DNA of 63,244 nucleotides, counting the filler, from Atractiella rhizophila (Eukaryota): the NCBI GenBank assembly GCA_021432655.1. It is 4 parts of 4 records of this genome, joined end to end, with 100 filler letters (N's around TTAATTAATTAA, not from the genome) between each part and the next. Parts side by side here need not be neighbours in the genome. Positions count along the whole stretch, not along the records: positions 20,009 to 50,275 come from MU271579.1; 3 more parts are not named here. One strand, written 5' to 3'. This document shows positions 1-63,244 of this stretch, piece after piece. Under the pieces are notes generated by a model. That model searched no databases and was not told where the DNA came from. It saw only the letters and a program-made list of their open reading frames with translations. Each line of letters opens with the position of its first letter. Positions within the stretch are counted from its first letter, which is position 1. The position numbers were made by a program, and so were the translations under genes.

Positions 1-2535
1 ACGCAGTCAGCTACATAGCTGTAATCCGCTTTCTTGGAGTACCTAGTTCATCTGAGCGAGGATAAAGTAACAGAATCAGAGACGAACCTTTGTTGACGTG
101 AACGACCATGGAGCGTGATAACTTGTGGTCCCCATTCTTCGCTTTGCGATCGCAGCATGAGCTTATGGGCTACACGGACGCTGTCTTTTACTCCCGTTCT
201 CATCTTTAATGTCAACGGGACATCTCCCAAAGCTTTGTTCATGCTCATCAGACATTTTCCAAGCCGGGTCGGGTGTTCTAGTAATGCAGAACCTGCACCC
301 TTGAATTGGTAGAATAAGTTATAAGGTTGGAAGGGCGACCAGGACCTACTTTCTACTATTCGTTGTCAGAACTGAGGATGTGCAATAAATATAAAACGAA
401 CCTGAAATACAAGGTCGATGGGGCATCCAGTATTCAGATCCATGAAACTGTCCCGTTCTAAGTCCTCCGTTCAGCGATCATAAGAATAAACTCACTCAAT
501 ATTACATTCTCCCACAATCGCTTCACAAGCGGGTGCCAAAACCTGAGGGCGACCTCCACATATTTGCACACCAAAGATCTTCTCCGAAGGATGTCTGTTA
601 GAGCTTCAGCCACAGTTACATTAATTTGGAAGAGAAACGACCTCCTGACCAAACTCCACTCTCCAGGATTGCCTGTAAGAAATTCCTGCGCCAATCCCAT
701 TTCCGAGCATGTAACAGTTGCCCCAAGCTGCACGCAGAGGCGACGGAATGGTAAATTCCCGACAGTCGTGAGAGGCGCCAGGTACCGTTCGCCACGGAGG
801 TCCAGTCGCTTTTTCTCTGTTGGTCGAAGGCGCGTTAAGTCTACGGGAGAGTCTTTATCCAGACGAGAAGCCGGGCGACTGTCGCTGACATCCATTGGGA
901 CTGCATCTGTCGGGTCCGTGGACATTGAGACAGGTGGATCGACTGCTGAGGAGGCGTTTCCTTCTTCCGCCTTGGAAACGTAGCTATACTTCTCTTTCCC
1001 TTTCGCCGACTGGCGTTGGTCTAGAGGTTCGCCTAAAATTCGAAAAAATTCTTCCGTCCGAGGTATAGGGTACTGTTGACCATTTAGCAAATATCCACTC
1101 GATAACAAACTGCTCGCCTTCTTGCTCCTGATCGTCCTTATCGTATCACCACCCACATCATTCAGTTCTCCCCTTTCGGTAATCTTCCCATCTTGAGTAG
1201 CAGCAGAGAACTTTTCCTGATCGACCACAAGTTCCAAACCGCTTCCCACGAAACCCTCTCCTTCTCCCACCCGTCGCAAATGTGAAGCGAGAAACCGACA
1301 TCGGAATCCGAAAGGGCATTTACCGAGTGCAGAGAACAGGGGACAGATATTAAGCACCTTTCGCAGTTCTGTATTTGCGCTTTCGCTTGGGATGATGGGA
1401 GTAATGTCTTGAGGTTGGTGTTGTAGAAACTCCTTGAGCGAATGAGAGAATTTACAACTAGTTTCGTTGTCAGCATCTGTACCTTCCAGTATCCGCATCA
1501 GAAACAAGTGGGTTCATTTGTCAAGAACCTGAAAGTAAAAACCAAGCCGGGAAAGGCGAGCATGCCGTCCACTGGAGGCAGTAACTGCAGAAAGGGACGG
1601 AGAAGACATTGTGCCGATAATTGCTCAATCTCATGGAATAGCAGTCTACTACACAAGAGTAAAATTATTAAAGATCCGAAATTCCATGGCAGGATATCAA
1701 TGATACTCTTCTCAAGATCAAAAAATGGAGTACTGGAGTGGAAGATAGAATCCGTCGTCCCTTGCTGGAACCGAGATGAAGAAAATAACTGAAGAACAAG
1801 CCAATTCATCAACTGAATGAGGAAATTAGGTTTCAACATATAATTGTTTTCAACAGAACCTGGTTTCGGATAGTTGGTCGCAAGGCAGAAGTGAAAAGCG
1901 AGGAGAAAAGGTACCGAAGTGAATCCTAAACAATCAAAATGGGCTATGACAAGTGAAAGTCGTTTGGGAATTTGCCTTCCATCACATGTTTTGCGGTCAT
2001 GGTTTCATTGACACAAATGACAACATCTTTATTCATGGAAATAAAAATCAGATTACCATGGCCCAACGATAGATCATGATTCTCTAAAGAAACTAAAACC
2101 AACCCGATAGATCTACACAAGATGAAACACGGACCTATCGCCTTTTTCACAGATTCCACCCCTAGCTACAGCATTACAAAGTTTGATAGGATTCTCCATC
2201 TGGGTAATCTCCCGTATCCCAAACTTCCTCGCCTTATTCATCCCCCTCTGCTTCTTCTTTCCTCCCTTCCCTCTATCATCTCTAGCGTCCCTAGCATCTT
2301 CCCGCTTTAATCCATCCCCTTCTAAACGAGGTTTCTTAGCCGGACGCTCTCCAGCTTCAGCGGCGTCGTCGTCTACACTTCGAAGACCAGCTGTGGGATC
2401 GGAAGAGGAGGAACTGGGTAGGAGGTCCCAGCGAACAAATTCAGATTTGATTGCCGCAATTCCAGGGCGTGCATCGTAGTATTTGGGTGTGGGAGCAGTA
2501 GACGAAGGCTCTGGATCTGCCTGAGCTGGTTCCAT
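1..2535 (-). CDS. DUS3: tRNA-dihydrouridine(47) synthase, multi-exon, 3' end runs off the window
   Basis: CCCH fingers (LCNAVARGGICEKGD|SCKFSH; CPLFSALGKCPFGFRCRFLASH) and DUS3 motifs YLAPLTTVGNLPFRRLC, PLTLKMRTG, ITLHGRSRQQR. First intron 1458-2134. Confidence 0.93.
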
Positions 2536-3411
2536 TGGGCTGGAGCCTGCGATGGAAGTTTTTACGATCGTGTATGTAAGATGTAGAAGTTGAACGAGAT
2601 CAGGTGTGGCAAGCCTGTTTGTTGGCTCCTTTGCGGTTGATCAAGACAGAGGTGTTTATGGCTCGAAGAGTTTGGCGGCTTTGGTGGTTTGCCGTGTGTT
2701 GACATCGATGAGGGAGAGTGTGAGAGTTGTATGATTTCATGACTGCGCAGTTGGTGCAGGTGCGATGCCTGGTAGAGGATCACTAGAATAAAGGTGCTCA
2801 TGGGTTATGTGGACGACCGTACCCAAGTTAATGAGGGTTAAACGTCCGAAATGTCCCTCGATTACTTCCCCTCCAGAGCTTCATTCAGAGACTAGGAGCC
2901 GAATTTTAATGCCTGCTCCTCTCAATTCGCTCCTTTCTCTTCTTCGAGCTCTCAGCTTGGTTAACTTATCATACGTCGAAACAACGGCGCTAGCAGTTAC
3001 ATTGGCATTTTATCCTGAGTAACTCGCATGAACTATGAACTACTTGACACTCGCGCAGGACCCTATGTGTTCTTCTCTCCGGCTCCGTTTAGACCGTTTA
3101 CGCCGCAAAGTTCGAGAGATTGTCTTCTACTTGTACCGTAGTTGACTGGAGCGCAGATTGGGCTACACTTGAATGCCCCTTCAATTCTCCGTTTTTCTCG
3201 GCCATCATTAAAGGTTGAATGAGACTTTGAGCTCCCACAACACAATCATATCTGGAATACGATATGCACTTTCCATCCATCTTGTGTTCGGTTGCCCGAC
3301 TTCCCTTCCACCAAGCCGTGACTCTGCTGATTTTGTCGACCCTGATCAATCCTTCAGCGAATCTCCCATCAAATTTTCTCACCAAATATCGACAGCAAGG
3401 CTATTGTCGGA

Positions 3412-5396
3412 ATGGATACACAGAAGGATGATCTCGAGCTGTCTATGTCACCAAAGTCGCCAAGTGATATTGAAATGGACGCTTCTGGAGCCGAATGGAG
3501 CCGAGGGATCCCTCAGCAGGCTGGAATCAGCCAGAATACGAGGCGGCGGCCAAATGTGAAGAAAGCGTGGAAGGAGGCATCCAGGAAGTTTTCGTTCACA
3601 TCGAAGGAATGGAGCTGTTTTACAGCTAAGTTTGGTGAGGTGAGGTCTGCCTCAGCTAGCATGGTAAACTGGTGTAACTCAACGTTTAAACAGTATTCAA
3701 CGCATTAAGCATTCCACCCCTGGAATTAACTAATGCGATAAATGCCAAGTCGCCGGTTTGGCAGACGGAAGCGCAGGAGCACTCATTCCATAGTGGGTGA
3801 CATCCCATTTCCCAGTTCTGCCCCCTTACACAATCCTTCAGCATGCAATCTACCTTTGGCGTCTCCTATACCCCAGTATCTTTAATCTTTGTCGTCCAGA
3901 TGGTAGGCTACATTGTTGCGACTTTTACCAACAACTATCTAGTCGATACGCTTGGGAGGGAGATCATTGTCTTCGGCGCAATGGGCTTACAAGCTGTCGC
4001 GCGCCATCCCTTTGTTGGATATATCCATCCTCCTGCTAATACAGTGGATAGGGATACGCGCTGCTTTCTCCAGCCTTCAACTTCCCATTGCTTCTTATCC
4101 TCAATTTCTTCACCGGCTACGGAACCTGCATTTCAAACAGCTCAGCTGTTGCTTATGTTGGGTCTCGACCTAATTCCCCCTGGAAGATTGCCATGATCGA
4201 GGCATTCCACGGCTTAGGTGGACTTGTGGGGCCTTTCGTCGCCACCCTTCTAGTTGAGAATGGAGCGAAATGGAACGTCTTTTACATCATCCAAGCTTGT
4301 GTCTGTACCGCAAATGCTATTTTATTTGTCTTCACCTTTGGGTAAGCCTCCACATTGCCATAAGGAATGATAGTCTGATAAGCATCTTATGACAAGCCTG
4401 AAGCGGAAGAACTCTGCGACGGCGCAAGGCGACCATTCGAGGGAGGCTCATGCGGAGGATCACCATGGACAGAAATTGAAGAAAATTCTCCAAAGCAAAG
4501 ATGCGTGGATCTTGGCGCTCTTTGGTTTCTTGTCTGTCGGTGCAGAAGTGTCCATATCAGGTCAGGTCCCGTTTCCTGCCATCAAAGGGTTGATTATTAA
4601 CGGATATCGACGGACAGGATGGATTGCTTCCTTCCTCATCAAAGAACGAGGCGGAACGTCGTCGTAAGTTCTTCCTAATTACCTGATATAGTGATGAAAG
4701 AGGATTCCGGTAGGGCTGGATATGTGGGCACAGGTTTCTGGGGTGGTATGCGTTCCCGTTTTCCAGTGTCATGTTATCTAAGCCATCTACTGAAAGGTTT
4801 GACGTTGGGAAGCCTATTCTCCTCGGTGCTCAGCGCATGGCTTGGTGCTAGAAAAGGCGTGTTTTACTATCTCGCTGTCTCTCTCGCCCTCGAATTCATC
4901 ATTTGGTTCGTTCCCAATCTCGAGGGGAACGCTGTTGCGGTAGCTTTCGTTGGCCTCGCGATGGTCTGTCCAATCAATTGTTGTCTAATAACTGAGAAAA
5001 TGGCACAGGGACCACTCTACCCCAATGCCACAAATCTCACTTTGAATAGATTGCCTCGAGCTCTACATGCAGGAACAATGACTTTCATGGCAAGTCTAGC
5101 AAAAACTGGCAAGTCTCTCCCTCGCTATCTTCTATCTCCATTGACCAACCAGTTTAGGCGGCGCACTTTTTCCTTTCTTGACTGGTGCGCTCGCACAACG
5201 CTTTTGTAAGTCATTCCAGAGCGCAAAGGTCCCCTCACTGATCGCTTTGCGAGAAGCTGTTAACGTGCTCCAACCTATGGTGGTCATCATTTTTGTGCTT
5301 ATGTTTTGTGTCTGGACTGTTGCTCCTGCTCCTCGCCCGGTGCTGAAGGACGACGACAACAATCAACAGTCAGAGCAGATGGAGAGTCGAGTTTGA
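3412..5396 (+). CDS. MFS transporter (fungal Bsc6/fucose-permease-like); start may lie upstream (~3264)
   Basis: Spliced hydrophobic exons with MFS motifs VAGLADGSAGALIP, AFHGLGGLVGPFVAT, VGAEVSISGWIASFL, GPLYP. Confidence 0.8.
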
Positions 5397-5610
5397 GTCT
5401 CGTTGGTCAATACTAGTTCAAGTTGCCGAGTGGACACGGAGTGCAAATCTAACCAAGACTGAAAGAAGATCATTGGTGGAGAGGTGATACCTTCAGCCAA
5501 TATCTCTTTGTACGACTGAATGTGGAAAGCTGCGGGAAATTATTGTGAAACTAGCTCTTGTTATTAATAAATCATCACAGCTTTCGAAATGGCTGTCAAG
5601 TGTTATTTCT

Positions 5611-8314
5611 TCAGAAGAAAATGGCTCGTAGCTTTAACTGTACCTGCTGAGCAAAAGGAAATCGACATTGCTTTCTCAGCCAGTGTTTTGCGACTCTTTC
5701 CCTTTTCTCCAGGTAGGGTAGTACGTTCTTGGCTGCTGATTCGTTGTGTTCTTTAAAGGTCATCATCAGAAAAAAAACTTGCACTAAAGATACAGCGTAC
5801 CTTTTATCCACTTGCGTTCCTCCCAATCCAGCAGCTCCAACTCTACCAGCTTCAAGTCAATCGGAATCTATTCATCGTGAACGAGTGGACACTCCTGAAA
5901 AGGAAAGAAGCGTACTTGTGTCAGCCGGTCAAAGCCAAACCACTTATTCCCATGTTCATCCACCTTCACAAGCTTCACAGTAAGCATGCTTTCTGTGCGT
6001 ACACCAAAGTCATCTGCCCAATAAAGACCAGGCTCATTTGTCAGGATATGTCCGACCTGTAGGGGGACTATATCTAATATCTTCCCCTTCCCGAAGCCAT
6101 GGGGGCCTTCGTGGATTCTGATCATGACCTTCTCTGAGCATGGATAGACGGAGGGAGGGCTAGACTCACGGTAAACAACTGCCAACACTATGACCCGTCC
6201 CATGGGTGTAGTCCTCATAATACTTCCAGGCCGCCTTTCTAGCCCATAAGTCGAGTTGATATCCGGTGGTACCATCTGGAAAGACGGCGGAATCAATGGC
6301 TAACAGTTAGGACATTGATGATCAAAACGCTTTTCGGTTGCCTGGGCATGAAGAGATGAGAGACCGACCAATGTGGCCCTTTAATGCCAGCGTGAAAAGT
6401 CGTTTCTGTGCAGCGGTGGGTCGACCGAAATGGACTGTCCGAGTAATGTCAATAGAGGAGTCGAGATAATGCGGTCCTGCACCGGAGCACATCAGCAATT
6501 AAATCTACAATTATACAGTCAGGATTGGGGCATGAACCAGAATCGCAAAGATAAGGAGTAGCGCGATCTAGTTTCCTACTCCCGACACAAGGAGGTTCGT
6601 AATGGGGCAATGCAGCATTTGGGCCAGCAGCCGAGATGTTTGGTTTTGTCAACTATCCCATGAAGCCTCCGTTCAATAGGAACACCCAAGTGGAAAGAAG
6701 AGTGGGCACACCATGAGAAACTGTTCGCTACGCTTGCGCTCTTGCGTCAAACGTTCTCCCACCTCCCATTCATTCACCTCCTCTCCTTTCTCAATGGAGC
6801 ACTCCAGAGCAGCTGCCCATCGCACCCAGGCGACAGAGTCGCGAAGGTTGCCTTTGCGAAAACCTGAAAGCTCAACATGGTTCTTCAGTCCTCTTGCGGC
6901 TAAGATGGGCGATGGATACGATAGAAAGCAGACTGTGGAAGGGGGTATTGATGTGAAGATTGCATAGGAGATGTCGTCCGAGGTCAGACACTGAGACAAC
7001 CGCGACTGTAAGACTTGCGATCCGAAAAGTGAGAAAGGCATACCTTTCCAGAAAGAAGGGGTAAAAACTGCCAAACAGTCTTATAGTTCTTCACGGTCAC
7101 CTTCAATTGTTCGACGAGGTATCGTAGCACCTCTCCATCCAATTTCGCCAAGTCAACAAATAGGACCGTTTCTGAGAGGCCAATGAGGAGATAAGCAAGG
7201 AAAAGTGGATTATCCGGGATATCGTTCCCTCGAAGATTGAGTGTCCAAGCGATATCGGCTAGGGAGGACAGAAGATAGTAATGAGCATCGATGGAAGATT
7301 GAATGGTCTCTTGCGCTAGCGAGAGCTTTTCAGAGGCATGCGTCCCTTCAGGTCAAAATTGCATTAGATGAAGACAAAGAGGAGGAGAACGAGCACCAGC
7401 GTATTGGAGAGGATGGACGTGAATCTTGCCACGAGGTAAAGGTGGTTTGTCTTCCCAGATTGAATCGACGAGGTTACTTCTGGGGAATACAAAGGATGCG
7501 CCTCTCTTCAACAAATCGGGAGAGAGGCGATTTATGCTCCCTGTGTAACAATACATAAGACAGCGATTAGTCTGCCGTTCCTTCATACGGAGAAGAAATG
7601 GCCGCACCTATGCTGACAAGTGTAGGGTCCACTCCAACCCTCATCCCAGGCTCTACCTACGTGCATAACTGTCAAATCTGAAAACAAAAGAAATAACGGG
7701 AAAGTAAACATTTTGAAGAAGCCACCCGTCCCAATCTGGTAATCCGTTGACGCCGGAGTTTACTAGTGTCCAGTTGCTATCCATTTGTTGTGCAGCTTGA
7801 ATGTGAAATCTACCTGGAGGTGTGGCGTAAGGTGTAAGTCATACATGGATGTTGGAAATGAAGGGAACAAAGAGACGCACCGTCAGTGAACATATATGCG
7901 CTTGTAAGCGTGACCACGGCTGTCCCTGCTGTTCCAGTGAACCTTGGAAAGAAGTAGTGAGCAACTATGTTTTATTTATAGGAAGAGCATAGCTTACCCC
8001 GACATAAATGCTGTTACGAAAGACATAAATCTAGTGTCCCTGCAAGGAAAAAACCGCCAAACCGCGTCGTTGATCCGCATCCGCGACGTATTCAGAACCT
8101 GAAAAGCGCTTTGCAGATGCAATATGGTACACATTCAAGAGAATTACCGTGAGCATCGTTTGAAGGAATTACACTGTTGACTTGCAATCAGAAATACTCT
8201 GACGAAACCGTATTGAACCAACTAAACATCGAGCTTCAGGTCCTCCATTTCAGCTCGCAACCGCATCAAATGCTTCGTGGTGTCAGCTTTCTTGTCGCTA
8301 CTAGTGTCGTTCAT
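5611..8314 (-). CDS. Xaa-Pro aminopeptidase P (M24B), multi-exon
   Basis: Motifs VIPSNDAHGSEYVA, ISAAGPNAALPHY, YLCDSG, DITRTVHFG, IHEGPHG, LTNEPGLY..FGVRTE, FGFDRLT. Start ATG approximate. Confidence 0.88.
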
Positions 8315-8585
8315 CTCAAAGGATTACTCTGCAATAAGCCACTAAAAATGGTCTTTGGAAAGAGATTGGAATTACATTTCAAATGTCAAATCAACAGGCT
8401 CAGCAGGTTCCGATCACCTGCCTTTTTTGGCAGATCGCTTGATTTCGAATGGCGTGACTTTCATTCGCCCATTTTTTCTGTTCTTCTTAGTAATATCTGC
8501 GAACGAGCCTTGCGTCGGCGCTGTAGGCTTTACAGTATCGTATACCACTGATTGTAGAGGGAAGTGCCATTGCTAAAAAACGAGA

Positions 8586-11500
8586 ATGCTGCCTCGTCGA
8601 ATACCTCTGATTCAGCGCACCTACGCCTCCCACGCCTCTTCAGCAACACGGTCACGGACGCACCTCATACCACCCTATTCCCACCTACAGTCTAATCTCT
8701 CGCGTGTGCGTTCAATTCTTAACCGCCCGCTCTCGCTGGCAGAGAAAATCATCTACTCCCACCTGTTGCCTTCTTCTATCGAGGAACTGAAGGGGGATGG
8801 AGTCAGGGGAGAGAAGTACCTCAAATTAAAGGTGGATAGGGTGGCTATGCAGGGTCTGTTTGCTTTCTCTCTGACTCTGCTTGTAAGCTCCAATTAACCT
8901 TGTGTTGGAACTAGATGCATCAGCTCAGATGGCCATTCTGCAATTCGCCACCACCGGAAAGATCTCAACCAGTGTTCCTGCTAGCATCCACTGCGACCAT
9001 CTCATCTCGTTTGTCTACCATCTTCCATTTGCCCTCCAATTCTGCGCCTGAGCAGTAGCCTCTATTAGAGCATTCGAAGGAGCCGAAGCCGATTTGAAGC
9101 GTGCAGAGGTATCAGAGAAAGAGGTATTCGACTTTCTGGAGTCTGCGTAAGCTTCACCACGCCTACACCTTTAAGCATTGACGAAATTCGGACTGTAGAG
9201 CAAAAAAGTATGGGATCGAGTTCTGGCGTCCAGGTAGTGGCATAATTCATCAAATCGTGCTGGAGAACTACGCCGCTCCAGGCCTAATGATGCTCGGCAC
9301 GGATTCTCACACCCCTAACGCTGGTGGTTTGTGCACGGTTGCTATCGGAGTCGGAGGAGCAGATGCTGTGGATGCTCTCACGGATACACCTTGGGAGTTG
9401 AAAGGTTCGGGCTCTGTCGATTACTGTTTGCTCCCTTTTTGTGGCTCTGACTCCGTTTATGCAGCTCCAAAACTCATTGGTGTCCATCTCAAGGGAAAGC
9501 TTAGTGGATGGACGAGCCCTAAGGATGTCATTCTGGCTGTCGCCGGAAAGCTCACCGTGAGGGTAAGATTATGTTCGCATCTCTGGCCACTGAACTGACA
9601 AAACCCTTCGAAAGGGTGGGACTGGGAAAGTGATCGAGTATTACGGACCAGGAGTTGAGACTTTCAGTGCAACAGGGACCGGGACCATTTGTAACGTTAG
9701 TCTTCACCTGACATCCCAACATTCTTGCGTGAACACTGATAGCCTTCCTCAATGATACACAGATGGGTGCAGAGGTTGGCGCTACAACTTCCATCTTTCC
9801 TTACACTCCAAATCTCCGATCCTACCTCAAGGCTACGGGTCGTGCAGACGTCGCAGCCGCGGCCGACCAGAATAGGGATTTCCTGAGAGCAGATGAGGAC
9901 TTTAAGGATTGGGATGAGCATGTGGAGATTGATTTATCCAGCCTCGAGGTAAGATTTCTCGTTGTAGAATATATTCCTTGCTTGACCTGTCGCCCGCATA
10001 TATACAGCCACAGTTGAATGGCCCTCATACTCCTGATCTCAATAATGGCCTATCAGCATTCAAGAAGCGCGTTCAGGAAGAAGGATGGAAGGATGAGATC
10101 AGTGCTGCTCTCATTGGGTCCTGCACCAATTCTTCCTAGTATGTCCCTTTATTCTCCCTCCATTTCACCTTCTCTTTCATCGTTGTTTGGACTCATGACC
10201 TGGCGATGGGAAAAGTGAAGATATGTCCCGAGTCACTTCCCTTGTCAAACAAGCAAGTGAAAAAGGATTGAAAGTTCAAGTCCCATTTTTGGTCACACCA
10301 GGGAGTGAGCTGATCAATGCCACGCTCGAGAGGGATGAGATGAAAGTCTGTAGTTCCTATTTCTCCTTCACTACAAGCAGAATGATTGACAAAATTCTTT
10401 CCTTGATGATAGGCAGCCATGGAGAATGCAGGCGCGAAGGTATTGGCTAACGCCTGCGGCCCGTGTATTGGACAGTGGGAGAGGAAGGAGTATCAAGGAG
10501 AAGACAATGGTATTTCTGCATCGAATATTCCGACGCCAATGACGCCCGTGTTGTAGCCATTCTAACGTCATTCAACCGAAATTTCAAGGCAAGGAATGAC
10601 GGTAACAGGAAGACAATGAACTTCCTCGCGTCACCAGACATTGTCACTGCTATGGTAAGCTCTCTTCCATCAATAATGGAACCTGCCATCTCATGTGTGT
10701 GCAGGCTTTTTCTGGTCGTCTCTCCTTCAATCCCATCACAGATAGCATCCCTCTTCCCAACGGAGAGTCTTTCCGTTTCTCCCCTCCAGAAGGTGTCCAC
10801 CTTCCGTCAGAAGGTTTCACGCAAGGCAACACGTCCTACTTACCTCAGAGCATGCCTGCTCCTCAACCGGAAACTGAAATCGTCATCGATCCTAAATCTA
10901 CGCGATTGGAGCTGCTGGAGCCTTTCGAACCGCACTGGGCGGTGGGCGAGAAGAGGGAGTTCGAGGACCTAGCTGTCTTGATTAGAATCAGGGGAAAGTG
11001 TACGACGGATGAGATTAGCGCTGCCGGAAAGTGGTTGAAGTATAAAGGTACGCCGATGATCCATCAACATTTAACTAGTTCACAACTGATATGGCGCAGG
11101 TCACCTAAGTAATATTGCGGAGAACACCCTTATTGGGGCCACAAACGATGAGACAGCCAAGGTAAATCATGCTTTGTCCATTGATGGGGTGGAGGGCACG
11201 ATCCCGGAAGTTGCCAAGCAGTGGAAAGCGGATAACAAGGGATGGATGGTCGTTACCGATGTGAGTTCCTAACTAGGTGCATGGGAAGATAAATTGAACC
11301 CGAAAACTAGTTCAATTATGGAGAAGGGTCGGCAAGAGAACATGCTGCCCTTCAGCCTCGCTGGTTAGGCTGTAAGGTCATCTTAGCGTATGTCGATTCC
11401 CATAACAACCTTGCTGCTCCTGAACTGAATTACAGTCGATCATTCGCTCGTATACACCGTTCGTAGTCCTTGATTCCATCATGCTTAAGTCATATCTGAT

Positions 11501-11847
11501 GGTCAAGCAGAAACAAATCTGAAGAAGCAAGGTGTCCTTCCGCTTACCTTTGCCAATCCATCAGACTACTCCAAGATCTCAGCGAAAGACGGTGATATCG
11601 TGAGCACTGTCGGGTTGGAAGACCTGTTTTCTTGGTTCGAAGCTGGAAAGGACGGAGAACCGCCACAGATCGCGGTGAAGGTCACGCGGCGGAACGGAGG
11701 AGAGGAAACGATTGCAGTTGAGCATACTCTTAGTAGGGATCAAGGTATGTTTGCCTGATCCGGTGTGCAAGGAGTGATATCTGACTTGGAGCAGCTCGCT
11801 GGATCGCCGCTGGGAGCGCACTCAACGTGATACGCCAAAACTCGTGA
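8586..11847 (+). CDS. ACO2: Mitochondrial aconitase-family protein, ACO2/homocitrate dehydratase type
   Basis: [90 protein letters not shown] (Lys where Aco1 has KYRGHL) indicates the Aco2 clade. Arg-rich N-terminus suggests a mitochondrial presequence. Confidence 0.88.
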
Positions 11848-12049
11848 AGAAATCCAACTCGCATAAAAATTCACAAAAATGTAGATATACTAGACTGTAG
11901 AGCAGGGCTAATCAAATTTCTTCACGCGATAGTTGAGTAAGCGACTTTGAGGAACATAAGAATTCACATAGCTGCTAGGAAAAATAAATCCTCTATACAA
12001 GGGGTATCAATCACAAACGGGCACAGAACCAACACGATTGCAGCCAATC

Positions 12050-13670
12050 TCATTGGGACGGATGCCGCAGACTGAGCTCATAAAGTTTCTCCTCATCCAA
12101 ATCGTGCCTCCCTCTTCCCATCGAGTCCATCCCACCCATTCCACCAGGACTCTGATAATACCCATTAACTCAATAGCTCATCTTCTTCAGAAAAGGACGT
12201 ACAAGTGAGATATCTGTACAAACTATTCGTTCCTCTCCTTCCACACAACTTTGGGTGAACGTAGTTATTGCCACTCCATGTGGATTCGGTCTCGATGACT
12301 TGGATGCCCATAGTCCATCAACAACAAGTAGGCAAATTGGGAAGAAATAGGCGTACAGCTGCCGTCATCCTCTTACTCTCGAGCTCCATAGCCTTGCCTC
12401 CACTCCGGCCACCGCCGCTTCCTGAACCGGTGTACCTCCCTTGCAAGCTCTCCTTGAACCTTTCTCGTGCGAGTAAGAGGGTGAGGAGCGAGTTGATGTA
12501 GAGAGGCGTGAGGCTGATATTGATGGCTACGTTCCACCCGCTCTGAATGGAGAGGAAGAGAATCAAATCGAGGATAGCAAGAATACTGGTCAGGAGATTC
12601 GTTTCGAGCGTTAATCGGATGATCCTCGAGATGATCGCTGTCGTGCCATTGAAGCCTTGTCGCGTTTTAGTCAAGTAGAATATCATCGATACCACTTGGA
12701 GAAAGCAGTCAGTGAGAAGTCTGCGCTTTGCTCAGAGGAGGGAGGCTCACCAATGATGAAATCTGCGAAAGTCAGTGAGCATAAACGTGAGAAAGGACAG
12801 AAGGAACGTACCAGCTAAACCCGCACTCAACAGCCACGAATAAGCCCCATAGGAGAAGGTATGAAACTCAGATTGCTTTTTGAGTATGAAGCCATTCCTA
12901 ATCATAGCACCAAAAGACCATCCCAGCTGGAAGATAGCGAGAAAGGTGACGATAATAGGGAAGATCTTCTTGCGACCTGAGAGGACGTATATCCGCCTGT
13001 GATGTACGTTTCGTTCAGTGGACTGCACAAAAACCGCGGTTGAATTGCTAGAAAGCAGGAATACGTACGATGCATACCAGATTTGTACGATTGCGGTTGT
13101 TAGACCTGCGAGGGGAAAGTTAAAGAAAGAAAGGGCATAAAAGGCAGACTAACCAAGGACGCCAAAATTTGCGCCATAGGAAAAGGGAACAATGTTGAAC
13201 TCTTCAAGGTGGCCAAACTTGATGACGGTCCCTGTACGCACGGTTCACCAATCTGTCATGTTGAAAAGAATGATCGTACAATGATATAAATTATCTGTTC
13301 TGACGTGAGCAAAAGCGCCGCACAAAATTAAGGAAACTCACGGGAGGTAAAAATTACATGCAGGGTATTAAGAAACGCGAGGACCCCAACGACAGCTTTG
13401 ATGCGCCAGCTGTCATTAGGATAATTATTAAAATAAGCGAGTGCTTGGTGCAGAGTCCATCCAGCTAGTTTCACCACATGATAAGACACAAAGGAGCTAG
13501 GTGAGAAAACCAACTCACAGAGAACGAAGGTGATTATCGATCCAACGCTGTAAGCACCGATCTAGTCCTCAATCCATTAACAATCTCCTCGGCACAAAAG
13601 ATTGACATAAGAAGAGAAGACACACGGTATCCCTCAACTTCGAATATGGAAACTCAATTTCAGAAGCCAT
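12050..13670 (-). CDS. Multi-pass membrane protein, DUF6534-like basidiomycete family
   Basis: YFNNYPNDSWRIKAVVGVL, IYVLSG, IISRIIRLTLETNLLTS, PLYINSLLTLLLAR resemble this family's pattern; Gly-rich tail. Confidence 0.7.
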
Positions 13671-14423
13671 CTGAGCTGCACTCGTCCTGTCCCGATTCAC
13701 CCTTCTTGACACTCGAGGACACGATGTCTGCAAGTACCGTGGAGCTTCTAATGCGAGAGAGGGGCTGAAGAGAGCAGGCAGAGGTTTTAAGGCACAATAA
13801 TACACTCGTGCCACTCATCAGGGTCACACCACTTGTTCTCTAATAACTCAAGGCAACAGTCCGGATACTTGCGGATGCATTTGGACCGATCTGTCTCTCG
13901 ATAACGATCGGCCAGCAAGATGAGCCTTGCTAGAACTGCTACTAAAAATTGGAGGCGATGGTCTGGGTCCGGTCCACAGAAACAATGGAGGTTGTTGACC
14001 AGACAACGTGCTTTGAATTTCAGGAACAATCTCTCCATCCTTCTTTCTTTCCTTTGCTATCTTCGATGAGCGTTCAACGCCGTTCCTGAGTGGAACATGC
14101 AATTAGCAACGCGATGGCTGCTGGCCAACAACAAATGGAGCACACACCAGTTCCGATTTCACACTCCAAAGCGGATAAAAGCACCACCCTCCGACCCACA
14201 AGCTATCTCTGAAGCCATCTCACCTCCCCGCCTGAAAGATGATGATCACATCCACTGCATAATGATCACTTCCTGTTCGGAAATTTGTCACGTGCCGCGG
14301 TTCCGCCAACATCTCCCGCCTGCGTGTTGCCGCCTTCTTTTGGAATTCTGTCACTTGTTTTGTTTTGTTGGAGTTAGCTAGAGTCCGCCAGATTATCACA
14401 TATCATCTTAGTAACTCACTATC

Positions 14424-15711
14424 ATGCCCAAACGCAAACTGGATGCCACCGAGGCTGAACCAGAGGCACCCAGGCGGTCAGCGCGTTTGTCAGCCAACCA
14501 GACGCCGTCAAATTCGACCACCAAGGCGACCAAAGCGCCAGCGAAGAAGATTAAGAAAGTAATTGAGAAAGTCAAGAAGACAATGTCGGGCCAAGATGAT
14601 GGATTGGAAGGCGTAACAGTAGTGGAGGTGCGTTTTTGGGACTGCAAATGGTGGCATCCCGGATGGAAGTGCGACAGTAATGGGTCGAAGCCGAGACATT
14701 GTACTGCAAGCATTGGCATTAGTTAAAGTCTGTCTGCTAGTCGCTAAACCCAAAAGAAGCTATGTGTTGCTCTGCGTATTTATGCTCCTCCTAGTTATCG
14801 CACAAATATACGCGTGGAAGATCTATTCGTCCTCCTAGATACGACAAGAGAGACGATGATATTCTTGTGCGTCAGATCTACATAGCATGCACAATGCATA
14901 TCTCAAAGCAGCAAACATCCAATGATACGATCTGCTCTTTGATCAAGTCAGTGCTTATTGAAAGTGATCGGATTGTCCATGATCGCCATGATTACAGCAA
15001 TATTTTTGTGTTCTATGGTTCTTTGCTTTAGCACTGTCTCTCAAATATCTGCCTGGTGCAATCTCACGTTTGTGGCTAAGAGTTCATTATATCTAATATC
15101 CCGTTGCAGGTCGGCGAGAAGATCCCTTCTTTGACTCTGAAGACAGACACTGGAGACGAAATCTCTACCACCGCTTTGGCTGGCGATAGGAAAGGGTCTG
15201 TCTTTGTCTCTTCTAATTGCCGATTTCAGTAATATGTTCGAATGCTGCGGTTACAGGTTTGTGATTTTCACCTATCCGAAGGCAAACACTTCTGGGTTAG
15301 TTGCCTTTTTCTTATCGAGAAGAACAAAGCCAATTCAATAGTGACAGGTGCACAAATCAAGCTTGCGGTTTCAGAGACAAACACGACCTCTTCTTGGAAA
15401 AAGGTTACGCCGTTCGTCTGACCCTGTCTTCTGCCGTCAATACCCGCTGATCCTCTTCACAGGTCTACGGCTTGTCTAAGGATTCTCCCGCTTCTCAATC
15501 AAGCTGGAAGGAGGCTCAATCGCTGCCCTACACCCTCCTCTGCGACCCTAACTCGGAGTTGATCAAGCCTCTGGGTTGTTTCAAAGCTGGTGGAGGGACG
15601 GCGAGGTGCCATTTCGTCTTTGATAAGGATGGAACATTGAAGGAGAAAAAACTCAATGTGAAGCCTGTGGAGAGCCCAGTGGATGCTTTGGAAAGCGTTG
15701 GGAAACTTTGA
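14424..15711 (+). CDS. DOT5: Nuclear peroxiredoxin Q/BCP type
   Basis: Basic N-terminus (PRRSARL), then after intron 14628-15109 VGEKIPSLTL, FTYPKANTSGCTNQACGFRD, GLSKDSP, LPYTLLCDP. Confidence 0.88.
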
Positions 15712-15799
15712 TTCATGGAAAGGAGAAGAATTGTTGTCCGCAGAGTTTGTGTGTTAAGAAATGTTCAAGGATTTGCGTCGATAATAGCATGTTGAATTC

Positions 15800-17951
15800 T
15801 CAATCACGAAACAAAGGGAGAAGCCTGGTTATTGACCTCGCCGGCAGTAGGAAATAATATGCGCGTTCCGAGCCTAAGTGACCTTGAAGGGTGTAAACTG
15901 CCACAACACCTACGACAGCCACTCATAAGAAACAAACTTTACACTATCGAGTGCCCCCGCCTATCCAGAGTTATAAACCCACACATAAACAGATTTAGTT
16001 AATTAAGCCCTTGCACGAAACTCGTCTTTCTCCTATATCGTGCTAGGAAGTGAAGGTTCGACCAGTGTGGAGGGCAGAGTGTAAGTAGAAACGGCAGAAG
16101 GTGTGCATGCAGGGGTAAAGAAGATATTTTTTGATATGGTATTAACTGCCTGGAAAGTACCGTCAGTTTAACTCTAGGAGTATTGAAGAGAGGAGAACTT
16201 CGTTAGACGAGGATATCCAGAGAAACGACGAACCAATACCCCAAAACACGAGATGTGCAGGTGGGAAGAAAGCCCTAGCTACGTCTGCCAGAAGCACACC
16301 CGGCGCGAAAAGCCACCACCTTTGCTACACAAGTACCACTCAAGAAGGGTGCTACGCGTACTTCGGCAATAACTTTTGCCTGCAACTACATAACCCATCC
16401 GCGAGGAGGATGAGATACCGGTTGTTATGGAAATACGTTAGCGGAAGAAGAGGGTGAACCGATCGCGTTAGCAGCGGAAGTGGTTGTGCGACTAGAAGTA
16501 TGGGTAGCAGGGGATGCGACGGGACCAGAAGAAGAGGGAGACCGGAAAGCAGCCAGAGTGAAGGTAGCGGTAGGAAGCGAGACTTTCATAAACCCGGTTT
16601 CTCAGGGCTTCGCGAATGGTGTTCGAGAAACCTGCTAAAGCAAGAGGGCCTTGGAGAGCCAGCCCGAGTTTCCGTGGCAGCTACTTCGTATCCTAGAGCC
16701 TATTCTAACTCCTGCAATGACCACCCTCTTAGTTAGACTTCGGCCTACTCCCCCTTGTAGTGAAATTAAAGCCCTTACTCGTGCTCCGCTAAACTTCTCA
16801 GTCCTATTCTTCCTCCCTAGCTCGCCAAGCTTGAGGCCCTTACGTTTCCGTTTCCTGCTGCTGCGAAGTAGCGTCTCCCCTTTCTCCCTATTTCAGCGAC
16901 TATTCTAACTCCTCGAATGCGTGCCAGTGTAGCTGAAATTGGGTCTCCTTCCGCTCCCTCCTTCCTATTAGGTCTAGGTATGGGGCCTCCCTCTCTGCTG
17001 CTATCAGGTGTTCCTGCACTTCCTGCACTCCCTACGTTTCCTTGGATAACGCTTACCTCCTTTCCTACTGCTACGCTTTAGCTGTTTCAGCTTGCCTAGC
17101 TCCTCCTCTCTGTTCCATCGCCTGTTCTAACTTCATAACTGCCCCCCTAACCACCTAAACTGAGGCCTCCTTCCTCTTGTGTAATAGGTCAAATGGCTGT
17201 TCTCTCTCTGACTACGCCGCAGCTGCTCCAGGTTGCCTAGCTTCTTCAGACCATTTCCCTTCCGATTCCTTCTCTAGTGCAAGTGCCTTGCTGAACACAG
17301 TTTCCCGCACCTCGTGATATGGTTCCCTGCTTAGTTGGAAGTAGGACTACTTCCGCTCGTGGTGTAGTTGTAGGTACCACTAGTCAGCCTTGGATGTTGA
17401 GAACTTCAGCACTGGTTCTTCCACTGGTTCTAGGGACCCCTGCGACGGCTGATGCACTTCCTATCGTAGTAGAGATTATGGCAGCTTTTGAAGTGCTTCC
17501 CTGCTTAGTAGGAGGTGGGGCTCCTGCCGCTTGTGGTGTAGTTAAATAGATTGCTGCTAACCCCTTACGACGTTCTTTGCAAACTCCTCGGGCTACTGCT
17601 GCTGCTGTTCCAGTTGTTCGTAGTACAGTTGGGTTGATCCTTGGGTGAAATGTTTCAATTTAAGGGATTTTGGCAGGACATAGTTGAGCAACCTTAGAGA
17701 GAAGAACCTAGATGTCGGTAATGATAGCAAGAGCAGGAACAAAGGCCTTCGTACCCTGGCACTCGCGGCAGTTTGCCTCTCGTATCGGGTATCCCGATGC
17801 ACGTTTCAACCTTCTTGAGATAGACGAGTAAAAGTTCCTTTCAAATACAATACAAGTTCCTCTCAAATACAATACAAGCGCAGTCAATAAACTAATACAT
17901 ACGTGCTCACAGCACCTTTGCTCTTCACTTATGTTAAGTTTCACACGTCCA
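15800..17951 (-). mobile_element. Degenerate repeat/transposon-like relic ending at an assembly gap
   Basis: A Q/E-rich minus-strand frame (~17640 to ~16800) is interrupted by ~17 TAG/TAA stops. Strong TpA excess, a ~48 nt internal imperfect repeat (~17323-17370 vs ~17498-17545) and a 22 nt tandem repeat at ~17833-17877. No RT/integrase motif recognised; boundaries approximate. Confidence 0.5.
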
Positions 17952-18357
17952 NNNNNNNNNNNNNNNNNNNNNNNNNNNNNNNNNGCTGGCACGATGGTGT
18001 CGTTCGTGATGTGAATGCCCATATTCGCAGCTTGTATCGATACACTCGTCCTGGATTGATATGCCAGTCGAAGGCGAAGAATTGCGAGAGGGTTCTTTCA
18101 CTCGGCTTTAGCTCTTTATAGTGTCACAAAGGAAACTGCACCGACGGACGAAAATCAGCTGGAATTTCGACCGCCAAGGAGAACAGCAGCTCCGTTCGAG
18201 TTACTTCCTCCAACTTCCACACCCGTAAATATTCCCTTGATTTCCCTGGCGTTATCCAGCTCTACCAGCACAGATTCGAGCCTGCCTGGAAAGCCTGAAA
18301 GAAACCGAGAATGTTCTCCGATGCTTGGCGTTTACGCGGGATCTGGCAAGAAATCAC

Positions 18358-19271
18358 ATGATCGACCACGACTTCGCGATGGACTCACTTCCTCCAGAAC
18401 TCGTGTATCACGTACTCAGCACTCTTCCCGCTCTTGACCTCGTACGCTTTGTTACGCCCGTGTGCAAGGACTGGAGAGGGATTGCTGTGTCCCTCCTCAG
18501 GCGTCGATTGCTGGTTTTGTCCCGTGCCAATGATGGCAATGAAGATGAGGAGAATACCGTTAGGATCGTGGTGCGCTTTTCTGTTTTTCGTACAATATGG
18601 ACAGAGAAATTGATGAGGATAAATAAAAGTTCCATCTTCATGTCGTCAGCACCCATGCTACATACATCTACCCCCTCACATTCTCCCACTTCCTCCCCAA
18701 CTCACCTTGCAAAGCGTTGTTTCTCTTCCCTCCTTCAACACGAGAGGGCACGAATCCTATAATAGTGCCTCTCGATCAATACGAGTCTTTTGCCAACGTG
18801 TACATGACTCTCAGTCTCAAAGCATCTCCCGGAAAATCTAGCCCCAACAAAAACAACAATAACGGACCCAGCACCTATGCCGGAAATAGATTAGAGAGAA
18901 GAATTTTGACTGAGGGTGGGACCTGGAATGGACTGCCAAGGTATGGCTACCAGATCTACATCGCTACCGGACACGACAGGGTCTGGAAAGACTGGTGGAG
19001 CTGTTCGGAATCCTCTCCCAGTTCAGAACATGGACTTCCCCTCCAATCACTTAGAACCGACTCCTCCCTCGGTCATCTCCGCATCTCTCTCCTTCACCCG
19101 ATCGACCTCCATCCGCTCCGGGAAGGTGGAGGTGGAGAGCGAGGCTTCAGGTTCTTTGCGAAGGAGATGGAGGTGGAGACGGCTCGTGCTGTTGTTGGAT
19201 TGGAGATGGAGTTGGAGAAGAGGAAGGATGGTGTGGCTTTGGTTCATGTACAGGGGTTACCCAGGGCTTGA
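18358..19271 (+). CDS. F-box protein
   Basis: N-terminal MDSLPPELVYHVLSTLPALDLVRFVTPVCKDWRGIA F-box motif; one intron ~18571-18629. Confidence 0.75.
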
Positions 19272-19907
19272 CCGTTTAAAGAAGACTTATAGTGTGTTGT
19301 CATGTTTTGGACACAAAACAGGAGAGTTCTTTCTTCTATGATGATAAGGAGTGTGCGGAGACATCTCTGGATGACGACAAAAAGTGTCAGACGATAAGAG
19401 CTGTACAATATATAATATACTTCGTTTAATAAACCGGTCCTTTTATCCATACAAGTCAAGTCTGTCAACCAAGATTACAAGACGGAACCGGGACCAGAGG
19501 ATAGGATGCAATAATGATATTCTCTGCAAAATCCAAAATCCTATGCTACAGGGCACCCCAGTAGAGGTAGCAAACAAGACGACGAAACGATACAGAGAAG
19601 TTCGAATTGAACTGGTTGCTGTAACTGTGCAAACATTGAGACTAATGGCGAATCTGACAACTCGTGGGTATCGCTAGAAATTACTCGTGAAGAAGATGGT
19701 GAACAAGCGATCAGCACCTATAATTAGGCGTCAGCTCCCGACTCCACTGAAAACAAAGGTGACGTGCACTACCGCGTCCCGACAGGATCCACGTTCTCCT
19801 GCTCATCTTTACTCTTTCTCCTCGCCCAATCCCAACTCATCCTCTTCAAATTCCAACTCGTACTCTTCTTCTGCTTCGCAGCCAATCTCTCCCTCTCCTC
19901 CCTCTCC

Positions 19908-20008
19908 ANNNNNNNNNNNNNNNNNNNNNNNNNNNNNNNNNNNNNNNNNNNNTTAATTAATTAANNNNNNNNNNNNNNNNNNNNNNNNNNNNNNNNNNNN
20001 NNNNNNNN
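19908..20008. other. Assembly gap with TTAATTAATTAA spacer
   Basis: N-runs flanking a palindromic 12-mer; the same structure occurs at 50276-50374 and 58051-58150. Confidence 0.95.
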
Positions 20009-20791
20009 CAGTTCACACTCCATGTTCCTCTGAACTGCTGAGAAAAAGACGGATGATAAGCACGCGTCTTATACTGCAGCCTCAGCAAGTGAGAGAGCGA
20101 TAGCATCCCCGCTGGATACCCCACAGCGACTATTCATTAACGCCAAAGTGAATGCTTTGCTGCGCTGGTGCAGATATTGGATCATTGAAGTGGAGATTTG
20201 GTTTAGCCAGGAGACTCGAAACATCTTTGAGATTGCTATAAAGCTAAGTGAACCAGAACGACAGCCCTCTAATTGATTACGAGGTACTCAACGTCATAGC
20301 TGGTTTTAAGAGCTCGAGCGTTAGGAGTGAAGCTCGCTGCCCGAAGGCACATTCATAGGTAGCAGTTGCGAGTTCAAAAAAGGTCATAAAATGGCATAGG
20401 AACTTCGCTACCATTGTCTATCAAAAGCGCCGAAGAAAGCGCACACCTAATTCGATTACCCAGCAGCTGCTTTCAAGTCATCCGACTTGAGAGGACAGGT
20501 AGCTTCAGACATTCCAATCGTCAACATCCATAATATTCATACGCGCATCTAAAACCTTTTCCCGTTAGGAGAAATAACGCATGCCTGCTCAGGGTGGGTG
20601 AGAAAAGGAGTCTCCATCCAGGATCCATCCGGACGGACCTCGAATTGCAAATTGCCTCGCTAATATTTGCTGAGTCCAACTGAGTCTTTCAACTTGAACT
20701 TCAAGTCGGCTTCCATTCGCCATTCGCCATAGAAAATCACGATCGTGCCTAGACAGTTCGACATCGTCGTTCAGAGCTTTGGAGTGCTACA

Positions 20792-23198
20792 ATGGTTTCT
20801 GCTCCAGTACCCGACAAGAACTCTCATGTTTTGATTCTCGACAATTACGACTCGTGAGCGCCTGTTGTGCTGCATGTTCATTTGTTGATCAGATAGCAGA
20901 TTTACCTGGAATTTGTATCAACTTGCATGTCGCTTATCCGCAAGAGTTACGGTTATTCGGACGCAGGATATCTCTCTCGAAGCCCTGGTCGCCGAATCAT
21001 CATCGCAACCTCTTCCCTATACCCACCTCATAATTTCCCCTGGCCCTGGACACCCTGACAGTGATAGTGGAATATCTATCCCCGCGATCCATCACTTTGC
21101 TGGCAGAATCCCTATCTTCGGAGTTTGCCTTGGGCTTCAGTGCATCTTCACTGCATTCGGTGGCACTGTCGATGTGGCCGGAGAGATAGTTCATGGAAAG
21201 ACATCTGAGATCTTTCACGATGCCAAAGGGATCTTTTGGGGGATCGAGAAGCAGGGATTCAATGCCACCAGGTACCACAGCTTGGTTGGGAAGCTGGGCA
21301 CACTGCCGGATGTGCTGGAGGTGACAAGCAAGACGCACAACGGATTAGTAATGGGAGTCAGACACAAAAAGTGGGTCATCGATTCTGTTCAGTATCATCC
21401 CGAGAGTATCTTGTCGGAGGAGGGGGAGACGATGATGCGCAACTTCCTGCGATTCAAAGGAGGCCTCTGGGAAGAGAATCCTGGATTTGGCATCACCATG
21501 GTCGAGCAAACAAGCGGCAAGCTTCCCACACCCATGCCTGCCCAAGTCCCCAGCATCCTTCAGAAGATCTATGCTCAGCGGAAGCAAGACGTCGAAAAGG
21601 CGAAGAACACCCCCGGTTTCTTCCCTTCCGATCTTGATTCTCTCATCAATCTTCATGTCGCACCTCCAGCCATCGACTTTTACTCTCGATTGCTGCCAAC
21701 GACAGCGAAACCTGTCTCCCTTCTGGCCGAGATCAAACGTGCTTCGCCTTCAAAGGGGTCCTTCCTCGAACCGGGGATGAAGCCTCCATCCAGCGCCGAG
21801 ATCGCCCAATCTTACGCCAACGCGGGAGCAGCCGCAATTTCCGTTCTGACGGAACCTACCTGGTTCAAAGGAGCTTTGAACGACATGCTTGCGGCGCGGC
21901 AAATTGTAGGGACGATGCCCAATCGACCAGCCATCTTGAGGAAGGATTTCATATTCGACAAGTACCAGATCGATGAAGCGCGAGTATCTGGCGCCGATTC
22001 AGTCCTTCTCATTGTTGCCATGCTTCAGCAGGAAGAGTTGAAAGCGCTGTACGACCATTCAAAGAGTAGGGGAATGGAGCCTTTGGTGGAAGTGAATAAT
22101 GAGGAGGAGCTGGAGAGAGCGCTCCAGATTGGTGCGAAGGTGATTGGCGTCAATAATCGCAATCTCAACAATTTTCAAGTCGATATGGACACCACGAAGC
22201 GTATTATGGCTGAAGTCAAGAAGCATTTTTCATCTCAGACAGCTAACGGAACCGCCGCTTCATCGACACCTCCTCTCATTCTTGCTCTTAGTGGCATCTC
22301 AAGCCGCGCCGATGTGCAAGAATACGAACGAGAGGGGATTTCTGGAATCCTCGTCGGAGAATCCTTGATGCGTGCTTCCGATAGGAAAACGTTCGTGCAT
22401 CAACTTCTTGGGACGACCAACACAGTCGTTAAACCAGCCGGAACGCTTGTAAAAATCTGCGGCGTCAAGAATGTTGCGACTGCACTACTTTGTAAAGACG
22501 CAGGCGCAGACTTTATTGGTCTTAATTTCGTTCCCAGCTCCCGTAGAAAGATTAGTCTCAGTCAAGCAAAGGAAATTGTTGATGCTCTACGCAAAACAGG
22601 TGGAAGAATGGCTGCGCCAATGACGCGAACGGACAGTAGGATTGGAACGAAGGAACTGGGAAAGAAGGACTGGTTTGAATACTCCACGTTTGCGCTGATG
22701 AACAAGTCTGTTTCGGAGAAGCCACAAGTGGTCGGCGTTTTTCAGAACCAACCACTCGAGTTCGTTCTCGAAGCCATCGCCCTGCTTGACCTTGACGTGG
22801 TCCAACTTCACGGTCACGAACCAGCTGAGTGGGCACAAGTGATCCCCCGTCCCGTCATTCGCGCTTTCCACGTTTCAAATCCTCCCACTCCACAGGTCCT
22901 TGAAGCCACACGGCCAGGATATCACGCGGTCCCATTGTTTGATACGCAATTGCCTGCTTCCTCGCTTTCAGGCGGCGCAGGGAAGACGTTCGATCATCAA
23001 CTTGCAAATCAAATCGCTGGAGATGTCAAGTTCATCCTTGCTGGTGGATTGACTGCCAACAACGTCGCAGAAGCGGTTAGGAGGACGAGGCCGTGGGCCG
23101 TGGATGTTGCAGGTGGAGTTGAATCGGATGGAGAAAAGACAGAGGAACTCATCAGAGCCTTTGTCACGTCGGTCAGAGAGGCTTCAGCTTCCAATTAA
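20792..23198 (+). CDS. TRP1: Trifunctional tryptophan biosynthesis protein (anthranilate synthase component II / IGPS / PRAI)
   Basis: ILDNYDS|FTWNLYQ, ISPGPGHP, GVCLGLQ, TRYHSL, QYHPES; AEIKRASPSKG, LRKDF, GVNNRNL; VKICG, QLHG, LAGGL, VDVAGGVE. One intron near the 5' end. Confidence 0.97.
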
Positions 23199-23644
23199 CG
23201 TTTGGGCTTGTTTGTTAGATCTGTTCGTGATCTCCGATGTAGTCCAGCAACAGTGCTTTGAACTGATAGCAGGCTGGAGCAAATCCATGTTGTTGTGAAA
23301 GAGCAAACGCGGTGCCTCTCACCTTTCAAAAGATCAAACCACCTGTCTAGAATCCAAGCAGCGTCGCAACTAGTGCGTTCCTAGACGCTGTGTCCGTGCA
23401 TCATGTTAAAATGTTAAAGGATCAAAAAAATTGGTTCCCTTCCTCCTCACTATCCGGTCGTAGTTGCTCTCTAGTTCTTGCATAATGACTTTCTCCTCTC
23501 CCCGCGGAAGCGTGGGGATCAGATATCGTCCGGCAGCCGGGCTTTATATGTCTCCCTCGATTCCAGCTTGATAAAAGCGTGAGTTGCTCTGCCGTCCTTG
23601 CCAGCATCTTTGGATCCTCTGAATTCGAATTTCAGCCACACAAA

Positions 23645-24987
23645 ATGACCACTTCTCAATCTCAAGCTCTCGTCCTCCATGCAGCAGGGCAACTTAAGCT
23701 GGTTCGTCTTTTTCTCGCCATTATTGGGCACTCTAGTTAACTTGATATGGTGAGTAGGAGCAAAGGCAAATACCTGAACTCTCTCAGGGGGAACTCTTGA
23801 TCAAAATCCACTCAACAGGTCTTTGTGGTAGTGATTTGCATTATTTCTCTGCATTTGCAAATGGGCCCTTCAAGGTGCAGCATCCGTTTGTTGTTGGACA
23901 CGAGAGCAGCGGAACTGTTGAAGCTGTTGGACCTGGTGTTTCAGAGGAATGGATAGGGAAGGAAGTGGTGATGGAGCCAGGGAGAGAATGCCGGGAGTGC
24001 AGATGGTGCAGGGAAGGAAGATATAATCTGTGTCCGAAGATGGACGTATGTTTTCGCCTTTCAATGGACAAGCTGATGCAAATTTAACGGATCAAGTTTG
24101 CCAGTAGCGCCAAAATCTCCCCTCACCGCGATGGCTTCCTCCAACAATACATCGCACATCCCACGCGTCTCTCCTTTCCTCTCCCACCTTCCCTTTCCCT
24201 CTCCACTGCGGTGCTAGTAGAACCTCTTTCAGTGATCCTCCACGCGCTCACGCGCCTCAACCTCCACTCTTTGCATGGTCTTCGGGTAGCCATTCTCGGC
24301 GCAGGACCGGTTGGTCTACTTGCGGCGGCAGTATTGTGGGCGAACGGGTGTAGTGTATCGATCGTGGACATTGAACAGAAGAAGCTTGATTTGGCGATCC
24401 AAACGGGATGGGTGGTTGAAGGACAGGGATCAATCATGCCCAGGAAAGAAGGCGAGATGGACAACAATCAGTGCCTTGTTTGGGCACAGGACGCGGCGAA
24501 CGACTTGAAGAAAACATTCGGTGCAGTGGAAGGATTCGATATTGTGATGGAGTGTACGGGAGTGGAGAGTTGTCTTCAGACTTCGATATTCGTACGTTGA
24601 AGCCCCATATTTGCGTGTGGGAACACATGACGGAGCCATGAAACAGTTAGCGAGGATTGGAGGAAAGGTGTCTCTCATCGGGATGGGAACCAGCGCTCTA
24701 TACTTTCCTTTGGGAGCGGCCCAAGTTCGAGAAGTGGATTTGATTGGGGTGCGTTTTCCAGTTACCTCTACGTGCATCATCTCAGCTATTGTCTGTAGTG
24801 TTTCCGCTACGCCTCCTGCTTCCCGCGAGCTATCGAGCTGCTGGCTTCCGGAGCATTGAAGAATGTCGAGAAGCTGCTTACGCACACTTTTCCCCTGGAA
24901 AAGACGGAAGACGCTTTCCGATTGATGAGAAGCGGAAAGGATGTGGATGGAAATGTTGTTGGGAAGGTGGCGATCAGAAACAATTGA
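23645..24987 (+). CDS. Zn-dependent polyol (sorbitol/xylitol) dehydrogenase, MDR family
   Basis: GLCGSDLH, GHESSG, structural Zn CRECRWCREGRYNLC, EPLSV, GAGPVG, ECTG, REVDLIG|VFRY. Confidence 0.9.
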
Positions 24988-25304
24988 ACGGTTTGTTAAT
25001 CTGGATGATGGAGTTATTGTACTTGGGCGTTAATATTCCAAAAATGAACCCATGCAATTATAGGCAGGTCCAGGATGGCAAATCTCTCGAACACCCCAAT
25101 CACGACGTCGTAATCTCCTCCGGACAGTTCGGACGAGCTGTTGGATATATTTAATCCTTTGAGCTTTGAGAGAGCTCGAGAGAGTTGATACATTCTGATT
25201 GTAAACTTCACACATCACAATCTCTTCAAGTTCGCATGCACGGAGCAATTTCCTCCACCTTCAGCTCTCTCTACTTCTTTCTTCCCTCCTCTAATATCAA
25301 TGAA

Positions 25305-25710
25305 ATAGGTGGCCTCGTCATCGGCTCTTTCATATTATTAGGTGTCAACAGGCGAAATGCCACGATCGATTCCAACACCGTCTCCATTCAGTCTGTCACC
25401 CTTTCATCTCTCCCTCCTGTAAGGCGACGAGTTGACTAGGGATGAATGGATAGGTGCGCATTCCCGGAACCAGCAGGGAGCAGGCTTTCTATCTCACATC
25501 TACGATTAGATGGGCAGCCAATGGAACGTTCCTGGAAACTCCCATGTCAGCTCCCACGAAGGCAAGTGGCAGGGCTCGGATCCCCTCAGTCTCAGTACCA
25601 CGGTCGATGTAACGTCAACATTCCACGCGGGAGACAAGCCTACTCCCAGCCACCCGACGATCGCGATATCACGATGTACAGTTTGTGTCACCACTACTTC
25701 CATCCGCGTA
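25305..25710 (+). pseudogene. 3'-half pseudogene copy of the MP88-like gene at 46829-48160
   Basis: Nucleotide similarity to the reverse complement of ~46880-47287 (ggtggcctcgtcatcggctct vs ggcggcctcgtcatcggttct; tggataggtgcgcattcccggaac vs tggataggtgtgcattcccggaac). In-frame stop (TAC GAT TAG vs TAC GAC GAG), indels, no 5' half. Confidence 0.85.
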
Positions 25711-25885
25711 AGCTAACCAGGGGGAACACAGGGTCGACACTCGTGACATGCTGCTTTAACAGACGAACTTGGACCATGCGCACTTTACTTTCATTGTTAT
25801 ACTGTTGATTACTTGCTATGTTCTCTCTGTTGAAAAAACGTGTAACTGCGTATTTCAATAACAGTGTGCGTCTACTGACCCATCA

Positions 25886-27872
25886 TTACAAACTCTTGTA
25901 CGCATTGTACATCACGCGCATCTTCTTCCTTGCGTCAGCGGAAACGTGATAACACAGGAGCTGGACCAGTAGCTGGAACGCTTCCGCCCTCTCAAACGGA
26001 TCTAGAATATTGAATTCCTTTCCCTGATACACCTCTCGGTAGTTGTCTCCCAAATCGGAGTTGGTAACCAACGCCGACAGGTATTTCCTGGTGAAAGTGG
26101 TCTTCACCAGGTGCATGAAACAACCGCGAAACGAAATCAACCACACCTGAGAAATATGTTAGGTGCTTCGGCTACTGAAATTGCCACACTCACCTCTTCC
26201 TCTGAAGCAAAGTCTGTGAAGTCGGTCAGGTCAATGTATTTATGATCACGCAAAGACTTCAAGGCCCTCCCGAGCATTTCCGCGTCTTGCTGAGGGAGCA
26301 TGCCGAAGGGGTTGTCTTTGTGTTTGACGGTTGTTTTCACCTGCATTTATCACTTCAGTTCAGACCGGGAAGATGAACTGAAGACGAACTTCAATCTGGA
26401 TGACTGGTTGACGTTCAGCAGCTGCAATCCGCCACTCCCTACCCTCAACTAAGACTGACATTTCCCCTAAGCCCTCCGTATCCCGCAGCGGACCGAAGGC
26501 TTCCTTTATCGAATCCACGTCCTGGACTTCTTCTTCCTCTTCATCTTCCTCCTTGATCGCTGAAGCGGATGAGGATGCTTTTGGATCGGAAGCTGGGGTC
26601 GTTGCTGGTTCGGACTCAAATTGCATGATCACGATTGCCCCATCGTTTCTGCACTGGTAAAGTTGAGCTGGTTTTTTTCCCTCTTTGCCCTTCGTTTGTC
26701 CACCCATCACCCAGGAAATTTGTTGGTGATGACGGCTACGAGAAATGAATGATGAAACCAAGACGCCAGAGAAGACAAGGAAAGGTAAGCACCACTCACC
26801 TCAGGCCTAACCAAACAAACTCCTTAGGTACCGTTTTCTTCCGAGTCCGCTTAGAGACACCACGACAGGCCTTCTTCTTCCAGGCTAAAGCATTCCCTTT
26901 CATCATTTTGTCTCCATGCCTAAGGCCGCACGCTCGGAGAGTAACGCCAAGCATTTCATACACGACATCCTCAACCACTGTTTCTTGCTCAACGGCAGGG
27001 CTGTACAGTTTCTGTTTCTCCTAAAGTGAAGCGGCAGGCAATTCAGCGATAGGTTTATGAACGAGACCTGAACTTACACGCTCAGGTCCCTCCCCTTCGC
27101 CTTCAGTGGACTGATCAGGCTCTTTTTCTGCCTCCTGCGATTGTGAACAAGAGGATGGGGTTTCACCCCCGGAAGCCGGAGACACAATATCGGAATCCTG
27201 ACTGCCGACATACTTAGTCTCAGGAATACGAAGGACTGTGCGTGTAGCGCAATTCAGAGCCGTCCTCAGTTGTCCCAGGTCGTGGTGCGACATGTCTTCA
27301 CTAGAGAGAGAAGCGAGGAGCTCTTTGTAAACTCAAACTAGCTATCAGCTTCTTTCTGTTCACAATAACTTAACGACTTACTGGGTGACTTCGTCACAGA
27401 ACGGAATTTGTCCGTTAATGGAATCATGCCTTTGAGATCGACGTTGCAGTTGGGTAGAACGCGTAGGGCTCGAAGGTTGTCCTTGTTCCAAAGACTTCCA
27501 CTTCGCACGATCCTTTCGTCCAGAACAATCTTGCCATATTTCGGATTTGAGTAAGCCTCAATCCATTTTTCGCGCCCCTCGTTGATTGCTGGCCATTGAT
27601 CTGAACAATACTTCAAAACAGCACTTCAGAGTGAAATACTCACCTTCGTCGCTACTTGCACCATCTTCATCCGATTCATTTGATTCTTTATACGGTTCTT
27701 CTCCCACTCTCCTTTTTTTGGCATCTGAGCCGCAACTTGTGAGCTTCCCGGAAATAGATGAAAGTTAAGTACCCCTAGGAGGTTGTTGGCGCAAGCGCTT
27801 GTTGCTTTCCGGCAATGGCTCAGTGCTGCCAGAAGAAGTATCTGCGGTTTGATCAGTTTCGGGTGATTTCAT
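25886..27872 (-). CDS. Orphan family A copy 1: putative PD-(D/E)xK-fold nuclease
   Basis: Spliced model MKSPETD...KKRR...RSGSLWNKDNLRALRVLP...EQETVVEDVVY...LYQCRNDGAIV...QPVIQIE|VK...MLPQQDAEMLG...VWLISFRG...EFNILDPFERAEAF...NAYKSL. Colinear with 44521-46576. One junction needs a GAG acceptor at 27334-27332. Confidence 0.7.
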
Positions 27873-28286
27873 CGTTAGTGGCGAACTGACAGAGAAAGAA
27901 GCTCTTTTACGGGACGAAAAGGGGCATCAAGAAAGAAATTGACGTTCCCGCTTACGGCTGTGATGGGAAAATAACTGCTGTTGATGGGAAAAACTAGTCT
28001 CGAACCAGATAACGTTTGAAGAGTGTGGCTGGCCTTTCCAAAGGTGGCTGCTCTAGAGAACTACGAGAAATGCATTAAGGAGGACCAGAAGGTTGATGAC
28101 TGTTTTTATGAGACAGCTCGCTAGCCAATCCCAATTTAAATATTCCCCTGTCATGGTGAGGTTATTCACGTGCAGCCAAGGTAGAAGTGGTAAGATCTCA
28201 ACTTGCATTTCAGTTTATCGATTCCTCACGGTTGGTACATTTCTTATTCTTGCAACACTTTCTACACTCCAGCCAAGGGACAGACA

Positions 28287-30957
28287 TCAATGGTGTTTGA
28301 TTTCGAATGTCTTCAAGCTTCCATCCGCTCCGGTCGAAGCGATATGAATCCCATCGATCCACTGAACGCCTGTAACACCAGCTGGATGTACATTCTAACC
28401 CATTTTCAGTTCAGAAGGGGGAAGTCAGCCGAAGATGAAGGACAGACCTTGATGGGAATATTCTTCATAGGTCTCTCCACGCTCCAGACGTACACGCAAG
28501 TATCCAGACTGCCGCTACCACAGTGTGTGCCTTCAGGAGACCAGGAGATGGCTTGTACTCTAGCGGTGTGGAAAACCCAGCGTCCTGTCTTTAACTGTGC
28601 ACGGATGCAGTTCGAAAAACCAAGTTAGTTTTTAGATTTCATTCAAAAGGAAATGGGAGGAACGCACGCTCATTCCTGCGACATCGTAAAGCATAATCTT
28701 CCCCGTCTGCTCGCCAGCCGCGAGAAGGGAGGCGTCAGGAGAAAAGGCGAGGGAAGTTATGGGCGAGAGGTTGTTCGTCAGCTCCCCACCAAGCTGCAGG
28801 CTGGATCCATCAAACTTGTATATCCGGACTTTATTATCCTATCCATGCACCATCCAACAAAGCATTCATGCGTCCGTTAGCATCATCCCTTGAATAACGC
28901 CTTCACTCTTCACGGAGAGAAATAAGCAGACATACCTCACCACCGACAGCAACTAAGTTTTTCTCCTTCGCTGCGTCTATCGCGCTTCCGGAGAAAGGGA
29001 GCTTGAGACTTCCGACCTTCTTTGCTTTCTGAAAGATGAGCACTTCCGTCGCATTGAGGAGGAACACGGTGGAAGATCCAGAGGCTTTACTCGTAGAGAG
29101 GCCTTTCGGGAGTCCTCCCGTACCTGCGCTCGTCGACCTATCCCAATATGCCTTAGTCCGTTGAATCAATCGGAGGAAGGGGACAGACGTGAACTCTTCC
29201 CCCTTGATCTCCTTCAGTGAATCGTCCATGCCTGCGCTCCATACCCCAGATTCGGGATCTACGTCCATCGCTATCACCTGATTCGTGTGGCTCATTCCCT
29301 TCACTGGTCTACAGACCCCTCCTGCTCCCACATCCGAGAATGAGTTGATCCGACCGTCGTACGAGCCTGTGTAGAAAGTCTTGGAGGGTCGAGAGTAGGA
29401 GAGGGAGGTGATGGATTTTTGAGCACCCTTTATTCCGACAAATTAGCAAAAGCTAGAGAAAATTTAAACTGGGATCGGTGAATGAAGGGACTGATGGAGG
29501 GATTGAATGGTGGATGAAAGCGGTGAGGGAAACCTACGTAAAGGACTTGAGAGATTTGGCCAGGAGCACGCGGATCGATGAGGTTGATGTTGCCGCTGAA
29601 GGAGAGGGAAGCGATCCTCCCTTCGTTCATCCACACATTCCCAACCTGCTGGGTATTGACAGCTGGTGCACCATCCTCTTCCACGTTCCAATGTCTGCAC
29701 ATGGAACCGCCAAGGCATTGGTCAGATCATCTCGCTACTCGAAATGTTGGGAGGAGATGCTCACGCGGCCACCTTCCCGCTCTCTACATCCCAAATTTTC
29801 ACCACCGCATCCGCGCCTGAGCTCACGAGCTTCTTCCCCGCCTTATCCCAGTCGATTGCAAACACAGTTCCCTTATGTGCACCGTCTCCGTCAATCAACT
29901 CTCCCTTCTTCTCTCCACTCGTCCCATCGTACAGAAACACCTTGCCGTCGCTGCCCGCGCTGGCGAAGGCTTCTCCAATGGGAGAATAACGAACGTCCTG
30001 GACGAAGCGGGAGTGAGAACGAATGGTAGTGCTGTACTTAAATGGGACGCCTGTGTAGAAGACGAGGGTGGTGTCGTCTGAACAGGTTACAGCTCGGAAC
30101 GGTCGTTGGTGTCGGATCGTTACTGAATTGACCACTTTAGAGTGGCCTGTGAGTTCGCCGCAGGAGGATCCTGAGTCGAAGAGAAAGGCGTGCCCGAAGC
30201 TGGTACCATAATATCCTGTTGTCAGTTCGACAAGAATGTAAGATCAGGAAAGAGGAGTGGAACAAACCGCTCTTTCCCGTCCCCTACAGCAATGATTCGT
30301 TTTGATTCCCCATCCCAAGAGAGATCGTTGATCCGTCCCGCTATCACCTTTCTACAAATCAAACCAAATCGTATCAGGGCCTATATTTCAAGGAAAGATG
30401 GGAATTACACTTCACTCTTCAAGACCTGATCGCTACCCACAGTATCCCAGACCCGGACCTATATCCACGAATCATCAACCACCAATTCATCGATCCTGTA
30501 CCCTTCCGAGGGAGAGCAAGAGGACTGGGAGTGGGCGACGAAAGACATACGGCCCCGGATGCATCTCCAGAGGCACAATAGTACCCGGAAGGGGTGAATT
30601 TGGCCACCGTGACAGGTTGAGTGTGCTGAGTGTACGCTTGCGAGGCGGATGGGTTCTGCATTAGATCGATGCATCGTCGATATTGATTTGGGAGAAAGAA
30701 GGGAGGGGGACGAACAGAGATGTCTCGTATACAGACGGTGCGGCCATTGGCGTAGCTGCGAGGGGTACTGTCATCTTTGTGCTGCCAGGGTGGAATGTCA
30801 CTTACATGATTTTTTCGCCTTGTTCCAATATAAGTCGTGTCAATCAGCGAGCATACAGTTGAGGAAAAAGCGAAGCGACCTTTGGATCACTGCCTAGCTT
30901 GACGGAGATGCCTCCCGTCGTAGCAGGATTGGCTGGGTATACTGACTCTGTATCACC
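28287..30957 (-). CDS. AIP1: WD40 actin-interacting protein 1 (AIP1/WDR1); first exon not located
   Basis: YPANPATTGGISVKLGSDPK, TVAKFTPSGYYCASGD, QRPFRAVTCSDD, FYTGVPFKY, VNTQQVGNVW, RWVFHTARV, GSLDTCVYVWS. Confidence 0.9.
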
Positions 30958-31532
30958 TACACCCTCAATGGTCAGCAAAATGCTGCTCAGGGTCAGATGA
31001 AGTTCAAACATAACTTAAAATGATCGGCCAGGTGTGCTGAATGATCAGTTGACTTTGCTCATGATCATATGGAGTTCAGGTTATCCTGTTGCTGAACCGC
31101 AGTGGTCAGTCACATGCTGCATGATTGGACTGACAACGACGGTCAGCCCTGACCATCAAGGTCCTGCATTTGTGATGGAGGCTAGAAGGAATAGACGGAG
31201 CAGTCAGATGGAAGACAGGGCAGGGAGCATGTGCGCGGCGGAGGGAGGTCAATGAACTCGAACCCAGTCTTTGAATATTTATTTGCTCTTATTTGTCACT
31301 CCTACAGTGTCACTCAGACATAATGCATAATTTCTCACTCGAAACTTATTTGTCACTCGAACCTATGGAGGTTGAAAGAACTGTAACGGATTTCGGTATA
31401 AGCTACTAGTATTCACCCCTCCCCATCTTTTCTCTCTCGCCCCTTGTTATTGTAAAGAAAACTGGTGCTCTAGGTGCGGTTTGAACTTTCTGCTTTCTTG
31501 GTCTCACTTGAGATGTCACAGGTCTTGCCTGA

Positions 31533-33154
31533 ATGGGGTTATACGCAAGAAACCTTTTCCAACAACGCAAAGACAACATGAACTTACGGAATAGAAATCT
31601 ACTACGAACACGTACGGCATCTTCGTTGGGGGATTTTCCTCTACAGAGTGGATCTGGACGTCATGCTTCCGCGCATAACACTAGGCAAGGCAAAACAAGA
31701 CGCAACGCTACAAGAGACCCACTTTTTTCAATACGCCCCTTCAGCTCTCGAACTCGACTCCCTATTAGTTCCATTCATCGACATGAGCTGCTCGAGAACC
31801 CGTTCTATCGCAGATACATCTGTGACGCATCGACGCTGCCAACACTTACTGGACACAATCTCACGTCTCCAGGAGCGTACAAGTTCCAAGCAGATTTGTC
31901 AGATTGGAACGATGAACATGTCCTTGCTTGCCGCGTCGTCCCATTGACGGGATTGCCCATTCAGCGTGTCATCCCAGAGGAATACTTAGAGGACGTCTCA
32001 GGTAGGATACGGTTGACAATGCGGCACGGCTGACAGAACTTTAGAGCTTGAACAACGCCTCATTCTGGACTTCGAACGATTCTCCGTAGAGGAGCTGGAG
32101 TATGGTTGTGCTGAGGATATCCCTCGCACAAACTTGATGTCGAAACCGTTGCAATCACTGAGGCGTATTCTAGCAACTGACTCCATGGTCAATGTCGGGC
32201 ATGCCTGCTATCTCATTGAAAGAATTCTTTCACCGCTCTTGCAAAACTCTGTTTTGAATTTAGAAAACAAGAGATTCAGGTTTCGATTCGAGTAAGCGCT
32301 CCATGCAGAAAGACTATTATTGATCGTTGCTAGCACGAAACCGAGAGTAGAAAATAGCGCGACCTTGGGTGGTGAAACAAATTGGAAACTTTCCGCCTTA
32401 TCTTCATTGGTTTTTAAAGACGTGACGGACTCAGAATTGCATTTATTGGACTTGGGCGAGGAAGATATTCCAGTAGTTGGGTTTTACTTCCAGGTTACCT
32501 TTCCTTCAAAACCGTTTTATTTTTCCAACTAATGCGTCTTACCTCAGCACCGTAAAGCATTTGTTCCTGGGCCGCGTGAGGGAGATGGCTCGGGTTGGAG
32601 CCTATACGCTGATTCGGATGTCAGCTCTATCTGCTCCGATGTCAGCTCAGATGTCAGCTCTATTTTCTCAGCCTCCCCACCACCTCCACGACCGACAGAG
32701 TCCATACATCTGAGAGGGATCAACATTCCTAGTCCTTCTTCGTATGCTCAAGAGCTTGGCATGATGATAGTACACATCACAGCTAACAGCACATTTTACG
32801 GCGTTGGAGATTGCGAGGTGCGCATAGCTAGTGTTCTTTACGAGGTTACTGAGTGCTGTTGCTGTCTAGGCTTTTGTTATCGGCATGAACCACACACGGA
32901 TGCACATCTCCGCCGCTTTCTTCCCTTCAGAGCACATCCTCGAAGCGATGAAGAACCCGGTCCTCCCGACAGACTCACTAGTCTACTTTCTTCAGAGTGA
33001 GGAGTTTGACCTTGCGCTGCCAGAGGGAAGAAGGGACGGCCTAAGGGCGCTTATAGCACTATTCAAATATATGCTTTCCGGTGAAGTAAAGATTGGGAGA
33101 ATGAAGAAATTTGCCAAGGAATTGAAAGCTCGCCGTGCGGAGCTGAAGCGGTAG
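31533..33154 (+). CDS. Orphan family B copy 1: putative catalytically dead nuclease-fold paralog of family A
   Basis: Apparently intact 5-exon model: DLSDWNDEHVLACRVVP...TLGGETNWKLSALSSLVF...PVVGFYFQ|HRK...SYAQELGMM...E|AFVIGMNHTRMH...SEEFDLALPEGRRDGLRALIALFKY. Confidence 0.75.
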
Positions 33155-33402
33155 CACATGTTATTCTCCATATTGACCTGCCTCATCTCTTTTGTGTATA
33201 TTTATCTGTAACTGCTTATAAATGCACTGCGACAAATATTGTTGTGTTAATAAGAACAACGTTCGGAGCATAATTTGTTCGGTGGATATAACGTTGTCAT
33301 CATTGAAGATCACAGCACCTGCCAAGTGGGACCCTTATTCTTTGGTAACGCTATTGAAGAGTTTCCGGTTGGGCGTATCCTGCCCAATCAAACCATACGG
33401 CA

Positions 33403-34358
33403 ATGTCACCTCCCCCAGCGGCCAATCCTCCTGAACGCACTCCCTCCTTCCGCTTCCTACCTCCAGAGTCTCTCCCTTTACGGTCTCCAGCTCCCCCGCC
33501 TACAGCTCGATGGCTGCTCCCAAGACGCGGATTAGGAGGCTCAGGTTGGATGCATACGACTGTGCCTGCACAAGACGGTGCTTCAGAATCGGAAACAGAA
33601 TCTACTGACACAGCTATACCCCCTCAAACGTCAACGTCAGGCCGGGAAGTAATTCGAATTGAAGCACGAGCGTCGGGGGAGAGAGACAGAGGAAGGGAAA
33701 CAACGGAAGATGGCATGTCGCTTCTCTCCAGCGCGCGTGCCACACTTGCCAGTTTGGCGGCAGAAGAAGTCCCGAATATGAGTGCTAGTGAAGAAGAGAG
33801 CCTTGCAAGCATTAGAGAGCGTCAAGCGAGGACCATTGATGCGCATACTAGCGTGAGTTACTTCTCCGTTATACTAGGACTGGGATGGTTCTGGAAGGCT
33901 GCATCGGTGTGCAGTTGATATCTGCTCAACGCGAGACCTTGCGAGCAGCGGAGAGGACTATACATCTTCTCCAGGATCAGATACGGTTATACGAAGTCCG
34001 TTCACGCTTTACCGCCCGTCTTTCAAACTCCTCCACCTCATCATCCTCTCTCGCCGCCTCTTCTTCCAACGGCTCCCCACAACCTTCAACATCGGCCTCA
34101 ACTGCCACTGGACAATCCCCATCGCGGCACTTTCACTCCGCCCACAACGCGCTGAATACCCGCATCCGTGCTATCTCCCTTGATATCGCGCGGCAGCGGG
34201 ACGCGGCTAAAGACAGGGAGAAGGCAGGATACGGAGAAAGGAGAGGAGCAAGAGGACGTAGAAGAGGAGGAAGAACTGGTGATCATGCAAACTCGCTACA
34301 GCACTTGAGGACACTTAAACCAGCCCCTCGGAAGTGTAGTGCCAGCAATCCTAGCTGA
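33403..34358 (+). CDS. Hypothetical low-complexity/coiled-coil protein; structure uncertain
   Basis: Two overlapping long ORFs (33403-33918, 33885-34358) joinable through a GTGAGT...CAG intron. No family recognised. Confidence 0.35.
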
Positions 34359-34401
34359 GTCCTGCGCGTAGGAAAGAGTTTGAGGAGGAACGACAGCTAG
34401 G

Positions 34402-35720
34402 ATGTATGAGCAAGGATATGGCAAGTCTCGAGCGATAGCATACCAATCACACCGTTGTCGTGCTCTTCTCCCTAACTCTTTGGCAGTTCCCGAGTCTACG
34501 TTATAATCAACAAAGTGTCGTGTTCTCGAGTGAGTAGCTTTGGGTCAAATGTTTCTCGAGTTTCACCACGGTAAACCCAGTGATTTACGCCTCTGGCTTT
34601 GGCGTGTTTGCTCTCTATGCTCTTGTGACCTACTTCAGGGTCTACGCTCAACCTCTTCACCATTCGAAGCCGCCATTCGAGGTTCCAAAGGCTGTTCTAG
34701 AGAGATCTGTGGTGGGTTACTACCCGAGTGTCAGGAAATGTCATATCTGATGATTATTCACTAGATATATGAATCATCGGACCTGGAAGGTACACCCGCA
34801 AAGTGCTTCCAAGGGTCTTGCGGAGGAGCTTGGAAACCCCTGAGATCGAGACACTGTAAGGATTGTGGATTGTGCAAGTGTGTCTTTACTTCCTTATGTA
34901 TGGCATTGCGATTTAAGCAACTTCAGGTCTACATTTGATCATCATTGTCCATGTTGAGTTTCTAACCAGTATTCTTCATTTCCCTTACTAATGATCCCGT
35001 AGGTTTGACTCCTGCATTACGTTAGAGCTGACGATGAAGCCCTTCCTTCAATTTGTTACGATTGTCCCGCTGCTTCTTACCTGGGCATTAATCCCGCTTG
35101 TTTGGCCAATTGGCAAACACCTGTCGCTTGTAAGCTTGAGCTTTTGATAAATAGTTACGCTGATTCGACGGGAAAGATTGTGCGAACTGTGTGGCTTGAT
35201 AGCAATAACCAATGGATGAAGGACCATTGGTGGAGCCTGAGGAGGTCTTGGATCGGTGGACCTGGATGGAGGTAAGCCTTTGGCCCATCGTTGATGTCTC
35301 ATCAACACCGCATTTAGATGGATGGGCGGCTTATACTATTCCTTCAAATATGCCACATTAGACGCTGCGTCCTCACGAAATCGGGTTGCGTGTCCCTCAT
35401 TTTCAGCCTTCTTCCTGGTCTTCTTCGCGACGATCACTTTGTCCTTGTCCACCGCCATGCTCTACTCCGTAATTTGGCAACTTGAATGCGGAATAACGAG
35501 TGTGGAGTACGAGCGTACGAAGCTTTGGAGAAGATTTCAAACAAAGGGGGAGAAGGGCTATGACCCCCGAATGAAACTTTGGGTTCCTTTCGGGGAAGGA
35601 CAGGGTTGCGTGATGCTAGTCTCGCCTTCTCAAGACCTATACAACCGCGGAGTCCATAGAAATTGGAGAAGTGTGATGGGAGTCACTTGGAGAGATTGGC
35701 TTTCAGGAACTCCTAGGTAA
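34402..35720 (+). CDS. DHHC palmitoyltransferase; start approximate
   Basis: WKPLRSRHCKDCGLCK|STFDHHCPW|FDSCI, TM segments, GITSVEY (TTxE-like), LYNRGVHRNWRSVMG. One donor appears non-canonical (see findings). Confidence 0.75.
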
Positions 35721-36026
35721 GCCGCCACTATGTTCCTTCACACCTTCAGACGTTCATCAATACTCTACCCATAGTGAGGAGGTCGGTAAGCTGGCACAAG
35801 TGAATGAGAAATGGCAGCAGATTCTGCTTGAGATGGCTCGGAAGCAGTGTGGCATAGATGAACATAAAGAATCGCAACACGCTTAACTGTTTCCGCTGAT
35901 GCAGAGAGCCTGCTCAACAAGATCGAGCTGGGACCGAGCATATGCTTTACATACAGATACAAACCAAGGAATAAAGATACATCACTCCTACAACGAAGGA
36001 ACTCAAGCATGCGTAATTAGAAAAGT

Positions 36027-38217
36027 TCACTTCTTGCGTTTTGGAGGAGGAACCGATACTGCACTCATTGGCGGTCGTTTAACGCTCGTCATCCTGCAGA
36101 TCATCAGCTTCATGACCTTGATGTTCAGAGTGCATACCACTGGAAAAAATCACAGCGAAACTCCGGATTCACGTCTTTGATATCCTGTCCCGTGTCGTAT
36201 CCTTTCCCCACTGGTCGAGCACATTGCCAAAACTACAACCCGAAGTCAGCAGACCGTATCTGTGGGCGAGTGGAACATCAACTTTACGGCCCTTGTTAGG
36301 ACCAGTTTTGTTGACGGTCCACATCTTGCAGGGCTCATCGTGACCTGTACAGTTCGGAACTACCGGAGGAGCAAAGATATTAGACCAAGCGGTTCGCGTG
36401 TCCTCCTGGGCGACTCGGATTTCTTCCAACAATTCAGGTGGAAATTCTTCTTCTTTCATTTCGAGCGGTGCGGATGTAGAAGTGGAAGCAGCAGGAGACT
36501 CTAGTCCAGATGATTTACGTCTTTTCGGTCTAGACCGTTCTTGCTCTTCGTTTTCGAAAGACGAACGTCGTTTCAGACACTGCTCCTCCTTTTCTTTGCT
36601 CTTCGTTGCAGGTGTGGTAAAGAAATTGGCGAGAGTTGGCTGAACAGAAGACTTGTTCTTTTTCTTCTTCGAGTTAGTGGACGAGGAGCGTTCGGCTTCG
36701 GAGGTCGATTTTCTCTTCTTGGAAGAAGACCGTTCCTTCACAGGCGACGATGCTGCACCGGCAGAGGAGACGGTAATCATGGATGATTCCTGAGAGAGAG
36801 CTGAGGATGTACCGTTGTCAACGGCTGAGGAAGAGACATCTGTTGATGAGGGAGGTCTACTGTTTGCCGCCTCCGGAGCTAGTGAAGACTCCGCCTTCTT
36901 GTTGAAGAAGGTGGTTAATGTGCCTTGTTTGAACTCTTGGTAAAATTTTGCCGCAAGTGGGGGAGGTTCAACTTCCTGGTCCTTGGCTCTACTAGGATTG
37001 AGTTGGTCCCACAACCTGAACGTTTGTCCATCGACCTGGATTTCCTCCCGAAATGTCGCTACGACAGGGCAATGATCGCTACCTTTTATGTTGGGTAGGA
37101 TATCACAACCATCGATCCAAGGAAGAAGACCATGAGTGACAAGGATATAGTCAATTCGAGTGCCATAGTTTGAAGCTCGCGCATCAATCTTCGTGTTCCA
37201 GCAGGTAAACATCTTCTCTCGGTCTGGATGGAACTTCCTGCAGATGTCGATGAGAATCCCGTTCTCGTTGATAAGATTGTCGAGCCATCGACGAGACGGG
37301 TGCCAATACCAGTCTGTGATTCCGTGCTCCTTCATCCTCCCTTCAGGATCGCAATGATCTAGCGGACGATGACAGATATTCATGTCCCCAACAACGACAA
37401 CCTCCCTCCCTGCCTTCATTAAACCTCTAACTCTAGATTCCAACATAGATTCGTATCGATTCTTGTATTCCAGTCGGTCATCATTCGTCTCGTTCGGGCA
37501 GTAAAGGTTGATGAGAACAAACAGGGACAGATCAACCATCGTGCAGCGGCCTTCACAGTCCAATTCGAGGATCTCATTGAAAGTTAAATCAAGAGACTCT
37601 AATGAAGGATGAGGGAGGATTTTAGATGAGTCGGAAAGAGCGGCAACGGTCTTTAGTCGGCCAGAAAGACCCTCTTCAGCCTTCACGGGAACGACGGTCG
37701 ACTTCTTCGTGTAGATTCCAGTGCCGGAGTAACCCTTAACTGGGACGCGCTGCACAAAGGCATAAATCAGTTACAGTATTATTAGCTGTGTAATGACCAT
37801 GATTAACCGAATAGAAGGAATAAAAGCAATCGAACTCGTTCATGATGCACATATTCCGCTCGACTTGCTTTCGTGTCATTTTCGTTTCTACCACCACATT
37901 CTACGGCACCCTTCGCATCATTAAGAGAGGACGCACCTTGTACACACACAATGTCTGCATCCATGTTGGCAATTATCCCTTCATAAGAGCTGTTTGGTTT
38001 GAAGTACTCTGACCAACTGGTACCGGCTTTCACTCAGCTTATTTCGCGCTATCAAAGAGAGCACTTGCGGGTGATAGTAAGGAAGTGTTTTGAGTCCGTT
38101 CTAGGTACCACTTCAGTCCAGACAGACGGTTCGTGTTTGCTTACGATATTCCATGTCTAACCGCGACAATAGGTCATGACTGTCAGCTGTGAACTGAGTA
38201 CTCACCATTAGCTTCAT
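36027..38217 (-). CDS. APN2: AP endonuclease 2 (ExoIII family with C-terminal GRF zinc finger)
   Basis: MKLM|TWNI|NGLKTL, ADIVCVQ, KGYSG, LINLYCP, VVGDMN, TCWNTK, GTRIDYIL, GSDHCPV, PIP-like QGTLTTFF, CTGHDEPC...GPNKGR...FRCDFFQW. Confidence 0.93.
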
Positions 38218-38837
38218 CCCAGCCGTGTTGGCCCAATAGTTGCTTAGTAGCTGTGGAGCTCTGAAGTCTTAAAAGACCTAGCGCGGCGGTCCAAGCTGTT
38301 GATAGTGGTCGTTTGACTCTGCCGGAGTGGCAACACCAGAACGCGAGAGTGGAATCTCGATCAACGCTCAACATAGAATGAGCGAACGACGGAGGGAGCA
38401 AGCATATCAACAAGACAACAAAGGATTGGATGCTATTATAGGGAGCTAGGACATTGCACAATCTCATTTACGACTTCCAGGTAAGCGCAGGATATTCCAC
38501 TGTTGTAAATGGGTGGGAGCACATTGAGCGGTTTAGAACAATGACAAGGTTGTTGAATCTATTTCGGACTAGAGCAATTCCTCTACAAGCATTGTTCCGC
38601 GCACTGAATTCAGGACTTGTTATCTGTAATGGATGAATCTACCTTATTCTAGCACATGTAATCCGGAGGAAGTAGGTGCAATGAAGTAGATGTGCCGCCT
38701 TGATTACATGTGGAGGATATGGAGCCTCTACCGGTGTCAACATCTACGCTACTTCGATTTTCTCAAAATCTATACAAACCTCTCCCCTTTCTCAATGTTT
38801 TGGATGTGCTCATTCGTTCTAAGGCAAACACAATATC

Positions 38838-39923
38838 ATGCTCCTCGTTTTAACTCACCCTCTCGCTTTGTCCACCTCCTATGTTGCATCCCTCTATCTC
38901 TTCAAACCGCGTCAACAACCATCTTCAGATGCACCGGTTCACCTGCCGCGAGACAATCCCGCTGTGATCCGAGCTCGCCTAACAGGACTTTCACTCTCCA
39001 CAATCGCGTCTTTCGGACTACTTGCTCTTCGTTATCACCGCTCTGGACTCTCGATACTCGGGTGGAGAGGGTTGTTTGATCTCCTTGGCTTACAAGTCGA
39101 CCGTCAAGCCATCAAAGCAAGTATCGTTGGAGTGGGGTTGACAGCATCCCTTTTTGCCGGGCCTCTTTTTGTTGAGTTTTTGGATCGAAAACTCCCAGGA
39201 CAGAAGTGGTTCAGCTTGAAGCGTTGCTGGGGAGATGTAACGAGTTGGATCGGGCTGCGGAACTGGGTCTTTGTATGGGTTTATTGCTTCTGCTAGTCCA
39301 CGGAGCTGAACTGAGTCAAGGCACCGTTGACGGAGGAGCTGATTTTCCGCTCTTTCACGTTCGCTTCCGAGTTCATTATGACCAACGGAATGGTAGACTG
39401 GAAATGGCTTGTATTCTTTACACCCGTTTATTTTGGAGTTGCTCATGCACATCATATTTGGGAGTCCTATGTGCAAAGTGGGAGGACAAGGGATGGACTG
39501 ATCAGAGGAAGCATCCAAGCTGGTATGTCTTTCCCTTGTATTGGTAATTCTACAACTAATTTGTCAAAGCTTTTCAATTCTCCTACACTACACTCTTCGG
39601 ATGGTACTCGAGCTATCTCTTTTTCCGAACAGGTGTGCTTCTCCGATCTAGCACTAGCACAACCTGACTAGCGACAGGTTCTGTTTATCCTTCCATCTTC
39701 GCCCACACCTTCTGCAATATGATGGGCTTCCCAACTTTGGGATACGATCTTGATCGCTATCCGGAGAAGAAACAATGTCTGTCCCCCCTCTCACACAGGG
39801 CTATCGTTAATCAAAGTCATAGCCATTATCTGCTCTTACATCGCCGGTATCGTTGCTTTCACGGCTGGTATGGTCAGATTTGTGCATACGAGGGAATTCG
39901 TTTATTGGCCAGCGCTCCTTTGA
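38838..39923 (+). CDS. RCE1: CAAX prenyl protease 2
   Basis: YVASLY, RDNPAVIRARL, LFAGPL, LRNWVF, TEELIFR, FGVAHAHH, FGWY, HTFCNMMGFP. Confidence 0.92.
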
Positions 39924-40049
39924 TCTGTTTCAGTCGTGGATTCAATTCACTTCAAGCGGTTTTTGTTACAGTTTGTTTACAACGCAGCGGTACATCTGAT
40001 AATATAAAAACAAAAAATGAGGCAGCTCAAAATGGAGAACAACACTGTG

Positions 40050-41523
40050 CTACCGCATCAGCTCCGCATGGCGAGCTTTCAATTCCTTTGCAAATTTCTT
40101 CATTCTCTCGATATTCGCTTCATCTGAAAGCACATATTTAAGTAGTGCTATAAGTGCCTTCAGGCCGTCCCTTCTCCCCTCCGACAGCCCAAGATCATAT
40201 TCCTCACTCTGACGAAAGTAGACCAGCGAATCAGTAGGAACCACTAGATTTTCATCGCTTTCACGACGTGCTTGGAAGGGAAGAGAGCAGCAGAGATGTG
40301 CATCCCAGCGCGATTCATGCCGATAACAAAAGCCTAGATAGCAACTCAGCACTCATAATGAATGCTTACCTCACAACTTCCAACGCCATAAACTTTACTG
40401 TTACTTGTGGCGTGCGCTATCATCATGCCAAGCTCTTGAGCGTACGAAGGAGGGCTGGGGATGTTGATCCCTCGCAGGTGTGTGTGGAGGCGACGCCGAC
40501 AAAATAGGGCTGACATCTAGATCGTCCGGATGCCGATCTAGGTACGCGCGTTTCTCTTTATTCTCCCTTTGCCAGTGCAGGCTCGATAACAAGTCTTCTC
40601 CCCATGCCGTCCTTGTACAAATGCTTTACGATGCCAAGTTAAAGGTCATTAGTGGAAGTAACACGGTCTTTTATGGGTGGTGACCTGGAAGTACAATCCA
40701 ACTGGAATGCCATCTTCCTTGTCCAACTCATACTCCGTCAAGTCTCCGTCACGTCTTTAAATATCAGTGAAGAACAGACGAAAGTTTCCGGCTCGTTTGA
40801 CCCCCAAGGTCACGCTATCTTCTAATCTGGATTTCGTGCTAGCCAGGATCAGTCCATTCTGCGTGTATTAACACTCACTCCTACCGAAGTTTGAATATCT
40901 TGTTCTTGACCGCTAAAGAACCGGTTTGCGTCAAATACTGGGCATGAGCCACATCGACCATTGAGGCGCGATCCGCCTCAGTGATTGCAATGGGCTAGCC
41001 ATCAAGTTTGCGTTAGGGATATCTTGCTCATAGCCATTCTCTAGGTCTTCTACAGAGAAATGCTCGAACTCGAGAATGAGGTATTGTTCAAGCTCTAAAA
41101 GTTCTGTCAGCAAGACTACGTCTACACTCGTTCCTGTCCTACCCTACCTGAAACATCGTCAAAGTATTCCCTTGAGATGACGTGCTGTATGGGCTGTCAA
41201 TGGGACAACACGGCAAGTTAGAATGTGTTCATCGCTCCAACATGAGGAAACCACTTGGAATTTCTTCACTGCGGGTGGGGTGACATTGCATGTAAGAGTG
41301 GGAAGCGCTGATACGTTACAGATGTCGTCTTTGGTTGGAACAAAGAGAAAGTCGAGTTCGAGAGATGAAACGGCGAAGTGGGGACAATTGGTGCGCGCGC
41401 TTTCCGCGTCGTATTTTGCGCTTAGCGATCTTCCGCATAGAACCATGGGATCCGCGCAGTGGGAACCTGGGCTGCTGACTAGTAAATGTGGATGTGCGTC
41501 GTAGTTTCTATTTGTAAGATCAT
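40050..41523 (-). pseudogene. Orphan family B copy 2, pseudogene (closest to copy 1)
   Basis: Homologous blocks (WSDEHILTCRVVPLT; LEQYLILEFEHFSVEDLE; PTDSLVYFRQSEEYDL..EGRRDGLKALIAL..FAKELKARHAEL) broken by frameshifts and stops (e.g. just after the ATG and at KAMKI*). Confidence 0.8.
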
Positions 41524-42432
41524 CTTAACGTAATGTTCTTGCTAGGAAGTTACGATGGGTTTTGCTGCGGCATCGCACGAAAACGAAAACAGCAGGAGAA
41601 TTTAAGAAAATCTGACCTGAGCGTAAGAGCGTTGAGGACACCAAGTTGCTAAAGTATGCGCTAGTAGGAAGAGAAGTCACAAGGGAACGGGGACCAGTTC
41701 TCGCCTTTATGACCAGGAACATGAATGAGACCACTGTCGATGTCGACTACTTATAAGTGAGATGGCGGTGAGGATAACAAGCCCTGGAAGCCGGGAAGAA
41801 GGCCAGGCGCTAGCTTTGATTACATTGCCAGCTATATTGCATTTCGCTGCGTCGCCAGGGGAACCAATGAAAGAAAAAATGAACAAGAGTGAGGAAGAAG
41901 GTCGACTTACAACTGTACTCGAATTTTACAGCCTGAGCGTATTTCACCAGTTGACATGTTTGTGGGGTAACAGTGACCAAATTCATGTTTCATTGATAGA
42001 TTAAATATAGTAGATCAAAGTTTGCAATTGTTTTACATCGTTTTCGTTCTTTTGTGAGTATTAAATTATGTTGCGCCCACCTGTGTCGAATTCTGCTCCA
42101 TTCTCTTGTGGAGACACTCATATATTGCAATGACCAATGACGAAAATATCATGATGTAGAGAGAAAAGCCATGTGGGTATTTATTTATTCTTGTTTTTGT
42201 TTGGAAACTTTGTCGATTCCTGTGAATAAGACGTGGACAAAGCACGATTGGCTTCAAGTTGGATCAAACGTGTTCGGATGCGCTCCTGCCCTTCAAATGA
42301 GCTGTAATTTACTCCGGTTCTGGCAGGTAATCTAGTTATAACATGCTTTTATGTTATTCAAAACTGTCTGCGACAGCACAATGAAGTATAAACGGAGAAA
42401 GACGAAGCACCTCGAATAGAAAGCCGCATTTG

Positions 42433-44083
42433 CTACTGTTTCTGTTCTTCATGACGAGATTTCAATTCCTTCACAAATTTCTTCATCCTCCCAATCTTCG
42501 CTTCACCTGAAAGCACATATTTGAACAGTGCTATCAGTGCCTTCAGGCCGTCCGTTCTTCCCTCTGGCAGTGCAAGGTCAAACTCTTCACTCTGAAGAAA
42601 ATACACCAGCGAGTCTGTTGGGAGGACGGCATTCTTCATGGCTTCTAGGATGTGTTCTGAAGGGAAGAAAGCGGAGGAGATGTGCATTCGTGTGTGATTC
42701 ATGCCTATAACGAATGCCTTGACGGGGTTCAGTGACTATACATCCACAAGCCCGAACAAACTGACCTCATGATCAGCAACTCCGTAGGCTTTACTATTAG
42801 CGGTAAGCTGCGCTAACATCATGCCTAGCTCTTGCGCATGTGAAGGAGGGCTTGGAACATCCTTTCCCTTCAAATGTAGAGACTCTGATGGCCGAGGGGG
42901 AGGTGTTGGCGTAGATACGATGGAACTGACATCCGATTCAGGATGCTGGCGCTGATACTCGCGTTTCTCCTCATTCTCTTCATGTGCATAACGACAGTCT
43001 GCCTTCTCTTCCGACCAGCGCCGCCCTTCAGCAAAGGACTGAGCATGCTAAGAAAGGATTATTACTCTGATTTTTGCGACATAAATGCTCTTGCCTGAAA
43101 ATAGAATCCAACCACAGGAACACGCTCTTCTTTATCGACGAAGGCAGTATGATATTCGGTCACGTCTCGAAATATAATGGATGAGTAGAGGGTCAATTTC
43201 CAATTGGTGTTGCCTCCGAGAGTAACGCTGCTTTCGACATGTTCCTTGGTGCTGCTTGAAATGTCAATTGTGGGTTTGTCGACTAAACCACTCACCAGAA
43301 ACAAAGTTTTAGCCTTTTCTCTCCTATCTGCAGCTTTGAGTCGTCAAAGAGACCCCAAGTAATTTCATCCATCAGAGTTTGCGCCAGCCGCACCCCAGAC
43401 ATCCACTCGCTCCTTAATATCGATCTCAGAGTCAACAATGGAGCGACCATCAAGCTGCCCATCGGAATAGATGCTTCAGAGCCATATTCCAGATCTTCCA
43501 GAGAAGGTCGTTCAAAATCTTGAATGATTCGGTTCTCGAATTCTGAACATGAGTGCTTTAGCCAGTTTCTCTTCTTGTTATAGAGCGCACCTGTCAGATG
43601 ATCAAAGTATTCTCCAGGAATCACATGTCGTATCGGCAGCGCTGTTAATGGGACAACTCTGCAGGCAAGGATGTGATCATTGGTCCATTCCGATAGATCA
43701 GCCCGAAACGATTGAGGTGTGGAGAAACTCGAATTTCGCCCTGTGAAAGATGGCAAAGATTGTGAATCCGAAGTGTATCGTTTGTAGAACGTGTTTCTTA
43801 AAAGTTCTTCTTCAATAATGAGATGGACTGGCATTCTTGTTCTTGTAGACAACTGGCGAATGGAAGTTGGCTGAGGTATCGGTACTGGGTCTTTGAGCCG
43901 CCATTTTCGCTTTCCAACCGTACGGGTGGTAGAGCGAGAGATGCCGAGCGGCAAATTCTGCTCTTGGGGGTAACGAGGTGTGGAAATGCGCTTTGGGACC
44001 AATTTCCTGCTCCGTAACTGCATATTTTCTTCTCGTTCGCGTCGAATTCTTTCGGTAGATATCTCATGTCGTGTTTGAACCAT
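42433..44083 (-). CDS. Orphan family B copy 3: putative catalytically dead nuclease-fold paralog
   Basis: DLSEWTNDHILACRVVP...TLGGNTNWKLTLYSSIIF...PVVGFYFQ|HAQ...SHAQELGMM...AFVIGMNHTRMH...SEEFDLALPEGRTDGLKALIALFKY. Third intron is GC-AG (donor ~43094). Confidence 0.75.
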
Positions 44084-44520
44084 GTGAGGTCTGCATTGAA
44101 GCTACTGTAAAAGTAAAAACGGCAAAAAAGACACCATACGCGGTATGAGAAATGTGCAGTATTCGGCAGATGATCCCAATGTCAAGCACAATTACTTCCA
44201 GGAGTGGAGAGGGCGATCACGTGAGCAAGATACAACAACATAGGGTACGTAATCGGCCTTCCAGGCAATCAAAACTTTGCACTTTATCTCATGTCCAAAT
44301 AAATCACGACTCCACCTTGTAGTGTTGCCAATAGGCACGCATTTTCATGTCTTGCCTTGTCAACTTCTGACCTTCTAGCTAGGCTGGGCTTAGGACAAAC
44401 AAATCATAAAAGCGTTTTCAATACGGATCTTGATTTCTTTGAAGTTGGAGGAAATGCGAAGTGCGACTATAAATGAGCATTAAGAGCGTTGCTTCAATTC
44501 TGTCAGTGTTTAAGTCTCAA

Positions 44521-46576
44521 ATGGCATCGGAATCTCAAGCTGCAGAAGGATTTATCGACAGTAGCACAGAGCTCATCAAAGGTACGAAGAAACGTACTCG
44601 TAACCAGGTTCAAAATGGTAAGCCTTCACCAGATTGAATAGAATTAGGAGGCGTGATACCATGAAAATCGCTCGCAGAACCAAAAAAGAAGAAAGAGGAC
44701 GCGGACCGTTCTGACTCTAGTGGGTCGGAAACAGAAGTAGATTCTGAAGGAGACCCAGGTGTGTCTGTACCTTCTACCCGCACGGTGATCATACAAACAT
44801 TTCGGACAGGTAATAACAATGCCGCTGAAACCACCTACAAGCCATGGCCAGAGATCAAGGCTGGTCCCGATTCTTGGGTCAGCGCGTACAAAGAAGCAGA
44901 TCGAAAAAAGGTCCTCCTCAACAAGCGTGTCGTTCGGAGCGGCAGTAAGTGGAATGAGGAGAATCTTCAAGCGCTGCACGTCATTCCACACTGTGACGAG
45001 GATATCGCCACGATGATCCCAGATTCCACTGAGTTTGACGAGGTTGAAGAGTCGAGATGTTAGTATCATGCCATCGCAATCAGAGTGAAATACTGACTGT
45101 GATGTAGTGTTTGAGGAGATTTTATCAGCGGTGACGGAAGAGCACTCATCGAGTACCTACCTGAGAGACTTTCAAAACGCCTTGAGTTTTGCTACGCGTA
45201 AAGGCTTCCGTATTCCTGCCGTACACTACGACAAATCTCGACCTCCAGCTCAGGATCCCGAGCTGGAGTCCGAGCCAAGCACCCAAGGTTCTCCCCCTCC
45301 TTTTTCGGAAGGAGAAAGGGAAGAGACTTCACTTCTCGCAGTTCTCGAAGTGGACGTGGACGTGGAAAAGCCACCTGTTCTGGAACAGAAGAAAGTAGTC
45401 TTGGACTCCTCACCGTCGGCGCGAGCTAGCTCGTCTACCAAACCGGCCAAGAAGATCACCCAAGTTAAGGTTGCAGAGCAGGAAACCTCGTACGAGGAGG
45501 TCGCATACGCGTTCATTCGCCTTGCCTTGATATCATGTGGAGCTGTGCCGGGTGAAGAAGCGACGAAGAAGAACATCTTAGCTTGGCCTAATCGGAGGAC
45601 ACGGGAGAAGAGAAAGGTGAAGAGATCGTCGAAAGGGGCAGGACGACCCGTGGGAACCAAAAATTCCGAAGAATTCGTTTGGCTAGGATTAAGGTAGGTT
45701 GCATCCCATATCTGAGGTGCAGCAGCTGATGGCAGCCTAAATCACCACAGCCGACATCGTCAGGTCACTAATTGGGTGATGGGTGGCCGAACGAAGGGTG
45801 GTGCTGGCAGACCAGACCAACTGTATGTGTCGAGGACGGATGGGGCTATTGTTGTCATGCTGCTTGCGCCGGAGGAGACTTCAAAGGCTCAACCAGGCCC
45901 ACTTATTCCGAAATCCGACGAGGCTCAAGCTGAAGCTGAAACGGAGAACAGCAAGGAAATCAGCGTCAAAGATGCACTTGAACCTTTAAGAGACGCGACT
46001 CCAGAGGAAAAGGTCGTTCACCATCAAGGCAAGGAACGGTTGATAGTGGCTGCAGAGTCGCAGCCTGTCATTCAAATCGAAGTACGTCCTCACGTGCCTT
46101 GTACTTTAGCTAATAGTTCGACAGACAAAAACGAGTAAACATACTCCGTATCAGATGCTGCCCCAACAAGATGCAGAACTGATCGCCAGGGCACTGAAGC
46201 CATTGAAGGACCAGAAATACATCGATTTGAGCAAGTGCACCGACTTTTATCCCCAAGACGAAGTGAGTGGCACGTCAAGCGTCTTCTCCAAAACCTAAGT
46301 TGATTTCCTTTTCAGGCTTGGCTGATTTCGTTTCGAGGTTTACACATGCACTTCGTGAAGACTATCTTCACGGCTGACTATCTCGCTGCTCTGGTCAGAA
46401 AGCAAGACCTTGGAGATCTCTATCGAGACGACTACCAGAGCAAAGAGTTAGATATTCTAGACCCTGAGAAGCGCGCTGATGCTTTCTATTATTTAACCAA
46501 GCTTCTTTGTTATCACAGGTCCTCCAAAGCGAGACAGAACATGCGCGTACTTCACAATGCCTATAAGAGCCTGTAA
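44521..46576 (+). CDS. Orphan family A copy 2: putative PD-(D/E)xK-fold nuclease
   Basis: MASESQ...KKKK...RSGSKWNEENLQALHVIP...EQETSYEEVAY...LYVSRTDGAIV...QPVIQIE|TK...MLPQQDAELIA...AWLISFRG...ELDILDPEKRADAF...NAYKSL; canonical introns. Confidence 0.78.
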
Positions 46577-46828
46577 TCATTGATCTAATCGTTCTGTCCT
46601 CTTCTCTCGTTGGCGGCGGATACAAGTGGTCACCTCATGGACTGGTTACCTTTTTTGCTACTCCATCGATTTCGAACAATATTCGTTTATGTATTTACCA
46701 GCTTACTCGACTGCGTTGCAATGCGTCATAAGTGACTTTACATCACAGGCCGAAATTGGACAAGCAACAAACATTAAAGTAAAGAACGAAATTAAATCGA
46801 GTCCATTGTCCATCCACAATTCACAATA

Positions 46829-48160
46829 TTACTCCTCAGCAAAGGGGCTGGGGTCGATCCTATATTCCCTCTTCTTAGGATAAGCGGATCCAGCGATGGA
46901 AGTTGTCGTGGTGCAGCTGTACGTCTTAGTGGTCGGATGGGCAGCAGGAGTGGTCTTGTCACCCTGGTGGAAGGTTGACGTTCCATAAACACCGGGAGTG
47001 AGAGGATCAGAACCCTGGCACTTGTCGAAGTATCCAACGTCGTAGTTTCCGGGATCGTTCCATTCGCTGCCCATCTCGTCGTAGATGTGAGGGCAGTAAG
47101 CCTTCTCCCTGCCAGTTCCGGGAATGCACACCTATCCATGAATCCCTTGTCAGCTTAACAGCACAAAACTAGACATGAGGTGGGTGGACAAACGCGAATG
47201 GAAAGCGTGTTGTAATCGATGAACTCGTGCCATTCCGCATATTGGACTTTCTTGCCTTTAAGAGAACCGATGACGAGGCCGCCTATTCCACATGGTAAGA
47301 CACATCAAGGTGGCATCAGACCTGTCGAAAAGAGCGGAGTAAAGGAAGGAAGAAAGGTGGACAGACCAATGGGATTGCCCTTGCCGCTGGGACCATGAGG
47401 ATCAAGCTCTCCTCCCTCGTCGCCCTTCAACACGTTGACTTTGGTGAAGTCGCCGGTACAGGTGATTTGGAGGAATGACTTGGTTTGCAACCAGTGGCAT
47501 CTATTTGAAAGAGATAGTGTTAGAGGAGACGGCTGATACTGGGAGGAAAAGCACGACATACCCTTTCAAAGTCCCGGCAGGAATGAGCCTCGCACCGTGA
47601 CCTATTCAGTCGAATCTTTATCAGGGATGTACTGTCACATTCAAAGCACGAACCAGGTTTAGTGCACCAAGCTACCTGTTCACAAATCACTCATTTAAGC
47701 CTTCGTTCCGACTAAAAGGTAAGCAAGGAAGACGCACAACAGTCTCTTCGACGTCGCCGATTGTCTTACCCTTGCTCTGAGGAGCGAACATGCCTGTCGC
47801 GACCCCAATCAGCTTGAGCGATGGGGGATGGGAAGAGAAGGCACGGACACCAATCGTCGATGCTGTATATCCAGGCAGTTTGACACTTGCTATCAGACAG
47901 CAGAACGCTTCAGTAACTTGCCGAAGAGGAGTATACCAGAAACAGACCTGGAAGCGCTGTCAACAGTCCCACAGTCGTTGTACCCGCTTTGTCCCTTCCC
48001 ACCAGGAATCATCAGTCCCCCTTGCTCCATGGAAACACCGCCTGAAACTCACTTCTTCGCTCTGATGAGGAAGATTGTTGGGGTCGACAATTGCACCGGC
48101 TTTGACGAAGTTGAGCAGTGTGCCCACGAGAGCAACGGTTAGAAGGGTGGATTTGAACAT
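46829..48160 (-). CDS. Secreted Cys-containing glycoprotein, MP88/'macrophage-activating glycoprotein'-like
   Basis: Signal peptide MFKSTLLTVALVGTLLNFVKA; VAWCTKP, ARLIPAGTLKG, GDEGGELDPHG..GNPIGGLV, YCPHIYDEMGSEWNDPGNY. Family assignment is from memory of these motifs. Confidence 0.75.
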
Positions 48161-48497
48161 GTTTAGTGGGTTGAAGTAAAGAATGTGAGGTTAAGGAGTG
48201 TTAGATTATGAAGAATTAGGTAGATTCCCAGGTCCAAAGCTGGAAGAGTCAAGAGAGGCTCGTGAGCTCGATCGAAGGGAATGGACAAACCAGAAACGAC
48301 CAGATGCGTGCTTTTTATATCCTCAGCGATCGGTAGAAAGAAAGTTGAAATTTGAAGCCCCGCTTTCCATCCGATCTTCCCAGTTCACCTTCTTATTCGA
48401 CTCCCTTTTACGCATCCTGTTTCCCCTTGTTGTAGGCTGAGCAAGAACCCCTGCAATAAGAATTATTGTGAGGTTGTTCGAGCCAAAGAGAAATTGA

Positions 48498-48901
48498 ATG
48501 TCCATTTGCAAACCAACTCCCTCGACGCTCCGTCTCCTACTACGCATCACTCCAAACGCTCGCCATACCTCCATTTCTGCTCCCTCAAGTTTTGAAAGGG
48601 CAGAGGCGGTCGCGCTACGCGTAGCGGCACCTCCAAGGGATGGAGAGGCGAATGAAGAGGTCATCAGGTTCATCTCCAAGGTAAACATTGTCGCCTATTC
48701 ATCATTCTAGAGGAAGCAGAAAGGTTGACGCGTTCTTGGATGGTTGGGGCACTCCGGTTCCATTAGGCGCTCAGTTGCAGCAAAGGATCAATACAGATTG
48801 TCAAAGGTTTGAAGGGGAAGGATAAAGTTGTCCAGATTGAAGGTGTGCACAAAGAGGTGGAGGAGGTTCGGAAGCTCTTGGAGGGATTAGTCGACAGATG
48901 A
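48498..48901 (+). CDS. DUF167/UPF0235 (YggU-like) small protein
   Basis: LRITPNA...LRVAAPPRDGEANEEVIRFISK|ALSCSKGSIQIVKGLKGKDKVVQI. Confidence 0.8.
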
Positions 48902-49203
48902 GTCTGAAAACGGTTCAAGGGTCAATGGCTACTCCGTGCACAAGATAACGAGTCGAAATACGAATGAAATGCATGAATGATGTTCAACTACTAGTATAGG
49001 TCTACTTCTGTGCTACCATGAGGAAAATGTTTGAAGTTTGTGATGATACTGCGAAAACTCTGCAAAAACACCCTGAGAGGCAACATTGTTAGGAACATGA
49101 TCTGAGAGAGAGTTTGAGTCAAGTAAAGGCAGAAGAACATGTAGTGAATGCTGCAAGAGCAATACATATCTTAATCGAACGAGAAATGACGACTATCACA
49201 AAA

Positions 49204-49840
49204 TTAGACGAAAAATAAGCACAGCATTCGAATGTTAGAAGAGACAGCTTTCGTCTGTTCAATTAACAGAGGCAATGCGCCAATGTCCAAGAAGGGAAAA
49301 GGACATGATATGGCTGAGCCGGCGTAGGCCAAAACTAGCTCCAATTTTGGGTCGACGTTAGGCTGTTTTGAGAATAGATTTTCCCTGACGAAAGAAAGCA
49401 GATGGGAGAGGGGCACACTGGAGCGGTCTGGATTGTCCAAGTGTACGGTCATGTGGCTACCTCTTCTTCAACCCCACCTCCTTTTCGAGATGAATCTAAC
49501 TTGAAGCCCATCCATCCCTCATCTCCTTCCTCTGCTTCTTCCGCACTAGATATATTCGACATTTGATCCAGCGAGGCGTCATCCGTTCTCAAGACAGAGA
49601 TAAGGTCACCGTCACCAGTGGAAGTTTCCATCGGTGTAAATCGACAGGTGACACCAGCAAGTCCACAAGCAGAACACCGATTACGTGTGCACACTCGGTT
49701 GAAGCGGCTGTTAAAGAACGCACATCTTCAGTCAGACAAAGAAAGGTCGAAGGCACATGGAGTACATAACATACCGACAGGCATTGCAGCTCTCTTCTTT
49801 CTCATCCTCGGCGCCTTCACGTCGAGTCTGGGGGTTCGTC
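49204..49840 (-). pseudogene. Truncated/degenerate Zn(II)2Cys6 transcription factor
   Basis: Spliced CNACR|RFNRVCTRNRCSACGLAGVTC (C-x2-C-x6-C-x4-C-x2-C-x6-C). No in-frame ATG found upstream and no long C-terminal region. Confidence 0.5.
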
Positions 49841-51859
49841 ACGCTCACTGGCCAACTGCACGAGGTCTTGTTCCATACGCAGGGAATACAGGACGCCGTA
49901 TCCTGTGGGGTCTATTGCCATGTTCCGGTCCACAGTACTTATTCAACCGCCTAGAGGCTCATCAGCCTCTTTAATGTACTAATGCCTCAGACATTCAGTG
50001 GGAAACGCACCGGCAACGATCACATTTCTCCTCTAATGATTGTACCCCACGAGCTTTACGAATACCCTTGGCACTGTGTCATTCCACTTAGCTCTAATTC
50101 GCGAGAGGAGATACCTGGGGACGCTTACCCTTGTTTTAGAAGTTGTTGCGGTGTGTTTCTGTTTTACTAAGGTTTGCTTCTGGTTAGAGCGGCGACGCTT
50201 CGGCGAAGGTCCGGGAGAAGGTTTGGGAAGGAGGAGCTTGTGAAGGTCGTGCTTCTTTGAGAAGTACATCGATCCNNNNNNNNNNNNNNNNNNNNNNNNN
50301 NNNNNNNNNNNNNNNNNNNTTAATTAATTAANNNNNNNNNNNNNNNNNNNNNNNNNNNNNNNNNNNNNNNNNNNNTTTCTAGTCTAAATCTAGCCCCGAT
50401 GCCCAAAAGTCACCTAATGGTCGGCGGAGGGGGGAAGAGGGATAAGCGCAAGAGCTTCCTCCGGCCCTGAGGAGTCGGTCGGGACAGAGGACAAAGGTTG
50501 GCTGATAGGGGATGATGATTTTGGTTTCGATCAAGGATCGAGTTGTGCTCAGTTTCGTTCTTCACCGTTTCAACTTTCAACAACACGATCGTTTCCGTTC
50601 CATGCACATCAGGTTGTATAATTGAGGCCAACGGGTTCTGAGGAGTGCTTCAGACTGTGAAGGTTGTGCAGTATCTAGTTGCATAAAGTAGACCTTGGGC
50701 CTAATTTTTATTTTGTCAGCATTCATCCCTGCACTTCCACCCATTTCTCCTTTCCCTTCCAATTCCAACTTCTAGTCGGATCCGCTATCCCTCCCTTGGT
50801 TCAGCAAGCCTCAAATTCAGGCTTCAGCTCCAATACTACATTGATATTCTAACTTCCTCGTATCGCCAATCAAACACTATTGCGCCGCAACCCACGATTC
50901 AGCGTTATGCTCATTTGAGCTTTGGCGGCACCTGTGCGTGAGGTGGAAGAGTCGCGCCACTAAGTTCTAATGGTAGATTGTCTTGAAGCTGCTTGCAGCT
51001 TTCGTTCAGGCCGCAATTGACAGCATACAGTAATGTGTCCCAATCCATAATCGTCCCTTCTTGGATTGCACCGTTTAACAACAACCCAACTGGAATGCAA
51101 CAACCAACCTTGCCCTGTCCCAGCTCGTCGCCTTGACTCTTTACCTAGCTTTACTTGACCTGGGGCTCTTTCAATTCCATGTAAGTACGTCTCCTAGTGG
51201 ACTAGAGAGTGACATTCATCTTTCTATTAGTCATGCCCCCCCTTCCCGTTGGTACCAGGAGAAAGTCAATGGAGCTTGTGTAGCCTTAGGATAATTTTTC
51301 CTGGCTCGCTCCTTTCGGTCGGCTTGATTTTTAGCGGTACACGTTCATTTTTGTCCAACGGTCGTAGTATGTGGTCGATTTTACTTGTTGTGTTCCGACC
51401 AATACAGTGTTTTGGCTCTCGAATCATCAAGACCGATGCCTGGATAGTCCTCCTAATCACCGTACGCTCTTGGTCTCAGACTCTCCGCCAGATCGGGAAT
51501 CGAAAGTGCACAATTGGACTTGCTTCATGGCGATATCCGACAGCAAAACTTCTACTACTCTGTCTTTTCAGGCATGCAAGTGCGTCTTAGGTTGAGATCA
51601 AAACATTCAGTTTCGAAGCACTGTAAACGAACCCCCATGTAATCCACATTCCACGTCTTACAATTGGTGAAAATTGTTCGTTAAATTACGTGTCAATGTT
51701 GTGGGTGAGGTTAAATAGAGAGACAAATTCGTGACAGCAGACCAATTGGGGAGGATGGGATGGATAAGGCTGAAAATCAAACTTAAAGAAACGAACCCAG
51801 TGCAAACAAAATATTTCTAGAACCAGTCCAAAACAAAGAGCACATCTGTCCTTTCTCGA

Positions 51860-54660
51860 TTAGTGATCGTTATCCTCCCCGACTCTGGGACTAGAAACTG
51901 CGCTTGTATCAGCAGCATGGGTTGGGAATTCGCCGACGCTTTCAGGTTGAATCATGAGCTCTCCATCAGCAGTTCGAATGAGCGCTCCATCGTCCAGGAG
52001 GAACAGGATCCTCTTCGCCAAATTTGAGATTTCACCTGGACCGCTCTCAACTGCAACAGATGTGAGCCGTGAGCAGTTTTCAGAATGAAAGGACGAACCT
52101 TCGTCATCGTCACTGTCTTGACGAGCAGTGCTTGTACCATCGTCTCCCTCTCCATCGCCGCTCTGAGAATTCGTTTCGCTCGGAGGGACGGAGACGATTG
52201 CAAGAGCATTAATCTGAGGGAGGAGGGTAGGGGAGTTTCGGATGTGCTGTTCAAGTGCTGGGTCTATAACAAAGCGATGAGCGGATGAGATAAGCACTTT
52301 GGGCTACGAAGCACTGACCGCCAGATTCAAGCAGCTGGACAATCGTCCAAACAGCGATGTGTTGGAAGGTAGTGTCTTTGTTCTCCAAGAAGCGAGTGAG
52401 GTATCCGTGTAAACCGCCTTCAGGATCGTCCCAGACGGCATTAAAAGCAGTGTATTCTTCCGCTGTACGGAAACTCTTCAGCTGGCGCCGATTCGTTCAC
52501 AAATGGCACTCACCTTTGGAAGACAGGTTACCTATAGCGGCGGCACTGTTGCCTTGGACTTCCATGCTGCTGCTTGCTGTGAGAGGAATCAAGACTTCTA
52601 GGATGCCCATGTTTAGAAGATCGCTCTTGATATCATCTGTGTAGTGCATCAGCAGCCGCACTTCTCACTGGAAAACCGCACAGCTTACCGCTCAAGCCCA
52701 AAACAGCTGCACAAGCCGTCATCTCAGACTGGACGCTAATCGGCACGTTGAGGACAAGTTCCTTGATTTTATCCACAGCGCCAGCTTCAACAATAGCGGT
52801 CTTGTTCTTCTCACTCGAAGCCGCGAGATTACGCAGAGTGGAGATGGCATGGCATTGAATCTCTTCGTTCTCATCGTATGCCAGCAGATCGATGAGGGGA
52901 TGAAGGAAACCAGATTCAATGATGGGGAACTCGTTCGCGGGATGGATGGAGACATTCCTTACGCAGGCGGCGGAGGAGAGGATAAGAGGTAGGAACGATG
53001 AGCGAAGGAGACGAAGAAGCGGAGGAAGGCCGCCAGATTTGACAATCTCGATTTGATACTTCTCTATTGTGGAATCATAGGAGTTATTGGTGTGCTCTGT
53101 TGGACGGAGAAGAGAATGAACGGACCATCAGATGCGAGGTTTCGGAGCGCCAAAGCGGCTTGACACTGGACCTTGAGCGAAGGGCTGTCCATGAGGGTGA
53201 TGAGATTCTGAACAAGCTTCGGCTCTGTATTCGATAACTTCTTTCGGTTGTTGGCTGTGATGCACAGGGATTAGGAAAAGGTTCTCAGACAAGCAAAAAG
53301 GACGAACCATCGACAGCAATGTTGGAAAGAGCCGTTGTACAGTAATACTGGACGTCGGTGTCGGGAGAGCTGAGCAGGTTTACAAGGACGGGTATTGCTC
53401 CTGCATTGACGAGCTGTTGGCGATTCTCATCTGTAACGATTTTCAGCGATATCAATTCAGAACGGCAAAAGAAAAAACCCACCGCTGTGCGTCATGTTCA
53501 AGAGAGCACCAGTAGCATTCCGCTGGACGCGCATATCCTTGCTTTTCGCCAGCCTCGTAAGAGGAACAAGAGCACCAGACTTTGCAATCTTGGTTTTATT
53601 CTCATCTGGAACGGCGTCAGCATGCGACCGAAACAGAATGGAGTAGCAGACCGTGAGTTGCAAGGTTGGTGATGCAGCCGACAGCGTTGCATTGGACTTC
53701 GGTATTTGGACTGAGCATTTGACGGATGAGGGGCTCGAGACCGCCTAGTCGCACGATCAAGAGCTTGTTGTCCGCTGTCGCGACATGTGTCAGAACCCGT
53801 TTGCAAGAAGCGTAAGGCCGGCTTACCATTGACGGCCAGATTTCCGAGAGCAGCGGAAGCGGCTCGCTGGACCTCGACGTCATGAGATTGGAGGAGGAAT
53901 TGGATGGGCTCGATTGTCGCATGAGTAACGGGGCGGACATCTACAATATGAGTCAGGAGGCTTCTTCAATTCGTCGGCAGAAGGTTCTAATGCAATGCGG
54001 GAGGCTTAATATAAAGAAGAGTTGTATTACAAGTCTCGATGCCATTTTTCTGACTAGCAAGCCATCCCCTCGTGACACAAGACATGACTGAGCCAACAGA
54101 TCGAAAATGCAGGAAGAAGGTTGGTTCATCCATGGATCACGAAATCACCTTCCGTCTCGAAGCAGACTGCAGAGCAACTCCAAAGGCCAGCATATCTCAG
54201 GGCCAGATTGAGTCAGCAAAGCAGAGAACCTCGTTTGTAGCAGTTGTGACTCCTCTTATACAAAATGAAGAGATAAACTTCTCCACTTCTGACGCTAACA
54301 TTGGCGAGTATAAGATCACACAACCCAATCTCATAAGAAATACACCTCCCAAGAAAATCTCCTGCTTTAACGTCCGCCTACACGGAATCCACTGCCGTAA
54401 TAACAACGCCATAAACACTTACCTTTCTCGGTAATCTCAGCCCAAGCGAGGGCAGCACTCCTCTGCAGGTCGACATTATCGCTATAACTCAGCGTAGAGA
54501 GCGCATGGAGGGGCTGTCCGTCGAAGAAGTTGGTCTCAGCCCTGTTCTCGAGGTAGGAGAGGAGGTCGGCGACTGCTGAGCGTTCGTTGTCGAGTAAGAG
54601 TGGCTCGTAGGCGTTGCTCGAGGGAAGGCAGGGGCAGCAGAGCGCTCTGAGTCTCTCCAT
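51860..54660 (-). CDS. VAC8: Vacuolar armadillo-repeat protein
   Basis: [103 protein letters not shown]. First intron 53941-54422. Confidence 0.95.
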
Positions 54661-54871
54661 GGTTGGTGGTGTCTGGTTGAGAAGACTAGACCCCTGTGGG
54701 TGTTACAACTCATAACTAGCCTTGTAGGACTACGCAAGACTACACCTGCTTAGTGTCAATCCCGCCTCATTTGTAAGTGGTCGATGGTCGATGGGACGCG
54801 ACATTACAAGTGAGCGCTTCTTCCTGCGTTATTGCAAAGCAAAGCGGTTTCAGTAATAGAGCACAGCGACG

Positions 54872-57800
54872 ATGTCCCACCAAACGCTCACCATCCGCCT
54901 CCTCCCTCGCGATCGATTCTTAACCCTCTCCGTCACGAGCAACATGAGCGGAGCTGAGCTCAAGGAGATGGCATGCGAGAAGTTCGGGGTGTTGCCTCCA
55001 GGGAATGCTGCAAGCAGATCGGTGCGTCGTCTCTTTGTTGTTTCGCTTTGGCTAGAGTAGTGCTGTGGTGTTACAACTTGCGTCAAAGTGGAGGTGTAAT
55101 CCACATGTCGCCCAGTCTGCCCGAGGGTTCTCAGATTTTATTCAATTCATCAATCAGACTTCCTTGCTCTAATCCAAATCATATTTATGTCACAGGCATT
55201 TTCAATGCTGACACAGCTCTTTATGCCTCCTCAGCATCACCGTTTGGAATCTTCCCGAGAGTCGTTTCGCCAGAAAATAACTGAATTTACATTTTGACTT
55301 CTTTTTGATCACTTTCTGAGCTGTGGCGGCTTTGATGAGCACACGGAGCTAATAACCAAAAAGACTGTAGACCGCTTCATTTCGGGCCTCCCCCATTACC
55401 GATCGTTATTCCGGCCATCACTTCTTCGTCCAGTGGACCTAGCCATGCCGCCCATTATTTGAGAAGTGTCAAGGATGGTGGATCGTAACCATTTCAATAT
55501 GTGCCGCATCTCGCAGCAAGGCAAACCTTTTGATGCATAAGCTGTGAAGGTATTCACAATATATGTTAGCGTGCTATAGTGAAGCTGCAAAGGAATCACA
55601 AAGAATCTCTTCTGGTTCCTGCCATTACCAACGCTGCTTTCTTCCATCATTTTACTGAATGGGAGGGACTCAAGCCAACTGAGATGAAACGTTTTTCTTC
55701 CAAATGTGGAAGATATTGTTATAATGTGCAACTGTTCTTTGAGCGATTCGTCCTGCTTCTGTTCTCGATGAATTGATGTTAGCTAGTTGAGCTGTTGAAG
55801 CAGAGCGCTCACAGGGATATGTTTCGAACTTGTATCTTTTTTCACCTCCGATGCCTAATAGTGAACAGTCGCTCTACATAAGAGCTGAACAGAATCTGCT
55901 ATCAATTATGAGCACTGAACTTGGACTGATATCTATTCTGCCTGTCACAGGAACCATTTTCCCCTCCCCAATCCCCAGCTTCTCACTCCCTCTCCTTCGC
56001 CTCCCCCTTGCCGTCCCTCGCTTCCGGCTCAGCCGCCAGTCCAAGCGTCGCCGGTTCGCCACCCAGCATGGGATTTTCTTACTGTCCGACTGCTTCGCTG
56101 ACTAACGTCGCACCGGAAGACGCGCTTCTGAGCGGTCGGATCGATTCTTCGCAATCCCATGTACATTCTTCCCCTGGATCAAGGACGGATCGAAGCGATC
56201 GCTTCCCTTATAGACAGTCAGAGGAGAGTCTATCTATGCGGAGCTTGCGAGGAGAAGAGAGCGAGTTTGAAATAGAGGGAGACGGGATGGATCAGAGCGA
56301 AGTGGTCAATAAGGCTTATTCCATTACGTCTACTCGCTCCCATTCCAAAGACAAGGATCGTCCCAAGACCCCCAAATCGGCCCCTTCATCTAGACACATC
56401 GCCTTCAAAGACGCTGTGGAGTTCAGCACCAATGCTGTATTCCTAGGACGTGTACCTCCTGAAGCTACTCGACGGGGACGAGGAGGTGGGGTGGATGCGC
56501 GACCAGGTCGGCGGAGTAGTATTCTTGGGACAGGAACGGCTAGCTCGTCAGGCCAAGCTTCCACGAGCAACGCAAATGCAGGGGGATCGGGATCGATAAA
56601 TAATGGTGGCAACAAAGATAGAGAGAAAGAAAGGGAGAAAGAAAAGAAGAAGTTCAAGCAGAAGGCGAAGGCTAAAGTTGGCAAGATCAAGGTTTCAGTT
56701 GGCCTGATGAACGAGAGGCAGAGGAAGGATATATTGGACAGCCTGAGACTGACACACGTTTGCAAGGTCTTTCCTCCGTCTCCTCTCATTGCATCCGCTG
56801 AAGATGGGGGATTATAGGGACACATCTTGAATGAAGCTCTGCCCCTCTCTGCTACGACGGTACCGAACGATCTTCTTGCTTTGCACTTCCGACACATCCA
56901 CCCTCACCTTCCAATAAGGACTTATTACGAACCGCACGCGCGACTTTGTTGCTGGTATTTAAAACCCGGACTCATAACGCCAAAAATGATATTCTCACAT
57001 ACGGCTTCTACTCCTATGGGAATCAAAGAACCAAAAGGCGCTTGGAAAAGAGTGTGGATCAACATCAAGGGACGATTGCTGAGCATTTTGAAAGACCATA
57101 AAGTACGTCCACATTCTTCCATCTGTTATCGAGTATTATCGAGTGTGAACCTAACACAGATGTGCAGGACCAACAAGTAATAAGCAATCATCAGCTTCCG
57201 GCAAAGTCTTTCCGCGAGGCTTCGGTCTCGTCGCTCTTCTACAACCATTCCCTTCAGTTCAAGAAACAATATAACCAGTCTTCCACCCAAACTAGCCTGC
57301 ACACCACCACAGTTGAGTCAGAATTGGAACTCGCCAGTCAGTTTCTCGTCATCCTCATATTTGCGGATGGGAGTCTCTTGGTTCTAAGGGCGGAGAATGA
57401 GGAAGATCACAAAGATCTAGTGAGACTACTAGGGTCACCGTTAGCAAATCCATATAGAGAGAAAGGGGATGATCTAGGGTGGAGAGTGCAAGGTTCGTCT
57501 ATTTCAATGACATCCGAAACGACTAATGTGTTCGGGTTATAGCTATCAACGCCGCAATCCAGAGCAACTTCCATCATGTGAAGAAGTTGCCGTCCTTTCA
57601 GTCCACAGCTCTCATCTCTCCCACTCGAATGGATTTTGGGCATGCTACGCTTCCCAATGAAGGAACTGGCGCAACGGAAGGTGGTCATTCGTCCGAGTTC
57701 GACGAGCCAGGAACGATGTCTCCTTTCTCCGTTGAACAGGCAGAGCTGCAATCGATGGAGCACGAAGATGTAGTGATCGGGAGCGGCGGTGAAGAGCATG

Positions 57801-58050
57801 ATTATTCGCATTCGGCCACTGAGGACGACCATGACGACCCTTTCCCTCACTTCTCACCGCAAGACAACCGCATCATCCATATACCTGTACATCTACCACA
57901 ACCGTCGCCTCCTCTCACACCGTCTCGCTCTCGCCCTCTCTCTCTTTATAGGGAAGTGCCTTCATCCGTAGCGCGGTCCTCACTCTCGTCCTACCTCGAC
58001 TCACCATCTCTCCCCTCCTCTCCACTTTCCTCAGTGGACAAAGCAGGAGC
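54872..58050 (+). CDS. Hypothetical protein with short ubiquitin-like N-terminal segment and PH-like domain; runs into gap
   Basis: Exon 1 MSHQTLTIRLLPRDRFLTLSVTSNMSGAELKEMAC splices (55022-55950) in frame to the 56008 ORF. Later GAWKRVWINIKGRLLSILKD...LLVLRAENEEDHKDLVRLL is PH-like. Confidence 0.55.
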
Positions 58051-58391
58051 NNNNNNNNNNNNNNNNNNNNNNNNNNNNNNNNNNNNNNNNNNNNTTAATT
58101 AATTAANNNNNNNNNNNNNNNNNNNNNNNNNNNNNNNNNNNNNNNNNNNNGTATCCACGTTGCCGTGGGGTCCACATGCACTGAAGGCATAAAAGAACTG
58201 GAGGGTGGGCGAAGAGGTTGTTGGGACATTAGCACGTTTTACTCAGATTAATGTAAGCAAGCTTGATGAAGCAAGCTGTGCAACACGCATAGATGTGCAA
58301 TTCGGAACGGCAGCAAGCATTTTTCAAGCCAAAGCAACACGCAGAAAGGATGGCCAATAATACACCAGACGTATCAACAATTTGATGAAAT

Positions 58392-61300
58392 CTAATGCCC
58401 ATTAACGCTGGGTGGCGCCGGCAAGGAAGGGCTCGTTTGATGAAGAGGATGTGCAGAATTCGATAGCCCTAGTTGCTCATCCGGTGCTTCCCAACTCGAG
58501 GACTCATTATGGAGACCGATTACGTTCGAAGAAGGGAGACCTTGCAGGCTTGGTTTCTTCGCTTTCGCTTTATCGTTCCGCAAGTTTTCCAACCGTTGGA
58601 GATATTCTTCATCTACCCCTCCAGTCACATACTCCCCAGTGAAGACCGAACACTCGAATCGCTCTATAGAAGGATTTATCTCTCCGCACGATTTAACGAG
58701 ATCGTCCAAAGTTTGGAACACGACGAGGTCTGCTCCTATTGCTTTGGATATCTCCTGATTTGAACGTCCATGGGCAACCAGCTCTCGACGTGAGGGCATA
58801 TCGATGCCATAAACATTCGAAAACCTGTCTCCACGTTAGTCAACAAGCACGCTAACCATGGCTAAGAGCAACGGCTCACCGAATAGGAGGTGCACAAGAG
58901 GCAAAATAAACTCTTTTCGCTCCCGCATCTCGCGCCATTTGAACGATCTCTTTCGAAGTCGTGCCCCTGACGATCGAGTCTGCGTGAGGCATTTCAGCTC
59001 AGAGCTGTCACTTGGCACATCCCGTGAGATGCGCACCGTCAACCAAAAGCACATTCTTTCCCGAAAATTCCAATGCCATGGCGTTAAGTTTTCGCCGCAC
59101 GTTCTTTTGCCTGCATTAATTTGCATTCCGCTCTCGTGAGCAAGTTGCCGCAGAGCCTAAAATACCCACGGACCTTTGTTGTTGACCAGGCATGATAAAG
59201 GTGCGTCCGACATAGCGATTCTTCACGAACCCCTCTCGGAATGGAATTCCCATCTTCTGGGCACATTGAAGAGCCGCAACTCGACTAGTGTCCGGAACAG
59301 GAATGACGACATCAACAGTCGCCTTGTGCTTCGTCATAACTCGCTCAACCTCTCCAGCCAAATAATCGCCCATAGCCATACGTGAACGATAAACCGAGAT
59401 ACCGTCGATGACAGAATCTGGACGTGCCAAATAGACGTATTCGAAGATGTCTGGTGCGAAGGTTCGTGGTGGGACCACTTGACGGACTGAAACAGCAGTG
59501 CGTGTAATGATCACGGCCTCACCTGTCGCCTCATCGCTTCAGTAACCCTTCTTCCATTTGAAACGAGCAGCTTACCAGGTTTTACATCCTGCCAATCCTG
59601 ATAACCAGCCGCATCCGCAACAACACTCTCGCTCGCCATCACATAATCCCATCTTTCCGGCTCTCCCTTCTTTGAAGCAAGTCTCCTTCCCCATCCAACA
59701 GGCCGAATGCCATTCGGATCCCTGAACGCAACGATTCCAAAACCGGCCACCATAGCTACGCAAGCGTAAGCGCCGTGGCACTGTTGCATGAGTCCACCCA
59801 GAGCGCGAAAAATATCGTCTTCGTCAATTCTGAACTTGCCTGTCTTTTGGAGTGTGTCAGCGAGAATGTTGAGGAGGAGCTCCGAGTCTGAATCCGTGTT
59901 GATGTGTCGGTGAGCGTAGTGGTCAAGATAATAGCGGAGGTGAGCAGTGTTGATCAAGTTTCCATTCTGCACTCGGTTTTAGCGCGAGAAATGAATATGC
60001 GGTCGATGACCAGGGGCACCGACCATAACAGATGCTTACATGCGCAAAGACAATGCCGTAAGGGGAGTTGACGTAGAACGGCTGAGCCTCCGAGTGTGCA
60101 GCCGAGCCAGCAGTTGGATAGCGCACTGTAAACCAGACTAGTAAGCCACATTTTGTTCGTACACAATGAAGATCAAATACCGTGTCCGATTCCCATTCCA
60201 CCAATGAGTTTTTCCAAGACAGCTTCCCCATCTCTAAACACATCTCTGACCATTCCGTTCCCCTTCGTCTGATAGAATCTGCCTCCAGGACCACAAGTCA
60301 CGATACCGCAAGCATCCTGACCGCGATGCTGAAGCAGCGATAAACCTTCACAGATCTCGGCTGCAGCATGAGCCGAAGTTTGGTACGCATGTTGAGAAGC
60401 TGAAGGTACCGGAGTAGGGAGAGCAGGAGGAGGGAGTGAAGCAGGGAACGTAACGGGAAGAGGTGGTAAAGAGTTTTGATGCAGTTGGGAAGATACCGGG
60501 GAATCGAAAGAACTCTGACCATATAGTGGGGGAGGGCCGTTCGGCGTTGCTCTCCCGTCTGGAGTTGGGATCGTGCTGGATCCCGGTCCTGCAAGAAGGA
60601 GGGCCAGAATTCCACCTGTCCGAGAGGGAGAAAGTTAGGAAAGATGGTTGCGAATCGAAAGCGCTACGTTGACCACGCAAATCAAATTGTCAATTCAAAC
60701 AGGAGTAACGCAGGCATATTCTGTGGCACTTTCGCGTTCTCCACCAAAACAACGCCAGTCTGTGCGTTGCAAAAGTTAGGCTTTAGGCTCTCAAGTTTGA
60801 GCACAATCTCTCGCGGGCAACTATAACCAAAAACAGAAAAGGGTGCAGTTAAACGCCACAGACATGAGGACACAGGCAAAAGATATCAGATGAGACTTGC
60901 GACGGCTAATGGATGCTCTGAGTTTGAATTCTCTTCCCATCACACACATTACCTCAAGCACCTTGGCAGGAGCTTTAGCAGAAACTCAGAGAAACAGGTT
61001 GAAGGGAACAAAAGTTGAAGAGCAAGAAAATTCACCAATCTGCACTCAGGGCTCAACTGTAGAATAATACAGTCAAATTGTGCTCAGGCTGACCGCCAAT
61101 GAAAGAGAATGTATCGATTGGACCGAGAGTTTTTGCCTGGAAGAGTCAGAATTAGGACTATTCCGGCTATTAGGAAGTTGAATCAATAGGCTGATCATTA
61201 AAAAATCGCTGAGGAAACTATAGAAGTAGCTCCAGTGATTGATTTCACTCCTCCAAGAAATGAGCAGGGTCAAAGCAGCAACTTCAATTTAAAAAACTGA

Positions 61301-61396
61301 CATGCTCAATCGCAAAGTACTGAGGGGCGACATAGCAGCAAAGACAAAGTTTCAAACCCATATAGAACATGAACGCAGGTTGGAGTACTCACACAT
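58392..61396 (-). CDS. ADE4: Amidophosphoribosyltransferase
   Basis: M-C(split)-[69 protein letters not shown]. Proposed 4-nt first exon (ATGT, 61396-61393) with a GTGAGT donor. Confidence 0.93.
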
Positions 61397-62099
61397 TGTT
61401 ACGAATTTCCTCCAAGTCCTTGCAGTTTGGATCTTGCTTTTTTTCTACCACAAAAAATCGCTAAAGGTTTTCCGCTTGCTATGATACAAGTATGCGAATC
61501 CTGGTCTAAGATGTATACGCTATCGTGCCAGGTTTTTGAGAAGTATCAAAGGAGAAGGATTTACTGGAGGTGGCGACTGGAATTGGAAAAATACACTTCC
61601 GGCCTTCCGTCAGCCAAAGCCCAGCCTTCCCACAAACTTGGGAACGACGAAGCTGCAACATTACAGCAGGCATTTGCAGCTATGGATGATATTCTCAATG
61701 ATGTATCTGCCCCTGAGGACTTCTTGCCTCATCAACCAAACTTGACACTCCTCGAGAAAAATCTGGTGTAGGTCTTTCTGTTCATGTTACTAGTCGTCTG
61801 CTTAGAAGTTGTGCAAAGGTGCCAAATATGCAAAGACCTTTTCAGCGTTCCTGTACCGACCTCACCTAATCTCTTACCTGCCTGTGGCACCACGCGGTCA
61901 AGAAACAGCGGACAGCCACACTGGTAGCCAAACCGCAATACGGCAGCGAGGACAAGTCGCTCCAGCCGCTCGTCAAGCAGTCAGCTGGAAGACACGACGA
62001 GATTGCGCAGATCCAAGCTCAAATGGTTTAAAGCGGTCTGGACTTCCGCTATGAAGTCCAGAAGCTCGCTTGGCCTGCAACTATCTCACCAGAGGTCCA

Positions 62100-63244
62100 A
62101 GATGCGATCGGAGTAATTTTTGAGGGTATTTTGTAGCCCCCTTTCCGATGTAACTACCGAAAGAAGCGATTGCAGTGAAAGCCTTTTAGGTATCCGAAAC
62201 CTTAAGAGAAGAAGCCCATAAGAAAGCGGAAGCTTACGTTGAAGGACGGGTTAGAGCACCCATATTTCCTTTCTTCCTTCCCACGTGCAGTCACTGCATG
62301 AACCTGAGAAAGAAGAACAGGAAGCTTGACTTATAGAGTGGGGTAAGACAGAAAGGACTGAAGCTACAGGGCCGAAGATTCGGATCTGTACAACGGCGTA
62401 CGAAAAGTTAGAAGCACTCACCTTTTACCGCTGATGTCTCGCCCGTAAGGAGACCCAGCATTTTTGAATTGGTCCCCTCGGTTTCTCTCACTTTTGCTGT
62501 TGCGTGCTTTGAAGAGGAAGAGGAGAAGTGAAAGGAGGGTTAGATTTAGGAGGAAGAATTCGAAGAAAAAGCTTCTGGCGAATTATCCTCTACTTAAGAG
62601 GAGTAGCAGGTCTTGTTATTAAAGTCAGCAGAAGGGGAAGGGTCGGGAAACTGAAGCGCAAAAGTAACCACTTCCTAACGAGGGTCGTAATGAGAAAAAC
62701 CTGCCAGCTCTGAGCAGCAGTCTCCTTAGCGCGAAGGCGAAGAACGGTAAACAGGGCCTGCGTCGCACGCGCACGCTTTAAAGCTCGTTCGAACCAGACA
62801 CTTCCGTTCTAGTCAAAGGTGAAGCTGTTGCCCCGACTAGTACGAGTTAGGCGCGGTGAGAAACGACACACCTCTGTAGTTGGTCTTTTCCGTGTCAAAG
62901 CGTAGTACGTAAGCCATTTCTTCTCGTCTGACCTCACGAGTTTAGTTTACGTAAACTGTCTTTATGGTTTTGGTGTGGTGTGCCCCAACGAACTGAGTCG
63001 AAGCGTTGACTCTGCGCAGGATGCGAAGGCCTGCGCAAAAACAGAGGGAGTTGGCAAGTTACCTGAGCTCTATCGAGTGGATCGGAAGAAGGTACGACTG
63101 TGTTGAAGGAGGTTGTGTCATAATCCGGCATCGAACAGGAGGCGCTGGAACCACCACGTACACCCCGTTGACAGCAACGGCAAGCACCTCTCCCATAGTG
63201 CTTACGTAGAGCTCGTCTTCCATACTCTCGTCCATCATTCCTAA
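62100..63244. other. Degenerate TpA-rich sequence, probable repeat relic
   Basis: No intact gene; frequent TAG/TAA/CTA as in 15.8-17.9 kb. No family recognised. Confidence 0.3.

Follow-up and report, generated by a model that had tools for sequence, protein, structure and literature searches.

The PD-(D/E)xK phosphodiesterases, as characterized by Steczkiewicz (2012; PMC3424549), have a Glu on helix 1, an Asp where strand 2 begins and an ExK motif on strand 3. A fungal PD-(D/E)XK domain, domain 2 of the Podospora SPOK proteins, is needed for spore killing, and its best HHpred match is HsdR, with which it aligns at the catalytic motif and at a Q-bearing motif; the SPOK genes are also described as duplicating and diversifying within lineages (PMC6660238). 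PDDEXK_12 (PF20516), to which no function is assigned, is likewise a nuclease-like domain of the PD-(D/E)XK type from fungi, and a literature search found no paper naming this family. Here we describe genes of the root fungus Atractiella rhizophila, termed family A, that have the element order and catalytic residues of the canonical PD-(D/E)xK phosphodiesterases (PMC3424549), but in which an acidic insert of about 65 residues separates the D strand from the ExK strand in three members (A1, A2 and the public protein P0001) and the fold is a candidate one. From sequence comparison we lean, with some caution, towards the view that the paralogues A1 and A2 represent an expressed, selectively maintained family restricted to A. 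rhizophila, whose C-terminal domain would be a divergent PD-(D/E)xK nuclease of the RecB/HsdR type, and we read family A as a putative new family, confined to one lineage, within a superfamily that is already known.

The window (the whole stretch of DNA analysed, 63,244 nt with filler, comprising four parts of assembly GCA_021432655.1 joined end to end) contains A1 and A2 as intact paralogues that are 44% identical, the spliced model built from the window giving one open frame for each (Table 1). All 12 introns are of the GT..AG type and are 43–64 nt in length. Three parts can be told apart in each protein: a disordered basic and acidic N terminus with patches resembling a nuclear localization signal (NLS), a conserved N-terminal module of small size (VRSGSxWN...L.AL.V.P) and, at the C-terminal end, a domain of some 250–320 aa. 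The public annotation of the genome has missed A2 altogether and truncated A1: the public model P0002 (241 aa) is identical to the C-terminal 241 aa of A1 and corresponds to residues 302–542 only, and no identical public protein was returned for A2, the closest being P0001 (77% identical). In RNA-derived contigs from run X7, position 46081 is joined to 46125 and 46262 to 46316 in A2 (GT..AG, depth 605), and a contig piece spanning 45108–45691 equals A2 exon 3; uncovered parts in runs X1, X2 and X4 were given no weight. The domain shows a pN of 0.31 against a saturated pS of 0.82 when A1 is compared with A2, so the two genes have been under purifying selection since their divergence.

Table 1. 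Positions of family A genes, their motifs and the B-type relatives within the window
Feature	Position	Strand	Remarks
Gene A1	25886-27872	minus	8 exons, 7 GT-AG introns, 542 aa; spliced model
A1 exons	complement join(27872..27773, 27724..27644, 27600..27382, 27331..27078, 27020..26800, 26735..26390, 26340..26194, 26146..25886)		spliced model
A1 basic patches	KRLR 27800-27789, KKRR 27719-27708	minus	span intron 1
A1 intron 3, GTAAGT...GAG	27332..27381	minus	candidate GAG acceptor 27334-27332
A1 acidic helix EQETVVEDVVY	26990-26958	minus	E231 and E235 invariant; candidate core helix alpha-1
A1 D-G strand CRNDGAIV	26653-26630	minus	invariant D323-G324, start of hydrophobic strand
A1 ExK strand PVIQIE/VK	26407-26335	minus	E407, K409; split by phase-0 intron 26389..26341
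A1 MLPQQDAE	26301-26278	minus	Q424, A427 and E428 invariant
Gene A2	44521-46576	plus	6 exons, 5 GT-AG introns, 597 aa; spliced model
A2 exons	join(44521..44617, 44678..45058, 45108..45693, 45751..46081, 46125..46262, 46316..46576)		spliced model
A2 basic patches	KKRTR 44587-44601, KKKK 44683-44694	plus	10-residue spacer across intron 1
A2 acidic helix EQETSYEEVAY	45476-45508	plus	E285 and E289 invariant
A2 D-G strand SRTDGAIV	45830-45853	plus	D385-G386
A2 ExK strand PVIQIE/TK	46064-46130	plus	E465, K467; split by intron 46082..46124
A2 MLPQQDAE	46155-46178	plus	Q479, A482, E483; Q 12 residues after K
B1	31533..33151	plus	family HMM matches both the SDWNDEHVLACRVVP motif at the N-terminal end and the C-terminal sub-domain
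B2	40053..41524	minus	third B-type copy, apparently broken
B3	42436..44101	minus	distant relative in a head-to-head arrangement with A2

An earlier note on this DNA had drawn attention to four motifs common to both copies (an acidic helix, a D-G strand, an intron-split PVIQIE-x-K and MLPQQDAE) and to basic patches near both N termini, all of which were found in place. The ExK motif is divided by an intron in both genes. The A1 junction at this point is also used by the public model P0002, and the joint between 46081 and 46125 in run X7 shows that splicing across the divided ExK of A2 takes place as the model predicts. When A1 and A2 are set beside P0001, P0003 and P0004, invariance across all five sequences is found in 23 of the 131 domain columns in which A1 and A2 agree, and the nine motif residues (E, E, D, G, E, K, Q, A and E) are all among these 23; the chance of such invariance for five residues picked at random is 1.1e-4. 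The core residues E...D...ExK...Q are conserved in these five A-type paralogues down to 26–30% identity and, at the sequence level, so are the D-G with its following hydrophobic run and the hydrophobic run that leads into ExK. The predicted first helix carries two invariant Glu residues four apart in the pattern (Q/P)E(T/H)xxE. K and Q are 15 residues apart in A1 and 12 apart in the other four members, and the distance from D to E ranges from 29 residues (P0003) to 84 (A1).

We propose that the Asp with which core strand beta-2 opens (D385 in A2) and the Glu-x-Lys on beta-3 (E465 and K467) would bind a divalent metal, and that these three residues would activate water for hydrolysis of a phosphodiester bond. 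The Glu residues of helix alpha-1 (E285/E289) may assist, as may the Q...AE helix (Q479 and E483), which would be placed where HsdR/RecB enzymes carry QxxxY. With such a fold and metal-dependent cleavage, family A proteins might act as DNases or RNases, the substrate being either DNA or RNA. A classical NLS is a basic mono- or bipartite signal, and the layout of the A2 patches (KKRTR...KKKK) resembles the bipartite form; these NLS-like patches are the one feature suggesting a possible nuclear location for family A, and the public P0001 model is without the N terminus that bears them. If the nuclease reading is correct it provides a concrete set of residues for mutation, and if it is wrong family A would still illustrate cleanly how a polar site can be sharply conserved in an orphan domain.

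The alternative that survives best, although we regard it as rather unlikely, is that the domain has another alpha/beta fold, and that E...D...ExK...Q is a conserved surface, for example one binding a ligand or a protein, that merely resembles a PD-(D/E)xK site. Consistent with this, no nuclease was found by any profile library or PDB search. With hmmscan against Pfam (E<=10), no family was recognized in P0001–P0004 or in 11 exon-level ORFs, and the HMMs of HSDR_N (PF04313; same proteins and exon ORFs) and PDDEXK_12 (PF20516) gave no match to family A at this threshold; sub-threshold hits to DBC1 (0.015), Ribosomal_60s, DUF5607, LPD7 and DUF1684 were set aside as noise. PHROGs, PADLOC and NCBIfam yielded nothing relevant for family A at E<=10, and the PDB gave best E values of only 1.1 and 1.4 by sequence and no matches by profile. 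Short motifs in which a hydrophobic strand runs into ExK are, moreover, common. Against this alternative stands the invariance of the five core residues at 26–30% identity, in an order and with spacing that fit the PD-(D/E)xK core.

Profile–profile comparison (hhalign) bears on both readings. The nuclease domain of HsdR (HSDR_N) is the best match of family A and the only one above controls: the five-sequence family profile scored 29 in one direction (probability 12.8%) and 27 in the other (7.3%), with a pairwise E of 0.0022 and with PVIQIExK...Q aligned to PLvviElK...Q, the catalytic ExK...Q. This score exceeds those of all 48 ordered pairs that included a control family (9–18) and of all 60 column shuffles, none of which reached 28.5 (maximum 18.0), the reversed profile scoring 11.9; as a benchmark, six true PD-(D/E)xK families compared among themselves reach 21–31 in 9 of their 30 ordered pairs. 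Each sub-group alone also placed ExK on ExK (A1, A2 and P0001, 22.0; P0003 and P0004, 17.5). This sole profile–profile signal is, on the other hand, a local match of 29 columns around a single strand and the beginning of a helix, with an HH-suite probability of 13%; its score falls to 22.4 (E 0.016) with P0003 as master, and it leaves the family D off the D of HsdR. Comparisons with five of the six known families (PDDEXK_1, UPF0102, VRR_NUC, Mrr_cat and RecU) scored 12–19, at control or noise level, although the PDDEXK_1 and UPF0102 alignments placed the family ExK on (D/E)xK despite those scores. Sequences were too few for a good profile of YqaJ (2 loci), HSDR_N_2 (2 loci) and RecU (4 loci), the lambda Exo scan gave near-identical copies only, and no PF20516 members were found in phage lambda and 14 control genomes.

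In sequence, family A and HSDR_N have in common a hydrophobic strand ending in ExK, a helix beginning with a conserved Q 12–15 residues further on, and a strand with a conserved Gly after that helix; in HSDR_N the K-to-Q spacing is 12–15 in 10 of the 11 sequences (of 26) with the full motif by pattern. The differences are also considerable. Family A has no Pfam match, helicase motor or other restriction–modification context, and its genes are eukaryotic and intron-bearing, with an unrelated N-terminal half. The residue four after Q is Glu and not the Tyr of the RecB-family QxxxY, and D and E are 29–84 residues apart, compared with 14 in HSDR_N.

Three-dimensional models gave no nuclease match of any weight, which again favours a different fold. 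The two AlphaFold2 models, made from four-sequence alignments, had mean pLDDT values of 35.1 and 42.7, too low for the fold to be tested; neither low-confidence model had a Foldseek match in the PDB at E<=0.001, and VIA-align returned no meaningful match. By DSSP, the low-confidence P0001 model has elements (H222–239, E312–317, E322–328, E384–395, H408–427 and E444–453) whose order agrees with a PD-(D/E)xK core. In the ESM Atlas, PD-(D/E)xK clusters are the nearest named neighbours of two independent paralogues, which argues against another fold: PDDEXK_12 (0.82) and HSDR_N (0.80) in the case of P0001, and three PDDEXK_12 clusters (0.82–0.83) with HSDR_N (0.81) in that of P0003, all scores lying below the Atlas trust level of 0.9. 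The Atlas's own model of P0003 (pTM 0.52) and a PDDEXK_12 cluster, both predicted, superpose with a TM of 0.57 over 177 residues. PDDEXK_12 is fungal like family A, although its listed Atlas clusters are mainly from Ascomycota. The restriction-endonuclease fold advanced in the earlier note is partly supported, being backed by the invariant residues in core order, the HSDR_N score and the Atlas neighbours but by no library match, and the Foldseek and AlphaFold check that it proposed found no fold match with models too poor to judge by.

It is unlikely that A1 is a decaying duplicate, or pseudogene, with A2 the only functional copy. The public model of A1 retains just the last 241 aa, and contig depth in run X7, a poor measure of expression, is 16–18 over A1 against 110–471 over A2 (1.7–3.7 over A1 in runs X1 and X2). 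Decay is also suggested by intron 3, where A1 needs the GAG acceptor, or an AAG, because the nearer TAG (27340–27338), 6 nt upstream of GAG, gives a stop. The earlier note had held that A1 is intact only if GAG is used; GAG does keep the frame, but so does the AAG at 27325–27323, 9 nt downstream, with a product three codons shorter. Use of the GAG acceptor is plausible; among the 15 of 58 RNA-contig joints listed, none came from A1. At a typical distance of 13 nt the GAG is preceded by a branch-like CTGAT, from which TAG would be 7 nt away; in the other introns with this motif the distance to the acceptor is 11, 11, 12, 12 and 21 nt, with one implausible value of 40. In A2, too, the RNA-confirmed intron 4 passes over an AG that comes 3 nt after the branch site. 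The peptide IYKEL encoded just after the GAG acceptor matches LFEEI in A2 and LFKEI in P0001. Further points against decay are that the eight-exon frame is open at 44% identity to A2 with synonymous sites saturated, and that A1 keeps nine of nine motif residues.

When 1.84 billion representative proteins were scanned, four matched family A, and all four came from A. rhizophila; a word-indexed profile search for relatives returned P0001 and P0002 only, and none of 505 pattern matches in JGI metagenome contigs was a family A relative. The family occupies at least eight loci, of which five lie within 21 kb in the window and three (P0001, P0003 and P0004) elsewhere, the copy number beyond the window resting on public protein models. 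If the favoured reading of family A as divergent PD-(D/E)xK nucleases is true, a nuclease family invisible to profile libraries and confined to one fungal species would have expressed members, with triad-bearing and triad-less paralogues in a single cluster, and a superfamily known for its parts in restriction, repair and fungal spore killing would gain a branch of narrow taxonomic range. Somewhat less likely even than decay of A1 is that the fold is indeed PD-(D/E)xK but the family selfish or conflict-related, a toxin-like or transposon-derived nuclease expanding and decaying within one lineage: the restriction to one species, the number and clustering of the loci with one apparently broken, the patchy occurrence of Atlas look-alike clusters across Mucoromycota, Ascomycota and Mollusca and the role of a fungal HsdR-like domain in SPOK killing (PMC6660238) would suit this idea, but each gene has 5–7 host-type introns and ordinary housekeeping genes around it, with no flanking terminal repeats and no kinase or other partner domain.

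Compared by description, SPOK domain 2 and family A share a fungal PD-(D/E)XK-type domain (a putative one in family A), likeness to HsdR and within-lineage duplication, whereas the kinase domain, cysteine cluster and coiled coil described for SPOK proteins (PMC6660238) are not detectable in family A; P0001–P0004 contain no kinase or other Pfam domain and end right after the nuclease-like domain. One may speculate by analogy, although we think it most improbable, that family A proteins are species-restricted, fast-diversifying HsdR-like nuclease toxins acting like the SPOK killing domain, that the triad-less B-type genes encode regulators or antidotes, and that the 21-kb cluster is a basidiomycete locus of genetic conflict, be it drive, allorecognition or defence against parasites.

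The B-type genes are three more distant relatives (B1, B2 and B3) located between A1 and A2. Alignment with MAFFT and an intron-anchored reading of their core disagree, and our claim is therefore limited to no canonical ExK being visible, a point that counts against the nuclease reading. In B2 parts of the last exon lie in two different reading frames and GG stands at the position of the AG acceptor of B1 and B3; its matches to the family HMM have E values of 0.2 and 7.4, and its nucleotide identity to B1 and B3 is 70–76%. When ORFs of the window were searched with the family HMM (hmmsearch), B1 matched at 32870–33151 (E 4.4e-6) and 31533–32030 (E 0.31), and B3 at 42436–42735 (E 9.8e-8) and 43295–44101 (E 0.72). 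The partial spliced models of both B1 and B3 are open, that of B3 giving a domain match with an E of 1.9e-10.

The two family A paralogues, A1 and A2, lie in ordinary fungal chromosomal DNA with short spliceosomal introns (window G+C about 48%), and their exon structures were derived from the reading frames, the DNA and a public relative, P0001. All 12 introns of the two genes are GT..AG and 43–64 nt long, and 233 of 526 aligned residues (44%) are the same in the two proteins. The motifs that the earlier note had listed, namely the acidic helix EQETxxExVxY, the strand ending in D-G, PVIQIE-x-K and MLPQQDAE, were all found in both genes at the positions stated there, as were the basic patches close to the N-terminus, and in both the ExK is indeed interrupted by a phase-0 intron right behind PVIQIE. 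The synonymous difference between A1 and A2 is saturated; pN is 0.31 in the domain and 0.46 in the N-terminal part against pS of 0.82 and 0.73, respectively, and since pN is well under the saturated pS, both genes have been under purifying selection.

Members of the family A cluster and their distant B-type relatives
Gene	Position	Strand	Structure or basis
A1	25886-27872	-	8 exons, 542 codons, one open frame
A2	44521-46576	+	6 exons, 597 codons, one open frame
B1	31533-33151	+	family HMM
B2	40053-41524	-	family HMM
B3	42436-44101	-	family HMM

Contigs from four public sequencing runs were compared with positions 26600–46580. One run, X7, whose kind is unrecorded, we take to be RNA-derived because GT..AG and CT..AC joints occur in it at high depth. 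Its joints 46081>46125 and 46262>46316 coincide exactly with introns 4 and 5 of A2, the former restoring the ExK, and a contig piece at 45108–45691 corresponds to A2 exon 3. Contigs of A1 have a depth of 16–18 in X7 and of 1.7–3.7 in two root metatranscriptome runs; none of the 15 joints listed, out of 58, belongs to A1. Public annotation seems to miss A2 entirely, despite RNA-derived contigs at depth 110–471 in X7, and cuts A1 down to its last 241 codons, the public model P0002 (241 aa) being A1 residues 302–542 letter for letter with the first five exons omitted.

According to the earlier note, A1 is intact only if a GAG acceptor is used for intron 3. From the donor GTAAGT at 27381, a TAG acceptor at 27340–27338 does lead to a stop after one codon, retention of the intron also gives a stop, and GAG at 27334–27332 keeps the frame, but 'only' is too strong because AAG at 27325–27323 is likewise in frame, three codons shorter. 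GAG is the best candidate on sequence grounds, since the codons behind it (IYKEL) match LFEEI in A2 and LFKEI in P0001, since a branch-like CTGAT lies 13 nt ahead of it and only 7 nt from TAG, and since the RNA-confirmed intron 4 of A2 also skips an AG 3 nt past its branch motif. Elsewhere, introns that carry a motif of this type have branch-to-acceptor distances of 11, 11, 12, 12 and 21 nt, apart from one implausible value of 40, and AG dinucleotides too near the branch point are passed over in splicing.

The reading with the best support, which we favour with moderate confidence, is that these genes form a family restricted to one lineage and that their C-terminal domain is a divergent nuclease of the PD-(D/E)xK superfamily, RecB/HsdR type. 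The motif set had been chosen by looking only at A1 and A2; the public A. rhizophila proteins P0001, P0003 and P0004 therefore provide an out-of-sample test. Among 220 domain columns filled in all five sequences, A1 and A2 agree in 131 and 23 are invariant, including both helix glutamates, D-G, E-x-K and Q..AE; the chance of five random picks among the 131 columns all being invariant is 1.1e-4. P0003 and P0004 lack the acidic insert of about 65 residues that separates the D strand from the ExK strand elsewhere in the family, and this insert is thus a loop rather than part of the core. On this reading, a metal-dependent active site would be built from the invariant E, D, ExK and Q...E. Any activity, the substrate and a nuclear localisation of family A are what we infer, the last being predicted solely from KKRR and KKRTR...KKKK patches in A1 and A2, which we take to fit the NLS consensus.

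The second line of evidence is a profile–profile comparison, for which alignments of known families were built from bacterial genomes and compared all-against-all by hhalign: PDDEXK_1 (10 sequences), VRR_NUC (14), HSDR_N (26), UPF0102 (24), Mrr_cat (15) and RecU (4), with RuvC (25), RNase HII (21) and peptidyl-tRNA hydrolase (22) as controls. The five-sequence family profile matched HSDR_N, the nuclease domain of type I restriction HsdR, with scores of 29 and 27 (probability 12.8% and 7.3%, pairwise E 0.0022), and all 48 ordered pairs with a control scored 9–18. This comparison has little sensitivity, since only nine of the 30 ordered pairs among the six true PD-(D/E)xK families reach 21–31, and a score of 29 lies close to its upper end; against the other five of these, the family profile scored 12–19, the level of noise. 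Sixty column shuffles gave 13.0 ± 2.2 (maximum 18.0) and the reversed profile 11.9. The register places P-V-I-Q-I-E-x-K...Q of the family on P-L-v-v-i-E-l-K...Q of HSDR_N, and was recovered from sub-groups alone, at 22.0 for A1, A2 and P0001 and at 17.5 for P0003 and P0004, a score level with that of one control (17.3). With P0003 as master (score 22.4, E 0.016) the alignment extended to the next strand, vwLIsfRG on HsdR qLxvisnG. K and Q are 12 residues apart in four members and 15 apart in A1; in HSDR_N this spacing is 12–15 for 10 of the 11 sequences (of 26) whose whole motif was recognised by pattern. The match is short, however, the family D is not aligned on the HsdR D, and the D-to-E distance is 29–84 residues in the family versus 14 in HSDR_N. 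Position Q+4 is an invariant Glu in the family but the Tyr of QxxxY in HsdR/RecB enzymes, a motif described in the SPOK paper (PMC6660238) in its account of Sisakova (2008).

The nuclease fold proposed in the earlier note is partly supported: motif invariance and the HSDR_N match back it, but library and PDB matches do not. Pfam at E<=10 with exon ORFs and P0001–P0004, searches of PHROGs, PADLOC and NCBIfam, and PDB searches by sequence and by profile gave no support for a nuclease fold. The main rival, that the motif pattern decorates another fold, would fit these negative results, and we consider it rather unlikely in view of the invariance and the profile match. AlphaFold2 on the four-sequence alignment reached mean pLDDT of 35.1 (P0001) and 42.7 (P0004), and Foldseek with these models returned no match at E<=0.001, the top rows having TM of at most 0.2. 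The P0001 model has helix 222–239, strands 312–317 and 322–328 around D320, strand 384–395 ahead of E400-x-K402, helix 408–427 and strand 444–453, an order that agrees with the PD-(D/E)xK core described by Steczkiewicz (2012; PMC3424549) but counts for little because model confidence is low. The nearest Pfam-bearing ESM Atlas clusters for P0001 residues 215–532 were PDDEXK_12 (PF20516; 0.82) and HSDR_N (0.80); for P0003 290–540, where the comparison was confined to named clusters, three PDDEXK_12 clusters (0.82–0.83) and HSDR_N (0.81) came closest. The Atlas model of P0003 (pTM 0.52) superposed on a PDDEXK_12 cluster with TM 0.57 over 177 residues, and was equally near unnamed Mucoromycota, Mollusca and Ascomycota clusters and DUF7924 and PDCD9 clusters (TM 0.56–0.61). 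These matches are leads, since their scores are under the tool's trust level. PF20516 was named nowhere in the literature found, and the papers found to contain both 'Atractiella' and 'nuclease' deal, by title and abstract, with pathogen resistance in poplar and with the root microbiomes of tall fescue.

An exhaustive HMMER scan with P0001 of 1.84 billion representative proteins (E<=0.001) returned four matches, P0001, P0002, P0003 (610 aa, 7e-14) and P0004 (279 aa, 2e-9), all named as A. rhizophila. No identical public protein was returned for A2, the closest being P0001 (532 aa, 77% identical), a third paralogue as it lies on another contig. A profile search of a word-indexed protein collection added no members, and 505 pattern matches in JGI metagenome contigs included no family relative. 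As far as these searches extend, the family occurs in a single species. If the fold holds, it belongs to a known superfamily but has so far gone unrecognised, missed by every library searched. A PD-(D/E)xK fold with a conflict-related or selfish role is a quite improbable variant, to which this restriction, the local cluster containing a decaying member and the patchy Atlas look-alikes would lend some weight, as would, by analogy, SPOK spore killing, which requires an HsdR-like nuclease domain (PMC6660238).

A family HMM over all window ORFs revealed three further and far more distant relatives in the interval from A1 to A2, so that the cluster comprises five genes. B1, B2 and B3 are mutually 70–76% identical in nucleotide sequence and share with family A an N-terminal S-x-W-N/T...ACRVVP motif (weak, E 0.3–7), a C-terminal sub-domain (E 1e-7 for B3, 4e-6 for B1, 0.2 for B2; 1.9e-10 and 1.2e-8 with spliced partial models of B3 and B1) and a phase-0 intron directly ahead of (A/V)(W/F)(L/V)I. 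B1 and B3 have a phase-0 intron immediately behind the strand PVVGFYFQ, like PVIQIE in family A; here Q would take the place of the catalytic E, and the K two positions further would be missing. MAFFT aligns the region differently, and we therefore claim no more than that the B type has no visible canonical ExK. B2 looks broken and pseudogene-like (40053–40684, minus strand), its last exon being divided between two reading frames, with GG in place of the AG acceptor of B1/B3 past the FYFQ strand.

A scan of 88 of the 92 window ORFs of at least 110 aa placed housekeeping genes all around A1 and A2, including a trifunctional tryptophan-synthesis enzyme, aconitase, prolidase, a WD40 protein and armadillo repeats; no transposon features were seen around either gene. 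At the centre of the cluster, a long ORF (36172–37770, minus strand) with an Exo_endo_phos domain and a weak GRF zinc finger, presumably resembling an APN2-type AP endonuclease, is an ordinary repair gene not obviously linked to family A. Just outside A1 and A2 lies a second diverged inverted pair, 25301–25646 and 46947–47290 (72% nucleotide identity), whose small Cys/Gly/Thr-rich ORFs have no Pfam match; the A genes were thus duplicated together with a neighbour. A simple inverted duplication of the region was rejected. RNA contigs show a CT..GC joint at 30458–30554 (minus strand), a GC-AG intron, in the WD40 gene adjoining A1, and B3 may use a GC donor too (GCAAGA at 43094). At 34223–34427, one X7 contig (depth 131) shows over 20 substitutions and about a dozen small indels relative to the window within some 200 bases; it may represent an allele, a paralogue or a mis-assembly. 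The two copies of a 63-base direct repeat at 17307–17369 and 17481–17543 share 79% identity and lie 174 bases apart.

Follow-up and report, generated by a model that had tools for sequence, protein, structure and literature searches.

Putative pseudonuclease genes under purifying selection and their candidate HsdR-like nuclease relatives in Atractiella rhizophila

What do two families of fungal genes encode when all their database relatives are labelled 'hypothetical protein', and is one of them an inactivated relative of the other? The question is raised by a stretch of 63,244 nucleotides from Atractiella rhizophila (GCA_021432655.1; four parts of four records joined end to end with filler, not necessarily neighbours in the genome), here called the window, which contains two family-A genes (A1 and A2), two intact family-B genes (B1 and B3) and one B pseudogene (B2). 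An earlier note on this DNA had described B as a conserved pseudonuclease. We consider this plausible and partly supported: homology, selection and the absence of a motif speak for it, and it presupposes that A is a nuclease. The reading that we prefer, with a probability of about 0.5, is that A is an HsdR/RecB-like nuclease and B its non-catalytic pseudonuclease paralogue; the fold, the activities and any partnership are predictions.

B1 (31533–33154, plus strand) has 476 codons from the first ATG and no internal stop; its GT-AG model has exons at 31533–32001, 32045–32291, 32334–32493, 32548–32817 and 32870–33154, with intron phases 1, 2, 0 and 0. B3 (42433–44083, minus strand) has the same phases, with exons at 43591–44083, 43296–43542, 43095–43251, 42766–43047 and 42433–42717; its third intron (43048–43094) is GC-AG, and the other B introns are modelled as GT-AG. 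NCBI protein P0002 (BT69DRAFT_1354866) is contained letter for letter in the B3 model, and B1 shares at least 94% identity in each exon, and an identical splice pattern, with NCBI P0003; the splice sites of both NCBI models agree with ours. B2 (about 40053–41465, minus strand), found by tblastn, is a decayed pseudogene in tandem with B3. A1 (25886–27625, minus strand; 5' end undefined) is modelled with five introns of phases 1, 0, 2, 0 and 0, of which the extra phase-0 intron (27021–27077, predicted) splices out an in-frame stop, and the last three exons of the model match NCBI P0004 (241 aa) exactly. A2 (44473–46576, plus strand; 596 codons) is intact, is defined by a model together with contig joints of run X4 (exons 44473–44617, 44678–44758, 44810–45058, 45108–45693, 45751–46081, 46125–46262 and 46316–46576), and is matched exactly by none of the proteins in the collection searched. 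By the model coordinates, the divergent genes B3 and A2 are separated by 389 bp (44084–44472), a putative common promoter region through which they may be co-regulated. The RNA-type contigs of run X4 show GT..AG joints for all six A2 introns (including one of 51 nt missed by the earlier note). B3 too lies in a spliced RNA contig and is taken to be transcribed; among the joints listed for B, one B3 contig piece ends at 43591, the boundary of exon 1 and intron 1. Expression of B1 is inseparable from that of its 94%-identical paralogue.

Asp, Glu-x-Lys and Gln are present in all five A-family proteins (A1, A2, P0001, P0005 and P0006), including the two distant members, P0005 and P0006. Together with a helix Glu these positions are kept in 5/5 proteins, while identity is otherwise 23–36% in the C-terminal half. 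Asp is 26–29 residues from ExK in the compact members, and the spacing from Glu to Gln is 14 residues in four of the five. In A2 (plus strand) the motif residues are Asp 45839–45841, Glu 46079–46081, Lys 46128–46130 and Gln 46164–46166; in A1 (minus strand), Asp 26642–26644, Glu 26390–26392 and Lys 26335–26337. With strands assigned from low-confidence AlphaFold secondary structure only, family A would consist of a helix carrying the conserved Glu, a strand opening with Asp, a Glu-x-Lys strand and, 14 residues on, the Gln of the next helix. The same order is found in the HsdR N-terminal nuclease domain (HSDR_N, PF04313) and RecB, nucleases of the PD-(D/E)XK type for which the available text of PMC2475608 describes a Gln-containing helix (QxxxY) right after motif III. 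This layout makes a Mg-dependent DNA phosphodiesterase the most likely identity of A. A differs from these enzymes in that the residue four positions after Gln is Glu (QxxxE; it is Met in B) rather than Tyr, and from HsdR in that it is eukaryotic, stands alone without a helicase motor and carries long disordered inserts.

Database searches add leads to the fold. Neither A nor B matches the HSDR_N Pfam model or PDB chains by sequence: Pfam gave no above-chance match for exons or for whole P0001–P0003, P0005 and P0006; PDDEXK_12 (PF20516) and DUF7924 (PF25545) were absent by hmmscan at E <= 10 from every A and B protein scanned; NCBIfam and PADLOC searches returned 0 families; and PDB sequence searches gave nothing below E 0.27. 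AlphaFold models (pLDDT 36 for A and 30 for B) were too low for use, and Foldseek against PDB gave nothing at E <= 0.001. The ESM Atlas' own models have pLDDT 0.60 and 0.63. There, P0006 (A-like) and B3 (P0002) have the same named neighbours, namely HSDR_N, PDDEXK_12, PDCD9/mL37, DUF7924 and kinase-bearing clusters. Clusters carrying HSDR_N or PDDEXK_12 come up with both queries, whether features or structures are compared (TM 0.37–0.48 by query and 0.59–0.75 by row), and HSDR_N is among the nearest named neighbours of both; for B3 against an HSDR_N-bearing cluster, TM is 0.75 by row with 205 of 212 aa aligned. PDDEXK_12 and DUF7924 are fungal families similar in size to A and B (features 0.76–0.78, TM by row 0.50–0.64), with scores under the family-naming threshold. 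Feature scores for named families overall (0.76–0.79, with TM by query 0.43–0.48) are at lead level only, and the predicted nuclease fold of A and B is to be read as a lead, from motifs and these Atlas neighbours.

It is somewhat improbable, on this evidence, that A and B are homologous and neither is a nuclease, D...ExK...Q being a structural hallmark of some unrelated and uncharacterised fold or function (such as a binding module resembling N-terminal extensions of fungal kinase-family proteins) and B a divergent paralogue. Such an explanation would fit the lack of any match by sequence to curated families or solved structures, the unnamed status of the best Atlas neighbours of P0006 and B3 (0.95–0.96; 'hypothetical protein' clusters from fungi and molluscs), and the non-nucleases PDCD9/mL37, DUF7924 and kinase-bearing clusters among the named ones. 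Against it stand four positions kept in every A protein with the order and spacing of HsdR/RecB-type nucleases (PMC2475608), and the recurrence of HSDR_N and PDDEXK_12 clusters for both queries.

If A is a nuclease, has B lost its catalytic residues, as had been claimed? None of the three B proteins has a conserved [DE]-x-K in the interval from the GG motif to the helix Gln: B1 and P0003 have none at all, and the two in B3 both lie in a non-conserved charged insert. This part of the claim stands, whereas the exact residue correspondences are ambiguous. The blocks from which the substitutions had been read (VMGG/TLGG, D->S, E->Q and QQDAE/AQELG) have no significant local match, and are aligned otherwise by MAFFT and global hhalign. 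D->S is doubtful, since the Asp of A meets an acidic residue of B (Asp in B1, Glu in both B3 and P0003) when the two are aligned without gaps starting at the GG motif. For the ExK site there are two candidates in B, Q-H-R/A when anchored on the intron and H-L-K/R when aligned by length; the length-collinear alignment sets H-x-K/R of B opposite ExK and keeps the 14-residue spacing to the helix Gln. The candidate active-site positions of B1 (32401–32715, plus strand) are Ser 32401–32403 (the proposed D->S), Asp 32428–32430 (the ungapped alternative), Gln-His-Arg 32491–32493 and 32548–32553 (intron-anchored) and His-Leu-Arg 32707–32715 (length-collinear), and none of them forms (D/E)xK.

Since the length-collinear alignment leaves B with an acidic residue, His and Lys/Arg at the three sites, activity of B through altered residues is conceivable. 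We regard it as improbable that B is still an enzyme, using the acidic residue of 'DVT(D/E)' and the His-x-Lys/Arg that precedes the helix Gln by 14 residues, although MAFFT (in two modes) and global hhalign both set S-(I/L)-H-L-(K/R) of B opposite I-E-x-K of A, the spacings of B (19, 75 and 14) are close to those of Atractiella A (18–19, 80–84 and 14–17) with no large indel, B1 and B3 agree well over the H-x-K/R block, and 'migrated' catalytic residues are known in some pseudoenzymes according to the available text of PMC10211241. But B1 and P0003 have Arg opposite the Lys, where B3 has Lys, and opposite the Asp even paralogues that are 94% identical differ, one having D and the other E; both are unusual for catalytic residues. 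The candidate strand is also polar and comes after a Pro-rich stretch; the low-confidence AlphaFold model has no strand there and predicts one at VVGFYFQH instead; and the length-collinear alignment destroys the intron match at the ExK site. B appears to retain the GG turn and the helix Gln, along with the N-terminal block and the domain's C-terminal half. As these features are kept and the conserved (D/E)xK is not, B is most likely a non-catalytic pseudonuclease, whose fold may be retained for binding either nucleic acid or an A-type partner, and it is plausible that this is a pseudonuclease family without earlier description.

The peptide blocks that had been quoted for A and B are all present in the sequence at the implied places, and a profile–profile comparison bears out the homology of the two families in two collinear blocks. 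For A (n = 5) against B (n = 3), hhalign scored the last exon, the block best conserved between A and B (B1 32870–33151, plus; B3 42436–42717, minus), at 50.6 (E 9.5e-6, probability 83%), and gave as a second match an N-terminal block, S-x-W-N/T ... A-x-R/H-V-x-P, at 31.4 (probability 8%; B1 31896–31943, plus; B3 43649–43696, minus; A2 44938–44988, plus; A1 27452–27502, minus). The controls, 82 column-shuffled B alignments, have a mean of 16.0 (sd 2.8) and a maximum of 23.4. The hhalign local search found no significant match in the central region. Pairwise BLASTP is weak: in a two-sequence search space, the best match is between the C-termini of A2 and B3 (E 1.35e-4), and the N-terminal block has E 0.007–0.019. 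B is 20–26% identical to the Atractiella A genes (over 105 C-terminal columns), and P0005 is 23% identical to P0006; because B is as distant from A as these two are from each other, the direction and timing of motif loss are presumptive.

Of the proposed sharing of four introns, the phases hold for all: 1, 2, 0 and 0 in B are those of the last four shared introns of A (GT-AG models). Positions were compared in three intron-blind MAFFT alignments and agree within one column for two introns: the last intron has one column and one phase common to A1, A2, B1 and B3, and the phase-2 intron differs by 1 column between A and B. The phase-1 introns are 3–17 columns apart (A1 and A2 themselves differ there by 3–5), and the 'E|xK' introns are 76 columns apart, coinciding only in the alignment of the earlier note. 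That the likeness is due to chance between two unrelated orphan families, as BLASTP E-values of only 1e-4 to 0.02 and hhalign probabilities of 83% and 8% might suggest, is very unlikely given that both blocks exceed 82/82 shuffled controls, that four introns agree in order and phase (one in the same column and one 1 column off), and that one set of Atlas neighbours is common to both families. We conclude from these comparisons that A and B are distant relatives with common ancestry.

B is kept by purifying selection. Between B1 and B3 pN is 0.30 and pS 0.73, giving dN/dS 0.15 overall, far below 1; it is ~0.10 over the last 150 codons and 0.095 over the last 73, and both reading frames are intact although synonymous sites are saturated. 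The C-terminal exons are highly alike, as had been stated (87% protein identity; 85.5% DNA identity across 297 nt). Conservation does not extend to every copy: of the three B loci in the window, B2 is dead, with three frame changes relative to B1/B3 and many in-frame stops along the tblastn-aligned stretch, its DNA being 80% identical to B1 over ~500 nt. That the B genes are functionless decaying relics of A-like genes is true of B2, and would suit a family of which only P0002 and P0003 were recovered among 3980 candidates, but for B1 and B3 it is ruled out by dN/dS, with intact frames and a B3 RNA-type contig piece ending on an exon boundary, and is extremely unlikely for the family. We count at least three A genes and at least three B genes plus one dead B; both families are nearly absent outside A. 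rhizophila, to which B is confined among species so far.

Inactive paralogues of nucleases have precedents. In the XPF-MUS81 family (ERCC1, EME1) and the tRNA-splicing endonuclease, an inactive restriction-endonuclease-like paralogue is the obligate partner of an active one. The head-to-head arrangement of the nuclease-like A2 and B3 is similar, at the level of genes only; A and B have no sequence relation to those systems, and only one intact B adjoins an A gene. According to the available text of PMC6660238, the SPOK spore killers of Podospora carry a fungal PD-(D/E)XK domain; HsdR is its best match by HHpred, and killing requires its catalytic Lys. Atlas neighbours of B3 include clusters with Kdo/RIO-type kinase domains, like the partner domain of SPOK; A and B themselves lack a kinase domain, a coiled coil and a Cys cluster, and the likeness, drawn by description, is a lead only. 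Fungal RNase II pseudonucleases (Ssd1 and relatives) provide the concept of a selected, inactive nuclease paralogue, retained as a binding protein in the available text of PMC8097288 and PMC8934651; they differ from B in having an RNase II rather than a PD-(D/E)XK-like fold and in being ancient and widespread rather than limited to one species.

A bolder and quite unlikely proposal is that A and B are the two components of a module that would be new for fungi, in which a stand-alone HsdR-like nuclease A would be tamed or targeted by its dead paralogue B, either as a MUS81-EME1-like obligate heterodimer or as a SPOK-related poison-antidote pair. The near-absence of both families outside one species would suit a selfish or conflict-driven element. 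The orientation of B3 and A2 and the copy-number turnover of both families fit such a module.

For the preferred reading, of a nuclease A and a pseudonuclease B, the immediate gain is that five loci without annotation receive a working one. The case also illustrates that conservation of intron phase and position can support remote homology left marginal by sequence statistics. Pseudonuclease paralogues are a phenomenon already known, and the A/B family is tiny. Active and inactive paralogues of the PD-(D/E)XK superfamily are often heterodimers, and a related nuclease domain drives fungal spore killers. Should A indeed be a nuclease of the HsdR-like kind, the superfamily would gain, in A and B, a eukaryotic nuclease/pseudonuclease pair of restricted lineage.

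The window contains exactly five loci of two gene families, found by motif look-up and tblastn. Family A, putative nuclease-like genes with a D...ExK...Q motif, is represented by A1 (25886–27625, minus strand) and A2 (44473–46576, plus strand), and family B, distant relatives of A in which (D/E)xK is not conserved, by B1 (31533–33154, plus strand), B2 (about 40053–41465, minus strand) and B3 (42433–44083, minus strand). B3 and A2 lie head to head with a spacer of 389 bp; B2 and B3 are in tandem. The spliced B3 model contains letter for letter the NCBI protein P0002 of Atractiella rhizophila (BT69DRAFT_1354866), and the A1 model contains the database protein P0004 exactly. B2 is a pseudogene, since its alignment to B1 or B3 needs three frame changes and crosses many in-frame stops. 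Elsewhere in this species there is at least one further A gene (P0001, whose exon 4 is 82% identical to that of A2) and a B1-like cluster of three sequences (P0003, 93–98% identical to most B1 exons). A protein search with A2 exon 4 returned this 82% paralogue only, without an identical match; the public annotation may lack A2.

An earlier note held that A and B are homologous, and the profile–profile comparison bears this out. Pairwise BLASTP is marginal: the best match joins the C-termini of A2 and B3 (E = 1.35e-4); matches in the N-terminal block have E values of 0.007–0.019. Comparing five A sequences (A1, A2, P0001 and the database proteins P0005 and P0006) with three B sequences (B1, B3, P0003), hhalign finds two collinear local matches: the last exon (score about 50.5, E = 9.5e-6, probability 83%) and the N-terminal block S-x-W-N...A-x-R-V-x-P (score 31.4, E = 0.004). 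Both exceed the top scores of 82 column-shuffled B alignments (mean 16.0, sd 2.8, maximum 23.4), a control that is somewhat lenient in that shuffling destroys local composition too. The named ESM Atlas neighbours are an identical set for the A-like P0006 and for B3. We take the homology of A and B as established, with a probability of about 0.9.

The same note counted four intron sites common to both families. B1 and B3 have four introns each (phases 1, 2, 0, 0), A1 has five (1, 0, 2, 0, 0) and A2 has six (1, 1, 1, 2, 0, 0). In three MAFFT alignments built without intron information, the last intron occupies an identical column, in the same phase, in A1, A2, B1 and B3. Between the families the phase-2 intron is displaced by one column, the phase-1 intron by 3–17 columns (in a stretch where A1 and A2 disagree with each other by 3–5) and the fourth by 76. 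The fourth site coincides under the alignment of the note only. A random intron has a rough chance of ∼0.04 of falling within four codons of one of the six A introns in the same phase, so that three matches out of four would arise by chance at a rate in the order of 1e-4, by this rough estimate.

The main source of transcript evidence for the introns is the sequencing run X4, whose spliced contigs mark it as RNA-derived. All six A2 introns are GT..AG joints in X4 contigs, including one of 51 nt (44759–44809, plus strand) that is in-frame and leaves the reading frame open, and is therefore hidden from the ORF alone. For B3, among the joints listed, part of an X4 contig of 1462 nt matches this gene and stops precisely at position 43591, where exon 1 borders intron 1. 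B3 intron 3 (43048–43094, minus strand) has a GC donor (GCAAGA...TAG; the B1 equivalent is GTTACC), and the NCBI model P0002 splices it identically, GC donor included. The X4 contigs placed on B1 (32076–33115, plus strand) carry at least nine substitutions relative to the window and probably come from a 94%-identical paralogue of the P0003 type, so that they cannot be attributed to expression of B1 itself. The runs X1, X2 and X3 yielded no more than 1, 6 and 2 short contigs, respectively; X2 and X3, two soil metatranscriptome runs, gave 151-nt contigs identical to B3 at 42909–43059, 43219–43369 and 43885–44158. Two of these pass unspliced into or across introns, which makes the contigs from these runs uninformative for splicing; they resemble DNA or pre-mRNA from this strain or one very near to it.

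What kind of protein is family A? With P0001 as query against 1.84 billion representatives, HMMER retrieved no more than four proteins at E ≤ 0.001 (the query; P0004, which is part of A1; P0005, 610 aa; and P0006, 279 aa), too few for a deep alignment. Common to the five A-type sequences are a helix bearing a conserved Glu, a W-x-M-G turn, Asp-Gly, Glu-x-Lys and a Gln-x-x-Ala-Glu helix, and in four of them the Gln follows the Glu at a spacing of 14; the Atractiella A genes have an acidic insert of ∼55 residues between the Asp and ExK. HsdR/RecB-type PD-(D/E)XK nucleases have their motifs in this order and, according to excerpts of PMC2475608, carry a Q-containing helix directly after motif III; family A, however, has QxxxE where those enzymes have QxxxY. 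Named ESM Atlas neighbours include HSDR_N and PDDEXK_12 clusters, all below the tool's bar. Pfam searches with 12 exon translations and with whole proteins gave sub-threshold chance rows only (DBC1, Pox_D2, UBA_DHX29, LPD7 and DUF1684), PADLOC and NCBIfam had no match for A or B, and sequence searches of the PDB (with P0001, P0003, P0006 and an A profile) found nothing below E 0.27. AlphaFold2 models from shallow alignments (P0001 plus seven further rows; P0003 plus six) reached pLDDT 36 and 30, and only the order of secondary structures was taken from them; a Foldseek search of the A model (pLDDT 36) against the PDB was meaningless (best E 0.26, TM by query ≤ 0.10). Metagenome pattern scans gave 592 stretches for B (P0002 and P0003) and 233 for A (P0001 and P0004), of which tblastn confirmed none. 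Reasoning from the motifs, we consider it fairly likely that A works like an HsdR-type nuclease.

The central region of A and B has no significant alignment, so the assignment of B residues to A's motif depends on the anchor, and three mappings are possible. The mapping of the earlier note puts Ser opposite Asp and Q-H-(R/A) opposite ExK; it is supported by a phase-0 intron after the Glu/Gln codon, by a hydrophobic, perfectly conserved PVVGFYFQH strand and by P0006-like spacings. A second mapping uses the same strand 3 and runs ungapped from the GG motif, with matching hydrophobic patterns, and places D (B1) or E (B3, P0003, B2) opposite A's Asp. The third, from MAFFT and global hhalign, pairs S-(I/L)-H-L-(K/R) with I-E-x-K, and the helix Gln then lies exactly 14 residues downstream; its spacings (19, 75 and 14 in B; 18–19, 80–84 and 14–17 in Atractiella A) make a large indel unnecessary, at the cost of a broken intron match and a polar strand. 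The acidic residue of (D/E)xK is absent from B in all three, and no conserved [DE]-x-K occurs in the B proteins in the interval from the GG motif to the helix Gln. Opposite the Lys, B has R/A or R/K depending on the mapping, and opposite the Asp either Ser or D/E. The Asp-to-Ser change of the note is doubtful. Judged from sequence, canonical PD-(D/E)XK chemistry is most probably beyond B; an altered site is possible. Over the C-terminal 105 columns B is 20–26% identical to every A (the identity between P0005 and P0006 is 23%) and the unrooted A/B tree is uninformative; the presence of the motif in all A lineages suggests that the change was a loss in B.

The intact B genes have evolved under purifying selection, as had been proposed. 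Between B1 and B3, the proportion of differing sites is 73% for synonymous and 30% for non-synonymous positions (Nei–Gojobori), giving a dN/dS of 0.15 with synonymous sites saturated; over the last 150 codons dS is 0.7–1.7 and dN/dS 0.10. Neither dN/dS ratio is near 1. Their last exons are 87% identical in protein and 85.5% in DNA. The lower dS there could come from old gene conversion; dN/dS is low regardless.

The window is a gene-dense fungal chromosome segment (∼48% GC, short GT-AG introns), in which housekeeping genes lie around and between the A and B genes; from their ORFs, by eye, we take them to include a tryptophan-synthesis fusion and WD40, CAAX protease-like and armadillo-repeat genes. 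A transposon origin was rejected, since the copies lack terminal repeats and have housekeeping genes between them. Between B1 and B2 lies an unrelated, Pfam-confirmed Exo_endo_phos and GRF zinc-finger gene (36169–37770, minus strand), spliced in X4 contigs. In a self-BLASTN of the window only the A/B gene copies and one 110-nt block are repeated. This block (∼110 nt, 85% identical, far above A1 versus A2, with differences at codon-like spacing) belongs to a third duplicated gene, tail to tail with both A genes (25430–25716, plus strand; 46829–47155, minus strand): small Thr-rich ORFs sharing M-G-S-x-W-N-x-P-G-N...Q-G-S-D-P-L, for which Pfam gave no family. Together with the A gene it seems to form a two-gene unit that was duplicated. 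Within a low-complexity gene rich in Ser and Ala (∼33358–34460), an X4 contig at 34223–34440 (plus strand) and the window disagree at ∼20 substitutions and a dozen small indels; this contig could come from another allele or a paralogue, or the assembly could be at fault here.

Family A would act as a nuclear DNA phosphodiesterase; its N-terminus has K/R-rich tracts (read by eye). Family B would be a non-catalytic paralogue that has kept the fold and both common blocks, and would act through binding, of either nucleic acid or an A-type protein. Nuclease/pseudonuclease heterodimers are known, and because of this precedent and the head-to-head B3–A2 pair, an A–B partnership is an attractive, analogy-based possibility. 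Only one of the two intact B genes in the window adjoins an A gene. A complex prediction for P0001 and P0002 with alignments not used scored 0.00 (mark, 0.34), a score that gives no answer on binding either way. The SPOK spore killers, which according to excerpts of PMC6660238 use an HsdR-like nuclease domain for killing, may offer a lead for a bolder reading of A and B. Literature searches on the Atractiella rhizophila genome, PDDEXK_12 and BT69DRAFT gave no A/B genes among the matches listed; the supplementary gene-family tables of the genome paper could mention them. Fungal pseudonucleases are already known in another fold (Ssd1/RNase II), and A and B would be another enzyme-like family accompanied by a family of inactive paralogues.

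Follow-up and report, generated by a model that had tools for sequence, protein, structure and literature searches.

Divergently transcribed paralogs in Atractiella rhizophila: a putative PD-(D/E)xK-type nuclease and its possible pseudo-nuclease partner

Two adjacent genes of the basidiomycete Atractiella rhizophila, A2 and B3, are real, intact and spliced, and are transcribed divergently, away from a 437 bp spacer. They lie in a window of 63,244 nucleotides, the whole stretch of DNA analysed, which consists of four parts of the assembly GCA_021432655.1 joined by filler letters and along which all positions are counted. The reading tentatively preferred here, at somewhat less than an even chance, is that A and B constitute a locally duplicated, lineage-specific, very small and fast-evolving family, in which a probable nuclease is accompanied by a pseudo-nuclease partner.

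The coding region of B3 (42433..44083, minus strand, 487 aa) is composed of the exons 44083-43591, 43542-43296, 43251-43095, 43047-42766 and 42717-42433, as defined by the gene model and by splice joints seen in the RNA contigs from run X3. The intron at 43048-43094 is of the GC-AG type, and the intron at 43543-43590 is 48 nt long and in frame. A further intron is located in the 5′ UTR (44091..44139, minus strand), where the joint 44090/44140 leaves out 49 nt and the contig continues for another 54 letters; the RNA contig thus extends the transcript to at least ~44193. A2 (44521..46576, plus strand, 580 aa) is encoded by seven exons (44521-44617, 44678-44758, 44810-45058, 45108-45693, 45751-46081, 46125-46262 and 46316-46576), which are supported by the gene model and six GT..AG joints of the same run. 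The original prediction had placed the start codons at 44083 on the minus strand for B3 and at 44521 on the plus strand for A2, with 437 bp between them (44084..44520), and these coordinates were confirmed; the stops lie at 42433 and 46576, respectively. The 11 introns modelled for these genes, five in B3 and six in A2, were all observed as joints in the X3 contigs, while the DNA run X1 shows none of the 11. Residues 84-487 of B3 are 100% identical to the database protein P0002, which its source labels a hypothetical protein of Atractiella rhizophila and whose model begins 83 residues late compared with the RNA-supported one. A2 appears to have no database protein of its own and is 78.7% identical to the A-type database protein P0001.

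Both A2 and B3 are expressed in the RNA sample of run X3. Depth in this run is absent from two of 30 bins, spanning 44211-44504, a stretch of the spacer that the RNA contigs leave uncovered, and ~300 bp of untranscribed DNA lie between the two genes. This stretch is likely to be a shared promoter region. Similarity of the spacer to the regions upstream of A1 or B1, the second copies in the window, was limited to chance 8-9-mers. Runs X8 and X9 cover small parts of B3 only, both X9 contigs being unspliced across intron borders, and were not used to discuss expression or habitat. At the A2/B3 locus, only one haplotype is seen in DNA run X1, with one substitution and one single-base deletion, and consequently no sign of hyper-variable alleles.

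Several observations support the view that A and B are distant paralogs, as had been claimed from the sequence at the outset. Comparison of the A alignment with the B alignment by hhalign gave a probability of 88% and an E-value of 2.9e-6 over 116 columns, and BLASTP aligned A2 with B3 at E 1e-4. Of the four A x B pairs, three have no BLASTP match at E <= 1e-3, so the paralogy is remote. The joint alignment is collinear, and an intron in phase 0 is found at the same position in both groups, before ‘AWLISF’ in A and ‘AFVIGM’ in B. A and B also have a common layout: an N-terminal domain carrying an S-x-W...V-P motif is followed by a helix in which a Glu is conserved, then by a beta hairpin, a strand and the Gln helix, and at the C-terminus by a conserved beta-beta-alpha module. 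A second intron equivalence, between the B intron after ‘YFQ’ and the A intron after ‘QIE’, was dropped because hhalign places the E-x-K of A opposite an H-L-K located further downstream. In a tree rooted at the midpoint only, B falls outside the A-type sequences altogether, at the end of a very long branch, and with such a root the date of the A/B split cannot be read from it.

The case for a nuclease begins with seven residues (D320, G321, E400, K402, Q414, A417 and E418 in P0001 numbering) that are invariant in all four A-type sequences, which are only 27-54% identical. The D-G...E-x-K...Q series is kept by all four, and both A genes of the window, A1 and A2, have the D-G and the E-x-K. In A2, the invariant Asp-Gly (P0001 D320, G321) belongs to the motif T-D-G-A-I-V (aa 367-372; 45836..45853, plus strand). 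The E-x-K (P0001 E400, K402) lies within Q-I-E-T-K (aa 446-450; 46073..46130, plus strand), split between Glu and Thr by the intron 46082-46124, and is followed by Q-Q-D-A-E (aa 462-466; 46164..46178, plus strand) in a conserved Gln/Glu helix (P0001 Q414, A417, E418). A-type proteins also carry an N-terminal domain that is conserved, and the hairpin between their D strand and E-x-K strand is extended by a long acidic insert. The catalytic pattern of the PD-(D/E)xK superfamily, D...(D/E)-x-K on consecutive strands, is found in A-type but not in B-type proteins. In B3, hhalign sets L-H-L-K-G (aa 356-360; 42865..42879, minus strand) opposite the I-E-T-K of A, with His in the place of Glu, and H-L-(K/R)-G replaces E-x-K in all four B copies (B1, B3, P0003 and the pseudogene B2). 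Two residues past this His, B3 has Lys, and B1, P0003 and B2 have Arg. Q414 is the sole motif residue invariant over A and B jointly. The earlier claim that only A keeps nuclease-type acidic and Lys residues is therefore correct for the central Glu, which B has lost, but too broad otherwise, because B retains the Lys/Arg as well as an Asp/Glu ahead of the preceding strand. With an acidic residue, a basic residue and the Gln kept, B might still be active with an altered chemistry.

Family searches returned no relevant match. Pfam, run on exons and full-length proteins, gave none to A or B at E <= 1, and none at that threshold for P0001, P0002 and P0003 with PDDEXK_12 (PF20516) included; P0004, P0005 and P0006 gave unrelated sub-threshold matches only. 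Pfam detected no kinase domain in A or B, nor a domain of any other kind. There were no NCBIfam matches to A/B, and PDB sequence profiles of A, A+B and B returned no relevant match. AlphaFold reached a mean pLDDT of 35.3 on the A alignment and of 50.4 on an alignment of six sequences headed by P0006, a short relative; in the latter model the confident part is the C-terminal module only. Both low-confidence models present the same element order, that is a helix, a hairpin around D-G, a strand ending at E-x-K, the Gln helix and further strands. This order fits an alpha-beta-beta-beta-alpha-beta core, with no Foldseek or VIA match above noise. Foldseek against the PDB gave nothing at E <= 0.001, and the best VIA Z-score, 4.3, is at noise level, as is a type IIG restriction enzyme at Z 3.1 and rank 25, which was not counted. 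Among ESM Atlas neighbours, those carrying a Pfam family were PDDEXK_12 clusters at 0.81-0.82, scores in a range that shuffled proteins reach one third of the time, and the best ten named matches all belonged to that family or its clan; this is rated as a lead only. Because the AlphaFold models are poor and the fold searches uninformative, it is the motifs, together with this weak language-model lead, that suggest a nuclease fold. Prediction of a complex between P0001 residues 215-532 and P0002 scored 0.00 in both runs, with the alignments unused, and is evidence neither way. No literature on PF20516/PDDEXK_12 was found, and the A/B family is not a topic in the titles and abstract openings of the papers listed on the Atractiella rhizophila genome.

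The window holds further copies of both genes. A1 (25886..27872, minus strand), a gene model of 542 aa in eight exons, is 40% identical to A2 and keeps N-D-G and I-E-V-K; over its C-terminal 241 aa it matches P0004 at 100% identity. B1 (31533..33154, plus strand, 476 aa) is a second intact B-type gene, 53.5% identical to B3 and 93.3% identical to P0003. B2 (40053..41507, minus strand) lies in tandem with B3 and is a B-type pseudogene, made of homologous segments in different frames with stops between them; at the DNA level it shares 70.5% identity with B1 over 1424 bp. Self-BLASTN produced inverted matches for B1/B2, B1/B3 and A1/A2, and between 25301-25646, downstream of A1, and 47290-46947. 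The latter block (46947..47290, no strand), located downstream of A2, is 72% identical to its inverted counterpart, has no single conserved coding frame and forms the outer end of the duplicated segment. These matches indicate that the A-B pair and the block downstream of A were copied as one inverted segmental duplication, with A1...B1 on one side and B2-B3-A2 on the other. The duplicate copies differ at synonymous sites to saturation (pS 0.73-0.79), which makes the duplication old, and despite this saturation the divergent A-B order is kept in both arms.

This duplication also changes the weight of the second pair. As originally described, A1 (ATG 27872, minus strand) and B1 (ATG 31533, plus strand) point away from each other. 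However, because the two pairs are arms of a single inverted duplication, A1/B1 is not independent evidence, and the count of intact A genes with a divergent B within 4 kb, two of two in the window, comes from one duplication. Furthermore, A1 is separated from B1 by 3.66 kb and by a WD40 gene on the minus strand, and hence the two have no shared promoter. The predicted bidirectional promoter and co-expression agree with what is seen for A2 and B3, divergent, ~300 bp apart and present in the same RNA sample, but a shared promoter does not extend to A1 and B1.

Between B1 and B3, pN is 0.299 and pS 0.725 over 473 codons, and dN/dS falls to 0.07-0.10 in the last 120 columns. Substitution patterns indicate that both the A and the B subfamilies are under purifying selection. 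Those of B, together with the conservation of H-L-(K/R)-G in every B copy, point to B being functional rather than decaying. The neighbours of A and B are housekeeping genes, among them those encoding a TRP trifunctional enzyme, WD40, Exo_endo_phos with GRF, Rce1-like, Arm-repeat, aconitase and prolidase-like proteins, and the context is that of the core genome. No transposon, transposase, recombinase or Starship-like feature was found in the ORFs scanned. A transposon origin was dropped, since the scanned ORFs have no transposase or recombinase domains and self-BLASTN revealed no terminal repeats, as was a mating-type-like HD1/HD2 pair, Pfam having detected no homeodomain. The family gave four matches among 1.84 billion representatives and is nearly confined to Atractiella rhizophila. 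P0001 sits on a contig of 11,051 bp without an annotated B; the database has just two B-type proteins, and their contigs, of 42,137 and 44,261 bp, are different ones. No locus was confirmed in two metagenome scans, one queried with the A alignment and the other with P0005. B copies (B1, the pseudogene B2, B3 and P0003) outnumber those of A (A1, A2 and P0001).

In the preferred reading, A would be a metal-dependent PD-(D/E)xK-type nuclease, in which the Asp of D-G and the Glu of E-x-K hold the metal and the Lys activates water. It would probably be active in the nucleus, as its basic clusters and lack of a signal peptide suggest. B may have been born from an A-like gene through a local inverted duplication, which would explain the head-to-head position of A and B, and would have become a pseudo-nuclease by swapping the central Glu for the conserved His. 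Most likely, it would assist A as a non-catalytic or specificity partner within a hetero-oligomer, an antidote role being less likely. Such a partner role follows the logic of eukaryotic nucleases that pair an active with an inactive paralog. XPF-ERCC1 and MUS81-EME1 are such nucleases, built with ERCC4 and (HhH)2 domains and encoded by non-adjacent genes. A and B resemble them in that one subunit would be catalytic while a diverged paralog without the catalytic residues is retained under selection. However, the ERCC4 and (HhH)2 domains are absent from A/B according to Pfam and the A/B genes are adjacent; the likeness is one of working logic only.

Compared with the PD-(D/E)xK superfamily as a whole, A-type proteins present the helix Glu, D-G, E-x-K and Gln in the canonical order, invariant in all four. 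PDDEXK_12, a fungal family, is the nearest named one by language-model features, but A/B differ from it in having no Pfam match at E <= 1, and A in carrying an N-terminal domain and the long acidic hairpin insert. Crinkler-type effectors include proteins with REase toxin domains. A is likewise eukaryotic, with a possible restriction-endonuclease-like C-terminal domain, but by inspection the A/B models have neither a signal peptide nor a Crinkler header domain, they match no Pfam family, and their neighbours are housekeeping genes. In excerpts of a study of SPOK proteins, the Podospora meiotic drivers, killing is assigned to a predicted PD-(D/E)XK domain, in agreement with the background given in the original prediction, and killing and resistance reside in one protein, resistance requiring a kinase domain (PMC6660238). 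As described there, Spok resembles A/B in its predicted PD-(D/E)XK domain with a catalytic Lys, its patchy distribution and its several diverged copies per genome. However, A/B are two genes with no kinase domain detected by Pfam, whereas Spok joins nuclease and kinase in a single protein.

Other explanations of the pair have to be considered. The adjacency could be purely historical, an A-like gene having given rise to B in a local inverted duplication and B now acting independently, maybe as a DNA- or protein-binding factor without a link to A. This is somewhat unlikely but has several points in its favour: a duplication origin of paralogs accounts for their position without functional coupling, A1 and B1 are separated by 3.66 kb and a WD40 gene and share no promoter, no promoter motifs common to both arms were found, the contig of P0001 is distinct from those of the two B-type database proteins, and B copies are more numerous than A copies. 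It is harder to reconcile with the survival of the divergent order in both arms despite saturated synonymous sites and with the expression of A2 and B3 in the same RNA sample. In general, moreover, inactive paralogs of enzymes often act together with their active relatives. Doubt may also be directed at the nuclease itself. D-G/E-x-K/Q would then be a conserved surface that resembles a nuclease pattern by coincidence, in a protein of unknown fold, and A/B would be lineage-specific structural or regulatory proteins. The lack of any HMM, PDB or fold match, the restriction of confident structure to the C-terminal module and Atlas scores within the chance range are all in line with this, but it seems improbable given seven residues that remain invariant, in canonical order and spacing, down to 27% identity, and a predicted secondary-structure order that fits.

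The original prediction had proposed a two-gene poison-antidote, killer or allorecognition module, in which a toxic nuclease A is neutralised by the pseudo-nuclease B, co-expressed from a shared promoter. This proposal is not favoured and appears very unlikely. It draws on the head-to-head arrangement ~300 bp apart with both genes expressed, on the central catalytic Glu kept in A and lost in B, on the killing role of the SPOK domain in the excerpts cited above, and on a tiny, patchy family with several diverged copies and a pseudogene in one genome, features that would also suit a selfish family and that Spok families resemble. However, the locus lies among housekeeping genes without transposon or Starship-like features in the scanned ORFs, its copies are old and under purifying selection with no signs of recent spread, A1 and B1 share no promoter, and the contig of P0001 has no annotated B. 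Neither a kinase nor another known antidote domain was found by Pfam, and run X1 revealed a single haplotype rather than hyper-variable alleles.

For the present, the practical value lies in corrected, RNA-supported gene models and a defined motif set for mutagenesis, which is smaller than if the readings above were true. If the poison-antidote proposal held, A and B would form a basidiomycete module of two genes, for killing and protection or for allorecognition, that has not been described before and would spread by local duplication. It would be the first two-gene nuclease system of such a kind in Pucciniomycotina, relevant to fungal gene-drive biology. Less dramatically, A and B might be a new family of heterodimeric nuclear nucleases, in which a catalytic subunit is joined by a His-substituted one. 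Should A be a nuclease with B as its inactive partner, as preferred here, the family would represent an unannotated, lineage-specific branch of the restriction-endonuclease-like superfamily in fungi, and a compact natural pair of enzyme and pseudo-enzyme paralogs kept head to head.

The start codons of A2, a gene with nuclease-like motifs (plus strand, ATG at 44521, stop at 46576, 580 aa), and B3, a gene of the remote-paralog type (minus strand, ATG at 44083, stop at 42433, 487 aa), lie 437 bp apart and diverge, as the original prediction held. The window is fungal and its genes carry short, GT-AG type introns; database proteins identical to parts of these genes are named as hypothetical proteins of Atractiella rhizophila. 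The final models of A2 and B3 rest on RNA joints, obtained by comparing four public sequencing runs with positions 42300-46700. The RNA run X3 is transcriptome-like, with contigs that jump 11 short segments ending in CT..AC, CT..GC or GT..AG, giving five splice joints for B3 and six for A2; the DNA run X1, which covers 30 of 30 bins, shows none of the 11. X3 covers 28 of the 30, and its two empty bins are intergenic (44211-44504). Hence, one sample contains spliced transcripts of both genes, which run outward from either side of a roughly 300-bp untranscribed gap.

The RNA contigs revealed an extra 51-nt intron in A2 (44759-44809, plus strand) and a 48-nt intron in B3 (43543-43590, minus strand), both in frame, stop-free and a multiple of three in length, so that their retention would add 17 or 16 residues and alternative isoforms are possible. 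B3 also contains a GC-AG intron (43048-43094, minus strand), whose counterpart in the related gene B1 is GT-AG (32494-32547), and a 5′-UTR intron (44091-44139, minus strand). P0002 (404 aa), which is how the database models B3, agrees with it at 100% identity but begins at a Met further downstream. For A2, no identical database protein was found, only P0001, which at just 78.7% identity represents a third A paralog; A2, although clearly expressed, appears to be absent from the annotation deposited. Two 151-nt contigs of a soil metatranscriptome (X9) are identical to the window (42909-43059 and 43219-43369) and unspliced over B3 intron borders; either DNA carry-over or Atractiella pre-mRNA in soil could explain them.

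A and B are likely paralogs, as originally proposed. BLASTP aligned A2 with B3 at 28% identity over 75 residues (E 1e-4), while the other three A-B pairs gave no match at E ≤ 1e-3. Comparison of a four-sequence A profile with a two-sequence B profile gave a probability of 88% and an E of 2.9e-6 over 116 columns, and a joint MAFFT alignment is collinear along the whole length. In the common layout, the N-terminal S-x-W-(N/T)...(R/H)-V-(V/I)-P motif is followed by a helix that conserves a Glu, by the G-G/T-N-W segment, then by hairpin, strand and Gln helix, and finally by a well-conserved C-terminal module. A phase-0 intron directly precedes "AWLISF" in A and "AFVIGM" in B at the same aligned position, and the phase-2 introns that precede the T-N-W segment lie within one codon of each other.

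Further copies were located by tblastn of exon translations against the window, followed by manual gene modelling. A1 (27872-25886, minus strand, 542 aa) is 40.3% identical to A2, and B1 (31533-33154, plus strand, 476 aa) is 53.5% identical to B3. A third B-type copy, B2 (about 41507-40053, minus strand), lies in tandem with B3 and is a pseudogene, since its homologous segments fall in different frames with stops; a frameshift interrupts its last exon, otherwise the most conserved one. Self-BLASTN returned inverted matches between B1 and B2 (70.5% over 1424 bp), B1 and B3, and A1 and A2, as well as between blocks just past the 3′ ends of A1 and A2 (25301-25646 versus 47290-46947, 72%), which means that the locus is one inverted segmental duplication. 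These blocks have no conserved single reading frame and may be a conserved 3′ UTR, a regulatory block or the remnant of a small gene carried by the duplication. The two arms have the orders block-A1-(WD40 gene)-B1 and B2 pseudogene-B3-A2-block; the roughly 7 kb between them hold a single 533-aa ORF with Exo_endo_phos and GRF zinc-finger domains, resembling the repair nuclease APN2 (36169-37770, minus strand), and an adjoining Rce1-like gene (about 38690-40141). A1 and B1 do point apart, as originally noted, but as an arm of the same duplication they are not an independent observation.

The duplication is old, given that synonymous differences are saturated by the Nei-Gojobori method (A1/A2, 526 codons, pN 0.371, pS 0.792; B1/B3, 473 codons, pN 0.299, pS 0.725). 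In both subfamilies, pN is far below pS, indicating purifying selection, and a dN/dS of 0.07-0.10 over the last 120 aligned columns shows that B is under constraint rather than in decay. Housekeeping genes surround the locus (a TRP GATase-IGPS-PRAI gene, aconitase, a prolidase-like gene, Arm repeats and a glutamine amidotransferase), and the ORFs scanned yielded no transposon-type domain. The trifunctional tryptophan-pathway ORF (20889-23198, plus strand, 769 aa; GATase, IGPS, PRAI) has no introns, which is unusual among window genes, most of which have many short ones.

The family is narrow. A phmmer search with P0001 against 1.84 billion representatives found four proteins at E ≤ 0.001, namely the query itself, P0004 (which matches the C-terminus of A1 exactly), P0005 (610 aa, 35%) and P0006 (279 aa, 34%). 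Word-indexed searches yielded one A-type protein among 12 candidates and two B-type proteins among 54 and among 7196 candidates; the B-type protein P0003 is 93.3% identical to B1. X1 and X3 each contain a second contig over 42496-42600 with eight differences, matching none of B1, B2 and B3, so at least one more B-like copy exists elsewhere in the organism, and X3 shows it to be transcribed at a low level. P0001 lies on one 11,051-bp contig and the two B-type proteins on contigs of 42,137 and 44,261 bp, which hints weakly that an A gene may occur with no annotated B alongside. Two metagenome scans returned no related loci.

In the alignment of P0001, P0004, P0005 and P0006 (27-54% identical to the first sequence), invariant residues include D320, G321, E400, K402, Q414, A417 and E418; the A2 motifs are T-D-G (aa 367-369), I-E-T-K (aa 447-450) and Q-Q-D-A-E (aa 462-466). 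With hhalign, "L-H-L-K-G" of B falls opposite "I-E-T-K" of A, the Glu being replaced by His in B1, B3, P0003 and even the B2 pseudogene. Judged by these alignments, B is off the catalytic consensus at the central acidic residue and may be catalytically dead, and its conserved His may matter. The claim that only A keeps the acidic and Lys residues goes too far: B has the Glu-to-His change but retains a basic residue (Lys in B3; Arg in B1, B2 and P0003) and, by MAFFT, an Asp or Glu opposite the Asp of A.

These motifs suggest that A cleaves nucleic acid, and the predicted order of elements (helix, D-G hairpin, strand into E-x-K, Gln helix) fits an alpha-beta-beta-beta-alpha-beta core. The nearest Pfam-assigned ESM Atlas clusters were PDDEXK_12 (0.81-0.82) and a type I restriction HSDR_N cluster (0.80), scores that are leads only by the tool's own calibration; a literature search under PDDEXK_12 found nothing. 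Neither A nor B matched Pfam, NCBIfam or PDB sequence profiles. AlphaFold models from shallow alignments had a mean pLDDT of 35.3 (P0001) and 50.4 (P0006), with only the C-terminal module at 65-82; Foldseek with such a low-confidence model returned nothing at E ≤ 0.001, and VIA reached a Z of 4.3 at best; neither result is informative. That A is not a nuclease is improbable.

The pair thus comprises expressed, divergent, remote paralogs, with a nuclease-like residue set in A that is altered in B, in an old inverted duplication within a core-genome setting. Many eukaryotic nucleases consist of an active and an inactive paralog. Co-regulation and heteromer formation of A and B are plausible, and we tentatively favour A as a nuclease and B as its pseudo-nuclease partner: local inverted duplication of an A-like gene would have placed B head to head with A, and B would work with it. 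Given that the two genes are paralogs, this duplication alone also explains the head-to-head position, and an adjacency that is historical, without functional coupling, is a somewhat weaker possibility. The proposed shared bidirectional promoter is consistent with the untranscribed gap and with expression of both genes in X3, but in the sister arm the minus-strand WD40 gene separates A1 from B1, which therefore share no promoter.

The toxin-antidote reading was modelled on nuclease killing by Spok, in which, as originally stated and as described in PMC6660238, the PD-(D/E)XK domain does the killing. A single SPOK protein, however, carries both the killing and the kinase-based resistance, whereas the A/B locus has two genes. 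Nothing at the locus favours a selfish element: mobile-element context, recent spread and hyper-variable alleles in the DNA run compared are all absent, and the sister arm does not conserve a shared promoter. A toxin-antidote module is the least probable reading. This striking interpretation is unsupported, and the A/B family, best described as a lineage-restricted variant of a known protein kind that matches no curated model, is a sensible subject for modest experimental work.
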